Positions 1 to 25,180 of a stretch of DNA of 25,180 nucleotides are shown piece by piece (within the stretch, counting starts at the first letter, position 1; each line of letters starts with the position of its first letter). The stretch is from Verrucomicrobiia bacterium. Its GTDB lineage: Bacteria; Verrucomicrobiota; Verrucomicrobiia; Methylacidiphilales; CALFVM01. The DNA lies in the NCBI GenBank assembly GCA_046719555.1, contig JBDNCR010000001.1:1-25180 (forward strand), in the 5' to 3' direction. Position numbers and translations under genes: made by a program. Below the pieces are notes generated by a model. It had not been told where the DNA came from. It saw only the letters and a list, made by a program, of their open reading frames with translations, and did not search any database.

Positions 1-1
1 C

Positions 2-598
2 CTGGCTGTCGACCTTGGCGCAGGGTTCGGCATGCACAGCATCCCTCTCGCGCGGGCTGGATTTCGAGTCGTCTCGATTGATACCTCGGAGTTGCTGCTC
101 TCGGAGCTTTCGGCACTGGCTGGCGACCTCTCCATTGACATCCGCTGCGGCGATTTGCTGGATTTCGCAACCTTTTTGCCTGCGGACTTACGACCCCGAC
201 TGATTCTCTGCATGGGCGACACGTTGACTCATCTGGACGATTTCAACTCGGTGCGCCGACTGGCCCAGATCGTTGCCGAGAATCTTGAAAGGGGAGGACG
301 ATTCTTGGCGACTTTTCGGGACTACACCCAGCTTCCTCGCGGGGATGCGCGCTTTATCCCCGTGCGGAGTAGCGACGACCGCATCTTCACATGTTTTCTG
401 GAGGAACATCCGGAACACGTCCAGGTTCATGACATTGTGCATGAGCGTCGAGAGGGAGGTTGGACGACCCGGGTTAGCAGTTATCGCAAGCTAAGGCTCG
501 ATCCGGAACGGGCTCGGCAGGCCTTTGTCTCGCTTGGCCTAAAGGCCAAGGTTGAGCCAGGGCCCCGTGGCATGCAGCGGCTGATCGTTGACGCCTAA
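2..598 (+). CDS. Class I SAM-dependent methyltransferase, 5'-truncated by the window edge
   Basis: The frame is open from base 2 and reads LAVDLGAGFGMHS (SAM-binding motif I, D/ExGxGxG) upstream of the ATG at 32, so that ATG is internal. Also VVSIDTS (motif II acidic residue), CGDLLDF, ILCMGDTLTHL and LERGGRFL (post-motif). Substrate unknown. Confidence 0.85.
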   Translation: MAVDLGAGFGMHSIPLARAGFRVVSIDTSELLLSELSALAGDLSIDIRCGDLLDFATFLPADLRPRLILCMGDTLTHLDDFNSVRRLAQIVAENLERGGRFLATFRDYTQLPRGDARFIPVRSSDDRIFTCFLEEHPEHVQVHDIVHERREGGWTTRVSSYRKLRLDPERARQAFVSLGLKAKVEPGPRGMQRLIVDA

Positions 599-1061
599 CC
601 TCTCGCGGCTCGGCTTGAGCGTTGGGAAAAGCTTCAGAAGCCGCGGGGTTCGAATCATTTCTGAACCCAAGGAGCGTGGCGAAGCGAAAGGTTTCTACTT
701 GGCTTGATTCCAACAGAAGGAATTCCGATGTCTTCGGCTCAGAGGGCTTTTCTCATGGACCTTCGGTTGAAGGGCATCTGCCGAACTCGGTGATTCAGGC
801 GATGAGAGTTTTCCGCAAACGGAACAAGCTCCGCAACCGGGCCGGGCCCAAGGCAAGGGTCGGCCCGCCATCGAGTTTGGGTTGATGGCACCCCTGCCAG
901 GACGATTTTGATGTTCCCGCTTTGTCCGGTGATGGATAGAAACAGGATTGCTGATCCATGCGATGCGCTGGATGGTGCTTGGTGACCCCCTCCCCTCCGT
1001 GGTCGGTGGGGACTGAGCATGAAGCGCATCGCGGGGCGGTGAAGGAGTTTATCGCGATCGA

Positions 1062-1850
1062 ATGAATCCAACGACATTGCCTTTGGAGGATACGTTCTCC
1101 GACATTTTGGGTAAGGCGGCCCGGGCTCAGGGGGTGGAGGAGGGAGCGCTGGGTCGGTTGGCCTTGGGCGAGTGGGACCCGGCTTTGGCCGAGACGGTGT
1201 GCCGACGCTTGGGGTTATCGTTTCCCGCTCTGGCGGCGATTGCGGAAGGCCGCTGGCGGCCGACCTCCCCTGCCCTGCCCGACGGGCTGGCGGGTTTCAC
1301 CACACCGTTCGGGGACATGACGGTGAATGCTTTCCTGGTTTGGGATCGGGCAACGGGCGCGGCCGCGGTGTTTGACACCGGCGGGGATGCTTCGGCGCTG
1401 TTGGCCGAGGTGACGCGGTTGAAGGTCCGTGTGAAGGTTTTGTTCCTGACCCACACGCATGGAGATCATGTGTTGGAGGTGGATCGGGTGGCGGAAACGA
1501 CCGGATGCCAGGTCCTGGCTCCGGAGGGTGAACCGTTGGCGGGTGCGGAGATGGTCCGAAGCGGTGAGACGGTGGCGGTCGGGGGCCTTCAGGTGGAGGC
1601 GCGCCCGACGCCGGGACATTCGCCCGGCGGAACGACCTATTTGGTGCATGGGTTGCGGGCGCCGGTGGCGGTGGTGGGGGACGCGATTTTTGCCGGGTCG
1701 GTCGGGGGAATCCGGGGCGATTATGCGGCGGCCTTGGAGGCCATCCGTCGGGAGATTCTTTCCCGTCAGGACAACACCTTGTTGTGCCCAGGACATGGTC
1801 CCCTAACGACGGTGGGCCAGGAACGGGCGCACAATCCTTTCTTCGCATGA
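1062..1850 (+). CDS. MBL-fold metallo-hydrolase (glyoxalase II/YcbL-like) with ~65 aa N-terminal helical extension
   Basis: THTHGDH (HxHxDH), TPGHS, VGDAIF and CPGHG metal-ligand motifs, plus the C-terminal ERAHNPF typical of GloB-like proteins. GAAGGAG lies upstream at 1041-1047. Confidence 0.9.
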   Translation: MNPTTLPLEDTFSDILGKAARAQGVEEGALGRLALGEWDPALAETVCRRLGLSFPALAAIAEGRWRPTSPALPDGLAGFTTPFGDMTVNAFLVWDRATGAAAVFDTGGDASALLAEVTRLKVRVKVLFLTHTHGDHVLEVDRVAETTGCQVLAPEGEPLAGAEMVRSGETVAVGGLQVEARPTPGHSPGGTTYLVHGLRAPVAVVGDAIFAGSVGGIRGDYAAALEAIRREILSRQDNTLLCPGHGPLTTVGQERAHNPFFA

Positions 1851-2764
1851 AACCGGGGCCGTTGCGGATTGGGGTGGTCGGGGTGGGACGGATGGGGGCG
1901 AATATGGCCCGGCGGTTGAAGGATCGGGGTCACTTGGTGACCGCCGTTTTTGATGTGCGGTCGGAGGCGGCCCAGGAGTTGGCCAGGGAGTTGGGGGCGG
2001 AGGCTCCCGACCGGTTGGCCGGGGTTACGACGGCTGCGGAGCTGATCTTCACGGTGGTTTCGGATGATGCAGCGATGCGAACGATCTTTGCTTCGGAGGG
2101 GGATTCGTTGCGGGTTGGAGCGGAGGGACGTATTTTCATCAATTGCGCGACGGTTTCGCCGGGGGTGCATCGGGAGGTGGAGGCTCAGGCCCGGGCGGTG
2201 GGGGCCCGGACGTTGGAGGCGTGCATGGCGTCCAGCATTACCCAGGCGCGGGACGGGACGCTCTATCTGATGTGTGGTGGGGATCGAGCCGTGTTTGAGG
2301 AGGTCAAGCCGGTGTTGGAGGACTTGGCGGTGAGCGTGCGCTGGGTGGGAGAAACAGGGCGGGCGGCGCAGGTCAAGGCGCTGGTCAACATGGTGATGAA
2401 TATCAACACGGCCGGTTTGGCTGAGGGTCTGGGCCTGGCTGAGGCGTTGGGGCTCGATCTGACCATGGTCAGAGAAGTGTTTTCGCAAACCGGGGCAGCG
2501 TCCCGGGTGTTGGAGACCGATGGGGCCGATATGCAGAACCGGGACCACGCCTGCTTTTTCTCTGCGGCTCATGCGGCCAAGGATTCGGGCATTGCGCTCG
2601 AGTTGGCGCGGGAAGTTGGCTTGGATTTGCCGCTGGCCCGGGCGACGCTGGAGCAGTTCCGCGAGATGGTGGCGCGGGGTCTGGGCGAGTTGGATAAATC
2701 GGGCGTGGCCGAGTTGACGTTCCGGGGTCGAGGTGCGGCAAGCGGAGGATCCGGGCCTCGGTGA
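1847..2764 (+). CDS. NAD(P)-dependent oxidoreductase, 3-hydroxyisobutyrate/beta-hydroxyacid dehydrogenase family (305 aa)
   Basis: IGVVGVGRMGANMA Rossmann motif, FINCATVSP, catalytic-Lys region QVKALVNM, and AAKDSGIA. The start is placed at ATG 1847 because it overlaps the MBL stop (ATGA); the ORF track's 1784 start is an upstream extension. Confidence 0.9.
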   Translation: MKPGPLRIGVVGVGRMGANMARRLKDRGHLVTAVFDVRSEAAQELARELGAEAPDRLAGVTTAAELIFTVVSDDAAMRTIFASEGDSLRVGAEGRIFINCATVSPGVHREVEAQARAVGARTLEACMASSITQARDGTLYLMCGGDRAVFEEVKPVLEDLAVSVRWVGETGRAAQVKALVNMVMNINTAGLAEGLGLAEALGLDLTMVREVFSQTGAASRVLETDGADMQNRDHACFFSAAHAAKDSGIALELAREVGLDLPLARATLEQFREMVARGLGELDKSGVAELTFRGRGAASGGSGPR

Positions 2765-2765
2765 T

Positions 2766-3827
2766 TTAGGGCGCGGCGGGTTGCTGCTGGGTGACGCAGT
2801 GGAGGGCGCCCAACCCGGCGGCGACGTGCGTGCATTCGATGCCGATGACTTGGCGATCAGGGAAGCAGCCGCGGAGGATGTCGAGGGCGAGTTGGTCTTG
2901 GGGACAGGAATAGATGGGGACCAGGACGGCGGCGTTGCCGATGTAAAAGTTCGCGTAGCTGGCGGGGGAACGGCCGAAGGGGCCTTCTTTGCGCGCGGGC
3001 ATGGGCAATTCGATAATCTCAAAAGGATCGCCCTGAAGGTTACGTGCTTGGCGGAGGGTATCGAGGTTGCGTTGGAGCGGTTCGTGATTGGGATCGTCCG
3101 GGTTGGGTTCGACGGCGGTGACGATGGTGTTGAGGCCGACAAATCGGGAGATGTCGTCCACGTGCCCGTCGGTGTCGTCCCCTTCGATGCCGTCGTCGAG
3201 CCAGATGATGTCCGAGACGCCGAGGTAGGTTTTGAGGCGAGCCTCAATTTCAGCCTGGGAAAGGTGGGGGTTGCGGTTGGGGTTGAGGAGGCATTGGCGG
3301 GTGGTGAGCAGGGAGCCAGCGCCATTGACGTCGATCGAGCCGCCCTCGAGGACGAGGTCGTGGGCAAGGACCGGGCAGCCGAGCATGGCGGCCAGGCGGC
3401 GGGGGATGATGTCGTCATCGTCCCAGGGGCCATATTTTTTTCCCCAGGAGTTGAAGACGAAGTCGTTGGCGACCAATCGGGGTTGGCGGGTGTCGCGGGC
3501 GACCAGGAAGATGGGGCCGGAGTCGCGCATCCAGGCGTCGTTGTTGGGGATGACGTGAACCGCGACGCGTTCGGGGACAGCGGCGGAGGCACGGAGCCGT
3601 TGACGGATTTCGTCGGCATCGCGGGGGCTATTGGCCAGGAAGTGGACAGTTTCGCCGGGGCTGAGGAGTTCAGCCATGCGGATCCAAACGGCTTGGACTT
3701 CGGGGAGGGATTCGGGCCAGGTCTCCGCGTTGGAGGGCCAGGCGAGCCAGGTGGCGTCGTGGGGCTCCCACTCGGCCGGCATGCGATAGCCGGAGAAGTC
3801 GAACTGGGCAGGGTCAAGGGCGGTCAT
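2766..3827 (-). CDS. aguA: Agmatine deiminase (peptidyl-arginine deiminase family)
   Basis: RMPAEWEPHDATWLAWP, DAWMRDSGP, LEGGSIDVNG, DTDGHVDD (catalytic His), ASYANFY and GALHCVTQQQP (catalytic Cys). Coupled to aguB by an ATGA overlap. Confidence 0.92.
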   Translation of the reverse strand: MTALDPAQFDFSGYRMPAEWEPHDATWLAWPSNAETWPESLPEVQAVWIRMAELLSPGETVHFLANSPRDADEIRQRLRASAAVPERVAVHVIPNNDAWMRDSGPIFLVARDTRQPRLVANDFVFNSWGKKYGPWDDDDIIPRRLAAMLGCPVLAHDLVLEGGSIDVNGAGSLLTTRQCLLNPNRNPHLSQAEIEARLKTYLGVSDIIWLDDGIEGDDTDGHVDDISRFVGLNTIVTAVEPNPDDPNHEPLQRNLDTLRQARNLQGDPFEIIELPMPARKEGPFGRSPASYANFYIGNAAVLVPIYSCPQDQLALDILRGCFPDRQVIGIECTHVAAGLGALHCVTQQQPAAP

Positions 3828-4702
3828 GCGTCGAGGTAGCGGGAGGTGATGGGTCCGTAGGCGTCGATGCGCCGGTCTCGGAGGAAGGGCCAGTGTCGGC
3901 GGGTGCGATCGACTTCAGCCAGGGGACAGTCAACGAGGAAGGTTTCCTCCCGGTCGTGGGGGGCGAGGTGGAGGAGTTCGCCGAACGGGTCGGAGACGAA
4001 ACTGCCGCCCCAGAAGTTGAGGCTGCCTTCAGGACCAACCCGGTTGACCGAGGCGACAAAGACCCCGTTGGCGATGGCGTGGGCGCGTTGGATGGTTTGC
4101 CAGGCGTTGTATTGGGCTTGGCGGATGGCGGGGTCGGTCTCGGCCTGAGCCCAGCCGATGGCGGTGGGGTAGAAAAGGATTTGGGCGCCGGAGAGGGCCG
4201 TGAGTCGGGCCGCCTCGGGATACCATTGGTCCCAGCAGACGAGGACACCGATTTTGCCGAAGCGGGTGGTGAAGGTTTTGAAGCCGAGGTCGCCCGGGGT
4301 GAAGTAGAATTTTTCGTAGAAAGCGGGGTCGTCCGGGATGTGCATCTTGCGATAGATGCCGAGGAGGGAGCCATCGGCATCGAGCACGGCGGCGGTGTTG
4401 TGATAGAGGCCCGGGGCGCGACGTTCAAAGAGGCTGGCAACGATGACGATGCCGCAATCTTGGGCGACGGAAGCAAGGGTTTCGGTGCTGGGGCCGGGGA
4501 TCGGCTCGGCCAGGTCGAAGGTGTCCACGTCTTCGGATTGGCAGAAGTAGAGGCTGCGGAAGAGCTCTTGGAGGCAGACGATCTGAGCGCCGCGGGCGGC
4601 GGCGTCGCGGATTCGGTCCACGGCCTTGGCGAGGTTGTCGGCAGGGGCGGCCGAGCAGGACATTTGGACAAGGCCAAGGCGGACGGTGGGAGAATCAGGC
4701 AT
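3824..4702 (-). CDS. aguB: N-carbamoylputrescine amidase (carbon-nitrogen hydrolase/nitrilase family), 292 aa
   Basis: Glu-Lys-Cys triad motifs CLQELF, YRKMHIPDDP and VCWDQWYPE, plus YPTAIGW and QRAHAIANG. Adjacent to aguA. Start is placed at MPDSPTVRLGLVQM (4702). Confidence 0.9.
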   Translation of the reverse strand: MPDSPTVRLGLVQMSCSAAPADNLAKAVDRIRDAAARGAQIVCLQELFRSLYFCQSEDVDTFDLAEPIPGPSTETLASVAQDCGIVIVASLFERRAPGLYHNTAAVLDADGSLLGIYRKMHIPDDPAFYEKFYFTPGDLGFKTFTTRFGKIGVLVCWDQWYPEAARLTALSGAQILFYPTAIGWAQAETDPAIRQAQYNAWQTIQRAHAIANGVFVASVNRVGPEGSLNFWGGSFVSDPFGELLHLAPHDREETFLVDCPLAEVDRTRRHWPFLRDRRIDAYGPITSRYLDA

Positions 4703-4750
4703 GGTGGGTTCCGGGTTGGAGGGCTCCGTTTTTAGGCCGCCGAGCGCCGG

Positions 4751-4779
4751 TTGCACAAGAGGGAACGTCGCGATAGGCT
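4751..4779 (+). promoter_or_regulatory. Candidate sigma70 promoter TTGCAC-N17-TAGGCT
   Basis: -35-like TTGCAC at 4751-4756, 17-nt spacer, -10-like TAGGCT (TAnnnT) at 4774-4779. The predicted +1 falls at about the ATG at 4787. Confidence 0.45.
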
Positions 4780-4786
4780 CCGCGCC

Positions 4787-5842
4787 ATGGAATCGTTACG
4801 GGACGATGATTTGGATTGGCCGTATGCGCGGGCGCGGTTGTGGACGGGAATTGTATCGATCGGGTTTAATTTGGGGTTGGTCTGGGCGTTGTGGTGGTGG
4901 GTGGGGGGGCAGGCGTGGGCCTCGACGGTTCCGACGCCGCTGACGGCGGTGGTGATCATGGCGGGGGTCTTTATTGGCATCGCGCTGGTGAACCTGCCCC
5001 TGGATTGGGTGACGGGCTATTGGGTTGAACGTCATTATGGGCGGGGCACCAGGAAGATGGGAGCGTGGCTGGGGAATTGGGTGAGCGGGATGAGCGGGTT
5101 GCTGCTGATCCAGGTTTTGGGAGGGATGTTGTTCGGGGCCTGGCTGTTTAATTATCCGTTTGCCGGCGCGGTGTTGGTGCTGTTGCCGGGGATTTATGTG
5201 GGGTTGAAGATCTGGCAGTTTCATTGGATTCCGGCCCGGTTGAAGCGTCCGGCCGAGTGGAAGCCGGGTTATGCGGAGGGGGTGCGAGCGGAATTGAAGC
5301 GGATGGGGGGCAGTTGGCCGGAGGATTTGTATTTGTATCGGGCAGAAGACCCGACGTTGGTGAATGGGGGGCGGGTTGGGATGGGAACCCACACACGGTT
5401 GATGGTGAGTGATGCATGTCAAGAGCACTTAACCCCAAGGGAGCTGGCCCTTCTGATCCACCGGGAGGAGGGTCTGGATCGGGCGAACAGTGTGGGGCGC
5501 AACTTGGATCTGAGCATGCTTTGGGTGTTGGCTGGGATTCTTGGGTTGATCGCTTGGGTGGGGAGCTGGGGTTGGGTTGGGTGGAGCACCTGGTTTTTTG
5601 CGCTGGCTTGGATGACGACGTGGCATTGGCTGGGGTTGTTTGTTTTGCCGTGGTTGGCGCGGCGAGAGGTGTTGTTTGGGGACCGGTGGCTGGCGCGGAA
5701 TGGATCGTCGAAGGAGGAGGTCCGGGCGTTGGTGACAAAGTTGCAGGCGTTGAACCGGACCGATCGTGAATTACCTCCGGTGACCGAGGCGGTGTTTCAT
5801 CCGATTCCGAGTTTACAGACCCGATTAAGGAACCTCACATGA
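4787..5842 (+). CDS. Ste24/M48-like integral membrane protein with degenerate zinc site (probable pseudo-peptidase), 351 aa
   Basis: Multiple TM segments. Ste24-like blocks NLPLDWVTGYWVERHYG, LYLYRAEDPTLVNGGRVGMGTHTRLMVSD, HLTPRELALLIHREEGL (in place of L.PEE..AVLAHELGH), ARREVLFGDRW (in place of SR..E..AD.F) and HPIPSLQTRLRNL. Confidence 0.75.
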   Translation: MESLRDDDLDWPYARARLWTGIVSIGFNLGLVWALWWWVGGQAWASTVPTPLTAVVIMAGVFIGIALVNLPLDWVTGYWVERHYGRGTRKMGAWLGNWVSGMSGLLLIQVLGGMLFGAWLFNYPFAGAVLVLLPGIYVGLKIWQFHWIPARLKRPAEWKPGYAEGVRAELKRMGGSWPEDLYLYRAEDPTLVNGGRVGMGTHTRLMVSDACQEHLTPRELALLIHREEGLDRANSVGRNLDLSMLWVLAGILGLIAWVGSWGWVGWSTWFFALAWMTTWHWLGLFVLPWLARREVLFGDRWLARNGSSKEEVRALVTKLQALNRTDRELPPVTEAVFHPIPSLQTRLRNLT

Positions 5843-5972
5843 ATGTCATTCCGCGAATTACCTTTATTTTGAGTGGGCTGGTGTTGAACATGATCCAGCG
5901 ATCCCTTCACTGCCATGCGGGCAAGCCACAGAGCTGGTTTTTGCCGCCGAACTGGAGTTAAGTGGAGTTTAC

Positions 5973-6638
5973 ATGGAGGCGCCGGTGATTTCGTGTCCGC
6001 GTTGTCCGGCCCTCCCGGCAGGACTGGCTGAGGCGGCCCGGCTGCTGGCGGGCCGGTCGTCGTGTCGGTTTGGTCAGCCTTGGGCCGAGGCAGTGGAGGG
6101 GCGGTTCCGTCCAGGATCGGTGGCGTTGGCGTGGGATGGGGATCAGTTGGGGGTGTGGGCCGATTTGGACGATGACGATGTGTTCAACGAGGGTTCCGAT
6201 TCGACTCAACCGTTGTGGGCCTTGGGTGATGTGTTTGAGATGTTTCTGCGTCCGTTGCCTGGGGAACGGTATGTGGAACTTCATGTGACGCCGGAGAACG
6301 TGCAGTTGCGGCTGGCTTTTCCGTCCGAGTTGTTTTTCTGGCGGGAGGCGATGTTTTATGGGCGCAAGCCTTGGGTATGGAACCATGCTTTGGGCGAAGA
6401 GGCGTTCGGGTCGGAGGCGAGCCGACGGGACGGGGGCTGGCAGGTGTGGGCGCGGATTCCGTGGGCGACGTTGACCGGCGGAACGGTTCCGGGGGTGGGC
6501 GAGGTCTGGTCAGGGTGTTTCTGTCGCTACGATGCGACGCGGGGGGAAACCGAGCCGGTGCTGTCGACGACCGGGGCGCATCGGCGGAGGATGTTTCATG
6601 ATCAGCGGGGATGGAACCGGATTGAGTTTGAGGGCTGA
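5973..6638 (+). CDS. Carbohydrate-binding family 9-like (CBM9/DOMON-like) domain protein
   Basis: WDGDQLGVWADLDD, LWALGDVFEMFLRP, YVELHVTPEN, WQVWARIPW and W..CFCRYD resemble the CBM9-like beta-sandwich pattern. SD GGAG lies just upstream of the ATG. No signal peptide. Confidence 0.65.
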   Translation: MEAPVISCPRCPALPAGLAEAARLLAGRSSCRFGQPWAEAVEGRFRPGSVALAWDGDQLGVWADLDDDDVFNEGSDSTQPLWALGDVFEMFLRPLPGERYVELHVTPENVQLRLAFPSELFFWREAMFYGRKPWVWNHALGEEAFGSEASRRDGGWQVWARIPWATLTGGTVPGVGEVWSGCFCRYDATRGETEPVLSTTGAHRRRMFHDQRGWNRIEFEG

Positions 6639-6682
6639 ATTTGGGGCTTGATTGGCGGGGTGGGGAGGAGGACGATTCCGGA

Positions 6683-8734
<2,052 letters not shown>

Positions 8735-8857
8735 ATCGGCGGGTGGGATGGGCCCTGGCCGTGGGTTTGATGGACGCTAGTGCCCTTTGAGACCGCGCGG
8801 TCGGGCGGAGGGAACGCCGACCGGGATGCTTGGGAGCAGCTCCGATTTGTTGCTCGT

Positions 8858-8885
8858 TTGACACACCCCGGTCACAGAGGATGAT
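8858..8885 (+). promoter_or_regulatory. Weak candidate sigma70 promoter TTGACA-N16-GATGAT
   Basis: Perfect -35 TTGACA at 8858-8863 and a 4/6 -10 match at 8880-8885, about 14 nt before the ATG at 8900. Confidence 0.3.
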
Positions 8886-8899
8886 CAGGGTGCCCGGGC

Positions 8900-9175
8900 A
8901 TGAAAAAAATTCTTCTGGCGTTTGTTCTGTGCTTTTCCCCCAGCCTTTGGGCCGATGTGTATTTCGGGCCTGCATCGTCTTCCGGCACCTTTCGCGGTGA
9001 GATTACGGCGATTGAACCTGGGCGGGAGTCGATTACGGTTCGCTCGGCAGAGAACACGGTGAAGATGTTTCACGTTCCGGCGAATCGGATTGGTCGATAT
9101 CAGACGGGGCAGGTGGTGACGGTTTCCTACGAGGAGGCTTACGCCTGGCCTTTGCGGACGCGTTCGATCCGCTGA
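8900..9175 (+). CDS. Small secreted protein, probable OB-fold (DUF1344/CusF-like pattern)
   Basis: Sec signal [18 protein letters not shown]|D. The mature part [17 protein letters not shown]...F.V....[14 protein letters not shown] follows the G.I..ID.....ITL....L..GxxVxVxY OB-fold pattern. Family assignment is by eye only. Confidence 0.65.
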
Positions 9176-11373
9176 GGGTGGGGTTGGAGGCGGACCGCCC
9201 CGCATTTGTAGGCGGGTTGACGTGAATGGGGATCGACGATCCATGGGGTCAGCTGGTTGGCCTGCTGATCGTGCATGGGGATAAAGACGTGCCCCGGCGG
9301 GACGGTGGGGGTGACGCCGGCCCAGCCGGTGATGGAGCCCCGTGGCGAGTGGACGGTGAGGGGGTCACCGTCGGCGATGTGGGCAGCCTTGGCGTCGGTG
9401 GGATGGATCTCGATCCGAAGGCGGGAGGGATGAAGTTTGCGGAGGATGGCGGATTTCTCGGTTCGGCTCCCGGTGTGCCACTGGGAGGAGCTGCCGCGTC
9501 CGGTGAGCAGCCAGAGGGGGAAATCGGGGCTGGGCGTTTCTGGAGCAGGTGCGGGCGGGTCGAAGATCAGGCGGGCTTGGCCATCGGGGTGATAGAAGCG
9601 ACGATCTTGGAACAGGCGACGTTCTTGTTTGGAGGAATCGGGGAGGGGTGTGGCCGGGTAGGGCCATTGAATGCCGCCAAGCTCTTCGAGGTGGGCATAG
9701 TCGCGGATGCCGGTGATGTCGCAGGGTTGCCCGGCACTGCATTGTTTGAGGAGTTGGAACACCGCTTCGGGGGTGGTCCAACGGGTGAACAGGTGTCCGC
9801 AGCCCCAGGCATCGGCGAGGGCTCGGAAGATACGGAAATCGGAGAGGGCCTGGCCGGGAGGGCGGCGGACGGGACGGATGACGCCGATGCGGCGTTCGGA
9901 GTTGATGAAGGTTCCTTCTTTTTCGCCCCAACCGGCGGCGGGCAGGTAGAGATCGGCGCCTTGCGCAGTTTCCGTGGTGGGATACATGTCCTGAACCACG
10001 AGAAAGTCGAGTTGCTCCCGCAGACGGTGGAAGCGGTTCTGGTGAATCCAAGAGTGGGCGGGATTGGTCGCGATGATCCACAGGGCGCGGATGCGGCCTG
10101 CTTCAACGGCTTCGAGGATTTGATCGTAGGCCAGGCTGTTCTGATCGGGGATGCGGGCGGGGTCGATGTCGAGGATGCGGGCGATTTTGTCGCGGTGGGC
10201 GGGGTTGGTGAAGTCGTGGCCGCCGAGGAGGTTGGTGGTGTTGGAGAAAAGGCGGGAGCCCATGGCATTGCACTGGCCGGTGATGGAGTTGGCACCGGTG
10301 CCGGGCTGGCCGATGTTGCCGGTGATGAGGGCGAGGTTGATGATGGCCTGGGCGGTTCGGGTGGCTTGGTGGCTTTGATTGACGCCCATGGTCCACCAGA
10401 AGGAAATTCGTTGGCCGGAGGTGATGAGGGCGGCGAAGCGTTCGTAGGCGGCGGGGTCCAGCCCGGTTTCGGCCAGGACCCGATCGGGAGTGAAGTCGCG
10501 GGTGAAGGTTTCATAGGCGTCCAGGCCGTGGGCGTAGGTGGCGACGGTGGTCCGGTTGACCGCGCCACGGGCAAACGCTTCGCGAGCTAGCCCATAGAAG
10601 AGAGTGAGATCGGATTTCGGCCGTGCCGGGAGGTGAAGAGTCGAGGCGCAGGCGGTTTCGGTGCGTCGGGGATCGATGACGACAATTTCCGGGTTGCGGC
10701 GGTTCCGCATGACCCGCTGCCACATGATGGGATGGGCGATGCAGGGGTTGGCGCCGATGAAGACGAGGACATCGCTCTGTTCGAAATCAGCGTAGGTGAA
10801 CGGGGGTGCGTCGAAGCCGAAGGATTGTTTGTAAGCCGTAACGGCGGTGGCCATGCATTGGCGGGTGTTGCCATCGCCGTGCAGCATGCCCATGCCGAAT
10901 TTGGCTAAAGCGCCAAGGAAGGCCATCTCTTCGCAAACGATTTGCCCGGTGGAAAGAAAAGCGGCCGCATGGGGACCGTGGCGCGATTGAACGGAGCGGA
11001 TTCTGGAGGAGAATTCCTTGAGGGCTTCCGGCCAGGAAAGAGGACGGGTTATTTTGCCCCGCCGAAGCAACGGAGTGGTGCCGCGATCGGGGGCCTCGAG
11101 TGGGGCGAGGGCTTCCCAACCTTTGGGACAGGCCATGCCGAGGTTGACTGGATAGTGTGCGTCCGGGGTGAGGTTGACGGCACGGCCTTCGCGGAGATGG
11201 AGGGTGAGATTGCAGCCGGTGGAGCAGAAGCCACAGACCGAGCCGGTGACCGCGTCGGGCTGGTTGCGGAAGGGAACTTGTCCGAGTCCGAAACGGCCTG
11301 GCGTGCGCACCAACTCGGCCGTGAGCACGCCGTCCCATTCGCGCAGGGTCGGTTGGGGAAGTTTGAATTTCAT
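9139..11373 (-). CDS. nasA: Assimilatory-type nitrate reductase catalytic subunit (Mo-bisPGD, one [4Fe-4S]), 744 aa
   Basis: CGFCSTGC...CPKG N-terminal Fe-S motif, [11 protein letters not shown] (Mo-ligand Cys region of NasA/NarB/NapA), [29 protein letters not shown] and QWHTGSRT. No twin-arginine signal. Start at 11373 is supported by an ATGA overlap with the upstream gene; 11625 is an extension in the ORF track. Confidence 0.92.
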
Positions 11374-12860
11374 GATCCGGGCATTTTGGTGGCGACTCCG
11401 CTTTTGAAGTAGAGCCAGCGTTCGATCAGTTCGCCGAGAAGGGCCAGCAGCAGGGCGGCAGGGAGGGAGAGGAAAAAGAGAGGAATCGCCATCGCACCGA
11501 TCAGGAAACGGGCCAGGGTCCAACGGCGCAGAGGGCCGCGCAGCAGCAGCGCGGAGCGTTGTCGGTCGGTGAGGGTTGGAGACTGGGCATCTGAATTTTG
11601 AAGGGAAATCATGCGGGCTTCCCATGCGAGTTTCAAAATCAGAAGGGCGGGCAGCGCGGCGGGCAGGGCGAAGAGGGCGGTGGTCCCGAAGAAGCGGAGG
11701 AAGGTGCGTGAGCCGCGCCAGACCTGGCGGTGGGTGTCGTGATAGACCATGGCCGAGCAGAAGACACCGAGGATCCCGGTGACGATGGCGGCGGTGAGGG
11801 CGGCAGGAACGACCCAGGGTGGGGTCGGTGCGGGAGAGAAAGGCAAGGCAACTTCAAGGCCAAGGGTGGCGGTGGAGGCTGCGAGAAAGGTGCCAAGGGC
11901 GATGATTTCACGGCTGAGCCAGGAGGTGCGCCAGCCGAGAAAGGCGCGCCAGGCTTTGAGGGGCTGGCCGAGGTGAAGGATGCTGGCGGCGAGGCCGAGA
12001 TGGATGAGGACAACGGCGGCGATGAGCCAGGCAAGGGGTGAAGCTTGGAAGGTGGCGGCGATGAGAAGGCCGAGCCCGGTTTGGGTGAAAACGAGCATGA
12101 TGACGAGCGGCCCGTGACCTGGCTGAACGGTTGGTGCGGCGTGGTCCGCGGCACGGAGGGATTCGGCTAAAGGTTTGGTTGAAACGTAACGGGTGGTGGG
12201 GATGGTGATGCGGGGATCGGGGGTGTGGGGCAGAAAGACGCCTTCGGCGGCGCGGGCGCGGGCCGTGGAGGTGCGGATGACGCGGATGGCGATGGCCGAG
12301 GTCGGGCAGGCCTGAACGCAGGCCGGGGCTTCCCCTGCGGCAAGGCGTCCGTGGCACATGTCGCATTTGCGCACGATGCCGAGGCGGTCGGAATACTTCG
12401 GCACCTCGTAGGGACATTTCATGATGCAGTATTGGCAGCCGATGCACTGGTCATCGAGGTGGCGAACCACCCCGGTGACGGAATCTTTTTCGTAGGCGAG
12501 GACGGGGCAGCCGTGGGCGCAGCCAGGGTCGGCGCAGTGGTGGCAGGCCGTGGTGACGGTCTGGACGACAGCCTGGCCGTTGGCATGGCCTTGGAGGCGG
12601 CCGACTTCGCGCCAGCTTTCCTGGTCATCGAGGCCGTTGAGACTGTGACAGGCGGCGACGCAGGCTTTGCAGCCGGTGCATTTGTCGAGATCGACTTCGA
12701 AGGCGTATTGCTCGCCGGGACCTGGTGCGGAAAGAGGAATGAGATCGCGGTAGGTGCCCGCGAGGGCGTGGTCGCGGCGGTCGTGTTCGCGGGCGAAGCG
12801 AGCAACGGGGGTAAGGGTGCGCTGCTCGGAGAGAAGTTCGTCGATGAGGGTGGGACTCAT
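11370..12860 (-). CDS. Fused DmsB-like 4x[4Fe-4S] ferredoxin plus DmsC/YnfH (NrfD superfamily) membrane anchor, 496 aa
   Basis: Sixteen Cys in four groups ([44 protein letters not shown]), followed by ~7-8 TM segments with DmsC hallmarks [34 protein letters not shown] and [14 protein letters not shown] overlaps at both ends. Confidence 0.9.
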
Positions 12861-14548
12861 CCGAGCATTTCCTGGAGTTGGCCCACTTCGTGACGGGTGG
12901 TGAATTGTTGAAAAGACTCGCCGTCCTGCCGTTTGGCCAGATAGAGGCGCAGGAGTTTTTCGATGTGGCGTTTGGCCTGCTCGAAGGGCATGGCCTGGAA
13001 GAGTTGTCTTCCAATCGCACGGTTCTGGCCGAAGCCGCCCCCAACGCAAACGTGGTAGGCCTCCTGGCCATCACGGGTTTTGGCCCCGAGCAATCCGATG
13101 TCGCCCATGTAATGTTGGGCACAGGAGTGGGGGCAGCCGGTGAAGTGGATGTTGACGGGCTGGTCGAGGGAAAGACGCTGGTCGAGGTAACGAGCGAGTT
13201 CCAAGGCGTGGCCCTTGGTGTCGGTCGCGGCGTATTTGCAGTAACGGTTGCCGGTGCAGGCGATGATGCCGCTGGTCAGGTTGGATTGCCGCCAGTCCAA
13301 TCCGACTTTGATCAGCGCTTTTTTTACGGTTTCGACAAAGCCGTTGGGGATATTGGGAATGACGACGTTCTGCCAGACAGTCAGGCGCAGGTCACCGGAA
13401 CCGTAGTTTTCCGCCAGCTCGGCCAGACGATGAAGTTGCTTGGGGGTGATCTGGCCGATGGGCAACGCCACGCCGATGAAAGTCAGTCCTTCCTGCTTCT
13501 GTCGGTGAACGCCGATGTGGCTGTGGGGCAGCTCCTGGCAGGGGTAGGCGAGGGGAGCTTCTTCGAGCGCGGAGCGGGTCAACGGATGGCCGAGCAGTTT
13601 TTCGGTTTCCTCCCGATAACGTTCGAGGCTCCATTGTTCGAGCAGGTGTTTGAGACGGGCTTTTTTGCGGTCGCCGCGGTTGCCGTTGCGGATGAAGACA
13701 CGGATCAGGGCCACGATCACCCGGACAATTTCTTCCGGGGGCACGAGGACGCCGAGATCGCGGGCGAAGGCCTTGTGACCGGTGGCACCGCCGAGGGCGA
13801 TGCGGAAGCGGACTTCGGAGCCGACGCGGACGGCCTTGACGCCGATGTCATTGGTGTCCTCGACCGAGCCGATGAGTCCGCCGCCGTCAAAGGCGATGTT
13901 GAACTTGCGCGGCAGGTCGTAGAATTCGCGATGGGAGAGGATGAACTGGGAAAGTTTCTGCACGTAGGGCGTGCAGTCGATCAACTCGAGGGGATCGACT
14001 CCGGCGGTCGGATTGGCGGTGATGTTGCGGATGTTGTCGGCACCCGCCCCTTGGGTGTGGAGGCCGATGGCTTGCACTCGGCGCAGAAACTCCGGCGTAT
14101 CACGGGGGGCGATCAGACGGATTTGCAGGTTGGCGCGGGTGGTGACTTGGATGTAACCGGTGGTGAGCTGTGCGGCAAGGTCGGCGAGTTCATGGGCTTG
14201 GTAGGATTTGAGTTGTCCGCCGGGGATGCGGAGGCGGGCCATGAAGGCGTCTTTGACCGGGGTGAGATAAAACAAGCCGTGCCACTTGAAGCGGAAGATC
14301 TCCTCTTTATCGGGCGCTTGGTCGGCCCGCGCATTTTCTTCAATCCGATAATAGGAATCCAGCGGGTGCTCTTCTTTTTTGATCCGTTCTTCGGCAATGA
14401 GGATGGGTGGTTCCGCGGCATCGGGGGCCGGGGCCAAATCGCCGAAGCGGATGCCTTGGTCCTCAAGGCCTTTGAAGAAGCCCTGCAAATAGGACCTCTG
14501 GTCGGGCGCGAGATCTTTGCCGAGGATGGAAGTGGGAATGGGGGTCAT
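12857..14548 (-). CDS. nirA: Siroheme/[4Fe-4S] nitrite reductase, NirA family
   Basis: FKWHGLF, FMARLRIPGG, TTRANLQIR, GADNIRN, LPRKFNIA (nitrite-type Asn rather than the SiR RKFK), and siroheme/Fe-S ligands ACTGNRYC and TGCPHSCAQH. Confidence 0.92.
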   Translation of the reverse strand: MTPIPTSILGKDLAPDQRSYLQGFFKGLEDQGIRFGDLAPAPDAAEPPILIAEERIKKEEHPLDSYYRIEENARADQAPDKEEIFRFKWHGLFYLTPVKDAFMARLRIPGGQLKSYQAHELADLAAQLTTGYIQVTTRANLQIRLIAPRDTPEFLRRVQAIGLHTQGAGADNIRNITANPTAGVDPLELIDCTPYVQKLSQFILSHREFYDLPRKFNIAFDGGGLIGSVEDTNDIGVKAVRVGSEVRFRIALGGATGHKAFARDLGVLVPPEEIVRVIVALIRVFIRNGNRGDRKKARLKHLLEQWSLERYREETEKLLGHPLTRSALEEAPLAYPCQELPHSHIGVHRQKQEGLTFIGVALPIGQITPKQLHRLAELAENYGSGDLRLTVWQNVVIPNIPNGFVETVKKALIKVGLDWRQSNLTSGIIACTGNRYCKYAATDTKGHALELARYLDQRLSLDQPVNIHFTGCPHSCAQHYMGDIGLLGAKTRDGQEAYHVCVGGGFGQNRAIGRQLFQAMPFEQAKRHIEKLLRLYLAKRQDGESFQQFTTRHEVGQLQEMLG

Positions 14549-14568
14549 GGGGAGGAGTGTTTTGACGG

Positions 14569-16215
14569 TTAATACACGTCGCGCTGATAACGCTTTTGCG
14601 CTTGGAGAGTGTGGAGGAAGTCGGAGGCTTGGTCTGGGGAGAGACCGCCGACCTGGACGGCAATTTGGTGGAGCGCGGCTTCGACATCCTTGGCCATCCG
14701 CTTGGCATCTCCGCAGACGTAGAAATGGCCGCCCTCTTGGAGCCAGGACCAGAGTTCGGCGGCCTGTTCGAGCATCCGGTTTTGCACGTAGATTTTCTCC
14801 TGCTGATCGCGAGAAAAGGCGGTGTCTAGGCGGGTGAGAAGACCGTCTTGCTGCATGGCTTGGAGTTCGTCGCGGTAGAGGAAGTCGCAGGCGGCTTTTT
14901 GGTCGCCAAAGAAGAGCCAGTTCTTTCCTGGGGCGCCGATGGCGCGCCGTTCTTGGAGGAAGGCACGGAAAGGGGCGATGCCGGTGCCGGGGCCGACCAT
15001 GATCATGGGTCGGGAGGGGTCGGTGGGAGGTTTGAAGTTGGGCGAGCGGTGGACAAAGATGGGGAGGGGAGTGTCGGGACCGACCCGTTCAGCGAGGAAG
15101 GTGGAGCAGACGCCGGAGCAGAGGCGGCCGTTGAGTTGGTAGCGGACGACACCGACGGTGAGGTGAACTTCGCCGGGATGGGCTTTGGGGCTGGAGGAGA
15201 TGGAGTAGAGGCGGGGCTGGAGTTTTTTAAGGGGGGCAACCAGATCGGTCGCTGCGATGTGACCTGTGGGAAGCTCGGCCCGAAAGTGGCCGAGGTCGAG
15301 GTGCTCGGTGAGGGCTTTGCGCAAGGGGAAGTCCCCGATTTTGGGGAGGGTCACGGCTTCTTCACCATCGAGCCCGGCGGCATCCAGAATGTCCTGAACC
15401 AAGGCCGGATCATTCTGCGGAAGCACGCCGAGGGCATCGCCGACCTCGTAGGTGAGCCCGGAATCGCCGAGGAGGATTTCAAGGTGGCGGGTGTCTTTGG
15501 TAGAGCCGGGTCCGTTGAGGCGACGGTTGGTTTTGAGTCGGGCGAGGTAGGGATGAGTTTTGGAGAAGGAGGCCGGGGGTGGAGAGGCGGTGGGCGTGAG
15601 TTGGGGTGTTTGGGCGCCGACTCCGAGGGTCTGGATGAAGCCACGGAACCATTCGGCGGCGGGTGTTTCGTAGTCCACATCGCAATCGGTGCGGGGATAG
15701 ATCCGTTTGGCGCCGAGTTCTTCGAGCCTTTGGTCGAGGCGCTTACCGGCTTCGCAGAAGTGGACGTAGTTGGTGTCGCCGAGGGCCAGAACGGAATATT
15801 CGAGATGGGCGAGGGAGGGGGCGGAACCGTTCCGGATGAAATTCCAGAAGGCCTGAGCGTTGTCGGGCATGTCCCCATCGCCGTAGGTGCTGGTGATGAT
15901 GGCTAGCCGGGATTCTTTGGAGAAGTCGATCTTGGTGAATTCGTCCAGGCTGTGAACGCGGGAGTCGAAGCCGACGGCGCGGGCTTGTTGTGAGAATTTG
16001 CGGGCGAGTTGTTCGGAGGAGCCGGTTTGGGAGCCGAAAAGGAACAGCAGCGGCCCGTGGACCGGCGGCGGGGGGGAGTCCGCCGCCGACCGTGCGGTGC
16101 CGATGTGCCCTGCGGCCAGCAGGCCCGCCAAGTAGCCGTTGATCCAGGCCCGTTGTTCGGGGGAAAAGGGTGCGGTTTCGGGAATGAACGCAACGTCGGT
16201 TGGCGGTGGGGTCAT
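14569..16215 (-). CDS. cysJ: CysJ-like NADPH diflavin (FMN/FAD) reductase; probable electron donor to NirA, 548 aa
   Basis: Flavodoxin motifs FGSQTGSSE, TSTYGDGDMPDNA and LGDTNYVHFC; FAD/NADPH motifs RLYSISSS, GVCSTFL, MVGPGTGIAPFRAF, TAFSRDQ, YVCGDAKRMAKDV and RYQRDVY. The symbol denotes the family, not a proven sulfite role. A GTG at 16221 is an alternative start. Confidence 0.92.
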   Translation of the reverse strand: MTPPPTDVAFIPETAPFSPEQRAWINGYLAGLLAAGHIGTARSAADSPPPPVHGPLLFLFGSQTGSSEQLARKFSQQARAVGFDSRVHSLDEFTKIDFSKESRLAIITSTYGDGDMPDNAQAFWNFIRNGSAPSLAHLEYSVLALGDTNYVHFCEAGKRLDQRLEELGAKRIYPRTDCDVDYETPAAEWFRGFIQTLGVGAQTPQLTPTASPPPASFSKTHPYLARLKTNRRLNGPGSTKDTRHLEILLGDSGLTYEVGDALGVLPQNDPALVQDILDAAGLDGEEAVTLPKIGDFPLRKALTEHLDLGHFRAELPTGHIAATDLVAPLKKLQPRLYSISSSPKAHPGEVHLTVGVVRYQLNGRLCSGVCSTFLAERVGPDTPLPIFVHRSPNFKPPTDPSRPMIMVGPGTGIAPFRAFLQERRAIGAPGKNWLFFGDQKAACDFLYRDELQAMQQDGLLTRLDTAFSRDQQEKIYVQNRMLEQAAELWSWLQEGGHFYVCGDAKRMAKDVEAALHQIAVQVGGLSPDQASDFLHTLQAQKRYQRDVY

Positions 16216-16221
16216 GGGCAC

Positions 16222-17703
16222 CTAGAAGCTGATGAGGGCTTGGACGTAGATGAAATCGGCGTCGGCGGTTTGGCCGGTTGGGGCGGTGTCGGAGATGTAA
16301 CCGCCGGTGAAGAAGTGGGCGTAACCGGCTTCAAGCTTGAGCCATTGATTGAGGTCATACCAGAGGGTGAGGTCGATCTCGGACCCGACAAAGCCGGAGG
16401 GATTGCGGTTGAGGGCGTTGGCGTAGCGGGGGGCTCCGCCGACGGGTTGTTGGGCGGCGAAGCGCCAGACGTCCCGGGTTTCGGCCAACCAGAAAAGGTG
16501 GTAGTCGAGTTTGATCCGGAGTTTCGGCGTTGGTTGGACGGTGAGGCCGATGGCCGGGTTGTGCAGGTTTTGCCAGGAGAACCGATCCATGTAGCCGTAG
16601 AATTTGTGGTTGGTGGGGAAGAGATTTTGAAAGGTGTGGGAGATACCGTCGTTGGGGTCGCTGTCGCCTGAGCCGTAGTTGTACTCGAGGTGGAGCCGAG
16701 GTTTCCACGGGTGGGTGAAGGTGTAACCGCCCTCGATGTGGAGAGCCCCAGCGAGAAGGTCTTGCCGGTTGATGTTGATGGGATTTCCGCCAACGAGGGG
16801 GCCGAAGCCTTGGGGGTTGGAGAGGCCACCGATTTGGAAAGCAAATTCGGCGTTGGCGTCCCAGGGTCCGAAGGCCCCCTTTTTTGATTTCAGGCGGGTG
16901 CCGAGGGTGGCGTAGTCTCCGGCGGGGGCGGTGTTGCCATCGACCCGTTCGTCCCGTCCGGTGAAGGTGGTGGAGGGGGTGACTTGGGATTTGCTGCGCC
17001 AGAGCAGGAAGAGGTCGGAATCGAAGGAGGGGATGAGGTCGGTGGTGGCGTAGAGGCCGGTGAAGAGGTCGGTGGTGTCGGGATTGTTGAATCCTTCGGT
17101 TCGGTGGAGGACGACGTAGCCGGCGAAGGCATCGAGGGTGAAGCCGCCGTTTTGGTAGCTCAGGCGGAGGGCGTCGAAGGTTCGGGCATTGTTGTCCCAC
17201 TCAAAGGCACCGATCAGCCGCTCGTCACCGTAGGAGAGGATTTGCCGCCCGATTTTGAATCTGAGGGGCTGCCCCCAGAGGTTATCGAGTTGGAGGTAGC
17301 CCTGACGCAGGGCGATGGGGCTATCGTTGGAGATGAATTCGCGGGTGGCATCGTTCTGGGGGTTGTCAAAGAAGGTGCGGGAGTCTTGGAGTTGGGCGTA
17401 GGCGGTGAAGTTCTCAACGGGCTGGAACTTGAGTCCGAGGCGGAGCCGTTGGAGGAGCGCCTGGGAATCGCGGACGTCGGTGCTGTCGGAAAAATCGATC
17501 CAGTTGCTTCGCCACTCAAATCGTTCGCGGAACTGGAAGTCGAGGGTGAACTGATGATGGTAAAAGGTGATGGGTTGGCCGGGTTGCCAAGGGTCTTGGC
17601 GGAGTTTGGCTTGGGCCGAGGTTGGGCGGCCGGTGAGGGCGGGGGATCCGGCTTGGACGATGGTGGGGAGGAGGAGGGCGAGGAGGTAGAGATGAGGTTT
17701 CAT
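16222..17703 (-). CDS. Alginate export (AlgE-like) family outer-membrane beta-barrel; putative nitrate/nitrite porin
   Basis: Sec signal [88 protein letters not shown], and a C-terminal beta-signal YVQALISF. Embedded in the nitrate operon. Confidence 0.85.
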
Positions 17704-18602
17704 GGTGAAGCGGTTGAGGATGAGGTGGCGGCGGCCCGGGGTGGGGGAGCGGGGGCATGGAAGGGGATGATCTTGGGTCCGGGGTTGGAGGGCCGGTTGA
17801 CCAGGGGCCGGTCATGGCCGCGGAGGTGGGAAAGGTGATGGAGGAAGTGGAGGAGATGTTCGCGGTAAGTGTAGAAGCGGGGATCTTCGAGGAGGGCGTG
17901 TCGGTCGCGAGGTCGGGGGAAGTCGATGGGGAGGATGTCGCCGACTTCGGCCTCGGGTCCGTTGGTCATCATGACGACGCGATCGGAGAGATAGACGGCT
18001 TCATCGACGTCATGGGTCACCATGAGGGTGGTGATTTGGAAGCGGTTCCAGACTTCAAGGAGAACTTGTTGGAGTTCGTATTTGGTGAGTTTGTCGAGCA
18101 TGCCGAACGGCTCGTCGAGGAGTAGGATTTTGGGGGAAAGGGCAAAGGCGCGGGCGATGCCAACCCGCTGGCGCATGCCCTGGGAGAGTTCGGCCGGGCG
18201 TTGGTGCATGGCGTCGGCGAGGCCAACCACGGTGAGGTAGTATTCCGCGATTTGTCGGCGCTCGGCTTTGGGGGCGGTGAAGAAGACCTGATCCACGGCG
18301 AGCCTGACGTTTTGGTAGGCGGTCATCCAGGGGAGGAGGCAAGGGGCCTGGAAGACCACGCCGCGGTCTGGCCCGGGCTCATCCAGTTGGCGACCGTGCA
18401 GGAAGATGCCTCCGGAGGAGGCTTGTTGGAGCCCGGCGACCATGGAGAGCACGGTCGATTTGCCACAGCCGGAGTGGCCGATAAGGCAGACGAACTCGCC
18501 AGGGGCGATGTCGAGGTCAAAGTCTTTGACCACGGTGCAGGGGCCACTTGGGGTGGGGTAGACTTTATGGAGTCGAGAGAGCTGAAGGACGGGACGGGTC
18601 AT
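17700..18602 (-). CDS. nrtD: Nitrate/nitrite ABC transporter ATP-binding protein (NrtD-like), 300 aa
   Basis: Walker [15 protein letters not shown]-loop, LSQGMRQR signature, [11 protein letters not shown] and VTHDVDEA. Start at 18602 is supported by an ATGA overlap with the upstream ATPase stop. Confidence 0.9.
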
Positions 18603-19522
18603 GGCGCAGTTTGAATCGGTTCCTGGCGGCGTTCCGCCCGGCGACGTGGACCGCGTCGGGGGAGCCACCGGTCAACGAGGGTGAGGTGAGAAATGTCTTC
18701 GGGTTCGATGGCGGGGAGGGTCAGTTTTTGGTGAATGATGGAACGGCCTTGGTCCCGCTGGCGGAGGAGATAATCGAGGATGTGAAGGCGCATGGAGCGG
18801 AAGCGGGGGTCGTGGTTGAGCGCGGTCCGGTCGCGGGGCCGGTCGAGGTCCACCCGGACTTCAGGACCGAGGGAGGCGGCTGGTCCGAGAGAGAGGGGGA
18901 TGACGCGGTCGGCGAGCAGGAGGGCCTCATCCACGTCGTTGGTGATGAGGAGGACGGTTTTTTGTTCTTCTTGCCAGATGCGGCAGAGTTCGTCCTGGAG
19001 GGTGGACCGGGTCAGGGCGTCGAGCGCGCCGAGCGGTTCGTCCAAGAGCAGGACCTCTGGATTCATGGCCAGGCCGCGGGCCAGAGCGACCCGCTGGCGC
19101 ATGCCGCCGGAGAGTTGGCTGGGGCGCCGATCGCGGGCGTGGGCTAGCCCAACCATGCGGATGTATCGATCGATCCGATCGGCCCGGGCGGCGGCGGGCT
19201 CGGTTTGAAAGATTTGATCGACGGCCAGGGCAATGTTGCCGTGGACGGTCAGCCAAGGCAGGAGGGAGTAGTTCTGAAAGACGACGGCTCGTTCAGGGGA
19301 TGGGCCTTGGATCGGACGCCCTCGAAAGAGAACCTGGCCGTCGGTGGGTGTTTCGAGTCCTGCGAGAAGATTGATGAGGGTGGTTTTTCCGGAGCCGGAA
19401 TAGCCGACGATGGCGACGAACTCACCGGTCTGAACGGCAAGGTTGATGCCTCGCAACACTTCGTTGGCGGCGGAGCCTGAACCGAAAGTTTTTCCAGCCT
19501 GGCGAAATTCGAGAAGGGCCAT
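18599..19522 (-). CDS. nrtC: Nitrate/nitrite ABC transporter ATP-binding protein (NrtC-like ATPase domain only)
   Basis: [44 protein letters not shown] and ITNDVDEA (H-loop His replaced by Asn). Lacks the cyanobacterial C-terminal NrtA-like domain. Confidence 0.88.
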
Positions 19523-19528
19523 ATCCGA

Positions 19529-20533
19529 TTACCGTTGGTTGGGTTCGAAGGTGACGAGGGTTTGGAGGGCCAGCATCAGGCGGTCCAAAGCAAAGCCGAT
19601 AACGCCAATGGTGAAGATGGCCACCATGATCAGGGACAGACTCTGGGAGCTGCCGTTTTGGAACATGTCCCAGACGAATTTTCCGAGGCCAGGGTTCTGG
19701 GCCAGCATTTCGGCAGCGATGAGCACCATCCAGCCTACGCCGAGGGACAATCGGAGGCCGGTGAAGATGTAGGGCAGAGCGGCGGGCAGGACGATTTTGA
19801 AGATTTTGGCTGGCCAACTTAGGCGGAGCACGCGGGCGACGTTGAGGTAATCGGTGTCGATGGAGGCGACGCCAACGGCGGTGTTGATCAGGGTTGGCCA
19901 TAGGCAGCAGAGGGCCACGGTGATGGCGGAGGTGAGGAAGGCTTTGGTAAAAAGGGGATCGGGCGGGTTGTAAAGGGAGCCGACCAGGATCATGACGATC
20001 GGTAACCAGGCCAGGGGTGAGACGGGGCGGAAGATTTGGATGAACGGGTTTAAAGCGGTGTTCACGGCGCGGCTTAGTCCGCAGAGGATCCCGAGGGGCA
20101 CGGCGATACAGGAGGCGATGAGGAATCCGGTGAAAACGGTCCTCAGACTGGTGCCGATTTGGTCGAAGTAGGTGGGTCGTCCAGAGTAACGTCGTTCGGG
20201 AAAGGTTTGACCGGGATTCTCCGCAAGAAAGCGTTCCCGGCGTTCGGCTTGACGTTGGTAGAATTGGGCTTCCCGTTCTCGTTCGGCCCGGTGATCCTGG
20301 TAAAGACCGGCGGCGGCTTTCCAGACGTCGGAGGGTCCTGGCATGGTGGCGAAACCGACGTCGAGTCCGGCGAGAAAGTGGGACCAAAGTCCGAGGAAGA
20401 TGGCGAGGGCCAGCAGCGGTAAGCCGATCTGGGACAGAAGCGTTCTGGCGAAGTCGGCCGGAGGTCGGACGGTGAGGAGGCGATCGAGACCGTTGGGGAG
20501 GAGGCCGAGGTTGAAGGTGGGTTTGCGGTTCAT
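19529..20533 (-). CDS. nrtB: Nitrate/nitrite ABC transporter permease
   Basis: [42 protein letters not shown]-like [30 protein letters not shown] and [13 protein letters not shown]. Confidence 0.92.
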
Positions 20534-20539
20534 GGCGGG

Positions 20540-21853
20540 TTAGTTTTGGTGACCGATGCGGTGGAGCTTGAGGTAGGCGTTGGGCTGGCGTCCGTCGTAA
20601 GGAATGCCGTCAATGAACCCGTGATCGACCGGTTTGAAGCCGTCGGTTTCCGGGATGTCCGAGGCTTTCATTTTGCCCTCGGCAACCAGCGCGCGTGCGG
20701 CCTGGAGGTAGATGTCGGGACGATAGACTTTGCGGGCCTGTTCGTGGTACCAGGCGTCGGATTTGGGTTCAGGAATTTGGCCCCACCGCCGCATTTGGGT
20801 CAGGAACCAGACCGCGTCGCTGTAAAAAGGGTAGGTGGCGTGGTAGCGGAAGAAGACGTTGAAGTCGGGCATGTCCCGTTTGTCGCCTTTTTCAAACTCG
20901 AAGGTGCCGGTCATGCTGTTGGCGATGACCGCTTCATCCGCGCCAACATATTCGGGGCGGGAGAGGATTTTTGCGGCTTCTCTCCGGTTGGCCAGGCTGG
21001 CGTCGAGCCATTGCCCGGCGCGGAGCAAGGCTTTGATGACGGCGATGTGGGTTTGCGGGTTCCGCTCGGCCCAGTCGGCGGTGACGCCGAAGACTTTTTC
21101 CGGGTTGTTTTTCCAGATTTGTTCGTTGGTGACGACGGGCACGCCGATGCCTCTGAAGACGGCGGCCTGGTTCCAGGGTTCGCCGACGCAGTAGCCCTGG
21201 ATGGTGCCTTGAGCCAAGGTGGCGGGCATTTGCGGGGGAGGGGTGACGGAGATGAGGACGTCGGCTTGGGTGTTGCCATTGATGTCCTGGGGGGTGTAGA
21301 AGCCGGGATGAATGCCGGCGGCGGCGAGCCAATAGCGGAGTTCATAGTTGTGGGTGGAGACGGGGAAGACCACGCCCAGGTTCATGGGTTTGCCGGCGGC
21401 GGCCCTGGCTTCGACGACCGGTTTGAGCGAGGTCGCGGTGATGGGGTGTTTCGGTTTTTTTTGTCGGAGGTTGGGATCGTGTTTTTTCATTTCCTCCCAG
21501 ACCTGGTTGGAAACGGTGATGGCGTTGCCATTGAGGTCCATGCTGTAGGCGGTGATGATGTGGGCTTGGGAGCCGATGCCGATGGTGGCGGCGATGGGTT
21601 GGCCTGCCAGCATGTGGGCACCATCGAGTTCGCCGCTGATGACGCGATCGAGGAGGACTTTCCAATTGGCCTGGGCTTCGATGGTCACGTGGAGGCCTTC
21701 ATCTTCAAAGAACCCTTTTTCGTGGGCGATGACGATGGGGGCACAATCGGTCAGTTTGATGAAGCCGAGCTTGAGGTCGGGTTTCTCCAAGGCGGCAGCG
21801 GAACTGGCGGCGAGGAGGGTGAGGACTTGGGGGAGGAGGTGGAGGGCGGTCAT
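20540..21853 (-). CDS. nrtA: Periplasmic nitrate/nitrite-binding protein, CmpA/NrtA family
   Basis: Sec signal (…LLAASSAAA|LE), [40 protein letters not shown] (His), PPPQM, CVGEPWN and NNPEKVF (Lys; nitrate-type rather than the CmpA Glu). Confidence 0.93.
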
Positions 21854-22950
21854 GGGCGGGCGTTTTGGGGTTGTGGTTGAGGTTGGGGAAAGAGGGCTTG
21901 GCGATAGAGATCTTGGCGGAAGACCTGCGTTAACATGGGGCCGGGAGTCGGAGGTTCAGGGGGTAGGAGGCCCGCGGCCTGCATTTGTTGGAAGAGCAGG
22001 AGCGCCTTATCCGGAGAGGGATCGTTGGCGGCGGAACGGAAGAAGTGATGGAAGGCGGAGGGTTCGGCTTGTTGGCCGTTGCCTCGGTCAAAGGGGCCAA
22101 GGAGGGCTGGCTTGAGGATCTGGGGCGCGAGGTTGAGGTATTCCTTGCGGGCGAGGAGGTTGACCAATTCGGCCCGGCCTTCCGGGGTTTCGCACTGGCG
22201 ACAGGCGCGATCGAGGGCGCGGATGAGGGCGAGATGTTCGTCCGGGCGATTGACGGCAAATGCTCCGCGGACCAGGAGAATTTTCTCAGGATGGAGAGGG
22301 ATGATTTCGGAGCTTAGGGCGGGGCACCATCCGATTTGGGTCCGAACCGCTAGGGTGTTCCAGGGTTCTCCGACACAGAATCCGTCGATGGCGCCTGAGC
22401 CGAGGCTGCGCGCCATTTGTGGTGGGGGGAGGGTGACGATGCGGACATCACGTTCGGGGCGGAGGCCGGCTTGGGCGAGCCAGCGGCGGAGGAGGATGTG
22501 ATGCATGGAGTGGCTGGCAACGATGCCGAGGGTCATGCGGCGCGGGCGCTCGGACCGAGCCAGTTGGCCGAAGGTGGTGGCGTCGGTAACCCCTTTTTGG
22601 CGGAGGGCCCGGGAAAGGGTGATGGCGTTGCCCTGGAGGTTGAGGACAAAGGCGGTGAGGACGTCGGCCATCGGGCCGGCGAGGCCAAGCTTGATGGTGA
22701 AGGCCATGGGGGCCAGGGCTTGGGCGGCATCGATTTCACCAAAGACGAGACGCTCGCGGATGCTGGCCCAGCCGACTTCACGGACGAGCCGGAGGTGGAG
22801 TCCCTCGTCTCGGAAGAAGCCCCATTCCTGGGCGGCAACCACGGGGGCGCAGTCGGTGAGGGGAATGAAACCGAGGGCGAGGGTGGGGCGGCTGGTGCGC
22901 GGAGGGCGGCGGTGAGGGCCTGTTGATTTTTGGGCAACGGTGGCGGGCAT
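21850..22950 (-). CDS. nasS: Cytoplasmic NrtA-like nitrate/nitrite sensor (NasS-like), 366 aa
   Basis: [71 protein letters not shown] and HPEKIL. No hydrophobic signal peptide. First gene of the operon, with an ATGA overlap to nrtA. Start is placed at ATG 22950; the 23046 start comes from the palindrome. Confidence 0.8.
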
Positions 22951-22962
22951 GGCATGGAGGGG

Positions 22963-22977
22963 GCACCTGCCGTGCCA
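22963..22977 (-). promoter_or_regulatory. Candidate sigma54 (-24/-12) promoter of the nitrate operon
   Basis: The minus strand reads TGGCACGGCAGGTGC, i.e. GG-N10-GC, close to the consensus TGGCACG-N4-TTGC. Predicted +1 is about 22951, next to the nasS-like ATG at 22950. Confidence 0.6.
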
Positions 22978-23023
22978 TGGGGGTGGTGGAGGAGGTATTG
23001 ATTGCTTGAAATGATTTCCGGTT

Positions 23024-23046
23024 ATGCATGAATGGTGTTCATACAT
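23024..23046. promoter_or_regulatory. LysR-type T-N11-A dyad operator
   Basis: ATGcATGAA-TGGTG-TTCATaCAT. The core ATGAA-N5-TTCAT (23028-23042) has T23029-N11-A23041, lies in the divergent intergenic region and abuts the LysR start. Confidence 0.6.
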
Positions 23047-23947
23047 GGATGCGCCCTTGGAAATTCGCCAACTCCGGGCGTTTGTGAGTGTTGCGCGGAG
23101 CGGGAGTTTTACCCGGGCGGCGGCGCGGTTGAATCTGACGCAGTCGGCGGTGAGCCATGCGCTGCGGGGTTTGCAGGATCAGTTGGGCTGTCCGCTTTTA
23201 TACAAAAGTGGCCGCCGTGTGCATTTATCGCCACAAGGGGAGGTGCTTCTGCGGACCGCGGAGCGGGTGCTGGCGGAGGTGGATGGGATCCCGCAACAGT
23301 TGCGGGCCTTGGAGCGGCTGGACCGGGGCCGATTGCGGGTGGGGTGCAGCGCGGCCGGGTCGCAATTTATTTTGCCGCCGGTGTTGCGGGAGTTCAAAGA
23401 ATGTTTTCCCGGGTTTGATCTGGCGGTCCGTCCGGGAGACACCCCGGAAATTCAGGCGATGTTGTTGGCGGGTGAGCTGGATTTGGCGATTGCCCTGCGT
23501 CTGGAGGAGATGGGACCGTTGGATGGGCGAGAGATTTTTGTCGATGAGCTTTCATTTTTGGTCAGCCCGATGCATCCGTGGGCGGGCCGGAGTCGGGTGA
23601 GCCGAAAACAGATGGAAGGCCAAACGTATATTGTTTATCAGCGAGGGAGTGTGACGTTTCGGCTGGTGGAGGAGTATTTTTTGAAGTTGGGGGTGCGGCC
23701 CGGTTCGTTGATTGAGCTGGGAAGCATGGAGGCGATTAAGGAGTTGGTGAAGCTTGGGTTGGGCATCGGGGTGACGGCGTCGTGGATTGCGCGGGCGGAG
23801 CTGGAGGCTGGGTCGATTTTAACGGTGGAGCTGCGCCCGAAGATTCGCCGACGTTGGATGGTGTTGTGGATGAAGGGACGCCCCTTGAATTTGGCGGAGG
23901 AGACGTTTGTCGGATTGAGTGAATCGGTCGGGGCCAATGTGGTGTGA
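23045..23947 (+). CDS. LysR-family transcriptional regulator (CysL/CmpR-like effector domain), 300 aa
   Basis: wHTH LEIRQLRAFVSVARSGSFTRAAARLNLTQSAVSHALRGLQDQLG, GRLRVG, LLAGELDLAI and GSMEAIKELVKLGLGI. Divergent from the nitrate operon. Start at ATG 23045 (MDAPLEIRQL). Confidence 0.95.
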   Translation: MDAPLEIRQLRAFVSVARSGSFTRAAARLNLTQSAVSHALRGLQDQLGCPLLYKSGRRVHLSPQGEVLLRTAERVLAEVDGIPQQLRALERLDRGRLRVGCSAAGSQFILPPVLREFKECFPGFDLAVRPGDTPEIQAMLLAGELDLAIALRLEEMGPLDGREIFVDELSFLVSPMHPWAGRSRVSRKQMEGQTYIVYQRGSVTFRLVEEYFLKLGVRPGSLIELGSMEAIKELVKLGLGIGVTASWIARAELEAGSILTVELRPKIRRRWMVLWMKGRPLNLAEETFVGLSESVGANVV

Positions 23948-23974
23948 ATCCAGAGCTTGGCAGCCGCGAAGGGG

Positions 23975-24523
23975 TCAGGCGCGGGGTTGAAAGAAGGTTT
24001 CAACCCGTTGAAGGAGGTCGGGAACCGAGAGCATCCGGCCGACGCCTTGATAGCCACAGGCGAGGAGCCCTTCGTCTGGTCCCCAAAGTTCAACTCCGCG
24101 CGAGCGGAGGGTCGCGACGTGAGCTTGGGTGGCGGGGTGGAGCCACATTTTGCCATTCATGGCCGGAGCCAAGACGATGGGGGCGGGGGTGGCCAAGAGG
24201 ATGGCGGTGAGGGCGTCGGGGGCGAGGCCGAGGGCGGCTTGGGCGATGAGGTGGGCGGTGGCGGGAGCGACTAGGACGAGGTCGGCGGCGTCGGCCAGTT
24301 CGATGTGGGTGGGGCGTTCGGGTTGGTCTTCGCTCCAGAGGTCGGTGACGACAGGCCGGTGGGTGAGGGCGCTGAAGGTGAGTGGGGTGACGAAGCGTTG
24401 GGCTTCGGCGGTCATGACGACGTCGACCCTGGCCCCGGCTTGGGTCAGGGCGCTGGCCAGTTCAGGGGCTTTGCAGATGGCGATGGAGCCGGTAATGCCG
24501 AGGAGGATACGTTTGGAGGTCAC
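23975..24523 (-). CDS. coaC: Phosphopantothenoylcysteine decarboxylase (stand-alone CoaC, HFCD flavoprotein)
   Basis: ILLGITGSIA, VVMTAEAQRFVTP, HIELAD, LVAPATA, LAPAMNGKMW and the substrate-clamp Cys LACG. GTG start overlaps the gmk stop (GTGA). No CoaB domain. Confidence 0.88.
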   Translation of the reverse strand: MTSKRILLGITGSIAICKAPELASALTQAGARVDVVMTAEAQRFVTPLTFSALTHRPVVTDLWSEDQPERPTHIELADAADLVLVAPATAHLIAQAALGLAPDALTAILLATPAPIVLAPAMNGKMWLHPATQAHVATLRSRGVELWGPDEGLLACGYQGVGRMLSVPDLLQRVETFFQPRA

Positions 24524-25155
24524 GGGTCGAGGGGGCCAAGGGGTTTGTCCTGACGGAGGCGATGGCTGGCGAGGCGTTCGGCACGCATGATGGCGCGGAA
24601 TTTTTCGAGGTCTTCTTCCATGGAGCCGCTGAGGATGGTGTAGCGGTATTCGGGCCAGAATTTCATTTCTTCGCGGGCGGTGGCGAGGCGACGGGCGACT
24701 TGGTCTTCGGTTTCGGTGCCCCGTTTGCGGAGGCGGTTTTCGAGTTCGGCCCAGGTGGGGGGCATGACGAAGACGTCGACGACGGCGGCGCGGACGGCCG
24801 GATCTTGGCAGGTGCGGATTTGGCGAGCGCCTTGGACGTCGATGTCGAGGAGGACGTCGGTGCCGGCGGCCAGGTGGGCGGTGACTTCGTGGCGGAGGGT
24901 GCCGTAGTAGTGGTCGCCGTGGACGCGGGCGTATTCGAGGAAGGCGCCCTGGTGGATTTTAGTCTGGAAATCGTCGAGGGTGAGGAAGCGGTAGTCAACG
25001 CCGTCGACTTCGCCAGGGCGCGGGGGGCGGGTGGTGCAGGAGACCGAGAAGACGAAGTCGGGGGTGCGGGCGAGGCCCTGGCGGAGGGTGGATTTCCCTG
25101 TGCCGGAGGGTGCGGAGAGGACGAAGAGGACGCCGGAGCGGGAGAAGTTACTCAA
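24520..25155 (-). CDS. gmk: Guanylate kinase
   Basis: LSAPSGTGKST P-loop, SVSCTTRPPRPGEVDGVDYRF, FLEYARVHG.HYYGT, LDIDVQGARQI and LENRLRKRGTE. TTG start. Confidence 0.97.
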   Translation of the reverse strand: MSNFSRSGVLFVLSAPSGTGKSTLRQGLARTPDFVFSVSCTTRPPRPGEVDGVDYRFLTLDDFQTKIHQGAFLEYARVHGDHYYGTLRHEVTAHLAAGTDVLLDIDVQGARQIRTCQDPAVRAAVVDVFVMPPTWAELENRLRKRGTETEDQVARRLATAREEMKFWPEYRYTILSGSMEEDLEKFRAIMRAERLASHRLRQDKPLGPLDP

Positions 25156-25180
25156 GGTTTTGCAGTTGTTCTCGCATCTT

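Follow-up and report, generated by a model that had tools for sequence, protein, structure and literature searches.

The window analyzed here, a stretch of 25,180 nucleotides from a Verrucomicrobiia genome that is only 74.5% complete, carries a run of ten co-oriented minus-strand open reading frames (G1–G10, Table 1). Five of their junctions are ATGA start/stop overlaps (21850-21853, 18599-18602, 17700-17703, 12857-12860 and 11370-11373). The G2/G3 and G3/G4 gaps are 6 nt each, the G6/G7 gap is 0–6 nt depending on whether GTG 16221 or ATG 16215 is taken as the G7 start, and the G7/G8 gap is 20 nt. The assigned start of G5, ATG 18602, lies inside an ATGA overlap, and ATG 22950 is favored as the start of G1 because its homologues begin just ahead of the same LxxGF motif. 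The run is bounded downstream by a convergent small ORF (8900-9175, plus strand) and upstream by an adjoining divergent LysR gene; a terminator scan returned 10 matches, fewer than the 14.2 in shuffled sequence. An earlier sequence-only reading had described a single ten-gene operon, which the reading frames, overlaps and gaps of 0–20 nt uphold, and its parts list agrees with Pfam and NCBIfam profile searches of the window ORFs. Its claim that textbook electron donors are absent holds for the window: no Pyr_redox_2 (NirB/NasB-type) domain occurs among the ORFs scanned with Pfam, and no ferredoxin-type CxxCxxCxxxC motif occurs in the six frames outside G9. Siroheme and Moco biosynthesis genes were likewise not found in the window, as that reading had stated. 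Its term "self-contained" suits uptake and reduction, but not cofactor synthesis or the ultimate reductant, which lie elsewhere. Judged from homology, context and models, the operon seems to import nitrate and reduce it to ammonium.

Table 1. Features of the nitrate-assimilation locus (positions in the window)
Feature	Position	Strand	Basis
Nitrate-assimilation operon	9139-22950	-	Ten co-oriented ORFs filling the interval
G10, cytoplasmic Mo-bisPGD nitrate reductase NasA, 744 aa, N-terminal [4Fe-4S] site	9142..11373	-	Molybdop_Fe4S4 + Molybdopterin + Molydop_binding
G9, four-cluster [4Fe-4S] protein/DmsC-NrfD-type quinol anchor fusion	11373..12860	-	Fer4_11 + DmsC
G8, siroheme/[4Fe-4S] nitrite reductase NirA, N-terminal tag like that of G7	12860..14548	-	NF007126
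G7, CysJ-like NADPH diflavin reductase with CysJ N-terminal tag	14572..16215	-	Flavodoxin + FAD_binding_1 + NAD_binding_1
G6, 18-strand outer-membrane barrel, Alginate_exp family	16225..17703	-	PF13372, E 2.4e-57
G5, second nitrate ABC ATPase, short form	17703..18602	-	TIGR01184, 330 bits, above cut-off
G4, nitrate ABC ATPase, short form without regulatory domain	18602..19522	-	TIGR01184 ntrCD, 304 bits, cut-off 291.8
G3, NrtB permease	19532..20533	-	TIGR01183 ntrB, E 3.5e-52; BPD_transp_1
G2, periplasmic nitrate-binding NrtA with signal peptide	20543..21853	-	NMT1_2, E 5.5e-97; hydrophobic N-terminus
G1, cytoplasmic NrtA-like protein, 366 aa, no signal peptide	21853..22950	-	NMT1_2, E 2.7e-72
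Sigma54-type -24/-12 element, TGGCAC-N5-GTGC	22963..22977	-	Ends 12 nt ahead of G1 ATG
LysR-family regulator, divergent	23045..23947	+	NCBIfam: LysR families only

The sigma54-type element upstream of G1 is the sole match in the window, where 0.22 would be expected by chance and 19 of 100 shuffles held at least one; taken alone, it makes a weak case for a promoter. The same element precedes the GTG start of nirA by 12 nt in four Opitutaceae loci (L006, L021, L031 and L067), rpoN was found in this genome and in four relatives, and the putative promoter hints at nitrogen control. The top NCBIfam matches of the divergent LysR gene include CynR and CbbR, none above cut-off. A gene of this kind stands in 20 of 80 related loci, usually beside G1; the one in the window could be an analogue of NtcB. 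To our knowledge, sigma54 promoters are not normally driven by LysR activators, and for that reason the promoter call fits uneasily with the LysR assignment.

Among the uptake genes, G1 stands apart. Its best PDB match is not NrtA (2g29, only 6e-37) but residues 264-607 of NrtC (8w9m_C, E 1.4e-65), which places it nearest to the regulatory domain that forms the cytoplasmic C-terminal part of cyanobacterial NrtC, as a free-standing homologue. G1 may therefore gate the transporter, instead of or besides a NasS-like role. This is the protein earlier labeled "sensor". The barrel protein G6 bears a signal peptide and a C-terminal Phe, and its AF2 model has 18 strands, with the alginate exporter AlgE of Pseudomonas aeruginosa (3rbh) as best fold match (TM 0.73, E 1e-19). 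The two have the Pfam family and barrel fold in common, yet their identity is only 13-15%, a sequence search of the PDB with G6 gave no match, and G6 has no alginate genes nearby, sitting instead between the genes for nitrate transport and those for the reductases. This genome and two relatives (genomes G001 and G004) each hold a single PF13372 gene, the one in the cluster. From this gene context, G6 is a candidate nitrate/nitrite porin.

The putative nitrate reductase, G10, carries the Nap/Nas-type Cys-ligand motif RQCMATA and finds its best PDB match in NapA (2jio, 6e-95). Besides NasA, the genome holds only a fragmentary Molybdopterin-family match, on a short contig (C179), and G9 is its only DmsC-type gene. 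G9 joins an FeS domain (residues about 50-200, 16 Cys in four motifs) to an eight-helix membrane anchor (about 249-486). In its AF2 model (pLDDT 88), the FeS part resembles FdnH/PsrB and the membrane part PsrC (2vpw_C), and hhalign relates G9 to E. coli DmsC with a probability of 97.5. The DmsC Pfam profile is matched only over its positions 9-162, and the count of eight helices rests on a model that joins helices 5/6 and 7/8 by single residues. Neither G9 nor G10 has a Tat or Sec signal, and the loops on the FeS side average 3.5, 2.3 and 3.3 K+R, against 0.7, 0.1, 0 and 0 on the far side; the best reading of signals and charges together is an inverted anchor whose FeS domain faces the cytoplasm. 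Four residues forming the quinol site of DmsC, S62/H65/S82/E87 (PMC8076601, which cites His65 and Glu87 mutants), align with G9 S293/H296/S313/E318, and three of them, H296, S313 and E318, do not vary among 42 homologues. Since the anchor keeps these residues, nitrate reduction is probably quinol-fed, NasA drawing its electrons from the quinol pool.

How NasA would meet this anchor was addressed by complex prediction. The interface of NasA with the G9 FeS domain scored 0.79 (best control, 0.01), a level that 58 of 80 complexes of solved structure attain, against 2 of 110 mismatched pairs; as similar alpha-beta complexes are already solved, this score shows likeness to them and is not proof of binding. 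Three runs had at least 77% of contacts in common, with partner pLDDT at least 79. The tightest predicted contacts join NasA 79-87, including cluster ligand Cys82, to G9 62-70 and 184-188, which hold first-cluster ligands. The best reading of the models is that NasA docks on the cytoplasmic FeS domain of G9. The prediction may stem from the model having memorized FdnGH-, PsrAB- and NarGH-type structures that are already solved.

Among the closest parallels of this pair are E. coli DmsABC and Thermus PsrABC, which have in common with it the four-cluster FeS fold (FdnH, PsrB), the PsrC-fold anchor, conserved quinol-site residues and the canonical alpha-beta docking predicted for NasA and G9. Those enzymes, however, are Tat-exported, periplasm-facing complexes of three separate subunits serving anaerobic respiration, whereas the G9-NasA pair shows no Tat signal, an opposite charge asymmetry, a B-C fusion and an assimilatory context. 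SoeABC of Allochromatium vinosum and Aquifex aeolicus comes closer in orientation: it too combines a Mo-bisPGD subunit, a four-cluster FeS subunit and a heme-less NrfD/DmsC-type anchor, with subunits toward the cytoplasm, an inverted anchor and an N-side quinone site. SoeC has His65, Ser82 and Glu87 in common with DmsC (PMC8076601), the residues that correspond to G9 H296, S313 and E318. Soe differs in having FeS protein and anchor unfused and in oxidizing sulfite to reduce quinone, while electrons here should run from quinol to nitrate, and G10 belongs to the Nas/Nap clade. The earlier labels DMSO/polysulfide respiration and alginate export are family names only, the anchor being inverted like SoeC and the barrel sharing no more than the AlgE fold.

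Such an architecture, that of respiratory complex iron-sulfur molybdoenzymes, with an active site toward the cytoplasm like that of NarGHI, raises the thought that G9-NasA works chiefly in dissimilation or redox balancing, as a quinol:nitrate oxidoreductase and heme-less mini-Nar that disposes of excess reductant, with assimilation secondary. Electron transfer from quinol to nitrate is strongly exergonic by established redox potentials. Against this, an N-side quinol site and the lack of hemes mean no charge separation and thus no energetic gain, the pair is always surrounded by genes of assimilation (for uptake, nrtABCD or an MFS transporter; for nitrite, NirA or NirB), and the sigma54-type promoter hints at nitrogen control; we regard a primarily dissimilatory role as very unlikely.

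For the nitrite step, G7 passes NF004859 with 493 bits (cut-off 432) and scores 589 bits against the cysJ model. Aligned with E. coli CysJ along its full length, it shows 39% identity, and the alignment takes in an N-terminal tag that corresponds to CysJ residues 25-44. In CysJ, this segment mediates self-assembly. G8 scores 706 bits on the NirA-family model NF007126 (cut-off 523), its best PDB matches being plant ferredoxin-nitrite reductases (1e-80). Among the related loci, the tag occurs on 53 of 62 CysJ-like proteins and, by pattern search, on at least 30 of 63 NirA proteins; in six loci missed by the pattern and inspected by eye, NirA bears it in 6 of 6, and a stand-alone flavodoxin that replaces CysJ in one locus (L057) carries it as well. 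Where the flanks are long enough, 49 of 56 loci have both genes, which often overlap. We infer from context and homology that the CysJ-like diflavin reductase passes electrons from NADPH to NirA. That the nearest solved relatives of NirA use ferredoxin counts against such a feed, and the incomplete genome may encode a ferredoxin elsewhere. E. coli CysJ/CysI likewise pairs a diflavin NADPH reductase with a siroheme/[4Fe-4S] hemoprotein; here, by contrast, the hemoprotein is a NirA-type nitrite reductase serving nitrate, not sulfate, assimilation, and has its own copy of the tag, which CysI lacks. One might also suppose that the pair is an assimilatory sulfite reductase sitting by chance in a nitrate cluster, given the strong CysJ likeness of G7 and a match of G8 (5e-60) to M. 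tuberculosis "NirA", which is a sulfite reductase. Yet G8 fails the NCBIfam CysI and Sir models, shows no more than 22% identity to E. coli CysI, and co-occurs with its partner beside nasA and nrt genes, while relatives hold a separate second siroheme enzyme elsewhere. In four relatives, of all FAD_binding_1 proteins only the one encoded in the cluster has a frame that could also accommodate an FMN domain, and this second enzyme adjoins no such gene. A sulfite reductase is thus extremely improbable.

The favored reading, to which we assign a probability of roughly 0.6, is one nitrogen-regulated operon leading from outside nitrate to inside ammonium, with a quinol-fed NasA-G9 pair, a NirA fed by the CysJ-like protein and an AlgE-fold porin. 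Nitrate or nitrite would pass the outer membrane through the G6 barrel, be captured by NrtA and be imported by NrtB with the two short ATPases. Cytoplasmic nitrate would be sensed by G1, which may throttle the transporter, signal to the divergent LysR regulator, or both. On the cytoplasmic membrane face, NasA is modeled as docked on the four-cluster domain of G9, whose inverted anchor would oxidize menaquinol at a cytoplasmic-side site; electrons would then travel along the four G9 clusters, reach the [4Fe-4S] cluster of NasA and end at its Mo center. Because the anchor is heme-less and its quinol site lies on the N side, this step should be electroneutral. NirA would reduce nitrite to ammonium with six electrons delivered from NADPH through the FAD/FMN reductase, the two proteins probably being tethered by their common tag, as in the sulfite reductase CysJ/CysI.

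The gene set recurs in the 80 related loci, mostly of Verrucomicrobiota with some of Planctomycetota, a neighborhood survey that bears out the earlier expectation of PVC-type genomes. Of 77 loci long enough to show the next gene, 72 have nasA after the FeS/DmsC fusion, and a 4-nt overlap joins the two genes in 44 of 71 cases. While this pair is constant, the nitrite module varies between NirA with the CysJ-like protein, NirA with flavodoxin, and NirB. The variation bears on whether G9 might be a mere tether or FeS relay, with NADPH electrons from the CysJ-like reductase serving both NirA and NasA and the quinone site vestigial or used for reverse overflow. In most loci (41 junctions) G9 is immediately preceded by the CysJ-like gene, and docking of the FMN domain on an FeS protein is conceivable in principle. 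There is also a precedent for a CysJ-type module giving NADPH electrons in bacterial nitrate assimilation, the diflavin-containing NADPH nitrate reductase NasN of mycobacteria (MSMEG_4206; Tan et al. 2020, cited in PMC7816997). NasN has the module fused to the nitrate reductase, whereas here it is a separate protein that goes with the nitrite reductase, and NasA has, unlike NasN, a membrane FeS/quinol partner. A G9-NasA pair without a CysJ-like gene occurs in L020, which has NirB instead of NirA/CysJ, and in L047 and L075, which lack NirA/CysJ in the flanks covered; together with the invariant quinol-site residues and a tag tying the CysJ-like protein to NirA rather than to G9 or NasA, this makes a pure tether unlikely.

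The wider parallel is the cyanobacterial nirA-nrtABCD-narB operon of Synechococcus/Synechocystis (PMC10945777), which likewise has an NrtABCD importer, NirA, a monomeric Nas/NarB-type Mo-bisPGD reductase, a LysR regulator (there NtcB) and an NrtA-like cytoplasmic regulatory domain. There, this domain is fused to NrtC and the operon has no outer-membrane barrel, and photosynthetic ferredoxin feeds both NirA and NarB in place of the CysJ-like reductase and FeS/DmsC fusion. The mirrored gene set, the ferredoxin dependence of NirA's closest relatives and the unfinished genome would also suit ordinary ferredoxin- or flavodoxin-dependent NasA and NirA, their carrier encoded elsewhere and regenerated by the CysJ-like protein, with another role for G9. 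This is distinctly unlikely, given the lack of a ferredoxin motif in the window outside G9, the frequent G9/nasA overlap, the confidently predicted FS0-FS1 interface and the tag common to NirA and its flavoprotein. The gene architecture is a common modular design and not peculiar to this contig. In the literature searched, neither quinol-fed nitrate reduction nor CysJ-type-fed nitrite reduction of this kind was found described; what would be new is assimilation whose nitrate step runs on the membrane quinol pool and whose nitrite step runs on a sulfite-reductase-type NADPH flavoprotein.

The ten minus-strand ORFs of the operon encode an NrtA-like cytoplasmic protein (G1), NrtA and NrtB (G2 and G3), two short nitrate ABC ATPases (G4 and G5), an outer-membrane barrel (G6), a CysJ-like diflavin reductase (G7), the nitrite reductase NirA (G8), a fusion of a four-cluster FeS domain with a DmsC-type membrane anchor (G9) and the nitrate reductase NasA (G10), a parts list drawn up in the sequence-only reading and with which Pfam and NCBIfam agree. 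These ORFs fill their interval. Inspection of every junction found all five of the ATGA overlaps that had been claimed, the remaining junctions being gaps of 6, 6, 0-6 and 20 nt; there is no space inside the operon for internal promoter and terminator pairs, and a terminator scan gave fewer matches than shuffled sequence. Longer starts considered for G1, G5, G9 and G10 were rejected, because the shorter ones agree better with homologues and with the ATGA overlaps; no obvious Shine-Dalgarno sequence precedes any of the ten genes. On one side the operon meets a convergent small ORF and on the other a divergent LysR gene, and its flanks are housekeeping in character (ThiC, agmatine deiminase, CN hydrolase, a CoaC-like flavoprotein, guanylate kinase); no flanking gene makes siroheme or Moco, in keeping with the claim that such genes are absent from the window. 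The observation of an operon is thereby confirmed, and its interpretation is supported with refinements, the mechanisms being ones that we infer. The window constitutes an entire contig (C1) of a genome of 2.13 Mb in 402 contigs, 74.5% complete. GC skew in this genome is extreme: on the plus strand of the window (G-C)/(G+C) is +0.27 regardless of gene orientation, and the absolute skew has a length-weighted mean of 0.30 over the 402 contigs and exceeds 0.15 in 85% of them. The C-rich strand is the coding strand of the nitrate operon.

Coordinates of features in the window, in a second contig of the genome (C262) and in related loci of other genomes (L numbers)
Feature	Sequence	Position	Strand	Remark
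Nitrate operon	window	9139-22950	-	
ATGA overlaps	window	21850-53; 18599-602; 17700-03; 12857-60; 11370-73	-	
Rejected longer starts	window	23046 (G1); 18668 (G5); 13049 (G9); 11625 (G10)	-	
Small ORF	window	8900-9175	+	91 residues; signal peptide; covers last 37 nt of nasA; no match in NCBIfam search
LysR gene	window	23045-23947		divergent
Membrane protein ORF	window	4751-5842	+	363 residues; multi-helix; no Pfam match at E 1e-5 or better
ORF	window	5973-6638	+	221 residues; no Pfam match at E 1e-5 or better
Sigma54-type -24/-12 element	window	22963-22977	-	ends exactly 12 nt before ATG of G1
A-rich box	window	22990-23030	-	
Sigma54-type element	L006	6269		Opitutaceae; 12 nt before GTG of nirA
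Sigma54-type element	L021	6386		as in L006
Sigma54-type element	L031	6285		as in L006
Sigma54-type element	L067	6193		as in L006
PP2C phosphatase fused to Ser/Thr kinase domain	L075	8085-9827		between MFS transporter and G9-nasA
Stand-alone flavodoxin	L057	9363-9950		in place of CysJ-like gene; 196 residues; keeps N-terminal tag
Second CysJ-like protein	C262	1759-2913	-	FAD and NADPH domains, no flavodoxin domain; about 400 aa; NF004859 419 bits

The fusion protein G9 joins two modules familiar from respiratory molybdoenzymes. Its 16 cysteines fall into four ferredoxin-type groups, one for each of four [4Fe-4S] clusters, and all are invariant in 42 sequences. G9 matches the DmsB model TIGR02951 with an E of 2.2e-35, under the cut-off, and the fold of its N-terminal half matches FdnH, ArrB and PsrB. 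The fold of the C-terminal half matches PsrC (Foldseek 2vpw_C, TM 0.64) and ActC; this anchor matches PF04976 at E 6e-12, with relatives covering the full profile (positions 7-273), and the AlphaFold model of G9 (pLDDT 88) places eight helices in the membrane part. Profile comparison with E. coli DmsC (hhalign probability 97.5) aligns Ser62, His65, Ser82 and Glu87 of the latter with S293, H296, S313 and E318 of G9, of which H296, S313 and E318 are invariant in 42 homologues. A review of NrfD-like subunits identifies these four DmsC residues as its quinol site, and cites mutants at His65 and Glu87 as blocking quinol oxidation or binding (PMC8076601). The G9 anchor thus keeps residues of the DmsC quinol site, and quinol oxidation is predicted for it. 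Since lysine and arginine gather on the FeS-side loops (3.5, 2.3 and 3.3 per loop, against 0.7, 0.1, 0 and 0 on the far side, over 42 homologues and eight helices), and since no export signal was found in G9, both the FeS domain and the quinol site would be cytoplasmic. In Dms, Psr and Nrf, by contrast, the FeS partner and the quinol site lie on the P side; the orientation predicted for G9 is the inverted one proposed for SoeC (PMC8076601). The genome holds no other DmsC-type gene.

The predicted complex of NasA with residues 1-235 of G9 scored 0.79 against 0.01 for the best control, a result that shows likeness rather than proof because similar complexes have been solved; 58 of 80 solved complexes scored as high, as did 2 of 110 mismatched pairs. 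The runs have 77% or more of their contacts in common, with a partner pLDDT of at least 79. The tightest predicted contacts bring NasA 79-87, which contains the ligand Cys82, against G9 62-70 and 184-188, which contain ligands of the first cluster. As modelled, these contacts reproduce the canonical alpha-beta wiring, with the first G9 cluster beside the [4Fe-4S] cluster of NasA, and support binding.

NasA itself is a 744-residue Mo-bisPGD enzyme of the Nas/Nap clade, whose closest solved relative is NapA. The N-terminal [4Fe-4S] motif, Molybdopterin and Molydop_binding domains all score above their Pfam cut-offs, and the cluster-site residues C47, C50, C54 and C82 are invariant. Its score against the formate dehydrogenase alpha model nearly equals that for NasA, so that a formate dehydrogenase was considered as well, yet the Mo-ligand motif RQCMATA (residues 171-177), which does not vary among 36 homologues, belongs to the Nap/Nas type and led us to reject it. 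By the rule drawn from NapA and FdhF, enzymes with a Nap/Nas-type motif have a Cys ligand to Mo, and formate dehydrogenases a Cys/SeCys-His. The curated NCBIfam models are not reached (NasA_Halo, 423 bits against a cut-off of 1000; NasC, 376 against 1100), and by these scores the protein belongs to a distinct NasA subfamily outside them. Its N-terminus carries neither a twin-arginine motif nor a hydrophobic region, and it is predicted to be cytoplasmic, without a Tat signal. The genome holds one other Molybdopterin-family match, fragmentary and on a short contig (C179), which we presume may be NuoG.

Eighty related loci were fetched from other genomes through G9, and all ten operon proteins were mapped onto them. 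A neighbourhood survey had been expected to lead to PVC-type genomes, and so it did: the homologue nearest to the genes of the window lies in a Methylacidiphilales metagenome-assembled genome, and the rest are nearly all from Verrucomicrobiota, with some from Planctomycetota. Of the 77 loci whose sequence runs on for 1.5 kb or more past G9, 72 have nasA after it, and a 4-nt overlap joins the two genes in 44 of 71 pairs. Among the 56 loci with at least 6 kb upstream of G9, 51 carry NirA and 49 the CysJ-like gene, each time together with NirA; the ATPases occur in 33-37, the G1 protein in 22 and the barrel in at least 25, the last being a lower bound from tblastn, which missed divergent family members in loci L012 and L020. 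One locus (L010) repeats the ten-gene order of the window exactly, and cultured Opitutaceae carry the same cluster, examples being Oleiharenicola lentus (L035) and Opitutaceae isolate EW11 (L033). A sample of 379 high-quality Verrucomicrobiota genomes has relatives of G9 at E <=1e-30 in 43, and five small genomes from a sister family of the same order yielded none; 31 of 301 sampled Planctomycetota genomes have a match, about 21 of them strong, and the family comprises 734 protein clusters at 50% identity (E <=1e-30). Methylacidiphilum, a genus of the order to which the nearest relative points, has published strains that use NasA with NirBD (PMC6688271). Six Planctomycetota genomes (G637, G537, G502, G641, G503 and G478) hold a second tier of FeS/DmsC fusions (36-42% identity, E 1e-50 to 1e-70), which may be partners of other molybdoenzymes.

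The cluster is modular. Locus L020 reads LysR, G1, an MFS transporter, an Alginate_exp barrel, an 834-residue NirB, G9 and NasA; L047 is reduced to an MFS transporter, G9 and NasA; L075, from a Rubritalea metagenome-assembled genome, has NrtABCD, an MFS transporter, a PP2C-kinase protein, G9 and NasA; and L057, from a Luteolibacter one, has NirA, a stand-alone flavodoxin, G9 and NasA. Because G9 and NasA stay together while the nitrite reductase varies, gene order argues that G9, not the CysJ-like protein, would be the electron donor proper to NasA. The PP2C-kinase protein is possibly a phospho-regulator of nitrate uptake.

The CysJ-like protein instead appears to serve NirA. G8 scores 706 bits against a cut-off of 523 for the NirA family (NF007126), has two matches each to NIR_SIR and NIR_SIR_ferr together with the siroheme/[4Fe-4S] Cys motif, and finds its closest solved relatives in plant nitrite reductases. 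G7 combines the FMN (flavodoxin), FAD and NADPH Pfam domains in one chain; it scores above the NF004859 cut-off, aligns from end to end with E. coli CysJ at 39% identity, and falls under the cut-offs of both CysJ equivalog models (TIGR01931, 589 bits against 668; NF008197, 509 against 838). The resemblance raises the possibility that the pair is a sulfite reductase, which we rejected: G8 passes the NirA model and shares only 22% identity with E. coli CysI. We infer from its family scores and gene neighbourhood that the substrate of G8 is nitrite, not sulfite. G7 is predicted not to be a CysJ equivalog; its partner would be NirA, not CysI.

A short N-terminal peptide common to G7 and G8, hereafter the tag, would tether the two. 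It reads APF(S/T)xEQRAWLNGF(L/F)AG in 53 of 62 CysJ-like proteins and F(S/T)xEQKxYLxGF(F/M)AG in at least 30 of 63 NirA proteins; many nirA genes have a GTG start, with A or V ahead of the Gln of the tag, and in all six further NirA loci read by eye the tag stood behind a GTG start, where the pattern had missed it. The copy in G7 aligns with residues 25-44 of E. coli CysJ, a segment that drives CysJ self-assembly and has no counterpart in E. coli CysI. In four larger relatives of the genome, the cluster copy is the only FAD_binding_1 protein with a frame long enough for an FMN domain, and the second siroheme enzyme that each possesses does not adjoin any such gene. Domains, family scores, the common tag and this sole long copy lead us to read G7 and G8 as a putative tethered NADPH:nitrite reductase. 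A second, shorter CysJ-like protein is encoded on contig C262; the four relatives have paralogues of similar frame length (394-456 aa), away from siroheme enzymes.

The barrel G6 has a signal peptide, a terminal Phe, 18 predicted strands and a match to the alginate export family PF13372, and its best fold match is AlgE (TM 0.73, E 1e-19); a sequence search of the PDB gave no match, the fold search alone yielding one. No polysaccharide genes that would provide a context of alginate biosynthesis or export were found in the window. G6 is the sole PF13372 gene of this genome and of the relatives G001 and G004, barrels of its family are neighbours of nitrate genes in at least 25 related loci, and a family member occurs in an MFS-based cluster too. 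The economical reading is that G6 is a candidate nitrate/nitrite porin.

G1 is closest to the regulatory domain of NrtC (8w9m_C, residues 264-607; E 1.4e-65) and more distantly related to NrtA (2g29; 6e-37), and has neither a signal peptide nor a fused ATPase. In cyanobacteria this NrtC domain mediates inhibition of NrtBCD with PII (PMC10945777). Because both ATPases are short, G1 looks like a split-off NrtC regulatory domain, probably cytoplasmic. The divergent LysR gene, found in 20 of the 80 loci, usually adjoins G1, so a transcriptional role for G1 is possible as well. ANTAR (PF03861), the domain of a NasT-type partner, had no match in the genome or four relatives, nor in the control genomes.

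Between the two divergent genes lies the only sigma54-type element matched in the window, where 0.22 would be expected by chance and 19 of 100 shuffles held at least one match. Four Opitutaceae loci have the same element before nirA, and rpoN is present in the genome. The element hints at nitrogen control of the operon, and the 12-nt distance suggests leaderless or near-leaderless transcripts; a promoter of this type sits awkwardly beside a LysR activator. In L006, L011, L013, L021, L031 and L067 a conserved A-rich box (AAAACAATTCA ... TGAT/TGAAT) recurs about 45 nt ahead of the sigma54-like element; in L021 it reads ATTCA-N5-TGAAT. Judged by its sequence, the box is possibly a LysR-type T-N11-A site or a site for an enhancer-binding protein.

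By its logic the operon is closest to the cyanobacterial nirA operon. The architecture of G9-NasA is closest to that of SoeABC, with its inverted anchor and cytoplasmic Mo enzyme, and next to DmsABC and PsrABC, and G7-G8 most resembles E. coli CysJI. That a diflavin module can act as donor in nitrate assimilation has a precedent in NasN (cited in PMC7816997). A full-text literature search, which covered few subscription journals, turned up no paper in which nitrate assimilation is tied to a DmsC/NrfD anchor, a CysJ and NirA pair or an Alginate_exp porin, and a 2021 review of the NrfD family has no Nas complex and no fusion among its entries. The window is notable for uniting all three non-canonical modules in one tight operon. 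We put at about even the odds that many Verrucomicrobiota and Planctomycetota assimilate nitrate through an undescribed class of enzyme, a cytoplasm-facing, heme-less, quinol-driven NasA complex resembling an inverted respiratory molybdoenzyme, which in this operon is coupled to a dedicated nitrate porin and to an NADPH-fed nitrite reductase, built on the sulfite-reductase plan and tethered by the tag.

The textbook electron sources of bacterial nitrate assimilation are NAD(P)H diaphorases, ferredoxin and flavodoxin. A NasA fed by quinol would add another route and tie the assimilation of nitrogen to the respiratory chain's state, and the design appears to be common, in bacteria that are abundant in soil and freshwater. 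Automatic annotation names its parts "DMSO reductase", "sulfite reductase" and "alginate export", so pathway reconstructions built on metagenomes would overlook these parts or place them wrongly. The as yet unassigned outer-membrane step of nitrate uptake would be supplied by the candidate porin. If the proposal is true, nasA genes in metagenomes would have to be re-read for energetics and redox coupling, and nitrogen assimilation in these organisms would be fed directly from the respiratory quinone pool.

Follow-up and report, generated by a model that had tools for sequence, protein, structure and literature searches.

Introduction

Known assimilatory nitrate reductases are soluble and receive their electrons from ferredoxin, flavodoxin or NAD(P)H diaphorases. 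The enzymes of the NasA/NasC/NarB type are cytoplasmic Mo-bisPGD enzymes with an N-terminal [4Fe-4S] cluster and a cysteine Mo ligand, and are encoded alongside the genes for nitrate uptake and nitrite reductase. The NapA enzymes are periplasmic and Tat-exported and are served by NapC or NapGH, with haem or NapGH quinol dehydrogenases. Quinol supplies the electrons of Nap, and the enzyme itself separates no charge; NarGHI is electrogenic.

The DmsABC enzyme of Escherichia coli contains a Mo-bisPGD subunit with FS0, a four-cluster subunit with 16 cysteines and the haem-free anchor DmsC, the last two being separate polypeptides. The residues His65, Ser82 and Glu87 belong to the quinol site of DmsC, with a role of His65 in quinol oxidation (PMC8076601). 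SoeABC of Allochromatium vinosum and Aquifex aeolicus is the only listed member of the family for which an orientation toward the N side has been proposed; its anchor would be inverted and would have its quinone site close to that side, and the numbering His65/Ser82/Glu87 applies to SoeC as it does to DmsC (PMC8076601). A Nas-linked or fused member is absent from the family list in the same NrfD-family review. The NarGHI of Mycobacterium tuberculosis, according to the passage of PMC7816997 that cites Malm et al. 2009, is quinol-dependent, has a cytoplasmic active site and yields nitrite for assimilation. It provides a functional precedent for membrane, quinol-dependent assimilatory nitrate reduction, by an enzyme of the NarG lineage with a dihaem cytochrome b anchor, which is a recruited respiratory enzyme and no dedicated part of an assimilation operon.

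Results

The fusion gene and its Fe-S domain

The window, i.e. the whole stretch of 25,180 nucleotides analysed from contig JBDNCR010000001.1 of a Verrucomicrobiia bacterium, was found to contain the Fe-S/anchor fusion gene at 11370..12860 on the minus strand. Its open reading frame, running from the ATG at 12860 to the stop at 11370, was found to encode 496 amino acids. The stop of nirA was found to overlap the ATG of the fusion (ATGA, 12857-12860), whilst the stop of the fusion was found to overlap the ATG of nasA (ATGA, 11370-11373), so the translational coupling to nasA that the initial annotation had claimed was upheld. The protein contained an N-terminal extension followed by the presence of a four-cluster Fe-S domain, a short linker and a DmsC/PsrC-type membrane domain. 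The Pfam matches were Fer4_11 and DmsC (PF04976), and the AF2 model had a pLDDT of 84.6 and a pTM of 0.84. The Fe-S part and the anchor were found in a single 496-residue reading frame here and as a single chain in the best 120 homologues, and a single related locus was found to have them in different frames. The DmsB-DmsC-type fusion reported next to nasA was confirmed to be real.

The N-terminal extension (residues 1-49; 12714..12860, minus strand) was found to have conserved positions in the homologue alignment, and its sequence was found to contain no Tat or Sec signal and no signal-like hydrophobic stretch. It was followed by the presence of a DmsB/PsrB-like ferredoxin domain (residues 50-235; 12156..12713, minus strand) with 16 cysteines for four [4Fe-4S] clusters. 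The cysteines were grouped as 61/64/67/71, 106/109/114/118, 139/142/145/149 and 166/169/181/185, and all 16 were found to be invariant in 149/149 representatives of 50%-identity clusters, in agreement with the four-cluster Fe-S wire of the initial annotation. The domain shared 34% identity with E. coli DmsB (BLASTP, E 6e-32) and was matched in fold by PsrB, FdnH and ArrB. The NCBIfam equivalog DMSO_dmsB (TIGR02951) gave 122.4 bits and did not reach its cut-off of 214.1, and the domain is homologous to DmsB but no equivalog of it.

The membrane anchor and its orientation

The DmsC/PsrC-fold membrane domain (residues 249-496; 11373..12116, minus strand) was found to match PF04976 (DmsC) over the profile positions 9-162 (46 bits; cut-off 22.3), and was the only PF04976 match in its own genome. 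A VIA Z of 18.6 to PsrC (2vpw_C), with 229 of 250 residues aligned, was followed by a Z of about 18 to ActC, and the DmsC/NrfD-type anchor expected for this gene was thereby recovered. Hydropathy alone gave 6-7 helices; the alignment to E. coli DmsC spanned TM1 to the C-terminal GELI.R..F motif, and, aligned to DmsC and PsrC, the domain seems to have all eight helices of the fold. A search with the membrane domain alone yielded no relatives labelled SoeC; most of the homologues were pieces of the same fusions cut off at contig ends.

The BLASTP alignment to E. coli DmsC (E 2e-07) was found to place SILHLGQP opposite SMLHLGSP, so that His296 corresponds to DmsC His65. Its codon was located at 11973..11975 on the minus strand, exactly where the retained histidine had been annotated, and the part in quinol interaction that had been ascribed to this residue in E. 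coli DmsC agrees with the NrfD-family review (PMC8076601). The same alignment was found to place Ser313 opposite DmsC Ser82 and Glu318 opposite DmsC Glu87, within the stretch S-W-L-S-R-E (Ser313 to Glu318; 11907..11924, minus strand), which, with His296, forms the putative quinol site. The residues His296, Ser313, S316, R317 and Glu318 were each conserved in 149/149 representatives of 50%-identity clusters. Since the quinol-site residues are invariant, it can be argued that quinone chemistry is under selection. The second helix bundle was found to contain conserved charged residues, among them Glu477 and Arg481, the counterparts of DmsC Glu267 and Arg271.

The loops on the Fe-S side of the anchor contained a mean of 4.4, 3.4 and 4.9 Lys+Arg residues and those on the far side 0.6 and 0.5, whereas the loops of E. 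coli DmsC homologous to the Fe-S-side loops contained 2, 0 and 0. No RR motif was found in the first 60 residues of NasA. The lack of an export signal on NasA or the fusion, together with Lys/Arg on the Fe-S side, implies an inverted anchor whose putative quinone site would be directed toward the cytoplasm, as proposed for SoeC. The export through Tat to the periplasmic side that is usual in enzymes of the DmsABC/PsrABC type was thus absent, and the features of inward-facing, SoeABC-like complexes (no export signals, a flipped Lys/Arg bias) were present.

NasA and its predicted complex with the Fe-S domain

The gene at 9139..11373 (minus strand) was found to encode a NasA-type Mo-bisPGD nitrate reductase of 744 residues, assigned by Pfam, NCBIfam and motifs and found to be without a twin-arginine signal. 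It contained the domains Molybdop_Fe4S4, Molybdopterin and Molydop_binding, with the FS0 motif C-x2-C-x3-C-x27-C-x-K from residue 47, followed by the presence of the Mo-ligand Cys173 and then Met, aligned with the Cys-Met of Desulfovibrio desulfuricans NapA, the best solved relative (E 6e-95). Among the NCBIfam models, NasA_Halo was the best with 423.5 bits against a cut-off of 1000, followed by Fdh-alpha with 413 bits, also under its cut-off, and NasC with 376.5 against 1100. By these values the protein forms a clade of its own within the Nas/Nap/Fdh group. As the equivalog cut-offs were not reached, it is the operon context and the active-site motif that speak for nitrate specificity, and the uptake genes, NirA and the Cys-Met motif mark the protein as a probable assimilatory nitrate reductase.

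The complex of NasA with residues 1-250 of the fusion, covering the Fe-S domain, was modelled with an ipSAE of 0.85, and the best control gave 0.00; the ipSAE mark is reached by 51/78 solved complexes and by 2/108 mismatched pairs. The value supports binding of NasA to the Fe-S domain in the model, and may be owed to the predictor having memorised solved alpha-beta complexes from the same enzyme family. The fusion residues 4-36 were found inside the predicted NasA interface, and the model has the N-terminal extension clasping the NasA N-terminus.

Neighbouring genes and genome background

The gene upstream of the fusion (12857..14548, minus strand) was found to encode a NirA-family sirohaem nitrite reductase (Pfam NIR_SIR; NCBIfam PRK09567, 706 bits, cut-off 523). 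Two genes upstream of the fusion, a CysJ-like NADPH diflavin reductase was found at 14569..16221 (minus strand), containing Flavodoxin_1, FAD_binding_1 and NAD_binding_1 and reaching 493 bits with NCBIfam PRK06214 (cut-off 432). The operon was also found to hold nitrate ABC transporter (nrt) genes and a NasS-like sensor, and the nitrate-assimilation context was kept across 80 related loci. A futalosine-pathway gene of the MqnA/MqnD family was found in the same genome, whilst the MenA family search of this genome (74.5% complete) gave no match; the former counts for the menaquinol-fed reading and the latter against it.

Distribution and partner specificity

The homologues of the fusion comprised 734 cluster representatives at E <= 1e-30, and the same fusion architecture was found in at least 592 species genomes, which argues against chance. 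They were found mainly in Verrucomicrobiota, where culturable carriers include strains of Haloferula luteola and Luteolibacter; a few loci (L067 and L075) came from records that bear the name Planctomycetes. Look-alike Fe-S/anchor fusions were seen in several other phyla.

Of 300 high-quality genomes in the phylum, 28 contained the fusion and exactly these 28 contained this NasA clade, and the order of fusion followed by NasA was conserved in all loci holding both genes (58/58). Two-gene modules of fusion and NasA were also found with neither NirA nor the CysJ-like gene nearby. In 16/80 loci the fusion was located beside NirA and NasA was not found beside the fusion; NasA was present elsewhere in the genome in 5/5 searched of these. 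One genome (G076) was found to contain a 54%-identical NasA without an adjoining fusion, its only fusion being located beside a 39%-identical paralogue. Comparative genomics supported a specific tie of the fusion to NasA through the shared genomes and the invariant order, whilst the 16 loci and genome G076 count against the proposed complex of the two.

Discussion

The Mo-bisPGD subunit with FS0, the 16 cysteines and the NrfD/PsrC/DmsC-fold anchor with its predicted quinone site are the parts of a complex iron-sulfur molybdoenzyme of the DmsABC/PsrABC type, from which the locus departs in lacking separate Fe-S and anchor polypeptides. The likeness to E. coli DmsABC extends to the kept equivalents of His65, Ser82 and Glu87. 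The differences are a catalytic subunit of the Nas/Nap rather than the DmsA kind, an assimilatory operon, the joining of the Fe-S and anchor subunits in one polypeptide, and the predicted inversion of the anchor, with the complex toward the cytoplasm and no Tat signal. With SoeABC the locus would share the proposed cytoplasmic facing and the inverted anchor. SoeABC, however, carries electrons from sulfite to quinone, in another pathway, through a SoeA-type sulfite-oxidising subunit and separate SoeB and SoeC, whereas electrons from quinol to nitrate are expected here, through a Nas/Nap-like subunit and a fused partner. With NasA/NasC/NarB the locus shares the cofactors and the gene context, but the partner conserved here is an Fe-S/anchor fusion in the membrane and the scores lie under the NasA and NasC equivalog cut-offs. 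From Nap, to which the closest solved relative belongs, it would differ in having everything toward the cytoplasm and a DmsB-DmsC fusion as the wire.

The pairing of NasA with an Fe-S wire and a quinol-binding-type anchor suggests that nitrate for growth is probably reduced by electrons of the quinone pool. We consider it reasonably likely that NasA and the fusion act together as an inward-facing menaquinol:nitrate oxidoreductase serving assimilation, and that nitrite is reduced by a separate route supplied with NADPH. The two genes would form a three-module complex iron-sulfur molybdoenzyme at the cytoplasmic face of the inner membrane. Menaquinol would be oxidised at the DmsC-type site of His296, Ser313 and Glu318, where TM2-TM4 would end on the cytoplasmic side, and two electrons would run through the ferredoxin domain of the fusion, with its four [4Fe-4S] clusters, to FS0 of NasA and then to the Mo-bisPGD centre with its Cys173 ligand, where nitrate would be turned into nitrite in the cytoplasm. 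NirA would then reduce nitrite to ammonium with NADPH electrons delivered by the CysJ-like diflavin reductase, which is probably the partner of NirA rather than of NasA. Quinol would in this manner pay for the high-potential nitrate step once the quinone-reducing dehydrogenases have conserved energy, and NADPH would be saved for the low-potential sirohaem step. We infer quinol as the donor from the conserved residues only; the flow of electrons would run from quinol to nitrate, and the module may also act as a redox valve. Should both the release and the uptake of protons take place on the cytoplasmic side, no charge separation would be expected at the nitrate step.

The initial annotation had proposed a quinol-fed hybrid of respiratory architecture and assimilatory purpose. 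The architecture, the coupling and the linkage to NasA speak for this proposal. Since SoeABC is proposed to face the cytoplasm, an inward-facing complex of this family is not unprecedented, and quinol-dependent NarGHI already serves assimilation in M. tuberculosis. In full-text literature searches, no description of a membrane-wired assimilatory nitrate reductase module was found. PMC7327174 was considered as a plausible literature match for the module and was rejected, its content being unrelated.

The NADPH diflavin reductase encoded two genes upstream could in principle feed the Fe-S wire and stands against the quinol reading. It is possible, though rather unlikely, that the Fe-S domain acts as a polyferredoxin relay supplied on the cytoplasmic side, by NADPH via the FMN domain of the CysJ-like protein, by flavodoxin or by ferredoxin, with the anchor tethering NasA near the nitrate transporter or serving as an overflow to the quinone pool. 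The CysJ-like gene was found in this operon and in 58/80 related loci, a stand-alone flavodoxin-like gene was found directly before the fusion in 14 loci, and flavodoxin is a known donor of the Azotobacter Nas. CysJ-like genes were also found elsewhere in 5/5 tested genomes with flavodoxin-only or CysJ-less loci, so that the absence of the gene from such loci does not discriminate against the NADPH route. A mere tether, however, would not need His296, Ser313 and Glu318 to be invariant in all 149 representatives. The CysJ-like gene was moreover found to track NirA and not the fusion, staying beside NirA in genomes where neither NasA nor the fusion was found; it was missing from the two-gene fusion-NasA loci, and its position relative to fusion and NasA varied.

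It is distinctly unlikely that the inverted anchor does more than bind quinol passively, with the drop of about 0.5 V in standard potential from menaquinol to nitrate powering proton movement via the charged residues of the second bundle, or else that the enzyme doubles as a terminal nitrate reductase of anaerobic respiration. If either were true, 'assimilatory' nitrate reduction would be energy-conserving and coupled to respiratory redox in much of the PVC group.

A shared membrane hub, in which the fusion would pass quinol electrons to both NasA and NirA, would suit the overlap of the nirA stop with the fusion start and the adjoining position of NirA and the fusion in 67/80 loci, including the 16 loci without NasA beside the fusion. 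It is nevertheless improbable, as the potentials of sirohaem and its cluster lie far below the menaquinol couple, NirA was found without the fusion, together with the CysJ-like gene and without this NasA, in 6/300 high-quality genomes, and one genome with the fusion had no NirA match.

That the molybdoenzyme is no nitrate reductase but is, for example, formate-dehydrogenase-like, in a module that could donate electrons to quinone, is scarcely credible: the Fdh-alpha score lies near that of NasA_Halo and some homologues bear the JGI name 'formate dehydrogenase iron-sulfur subunit', but the best solved relative is a NapA nitrate reductase, formate dehydrogenases have (Se)Cys-His at the Mo-ligand position, where this protein, like NapA, has a cysteine (Cys173) and then Met, and the nitrate transporter genes, the NasS-like sensor and NirA form a context kept in 80 loci, and a formate dehydrogenase identity was rejected for NasA on this motif and this context.

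If NasA is wired to the quinone pool in the favoured manner, the dedicated module would be a fourth way to power nitrate assimilation, and its anchor would be the second independent upside-down anchor of the NrfD family, after SoeABC. The single-chain Fe-S/anchor fusion could suit structural work. Matches to nasA in metagenomes would have to be read with care, as purely assimilatory genes or as a possible electron sink. The energy cost assumed for nitrate assimilation would change for abundant soil and aquatic bacteria, and nitrogen assimilation in them would become tied to how reduced the respiratory chain is.

Organization of the nitrate-assimilation operon

The minus strand was found to contain a nitrate-assimilation operon that begins with a NasS-like binding protein gene, followed by nitrate ABC transporter genes, an Alginate_exp-type outer-membrane barrel (16222-17703), a CysJ-like diflavin reductase (14569-16221), a NirA-family sirohaem nitrite reductase (12857-14548), the DmsB-DmsC fusion gene (11370-12860) and, in last position, a NasA-type molybdoenzyme (9139-11373). 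The fusion gene starts with an ATG at 12860 that overlaps the nirA stop as ATGA and encodes 496 residues; its stop overlaps the nasA ATG, the junction again being ATGA, and the direct coupling to nasA described in the initial annotation was thereby confirmed. The Alginate_exp barrel, with matches in 12 of 80 related loci, could serve as a porin for nitrate or nitrite.

The plus-strand GC skew of the window (1-25180) was extreme, about +0.27 to +0.28, irrespective of gene orientation (+0.274 for plus-strand genes, 1062-8734; +0.282 for minus-strand genes, 9139-23046), which indicates that mutation is very strongly biased by strand. The third-codon-position skew of the coding strand was +0.37 in thiC and -0.57 in nasA.

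Fe-S domain, anchor and predicted quinol-site residues of the fusion

Two Pfam domains, Fer4_11 and DmsC (PF04976; 46 bits, cut-off 22.3), were found in the fusion. Its 16 Cys residues fall into four groups, as expected for four [4Fe-4S] clusters, and the Fe-S domain shared 34% identity with E. coli DmsB (E 6e-32), in agreement with the four-cluster wire proposed earlier. In a BLASTP alignment with E. coli DmsC (E 2e-07), residue 296 was paired with His65, Ser313 with Ser82 and Glu318 with Glu87; codon 296 (11973-11975) is that of the His reported as retained. The quinol-site residues of DmsC are Ser62, His65, Ser82 and Glu87, of which Glu87 matters for quinol binding and His65 blocks quinol oxidation when replaced (PMC8076601, a review of NrfD-like subunits), so that the quinol role ascribed to the DmsC His was also upheld.

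The AlphaFold2 model, built on 39 homologues, was confident, with a pLDDT of 84.6 (mostly >90 in the membrane domain) and a pTM of 0.84. The membrane domain superposed on polysulfide reductase PsrC with Z 18.6 over 229 of 250 residues, and on the alternative complex III subunit ActC with Z about 18, and the N-terminal domain on PsrB, FdnH and ArrB; the PsrC match and the PF04976 score support the DmsC/NrfD-type anchor. The alignment with E. coli DmsC extended as far as the last helix, where G-E-L-I-x-R-x-x-x-F corresponds to Glu267, Arg271 and Tyr275 of DmsC.

The fusion family was matched by more than 7,900 of the 8,000 candidates scored in a 90%-identity protein collection, and by 734 representatives of 50%-identity clusters at E <= 1e-30. 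The fusion was present in at least 592 species genomes, mostly Verrucomicrobiota; a few loci (L067, L075) came from records labelled Planctomycetes. Among 149 aligned representatives of 50%-identity clusters, which share 43-59% identity with the query, all 16 Cys, His296, Ser313, Ser316, Arg317 and Glu318 were invariant (149/149), and Tyr373, Trp381, Arg481, Phe485 and a C-terminal Met-Pro-Gly were nearly so. Menaquinol probably feeds NasA through the fusion, the nitrite step being fed separately by NADPH. A wire fed from the cytoplasm, with the anchor serving as a tether, appears rather unlikely, because a quinol site invariant in 149 of 149 members would not be expected, from these sequences, of a mere tether.

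The Met-Pro-Gly at the extreme C-terminus (residues 493-496, 11373-11384) was conserved in 143, 147 and 142 of the 149 members, respectively. The helix count of residues 384-486 differed between hydropathy and the fold alignment; an eight-helix topology would place Met-Pro-Gly on the cytoplasmic side, where contact with the Fe-S domain or NasA could be conceived. In an Opitutaceae locus (L088:7094-8957) the Fe-S part was found in frame 2 and the anchor part in frame 3, only the anchor being called as a gene, which reflects either a frameshift or a genuine division into two subunits. In the ESM Atlas, Verrucomicrobiota were represented by stand-alone DmsB-like clusters, which suggests that split forms exist.

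Membrane orientation

As a twin arginine was absent from the first 60 residues of NasA and a signal-like N-terminus from the fusion, the Fe-S domain and NasA must, as predicted from these termini, lie on the cytoplasmic side. In the 149 family members Lys+Arg averaged 4.4, 3.4 and 4.9 in the Fe-S-side loops and 0.6 and 0.5 in the far-side loops; the homologous E. coli DmsC loops, which are periplasmic, contained 2, 0 and 0. From this bias and the cytoplasmic Fe-S side, the anchor is predicted to be inverted relative to DmsC and PsrC. An inverted anchor was proposed for SoeC of the inward-facing SoeABC (PMC8076601).

Genomic partner of the fusion

NasA was found after the fusion, on the same strand, in 58 of 80 related loci, i.e. 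in all loci where both genes were found, and NirA and the CysJ-like gene preceded or followed this pair in eight different arrangements. Some loci contained the fusion and NasA only, their neighbours being unrelated genes, Mo-cofactor genes or a nitrate transporter. Fusion loci without adjacent NasA occurred in Luteolibacter, Haloferula and Akkermansiaceae, and all five searched genomes without NasA beside the fusion contained a 60-62% identical NasA elsewhere.

Among 300 high-quality genomes sampled evenly from the phylum, 28 contained the fusion, and the same 28 contained NasA orthologues (>= 54% identity). NirA had matches in 33 genomes, in six of which neither the fusion nor this NasA was found, and the CysJ-like gene still adjoined NirA in two of these six; one fusion-bearing genome had no NirA match. 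From this co-occurrence, the fixed gene order and the CysJ-like gene beside NirA in those two genomes, the fusion tracks NasA and the diflavin reductase tracks NirA. A fusion acting as a hub common to NasA and NirA, as its place between the two genes might allow, is very improbable on this distribution.

The exception was genome G076, where the 54%-identical NasA had no adjoining fusion and the sole fusion (38% identity) stood directly before a 39%-identical NasA paralogue. One region of this distant phylum member (G076:C1:428001-456000; loci L089 and L090) was found to contain both Nas-type enzymes, separated by nitrate ABC transporter genes, a multihaem cytochrome c and a NirB-like Pyr_redox_2/BFD diaphorase that lacks a sirohaem domain, followed downstream by a nitrogenase-component-1-like gene.

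In 14 Akkermansiaceae and Luteolibacter loci (L009:6273-6893, L014, L022, L024, L031, L039, L044, L047, L051, L061, L068, L071, L073 and L081) the CysJ-like gene was replaced by a flavodoxin-like gene of ~190-200 aa, covering only the N-terminal peptide and FMN (flavodoxin) domain and always located between NirA and the fusion. The Opitutaceae locus L088 (11296-15516) contained glucose-6-phosphate dehydrogenase and 6-phosphogluconate dehydrogenase genes directly after nasA, which would be consistent with NADPH being supplied specifically for the CysJ-like/NirA step.

NasA and its predicted complex with the Fe-S domain

Among solved relatives, the closest to NasA was the monomeric Desulfovibrio desulfuricans NapA (E 6e-95), with which it shares the Mo-ligand Cys173 followed by Met; the FS0 motif, that of the N-terminal [4Fe-4S] cluster, was present with its Lys. 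The best NCBIfam placement was NasA, yet under every equivalog cut-off, so the presumed nitrate specificity rests on the active-site motif and the conserved operon context, against which a molybdoenzyme not acting on nitrate is hardly credible.

In the complex check called for earlier, three runs of NasA with fusion residues 1-250 gave an ipSAE of 0.85, and the best of three control complexes gave 0.00. In calibration, 51 of 78 solved complexes attained the NasA-fusion level, as did 2 of 108 mismatched pairs. The predicted interface was formed by the N-terminal extensions of NasA and the fusion, both of them conserved, together with the segments surrounding FS0 of NasA and the first fusion cluster. 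Because alpha-beta complexes of this enzyme family have been solved, the score may in part reflect memorised family structures, and the model indicates likeness to solved complexes, not binding.

Comparison with known systems and proposed electron route

The NasA-fusion architecture is that of a complex iron-sulfur molybdoenzyme with a Nas/Nap-like catalytic subunit and with the beta and gamma subunits fused into one chain, and its location in an assimilatory operon, as first annotated, was substantiated by the nitrate transporter and NirA genes. The module resembles SoeABC in orientation, whereas the Tat export and separate subunits typical of DmsABC are both missing, and it falls below the NCBIfam equivalog cut-offs for DmsB, NasA and NasC. 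A functional precedent is M. tuberculosis NarGHI, which serves assimilation (PMC7816997, citing Malm et al. 2009) as well as respiration. No description of a Nas-linked DmsB-DmsC module was found in the literature search or in the NrfD-family review PMC8076601. New here are the tracking of NasA and not NirA by the fusion, the retention of the CysJ-like gene with NirA, the 149-cluster conservation and the controlled complex test.

Standard potentials favour electron flow from menaquinol to nitrate, and a futalosine-pathway gene was found in this genome. In the menaquinol-fed route, menaquinol would be oxidised at a cytoplasm-facing site of the anchor, and electrons would pass through the four fusion clusters and FS0 to the molybdenum centre of NasA, followed by nitrate reduction on the cytoplasmic side. 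The nitrate step would be non-electrogenic if proton release and uptake occur on the same side. NADPH would serve nitrite reduction through the CysJ-like protein, and the pathway would thus be divided by potential, with quinol feeding the high-potential nitrate step and NADPH the sirohaem step.

Follow-up and report, generated by a model that had tools for sequence, protein, structure and literature searches.

The window analysed here, a stretch of 25,180 nucleotides from a Verrucomicrobiota genome, raises the question of how a sirohaem nitrite reductase is supplied with electrons when the gene beside it encodes a flavoprotein of the CysJ type. Assimilatory nitrite reduction is, to our knowledge, ascribed in the literature to one of two systems, the ferredoxin-dependent NirA and the NAD(P)H-dependent NirBD. 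The comparisons presented below suggest that the combination of a plant-type NirA with a CysJ-type NADPH reductase is a widespread third way to power nitrite assimilation. In our judgement, the two genes of the window quite probably each encode one half of an assimilatory nitrite reductase that runs on NADPH.

The gene pair and the neighbouring nitrate reductase

Both genes are encoded on the minus strand within a ten-gene nitrate-assimilation operon, which also contains nrtABCD and nasA. The cysJ-like diflavin reductase gene (14569..16215, 548 aa, ATG at 16215, stop codon at 14569-14571) encodes, in this order, an N-terminal tag, a flavodoxin (FMN) domain, and a FAD and NADPH domain. A spacer of 20 nt separates it from nirA (12857..14548, 563 aa, ATG at 14548, stop codon at 12857-12859), whose product is a sirohaem/[4Fe-4S] nitrite reductase of the 'NirA family protein' clade. 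An earlier note on this DNA had placed the pair at 12857-16215; these coordinates were exact. The stop codon of nirA overlaps the start of the next gene in an ATGA arrangement. This gene (11370..12860, minus strand) specifies a fusion protein, in which a multi-cluster Fe-S domain resembling DmsB is joined to a membrane anchor resembling DmsC (Pfam Fer4_11 and DmsC). Beyond it lies the gene of a NasA-type molybdopterin nitrate reductase (9139..11373, minus strand; Pfam Molybdopterin, Molydop_binding, and Molybdop_Fe4S4), with ATG 11373 as the likely start; no twin-arginine signal was seen in the NasA translation from this position.

The Fe-S/anchor fusion bears on two claims about electron supply. 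First, the absence of any ferredoxin gene, on which the earlier note had relied, did not hold, as a ferredoxin-like protein is encoded directly after nirA. One could imagine that the fusion draws on the quinol pool and feeds NasA as well as NirA, with the flavoprotein in an auxiliary role such as reductive activation or a back-up route. The overlap of the fusion gene with the nirA stop codon and its multi-cluster ferredoxin-like domain are in keeping with such a role. On the other hand, in all 38 loci with a NasA of the window type, the fusion gene immediately precedes nasA, wherever nirA and the cysJ-like gene stand; it shifts with nasA when the gene order changes, and many NirA-flavoprotein loci have no such fusion. 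The Fe-S/anchor fusion travels with nasA, not with nirA. Quinol is moreover poorly suited to reduce a sirohaem/[4Fe-4S] centre, and we regard a quinol-fed NirA as quite improbable. Second, the flavoprotein had been proposed as an additional donor to the nitrate reductase. As the Fe-S/anchor protein goes with nasA, and as the pair also occurs beside other types of nitrate reductase or with none nearby, such a supply appears unlikely; the nitrate reductase of this operon would instead receive electrons through its own Fe-S/anchor module.

Lineage and substrate type of the hemoprotein

The NirA protein matches the Pfam families NIR_SIR (2.6e-50) and NIR_SIR_ferr (1.5e-34), and its AlphaFold2 model has a mean pLDDT of 89.2. 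Among the NCBIfam models, it passes NF007126 ('NirA family protein', PRK09567) with 706.1 bits against a cut-off of 523, but stays below the ferredoxin--nitrite reductase model NF007125 (EC 1.7.7.1; 399.9 bits against 594). It falls far short of the CysI and Sir models (TIGR02041, 128 against 756.55; TIGR02042, 132 against 731.5; NF010029, 171 against 457) and of the NirB model TIGR02374 (60.9 against 578.35), to which the sirohaem part alone matches. In the tree, it groups in a clade of 82 rows on a long stem, with an SH-aLRT support of 100. A match on a Kovacikia plasmid (L097, cyanobacterial) had been considered as an outgroup; it carries the motif SPKFS and no RN loop, and was kept out of the tree as it looks CobG-like or degenerate.

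The nitrite-reductase signatures listed in the earlier note are all present. KWHGLF corresponds to residues 88-93. The anion-binding loop GAGADNIRN (residues 167-175, 14024..14050, minus strand), assigned by motif and alignment, contains the conserved Arg174 and aligns with the G-M-DNVRN segment of tobacco, whose Met175 mutant series is found in the PDB. The form G[AST]GADN[ILV]RN prevails in the NirA family, the six commonest variants accounting for 71 of 79 aligned rows, and the enzymes of sulfate-assimilation clusters differ from it. In the active-site motif LPRKFN (residues 212-217, 13898..13915, minus strand), Asn217 replaces the second lysine of sulfite reductases. RKFN is present in all 79 aligned NirA-family rows (79/79) and in a haloarchaeal ferredoxin-nitrite reductase of a nasA cluster, whereas five enzymes from sulfate-assimilation clusters, E. 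coli CysI among them, have RK[FYH]K. The Asn aligns with that of the tobacco RKWN motif, the residue changed in the deposited N226K mutant. The cysteine ligands of the cluster and sirohaem, C431 and C437 (CTGNRYC) and C472 and C476 (TGCPHSCAQ), which alignments place at 13121..13258 on the minus strand, are invariant both in a 42-row NirA alignment and in the outgroups.

The best relatives of known structure in the PDB are tobacco Nii3 and spinach NiR, both at about 1e-80, compared with about 1e-17 for the E. coli SiRHP; plant nitrite reductases are the nearest solved enzymes in fold as well as in sequence. Like the plant and cyanobacterial ferredoxin-dependent NirA/Nii enzymes (tobacco Nii3 3b0g, spinach 2akj), the protein of the window has the same fold, with a TM of about 0.8 and 32% identity, and shares the cysteine ligands, the R..RN loop, RK-x-N, and the predicted reduction of nitrite to ammonium. 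It differs from them by about 50 additional N-terminal residues that form the tag and its tether, by a dedicated diflavin reductase gene at its side, and by its place in a distinct long-stem clade that fails NF007125 and passes NF007126. These motifs and relatives support an assignment of the hemoprotein to the nitrite-reductase lineage. The description of the pair as a repurposed sulfite reductase fits the CysJ-lineage flavoprotein, but not the hemoprotein, which does not derive from CysI.

A last reading of these motifs is that the pair is a divergent CysJI, i.e. an NADPH sulfite reductase that came to lie in a nitrate operon by chance. The name given to the flavoprotein by the NCBI/JGI pipelines would agree with this, as would a fairly close structural match, the 'NirA' of M. 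tuberculosis (1zj8), which we take to be a sulfite reductase. Against it stand the RKFN motif in place of RKxK, the plant nitrite reductases as nearest solved relatives, the low scores with the CysI and Sir models, and the nrt and nasA genes that surround the pair. A relative from Bradyrhizobium is also needed for nitrite assimilation. In addition, the search for a separate cysJI or sir locus that the earlier note had called for revealed a second, Sir-type hemoprotein gene in this genome, with the motif RKYK and split over two contigs. Taken with the other points, a misplaced sulfite reductase is the least probable of the readings considered, and its chances are very slim.

The flavoprotein and its linkage to NirA

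The partner is, as previously proposed, a full NADPH-FAD-FMN diflavin reductase of the CysJ lineage. It matches Pfam Flavodoxin_1 (1.7e-32), FAD_binding_1 (1.5e-33), and NAD_binding_1 (9.8e-19), its closest solved relative is the E. coli SiRFP (6efv, 3.3e-129), and the mean pLDDT of its AlphaFold2 model is 89.1. The flavodoxin domain covers residues of about 55-196 (15628..16053, minus strand; Pfam, alignment, and AlphaFold2): the Flavodoxin_1 match spans residues 61-184 of a 550-aa reading of the protein, and the AlphaFold2 elements run from E55 to H196. It aligns with SiRFP, including the SQTG, TST-G-G-PP, and LGD--Y segments. In the FAD/NADPH (FNR-like) domain, which the alignment places at residues of about 223-548 (14572..15549, minus strand) and which ends in RDVY, the segments RLYSI-SS, GPGTGIAPFRAF, SRDQ-EK-YVQ, and the C-terminal RYQRDVY are conserved with SiRFP and invariant in the flavoprotein alignment. 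The protein has the N-terminal oligomerisation segment and the flavodoxin, FAD, and NADPH domains expected of a CysJ. In contrast to the E. coli protein, it scores below both CysJ equivalog cut-offs (TIGR01931, 589 against 668.15; NF008197, 508.8 against 838). It passes NF004859 ('sulfite reductase subunit alpha') with 493 against 432, a model that was rejected as a marker of the partner family because E. coli CysJ is also above its cut-off (451) and is therefore not discriminated.

The linkage of the two genes was examined across 80 related loci that represent at least six phyla, and 150 CysJ-like protein representatives without gene context, retrieved with the flavoprotein as query, were left out of the counts. 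The pair occurs in Verrucomicrobiota, Planctomycetota, Acidobacteriota, Pseudomonadota, Methylomirabilota, and the Eremiobacterota/Vulcanimicrobiota lineage; among its carriers that can be grown in culture are Acidipila sp. EB88 and Rubritalea marina. A same-strand CysJ-like gene stands beside nirA in 75 of the 80 loci, and contig ends cut three more; the FNR part of the partner was detected on the same strand in 73, and two more show its N-terminal part where the contig stops. The median gap between the two hits is 50 nt. The partner precedes NirA in 29 loci and follows it in 44, with the Fe-S fusion and nasA lying between them in three of the latter. Of the loci with full flanks, L029 is the only one without a partner, and it also lacks the tag; locus L016 carries the tag, but the 2.2 kb of sequence on its upstream side show no partner. 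The pair is accompanied by three kinds of nitrate-reductase context, or by none in the fetched flank, and the type of partner, with an FMN domain or a Cys-rich domain, tracks the NirA tree. At least 557 relatives were confirmed in one scan, from hundreds of species-representative genomes of soil and water phyla. The view that the nirA and CysJ-like genes belong together is borne out by these counts, and the pairing is a family-wide trait and not peculiar to this stretch. Such linkage indicates a shared function, not the direction or the directness of electron flow.

The closest experimental data come from Bradyrhizobium, where growth on nitrate or nitrite depends on NirA (bll4571) and where the bll4571 mutant has lost its methyl-viologen nitrite reductase activity (PMC4724949). 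The authors assumed ferredoxin as the donor, and the neighbouring bll4570 was not considered in their model (PMC4724949). A published table names bll4570 as a 'probable sulfite reductase (NADPH) flavoprotein'. A locus of a Bradyrhizobium MAG (L084), in which NirA is followed by the flavoprotein, falls within the NirA clade, making bll4571 a putative member. Both systems thus combine a NirA with a flavoprotein-type neighbour, the Bradyrhizobium NirA being needed for nitrite assimilation, but the partner in Bradyrhizobium has a Cys-rich segment instead of the FMN domain. If NirA is indeed driven by its neighbour, the electron donor of this genetically studied enzyme may be mis-assigned.

These data also frame a further alternative, namely that NirA uses ferredoxin or flavodoxin in the cell, and that the CysJ-like protein either just recycles this carrier or reduces something else, for instance the nitrate reductase or a protein that detoxifies NO. 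The NirA-type enzymes studied so far use ferredoxin, the Bradyrhizobium authors drew their NirA as ferredoxin-dependent, and the Bradyrhizobium flavoprotein Flp feeds NasC. No NirB above the TIGR02374 cut-off was detected in this genome; since it is 74.5% complete, it may encode other donors (ferredoxins, flavodoxins, or NirBD). Nevertheless, the pair persists in loci that have no nitrate reductase within 8 kb and beside three different nitrate-reductase set-ups, the window-type NasA brings its own Fe-S/anchor partner (38/38), a flavodoxin domain is already built into the flavoprotein, and both proteins carry the same N-terminal tag. A separate carrier therefore seems unlikely to us, and direct transfer from the flavoprotein to NirA is preferred. 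Full-text searches found no paper on an NADPH- or CysJ-type partner of NirA, and the literature searched yielded no study in which the flavoprotein was examined by biochemistry or genetics.

The N-terminal tag and the proposed electron path

Both proteins begin with a related GxxxG-containing tag. In the flavoprotein, it covers residues 13-42 (16090..16179, minus strand; core APFSPEQRAWINGYLAGL in the translation), where AlphaFold2 predicts a helix at 19-36 (pLDDT of about 84) followed by a disordered linker at 36-47 (pLDDT below 50). In NirA, it covers residues 9-38 (14435..14524, minus strand; core APDQRSYLQGFFKGL in the translation), with a predicted helix at 15-30 and a low-confidence linker at about 31-50. 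The pattern Q-x-x-Y-L-x-G-F-x-x-G together with an adjacent CysJ-like gene typifies the NirA clade, as a working description and not a curated definition. A strict version of the pattern was found in 58 of the 80 loci, and as the misses showed divergent yet clear tags, a looser version with a measured background was adopted, which matches four of 2180 ORFs of this genome by chance (0.18%). With this version, the tag was found in 78 of 80 NirA-family loci and in 70 of 71 partner genes; it was absent from seven hemoproteins outside the NirA family. For the comparison of the two tags with each other, the segments of NirA and partner were anchored by one search pattern, which inflates the significance of the resulting E-value.

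In hhalign, the partner tag matches residues 27-47 of E. coli CysJ (E 3e-6), and the N-terminus of CysI gave no match. According to a published paper, the N-terminal region of E. coli CysJ is solely responsible for oligomerisation. A common GxxxG helix on a disordered tether, matching this very region, makes a tethered complex of NirA and flavoprotein likely.

The pair shares several features with E. coli CysJI. Both systems consist of two proteins, an FMN-FAD-NADPH diflavin reductase and a sirohaem/[4Fe-4S] hemoprotein, and the motif by which the N-terminus of CysJ oligomerises is retained in the flavoprotein of the window. By contrast, the hemoprotein belongs with the nitrite reductases, has Asn for the second active-site lysine, and carries a CysJ-type tag that E. 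coli CysI lacks. Moreover, the E. coli subunits join via the N-terminus of CysI (SiRHP) and the FNR domain. With NirBD, the pair shares the pyridine-nucleotide-driven reduction of nitrite by an assimilatory sirohaem enzyme, but NirB has a FAD/NADH domain of the pyridine-nucleotide-disulfide type, fused with the sirohaem domain in one protein.

These comparisons give good support to a two-protein nitrite reductase driven by NADPH, and from them we infer that NADPH is the donor, that electrons pass directly to NirA, and that the tags mediate assembly. The CysJ-lineage flavoprotein would accept hydride from NADPH on its FAD and pass single electrons to FMN. The mobile flavodoxin domain would then deliver them to the [4Fe-4S]-sirohaem centre of NirA, which would use six electrons to convert nitrite into ammonium. 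The GxxxG helices of both proteins probably pack against each other, keeping donor and acceptor in one hetero-oligomer. A bolder version, to which we give slightly less than even chances, holds that the helix is a hub of hetero-oligomerisation, that NirA acquired the self-assembly helix of CysJ, that docking differs from that of the E. coli CysI N-terminus on FNR, and that NADPH-diflavin-NirA enzymes form a third widespread class of assimilatory nitrite reductases beside ferredoxin-NirA and NirBD. If the two-protein reading is correct, the common tag would offer a simple model for the tethering of a diflavin reductase to its acceptor. The flavoprotein would also be routinely mis-named as 'sulfite reductase', skewing the counts of sulfur- and nitrogen-cycle genes in metagenomes. 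In NCBI and JGI pipelines, the flavoprotein is labelled 'sulfite reductase flavoprotein'.

The reductase pair in its operon

The window, which is the entire 25,180-bp contig of a MAG with 74.5% completeness, carries a single, tightly packed operon on the minus strand, with a LysR gene divergent from it. This operon encodes two NrtA-like binding proteins, an NrtB permease, two NrtC/D ATPases and, between the ABC ATPase and reductase genes, an Alginate_exp-type outer-membrane barrel (16222-17703, minus strand). The barrel may be a nitrate/nitrite porin, and further NirA loci (L022, L043, L047, L058, L067, L075, L077 and L082) contain homologues of it. The cysJ-like gene (14569-16215, minus strand) starts at ATG 16215, 6 nt past the barrel stop, a 20-nt spacer separates its stop from the ATG of nirA (12857-14548, minus strand), and the nirA stop overlaps the start of the next gene as ATGA. 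The boundaries given for the pair in an earlier note match these genes exactly. Its statement that no ferredoxin gene is present does not hold, as the gene immediately 3' of nirA codes for a ferredoxin-like Fe-S protein. The product of this downstream gene (11370-12860, minus strand) is a fusion of a DmsB-like Fe-S domain with a DmsC-like anchor, and the gene is translationally coupled to that of the NasA-type molybdoenzyme (9139-11373, minus strand) that ends the operon. No Tat signal was seen in the fusion or in NasA, which together suggest an assimilatory nitrate reductase that is anchored to the membrane and possibly fed by quinol.

The domain assignments proposed earlier are borne out for both members of the pair. 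The flavoprotein carries Flavodoxin_1, FAD_binding_1 and NAD_binding_1, and aligns with E. coli SiRFP across the FMN, FAD and NADPH segments, to the C-terminal RYQRDVY; its nearest relative, at 74% identity, is from a Puniceicoccaceae MAG, and the next ones come from Terrimicrobiaceae and other Verrucomicrobiota. The hemoprotein harbors two NIR_SIR/NIR_SIR_ferr repeats and four cysteine ligands, and the three motifs cited for it (KWHGLF, GADNIRN and LPRKFN) are all found in the translation. The pair falls outside CysJ, CysI, Fd-nitrite reductase and NirB in membership tests, the sole assignment obtained being the NCBIfam 'NirA family protein', a name of little information. It would work in the manner of CysJI, and can be described as a CysJI architecture built on a hemoprotein of the nitrite reductase lineage.

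Two other features of the contig can be noted. GC skew is positive in all 1-kb bins (0.05 in the first, 0.15-0.42 in the rest), independently of gene orientation, and the C-rich strand carries most of the nitrate-operon genes. Two long minus-strand ORFs, at 1766-3817 (683 aa) and 3814-4677 (287 aa), gave no match in a Pfam search and are overlapped by plus-strand ORFs of similar size.

Linkage of the flavoprotein to NirA across genomes

A scan by alignment, in which each species was represented by one genome, returned at least 596 stretches, of which at least 557 were confirmed as relatives, and the best 80 of these loci were mapped by tblastn. Of the best 80, 73 have a CysJ-like FAD/NADPH gene on the nirA strand. 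In two further loci the N-terminal part of the partner is present but cut by the contig end, and in three the contig ends less than 160 nt from nirA, on the expected partner side. Only two true exceptions are left, L016 and L029, and L029 (7734-9512, from an Akkermansiaceae MAG) is the only one of the best 80 loci with full 8-kb flanks and no CysJ-like gene. Hits to the two genes lie a median of 50 nt apart. The partner precedes nirA in 29 loci and follows it in 44, three of the latter having the Fe-S fusion and nasA in between. These 80 loci span Verrucomicrobiota, Planctomycetota, Acidobacteriota, Alpha- and Betaproteobacteria, Methylomirabilota, as well as an Eremiobacterota-type MAG. On an annotated Methylocystis plasmid, a 'NirA family protein' adjoins a 'sulfite reductase subunit alpha' within a nasTS-nrtABC...nitrate reductase cluster, and an annotated Sulfitobacter plasmid carries the same pair. 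In the hemoprotein tree the NirA family forms one clade (support 100) on a long stem, and the partner type, with an FMN domain like the window's flavoprotein or with a Cys-rich segment replacing it, follows this tree. The pairing is a trait of the whole family and not peculiar to this genome.

The Cys-rich partners retain both the tag at the N-terminus and the FAD/NADPH domain, with the Cys-rich segment at the place of the FMN domain, as in L008:10749-12338 of a Methylocystis plasmid (CGQCGYNC). They also occur in L038, L045, L046, L051, L052, L068, L073, L078, L080 and L084-L088, their hosts being Proteobacteria, Planctomycetota and an Eremiobacterota-type MAG.

The nitrate reductase side varies. 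Among the best 80 loci, NasA of the window type has the Fe-S/anchor fusion directly upstream in 38 of 38, wherever nirA stands. Another NasA type occurs in 13 loci, with a fusion-like gene directly upstream in two and an Flp-like FAD oxidoreductase present in the locus in four. No NasA was found in the fetched flank of 24 loci, eleven of which have full 8-kb flanks on both sides. Since the nitrate reductase side varies independently of the pair, the flavoprotein is tied to NirA, which argues against the earlier suggestion that it also feeds the nitrate reductase.

Within the phylum, NirA was above the family cut-off in 20 of 201 sampled genomes. The window NirA falls with loci of Spartobacteria, Terrimicrobiaceae and Luteolibacter (L010-L015, L027), which share its gene order of cysJ-like, nirA, Fe-S fusion, nasA, and not with the Puniceicoccales and Cerasicoccus loci (L066, L089), where the order differs; the operon may have been passed between members of the phylum.

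Nitrite or sulfite as substrate

Compared with solved structures, the NirA sequence is closest to the nitrite reductases of tobacco and spinach (about 1e-80), followed by M. tuberculosis NirA (5e-60), maize SiR (3e-37) and, last, E. coli SiRHP (about 1e-17). Its AlphaFold2 model (pLDDT 89) ranks these relatives by fold in the same order. The Asn of RKFN aligns with that of tobacco RKWN, a position at which the PDB contains an 'N226K' mutant of the tobacco enzyme. RKFN is invariant in 79 aligned NirA-family members and is also present in an Fd-nitrite reductase that a haloarchaeon encodes in a nasA cluster, and RK[FYH]K is found in five enzymes of annotated sulfate-assimilation clusters (Deinococcus, Streptomyces, Planctomyces, Cytobacillus and E. 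coli CysI).

A search for a separate sir locus, as had been proposed, was positive. A second hemoprotein of the sulfite reductase type (NLPRKYK) is split at the ends of contigs C320 and C319 (L002:1093-1770 and L004:2-685, both plus strand), with no flavoprotein adjacent. On contig C262, a 389-aa CysJ relative (L005:964-2133, minus strand) comprises the FAD/NADPH (FNR) part only. No NirB above cut-off was found in this 74.5% complete genome. The organism appears to reverse the E. coli arrangement, its sulfite reductase standing alone and its nitrite reductase being coupled to a flavoprotein.

Among relatives, only Bradyrhizobium NirA has been studied genetically; it is required for nitrite assimilation and was drawn by its authors as ferredoxin-dependent (PMC4724949). 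A literature search, with most subscription journals outside its range, found no description or test of a NirA paired with an NADPH/CysJ-type flavoprotein. The pair matters in being widespread, mis-annotated and open to direct test.

A shared N-terminal tag and the proposed electron route

Both proteins begin with a short tag, APFSPEQRAWINGYLAGL in the flavoprotein and APDQRSYLQGFFKGL in NirA, in which a pair of conserved glycines has a four-residue spacing (GxxxG). In the best 80 loci, a loose pattern of the tag matches where expected in 78 of 80 NirA and 70 of 71 partners, against a background of 4 in 2180 ORFs of the window's own genome, and in none of seven hemoproteins or FNR proteins that do not belong to the NirA family. 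Positions beyond the pattern agree as well, counted from the conserved Gln (Phe -4, Glu -1, Lys/Arg +1, Ala +9). A comparison of the NirA-tag and partner-tag profiles gave 98% probability, a figure inflated by the use of one and the same pattern to anchor both sets. Unanchored, the partner tag matches E. coli CysJ at residues 27-47 (E 3e-6), and no match was obtained to the CysI N-terminus. In the AlphaFold2 models of both proteins, a confidently predicted helix (pLDDT about 80-85) is joined to the first domain by a linker of low confidence.

What is directly established for the pair is its domain content, type of active site, gene linkage and tag. For electron flow, nucleotide choice and assembly, we infer that NADPH would reduce the FAD of the flavoprotein and FAD its FMN, upon which the tethered flavodoxin domain would hand single electrons to the cluster-sirohaem centre of NirA, where nitrite would be reduced to ammonium; the two N-terminal helices would bring donor and acceptor into one particle. 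An S-R-x-x-x-E-K segment is conserved with E. coli SiRFP, which we take to be consistent with NADPH. In L029, the locus lacking a CysJ-like gene, the tag of NirA is absent as well, a joint loss seen in this single case.

Follow-up and report, generated by a model that had tools for sequence, protein, structure and literature searches.

How bacteria control nitrate assimilation is understood for Proteobacteria, which use NtrC together with NasS-NasT or NasR, and for cyanobacteria, which use NtcA/NtcB, PII, and the NrtC domain. We know of no comparable understanding for Verrucomicrobiota and Planctomycetota, two phyla abundant in soil, lake, and marine habitats. Two cytoplasmic groups of NrtA-fold proteins, NasS and the C-terminal domains of NrtC and CmpC, have been tested for function, and both are regulatory (PMC3795266, PMC10945777, PMC13287603). 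In the regulatory domain of CmpC, the nitrate ligands are W319, H408, G452, and K481, and R315/E316 lock the ATPase domains (PMC13287603). The locus analyzed here encodes a free-standing cytoplasmic protein of the same fold, referred to below as the sensor, next to a divergently transcribed LysR gene. This pairing, in a phylum practically devoid of NasT, points to an undescribed switch for nitrate use.

Nitrate operon and its first gene

The window, that is, the whole 25,180-nt stretch of DNA analyzed (contig JBDNCR010000001.1, positions 1 to 25,180), belongs to a Verrucomicrobiia genome with a completeness of 74.5%. The sensor gene (P0002; 366 aa) is the first gene of an operon on the minus strand and extends from its ATG at 22950 to 21850. 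A longer open reading frame (ORF) starting at 23046 was rejected as over-extended: it would span both the promoter and the LysR box, and the homologs start at the equivalent of 22950. The sensor stop codon, TGA, overlaps the start of nrtA as ATGA (21850 to 21853). On the same strand, the nrtABCD block (17700 to 21853) comprises nrtA with a signal peptide (20540 to 21853), nrtB (19529 to 20533), an nrtC-like ATPase gene (18599 to 19522), and nrtD (17700 to 18668), and the remaining operon (9139 to 17703, minus strand) encodes an AlgE-like porin, a CysJ-like flavoprotein, NirA, an FeS-DmsC fusion, and NasA. The NrtC-like ATPase contains 307 aa with an ABC_tran domain only, which agrees with an earlier sequence-only reading of this DNA that nrtC lacks the regulatory domain (CRD).

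The sensor matches the Pfam family NMT1_2 with an E value of 2.7e-72 and a score of 244 bits (cut-off, 24.7) and has the NMT1_2/NrtA-CmpA fold, consisting of two lobes and a C-terminal helical subdomain. Its AF2 model has a pLDDT of 94.3, and the best Foldseek matches of the model are the CmpC CRD, NrtC, and NrtA, with TM-scores of 0.78 to 0.87 (0.87 for NrtC 8wm7_C and 0.85 for NrtA). The solved structures closest in sequence are likewise the regulatory domains of NrtC (225 bits) and CmpC (210 bits), with NrtA lower at 131 bits.

The sensor is a cytoplasmic protein. The 22 residues ahead of its first beta-strand are polar, rich in Pro and Arg, and modeled as disordered, with a maximum Kyte-Doolittle value of 0.6, and the sensor has no signal peptide or lipobox. 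No hydrophobic segment precedes strand 1 in the sensor or in 36 members of its clade. The adjacent NrtA paralog, by contrast, bears a hydrophobic leader. An 'RRPPR' stretch was considered as a possible Tat signal and rejected, as it leads straight into strand 1 of the fold with no hydrophobic segment in between. The absence of a signal peptide, proposed in the sequence-only reading, is thus borne out by the polar N-terminus, and export, the outcome that the reading had set against its own proposal, was rejected.

Ligand residues and a putative partner surface

Ligand positions were numbered by alignment to CmpC (9u9z_C), and the codons were verified in the DNA. The four CmpC nitrate ligands correspond to W61 (W319; codon 22768-22770), H150 (H408; 22501-22503), G194 (G452; 22369-22371), and K223 (K481; 22282-22284), all on the minus strand between 22282 and 22770, and these residues are invariant across 78 homologs. 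Three of them (Trp, His, and Lys) are nitrate contacts already named from the letters alone, and G194 adds a fourth. The Gln of LQGNA (Q106), named along with them, is not a conserved ligand, since H, Q, N, or G occurs at this position within the clade and Asn in the other groups. Bicarbonate or cyanate specificity is disfavored, since the sensor has the Lys of NrtA, and not the Glu of CmpA, at the specificity position (PMC13287603). The sensor is predicted to bind nitrate and probably nitrite too.

Just upstream of the ligand span, the codon pair for R57-E58 (22777-22782, minus strand) corresponds to R315/E316 of CmpC. The pair is kept in all three cytoplasmic groups and not in the periplasmic binding proteins, and its restriction to cytoplasmic regulators suggests that it forms part of a partner surface. 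Because NasS keeps the pair too, R57/E58 are not specific to ATPase docking. The PII-contact residues of NrtC, N564/K565, are replaced by S306/A307 in the sensor and vary within the clade; the absence of these contacts is a weak argument against PII docking as in NrtC.

Pairing with a divergent LysR gene

A LysR-type regulator gene (HTH_1 and LysR_substrate domains) lies at 23024 to 23947 on the plus strand, with M8 at 23045 as the probable true start, so the divergent LysR neighbor reported earlier is confirmed. The closest solved relative of the regulator is the cyanobacterial NdhR/CcmR (5y2v, 125 bits), with NtcB reaching only 77 bits. Among 81 Opitutales genomes, the sensor is found in 30 and the LysR ortholog in 31, and every sensor genome (30/30) has the LysR gene. 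In 29 of these 30 genomes, the genes lie next to each other in divergent orientation, and in the remaining one they are at a contig break. Across the Planctomycetota and Verrucomicrobiota (PVC) loci with enough upstream DNA, a divergent LysR ortholog is present at 31 of 35. The four loci without an adjacent LysR gene are L008, L018, L027, and L029; the ortholog occurs elsewhere in three of the four genomes and is absent from the other one at E<=1e-30. LysR is the sole regulatory gene conserved as a neighbor of the sensor, and the description of the sensor as an orphan is therefore misleading, because it has a strictly conserved genomic partner. In addition, all 19 genomes with a NirA ortholog carry the sensor-LysR pair. 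The host locus has all the features of this module, namely, the divergent orthologous LysR gene, an ATGAA-N5-TTCAT box, and the first position in a nitrate cluster. A literature search aimed at a pairing of an NrtA-fold sensor with LysR found no description of one.

The pair is not tied to the ABC transporter. It heads nitrate clusters with ABC, MFS, or FNT transporters or with none. Where the downstream DNA exceeds 4 kb, nrtABCD is present at 17 of 24 PVC loci. No NrtC/D was found above the family cut-off in the metagenome-assembled genomes (MAGs) of L012, L013, and L023, all of which carry the pair, or at E<=1e-55 in four closed pair-bearing genomes of 99% completeness. In the closed genome G007, the pair lies beside nirA, approximately 1.09 Mb from nrtCD. 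Genome G088 seems to carry both a fused NrtC-CRD and a LysR-paired protein; the G+C content of the fused-gene contig, 62.5%, fits G088 better than cyanobacteria, though mis-binning is possible.

Control region

A sigma54-type -24/-12 element, TGGCACGGCAGGTGC, is located at 22963 to 22977 on the minus strand. Its -12 GC sits 13 to 14 nt upstream of the sensor ATG, so the 5' UTR would be approximately 1 to 2 nt; in the relatives, it is predicted to be <=~25 nt. Of the 28 control regions compared among orthologous loci, 24 contain the motif GGCAY-N7-GC, versus 1.8 in shuffles, and the host genome encodes rpoN and four bEBP genes. Taken together, the motif and these genes suggest that sigma54 is used at the sensor promoter.

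The inverted repeat ATGAACACCATTCAT (23028 to 23042) is a T-N11-A type LysR box of the form ATGAA-N5-TTCAT. It precedes the probable LysR ATG at 23045 by 3 nt and lies 65 to 66 nt upstream of the -24 GG. This box is found at 23 of 28 loci (0.2 in shuffles), and its spacing to the sigma54-type element is fixed across loci at 63 to 66 nt. Between the box and the promoter lies an A/T-rich element, AAATCATTTCAAG (23005 to 23017, minus strand), a candidate LysR activation site that is common to the nearest relatives only (the window, L001, and L003). Sigma54 promoters require an AAA+ activator, and control of such a promoter by a LysR regulator has no established precedent that we know of, which speaks against the mechanism proposed below.

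NasT and the position of the sensor clade

In the sequence-only reading, the protein was described as NasS-like with no ANTAR gene in the window, and a genome-wide ANTAR search was proposed. The search was initially silent in 14 control genomes, and four proteobacterial genomes were then taken as a positive control; in 4/4, a single ANTAR gene was found beside an NrtA-family (NMT1_2) gene. Because this control worked, the negative results were accepted. No ANTAR gene is present in the window or in the host genome, at its 74.5% completeness, and none was found in 81 Opitutales genomes, 48 of which are of high quality, while only one of 201 Verrucomicrobiota genomes has one. The description of a NasS-like protein without NasT thus holds and extends to the whole phylum; the absence is not peculiar to the host genome, and the NasT route is practically excluded. 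An Rfam scan of 21500 to 24200 returned nothing relevant, and no leader RNA with a terminator was found before the operon, where the intergenic region is 73 to 94 nt long and the predicted 5' UTR is as short as given above.

The sensor clade comprises Verrucomicrobiota and Planctomycetota sequences and is separate in the tree (support of 99 and 93). An AU test rejected a single clade with NasS (p 0.0225, the group having been named after the tree was seen). A constraint joining the PVC clade with the cyanobacterial domains was not rejected (p 0.5), and the distance between these two is no greater than that to any other group.

Proposed mechanism and alternative explanations

Our preferred explanation, to which we give somewhat less than an even chance, is that the sensor is a nitrate-gated protein partner of the divergent LysR regulator. 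In one ligand state, the sensor would bind the LysR tetramer, and nitrate in its cleft would alter or break the contact, much as NasS releases NasT and the CmpC regulatory domain releases the ATPase domains. LysR would occupy the ATGAA-N5-TTCAT box, whose spacing to the sigma54-type promoter downstream is fixed, transcription would start 1 to 2 nt before the sensor ATG, and nitrate-specific control would thereby be layered onto general nitrogen control. Since the operon begins with the sensor gene, the sensor would also feed back on its own regulator. This contact with LysR is inferred, and through it the sensor may act as either an anti-activator or a co-activator. A wider proposal, that a ligand-gated LysR partner, with LysR acting at constant spacing to a sigma54 promoter, replaces NasS-NasT across Verrucomicrobiota and Planctomycetota, is somewhat less likely. 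LysR genes most commonly lie next to, and divergent from, the operon under their control, so an interaction need not follow from adjacency by itself, and LysR proteins usually bind a small-molecule inducer of their own. Moreover, since the pair tracks nitrate-assimilation genes (19/19 NirA genomes), the co-occurrence may reflect a shared pathway rather than a partnership.

The sequence-only reading had left two options, a sensor-LysR pairing, which is favored here, and a free-standing subunit binding the ATPases. In the latter case, the sensor would be a detached equivalent of the NrtC/CmpC CRD that docks on NrtC/NrtD and gates uptake by cytoplasmic nitrate, perhaps with PII. The regulatory domains of NrtC and CmpC are indeed its best matches in both sequence and structure, the tree allows the PVC clade to be grouped with them, R315/E316 of CmpC are kept, and the host NrtC has no regulatory domain of its own. 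The ATGA coupling of the sensor gene to nrtA would fit a transporter role as well, and nrtABCD accompanies the sensor gene at most of the loci that could be assessed (17/24). However, the ortholog and LysR also head MFS, FNT, or transporter-free clusters, four closed genomes and three MAGs have the pair and no NrtC/D, and the G007 pair is remote from nrtCD. The loss of the PII contacts and the presence of the Arg-Glu pair in NasS also argue against it, and the apparent coexistence of both protein types in G088 lends weak support to the same side. Because the pair heads MFS and FNT clusters and occurs in closed genomes without NrtC/NrtD, the ATPase-subunit role is disfavored as a conserved one, and we consider it unlikely overall. 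In the host operon specifically, the sensor may still have a transporter role, which could coexist with the LysR role.

A conserved promoter of the sigma54 type calls for an AAA+ activator whose gene lies elsewhere, and the genome has four such genes, so the sensor might serve an unlinked, non-LysR partner (a sigma54 enhancer-binding activator, a kinase, or PII), with LysR as an independent neighbor. The sensor gene of some relatives adjoins PP2C-kinase or hybrid histidine kinase genes, and four loci have no adjacent LysR gene. No such candidate is conserved in the neighborhood, however, whereas LysR is (31/35 loci and 30/30 genomes), which makes an unlinked partner improbable. A shade less probable again is a nonregulatory cytoplasmic binder that buffers imported nitrate or nitrite or passes it to NasA/NirA without signaling. 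Such a role would suit a gene that is always first, coexpressed, and in clusters with nitrate or nitrite reductases and whose product has an intact ligand pocket, but the function-tested cytoplasmic groups are regulatory (PMC3795266, PMC10945777, PMC13287603), the Arg-Glu pair common only to those regulators suggests a partner surface, and one-to-one binding makes a poor buffer. A classical NasS, with its nasT gene in the unassembled quarter of the incomplete host genome, has a next to negligible chance in view of the ANTAR counts in Opitutales and Verrucomicrobiota against those of the proteobacterial controls, the absence of a leader RNA for antitermination, and the AU test against a shared clade.

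Comparison with known systems

The conserved sensor-LysR module, with its recognizable operator and promoter, offers a testable model of nitrate control in Verrucomicrobiota and Planctomycetota and a genomic marker of nitrate-responsive clusters in these phyla. If the model is true, the module would be a new signaling pairing, and its LysR regulator would be unusual in answering to a separate sensor protein and in cooperating with sigma54; we know of no LysR regulator under the control of an NrtA-fold sensor. A real contact would provide LysR-type regulators with a protein switch that responds to nitrate, which would be of interest for biosensors.

AmiC-AmiR resembles the proposed pair in that a sensor with a binding-protein fold acts on a transcription regulator by direct contact, and in ThnR-ThnY a LysR regulator has an accessory protein as its co-regulator. 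Both differ from the sensor-LysR pair in protein families and in DNA/RNA targets.

The periplasmic proteins NrtA, CmpA, and NasF (2g29 and 2i48) share the fold and the nitrate pocket with the sensor, which has the specificity Lys of NrtA and not the Glu of CmpA. Unlike them, the sensor has no signal peptide or lipobox, its operon encodes a separate exported NrtA, and it has Arg-Glu where they have Lys/Ala followed by Gln/Glu/Gly.

NasS of Paracoccus denitrificans, Azotobacter, and Pseudomonas (PMC3795266) is, like the sensor, a soluble cytoplasmic NrtA-fold protein without a signal peptide that keeps the nitrate ligands and an Arg-Glu pair ahead of the ligand Trp and is encoded with nitrate-assimilation genes. 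By analogy, the logic of NasS, in which the ligand controls the binding of a regulator, would be expected for the sensor. Unlike NasS, the sensor has no ANTAR partner in its genome, its order, or, practically, its phylum and no leader RNA; it neighbors a LysR gene, leads the structural operon rather than a nasTS unit, and forms a clade of its own.

The C-terminal domain of cyanobacterial NrtC/CmpC (8w9m/8wm7 and 9uai/9uak/9u9z; PMC10945777, PMC13287603) is the closest relative of the sensor, with approximately 36% identity, 210 to 225 bits, and TM-scores of 0.78 to 0.87. It too is cytoplasmic and has the W/H/G/K ligands and the Arg-Glu equivalents. The sensor differs in being free-standing (366 aa, not fused to an ATPase) and paired with LysR, in not keeping the PII contacts, and in having orthologs in genomes without NrtBCD. 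The results show that the nitrate-binding fold has become a cytoplasmic regulator on three separate occasions, each with its own partner: an RNA-binding antiterminator, ABC ATPase domains, and, probably, a DNA-binding LysR protein.

Organization of the nitrate-assimilation operon

The source genome belongs to the order Opitutales of the Verrucomicrobiota, with its closest named homologues in Puniceicoccaceae and Opitutaceae, and its assembly comprises 2.13 Mb in 402 contigs with a completeness of 74.5%. The minus strand of the window carries a nitrate-assimilation operon of ten genes. The gene for the proposed nitrate sensor (P0002, hereafter the sensor; 21850-22950) is followed by nrtA (20540-21853), and the sensor stop codon and the nrtA start overlap in an ATGA. 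The remaining genes encode NrtB, two ATPases of the ntrCD subfamily (307 and 322 amino acids), an AlgE-like porin, a CysJ-like flavoprotein, NirA, an FeS-DmsC fusion, and NasA. Neither ATPase has an extra domain, and a gene for a LysR-type regulator (23024-23947, plus strand) runs in the opposite direction to the operon; the lack of the domain in NrtC and the divergent LysR gene had been noted in an earlier sequence-only reading and are confirmed here. NrtA proteins of Verrucomicrobiota operons are of two distinct types, one being that of the window, which is near proteobacterial NasF and NasS (630 to 870 bits), and the other carrying a Tat signal (about 230 to 270 bits). The strand composition bias of the window and its genome is extreme, far beyond usual bacterial values. 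Every 1-kb bin of the window (1-25180) has a GC skew between +0.15 and +0.42 despite genes on both strands, and genome-wide the skew is bimodal, with a mean absolute value of 0.29 and values above 0.15 in 85% of contigs of at least 5 kb.

Two elements conserved across Verrucomicrobiota were found in a set of 28 orthologous control regions. An inverted repeat, ATGAN-N5-NTCAT, which is a LysR-type T-N11-A box, occurs in 23 of them, compared with 0.2 expected from shuffles, and a -24/-12 element, GGCAY-N7-GC, occurs in 24 (1.8 expected). In the window, the box is ATGAACACCATTCAT (23028-23042; ATGAA-N5-TTCAT) and the sigma54-type element is TGGCACGGCAGGTGC (22963-22977). The box and the GG are separated by 63 to 66 nt in nearly every locus. 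The longest LysR ORF, from 23024, would include the box; the true start is probably the ATG at 23045 (MDAPLEIRQL), 3 nt past the box, and the annotated start is therefore probably too long. The GC of the -24/-12 element lies 13 to 14 nt ahead of the sensor ATG, which places the predicted transcript start 1 to 2 nt before the start codon, and the predicted 5' untranslated region does not exceed about 25 nt in relatives. The sensor-operon mRNA is thus predicted to be nearly leaderless, and the control region has no room for antitermination. The source genome has genes for sigma54 and for four complete enhancer-binding activators; together with the conserved element, these support a separate earlier note on sigma54. 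These features suggest two layers of control, general nitrogen control via a sigma54 activator and nitrate-specific control via LysR. It is unusual for a LysR regulator to be in phase with a sigma54 promoter.

Features of the proposed sensor protein

P0002 has 366 amino acids counted from the ATG at 22950 and matches Pfam NMT1_2 (2.7e-72). The 22 residues ahead of its first strand are polar, with no hydrophobic segment seen there, unlike the adjacent NrtA, which has a hydrophobic leader; the reported lack of a signal peptide is thereby borne out. The AlphaFold2 model (78 homologues) has a mean pLDDT of 94.3, with disorder only in the first 20 residues. Its best Foldseek matches include crystal structures of the CmpC regulatory domain (9uak and 9uai). 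The TM-score is 0.87 (rmsd 1.7) with NrtC in the NrtBCD-PII complex (8wm7_C) and 0.85 with periplasmic NrtA (2g29), and sequence scores are 225 bits for the NrtC domain, 210 for the CmpC domain, 131 for NrtA, and 124 for CmpA.

The crystal structure of the CmpC domain has four nitrate ligands, W319, H408, G452, and K481 (PMC13287603). W61, H150, G194, and K223 of P0002, with codons checked, align to these residues and are invariant in a 78-sequence alignment. The ligand Lys determines nitrate versus bicarbonate specificity, and NrtC and CmpC domains mutated at this residue bind nitrate less tightly (PMC10945777, PMC13287603). Trp, Gln, His, and Lys had been named as nitrate contacts from the sequence; the observation is confirmed apart from the Gln of LQGNA, whose column holds H, Q, N, or G inside the clade and Asn in other groups. 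A third NMT1_2 paralogue (L021, 8634-9938; L037, 8650-9948) separates nrtA from nrtB in two loci of Verrucomicrobiota; it has no obvious signal peptide and groups with the periplasmic type.

Distribution of the sensor, LysR, and NasT

A search for ANTAR genes found none in the source genome. Since the search at first detected nothing in control genomes either, a positive control was built from four proteobacterial genomes reached via loci of related proteins. Each of the four contained exactly one ANTAR gene (three NasT type and one NasR type), directly upstream of an NrtA-family (NMT1_2) gene. The validated search found no ANTAR gene in 81 Opitutales genomes (48 of high quality), none in the 7.5-Mb genome of Pelagicoccus mobilis, and only one in 201 Verrucomicrobiota genomes with at least 85% completeness, so that the absence of an ANTAR gene, first noticed in the window, extends to nearly all of the phylum sampled. 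That sole gene (L094; G097:C8:12216-15368) has an open frame of 387 amino acids. Because ANTAR was not found in the order and only once in the phylum and the control region is too short for antitermination, it is very unlikely that a NasT lies in the unassembled part of the source genome, and a NasS with such a hidden partner is hardly credible.

The sensor is present in 30 of 81 Opitutales genomes and the LysR orthologue, always in single copy, in 31, with fifty genomes having neither. Every one of the 30 genomes with the sensor also has the LysR gene; the two are adjacent and divergent in 29 and lie at the ends of two contigs in one; in the extra LysR-bearing genome, the gene is near a contig edge. 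Among Verrucomicrobiota and Planctomycetota loci with enough upstream DNA, 31 of 35 have a divergent LysR gene, and three of the four genomes without an adjacent one have an orthologue elsewhere. The genes downstream of the pair vary. nrtABCD follows in 17 of the 24 loci having more than 4 kb downstream. Elsewhere the pair is followed immediately by NasA, by an FNT nitrite channel and NirA, or by an MFS transporter together with NirA and a PP2C-kinase, and one locus has a urea-type ABC system instead. Throughout a family of small closed genomes in the Opitutales, the gene order is LysR, sensor, NasA, NirB-type nitrite reductase, and MFS transporter; four of its closed genomes have no NrtC/NrtD-type ATPase at E <= 1e-55, and three further pair-bearing genomes have none above the family cutoff. 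The pair of the closed genome G007 adjoins nirA, about 1.09 Mb away from nrtCD, and a pair is present in each of the 19 genomes that carry a NirA orthologue. Since the pair is kept with varied or absent transporters and is almost universally adjacent, the conserved unit is LysR plus sensor heading nitrate or nitrite reduction genes, regardless of the uptake system.

In the nitrate clusters of several Verrucomicrobiota, a fused PP2C phosphatase/Ser-Thr kinase gene (L013, 8718-10394; L018, 8556-10298; L008, 2-1111) comes after the gene for an MFS nitrate transporter, which suggests phosphorylation control of uptake. One closed Opitutales genome has a globin-domain gene (L095, 12392-13312) at the end of its NasA-NirB-MFS cluster, and the product may detoxify NO as nitrate is assimilated.

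Phylogeny of the sensor clade

Scanning a single genome for each species yielded 80 loci, which were annotated with seed profiles built on the window and on confirmed NasT/NasR genes and fell into three clean patterns. The proteobacterial pattern is NasT, cytoplasmic NasS, and then nrtABD; in the cyanobacterial pattern, NrtC or CmpC carries the domain as a fusion; and all major classes of Verrucomicrobiota and two Planctomycetota have a divergent LysR gene, the cytoplasmic protein, and then nitrate genes. A tree of 145 domains united the 37 proteins with this last arrangement in one clade (support of 99). In a mixture-model tree of 67 sequences, a branch with an SH-aLRT of 93 has them all on the same side, and the fused domains stay together (98). 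NasS groups with periplasmic NrtA of the window's type in both trees. An approximately unbiased (AU) test rejected the sensor clade and proteobacterial NasS as one group (P = 0.0225), a value to be read with caution because the groups were named after the first tree was seen; placing the sensor clade with cyanobacterial domains was not rejected (P = 0.5). A Chthoniobacterales metagenome-assembled genome (L089; G088:C45:1-9000; contig G+C content of 62.5%) combines the LysR-sensor pair with cyanobacterial-type nrtA-B-C-D, its 647-amino-acid NrtC having a fused regulatory domain, and L054, labelled Sphingobacterium (67.7% G+C), is similar. These may represent fused NrtC outside cyanobacteria or mis-binned contigs.

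Possible role of the sensor

NasS keeps NasT inactive until nitrate or nitrite binding causes its release (PMC3795266), and the CmpC domain locks two ATPase domains via R315/E316, beside the ligand Trp, with release by nitrate (PMC13287603). The equivalent R57-E58 of the sensor is conserved in all three cytoplasmic groups, in 21 and 22 of 22 proteins of the sensor clade, 6 and 7 of 7 NasS, and 10 and 11 of 11 fused domains, whereas 27 periplasmic proteins have Lys/Ala and then Gln/Glu/Gly. Judging from this alignment, R57-E58 appears to mark a cleft-adjacent surface for ligand-sensitive partner binding in cytoplasmic members.

The sequence-only reading left two options, a free-standing subunit regulating the ATPases or a new sensor-LysR pairing. 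The two genes co-occur in all 30 of the Opitutales genomes that carry the sensor. A detached ATPase-regulatory subunit, which the closeness to NrtC and CmpC domains would favor, cannot be the common function of the clade given the genomes without NrtC/NrtD; such a role is possible as an extra in operons like that of the window, but a transporter-regulatory role as the explanation of the sensor is unlikely. Because the pairing is obligate, the LysR regulator is the most economical partner, a choice made tentatively. Its contact with the sensor would be ligand sensitive as in NasS and CmpC, and the sensor might either hold or aid the regulator. The best solved relative of the LysR protein by sequence is cyanobacterial NdhR/CcmR (5y2v; 125 bits), with NtcB (77 bits) and CynR more distant. 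Action with an unlinked partner, to be set beside the near-constant adjacency of LysR, is quite improbable, and a non-regulatory binder, which the invariant ligands would allow and against which R57-E58 speaks as a suspected partner surface, is slightly more so. The LysR regulator is the partner tentatively favored here, and a literature search found no description of a sensor-LysR pairing.

The sensor resembles NasS in location and probable logic but differs in having neither an ANTAR partner nor a leader RNA and in forming a separate clade. Its sequence is nearest that of the NrtC/CmpC regulatory domain, but the sensor is not fused to an ATPase and occurs in genomes without NrtBCD. It departs from both families in features that define them.
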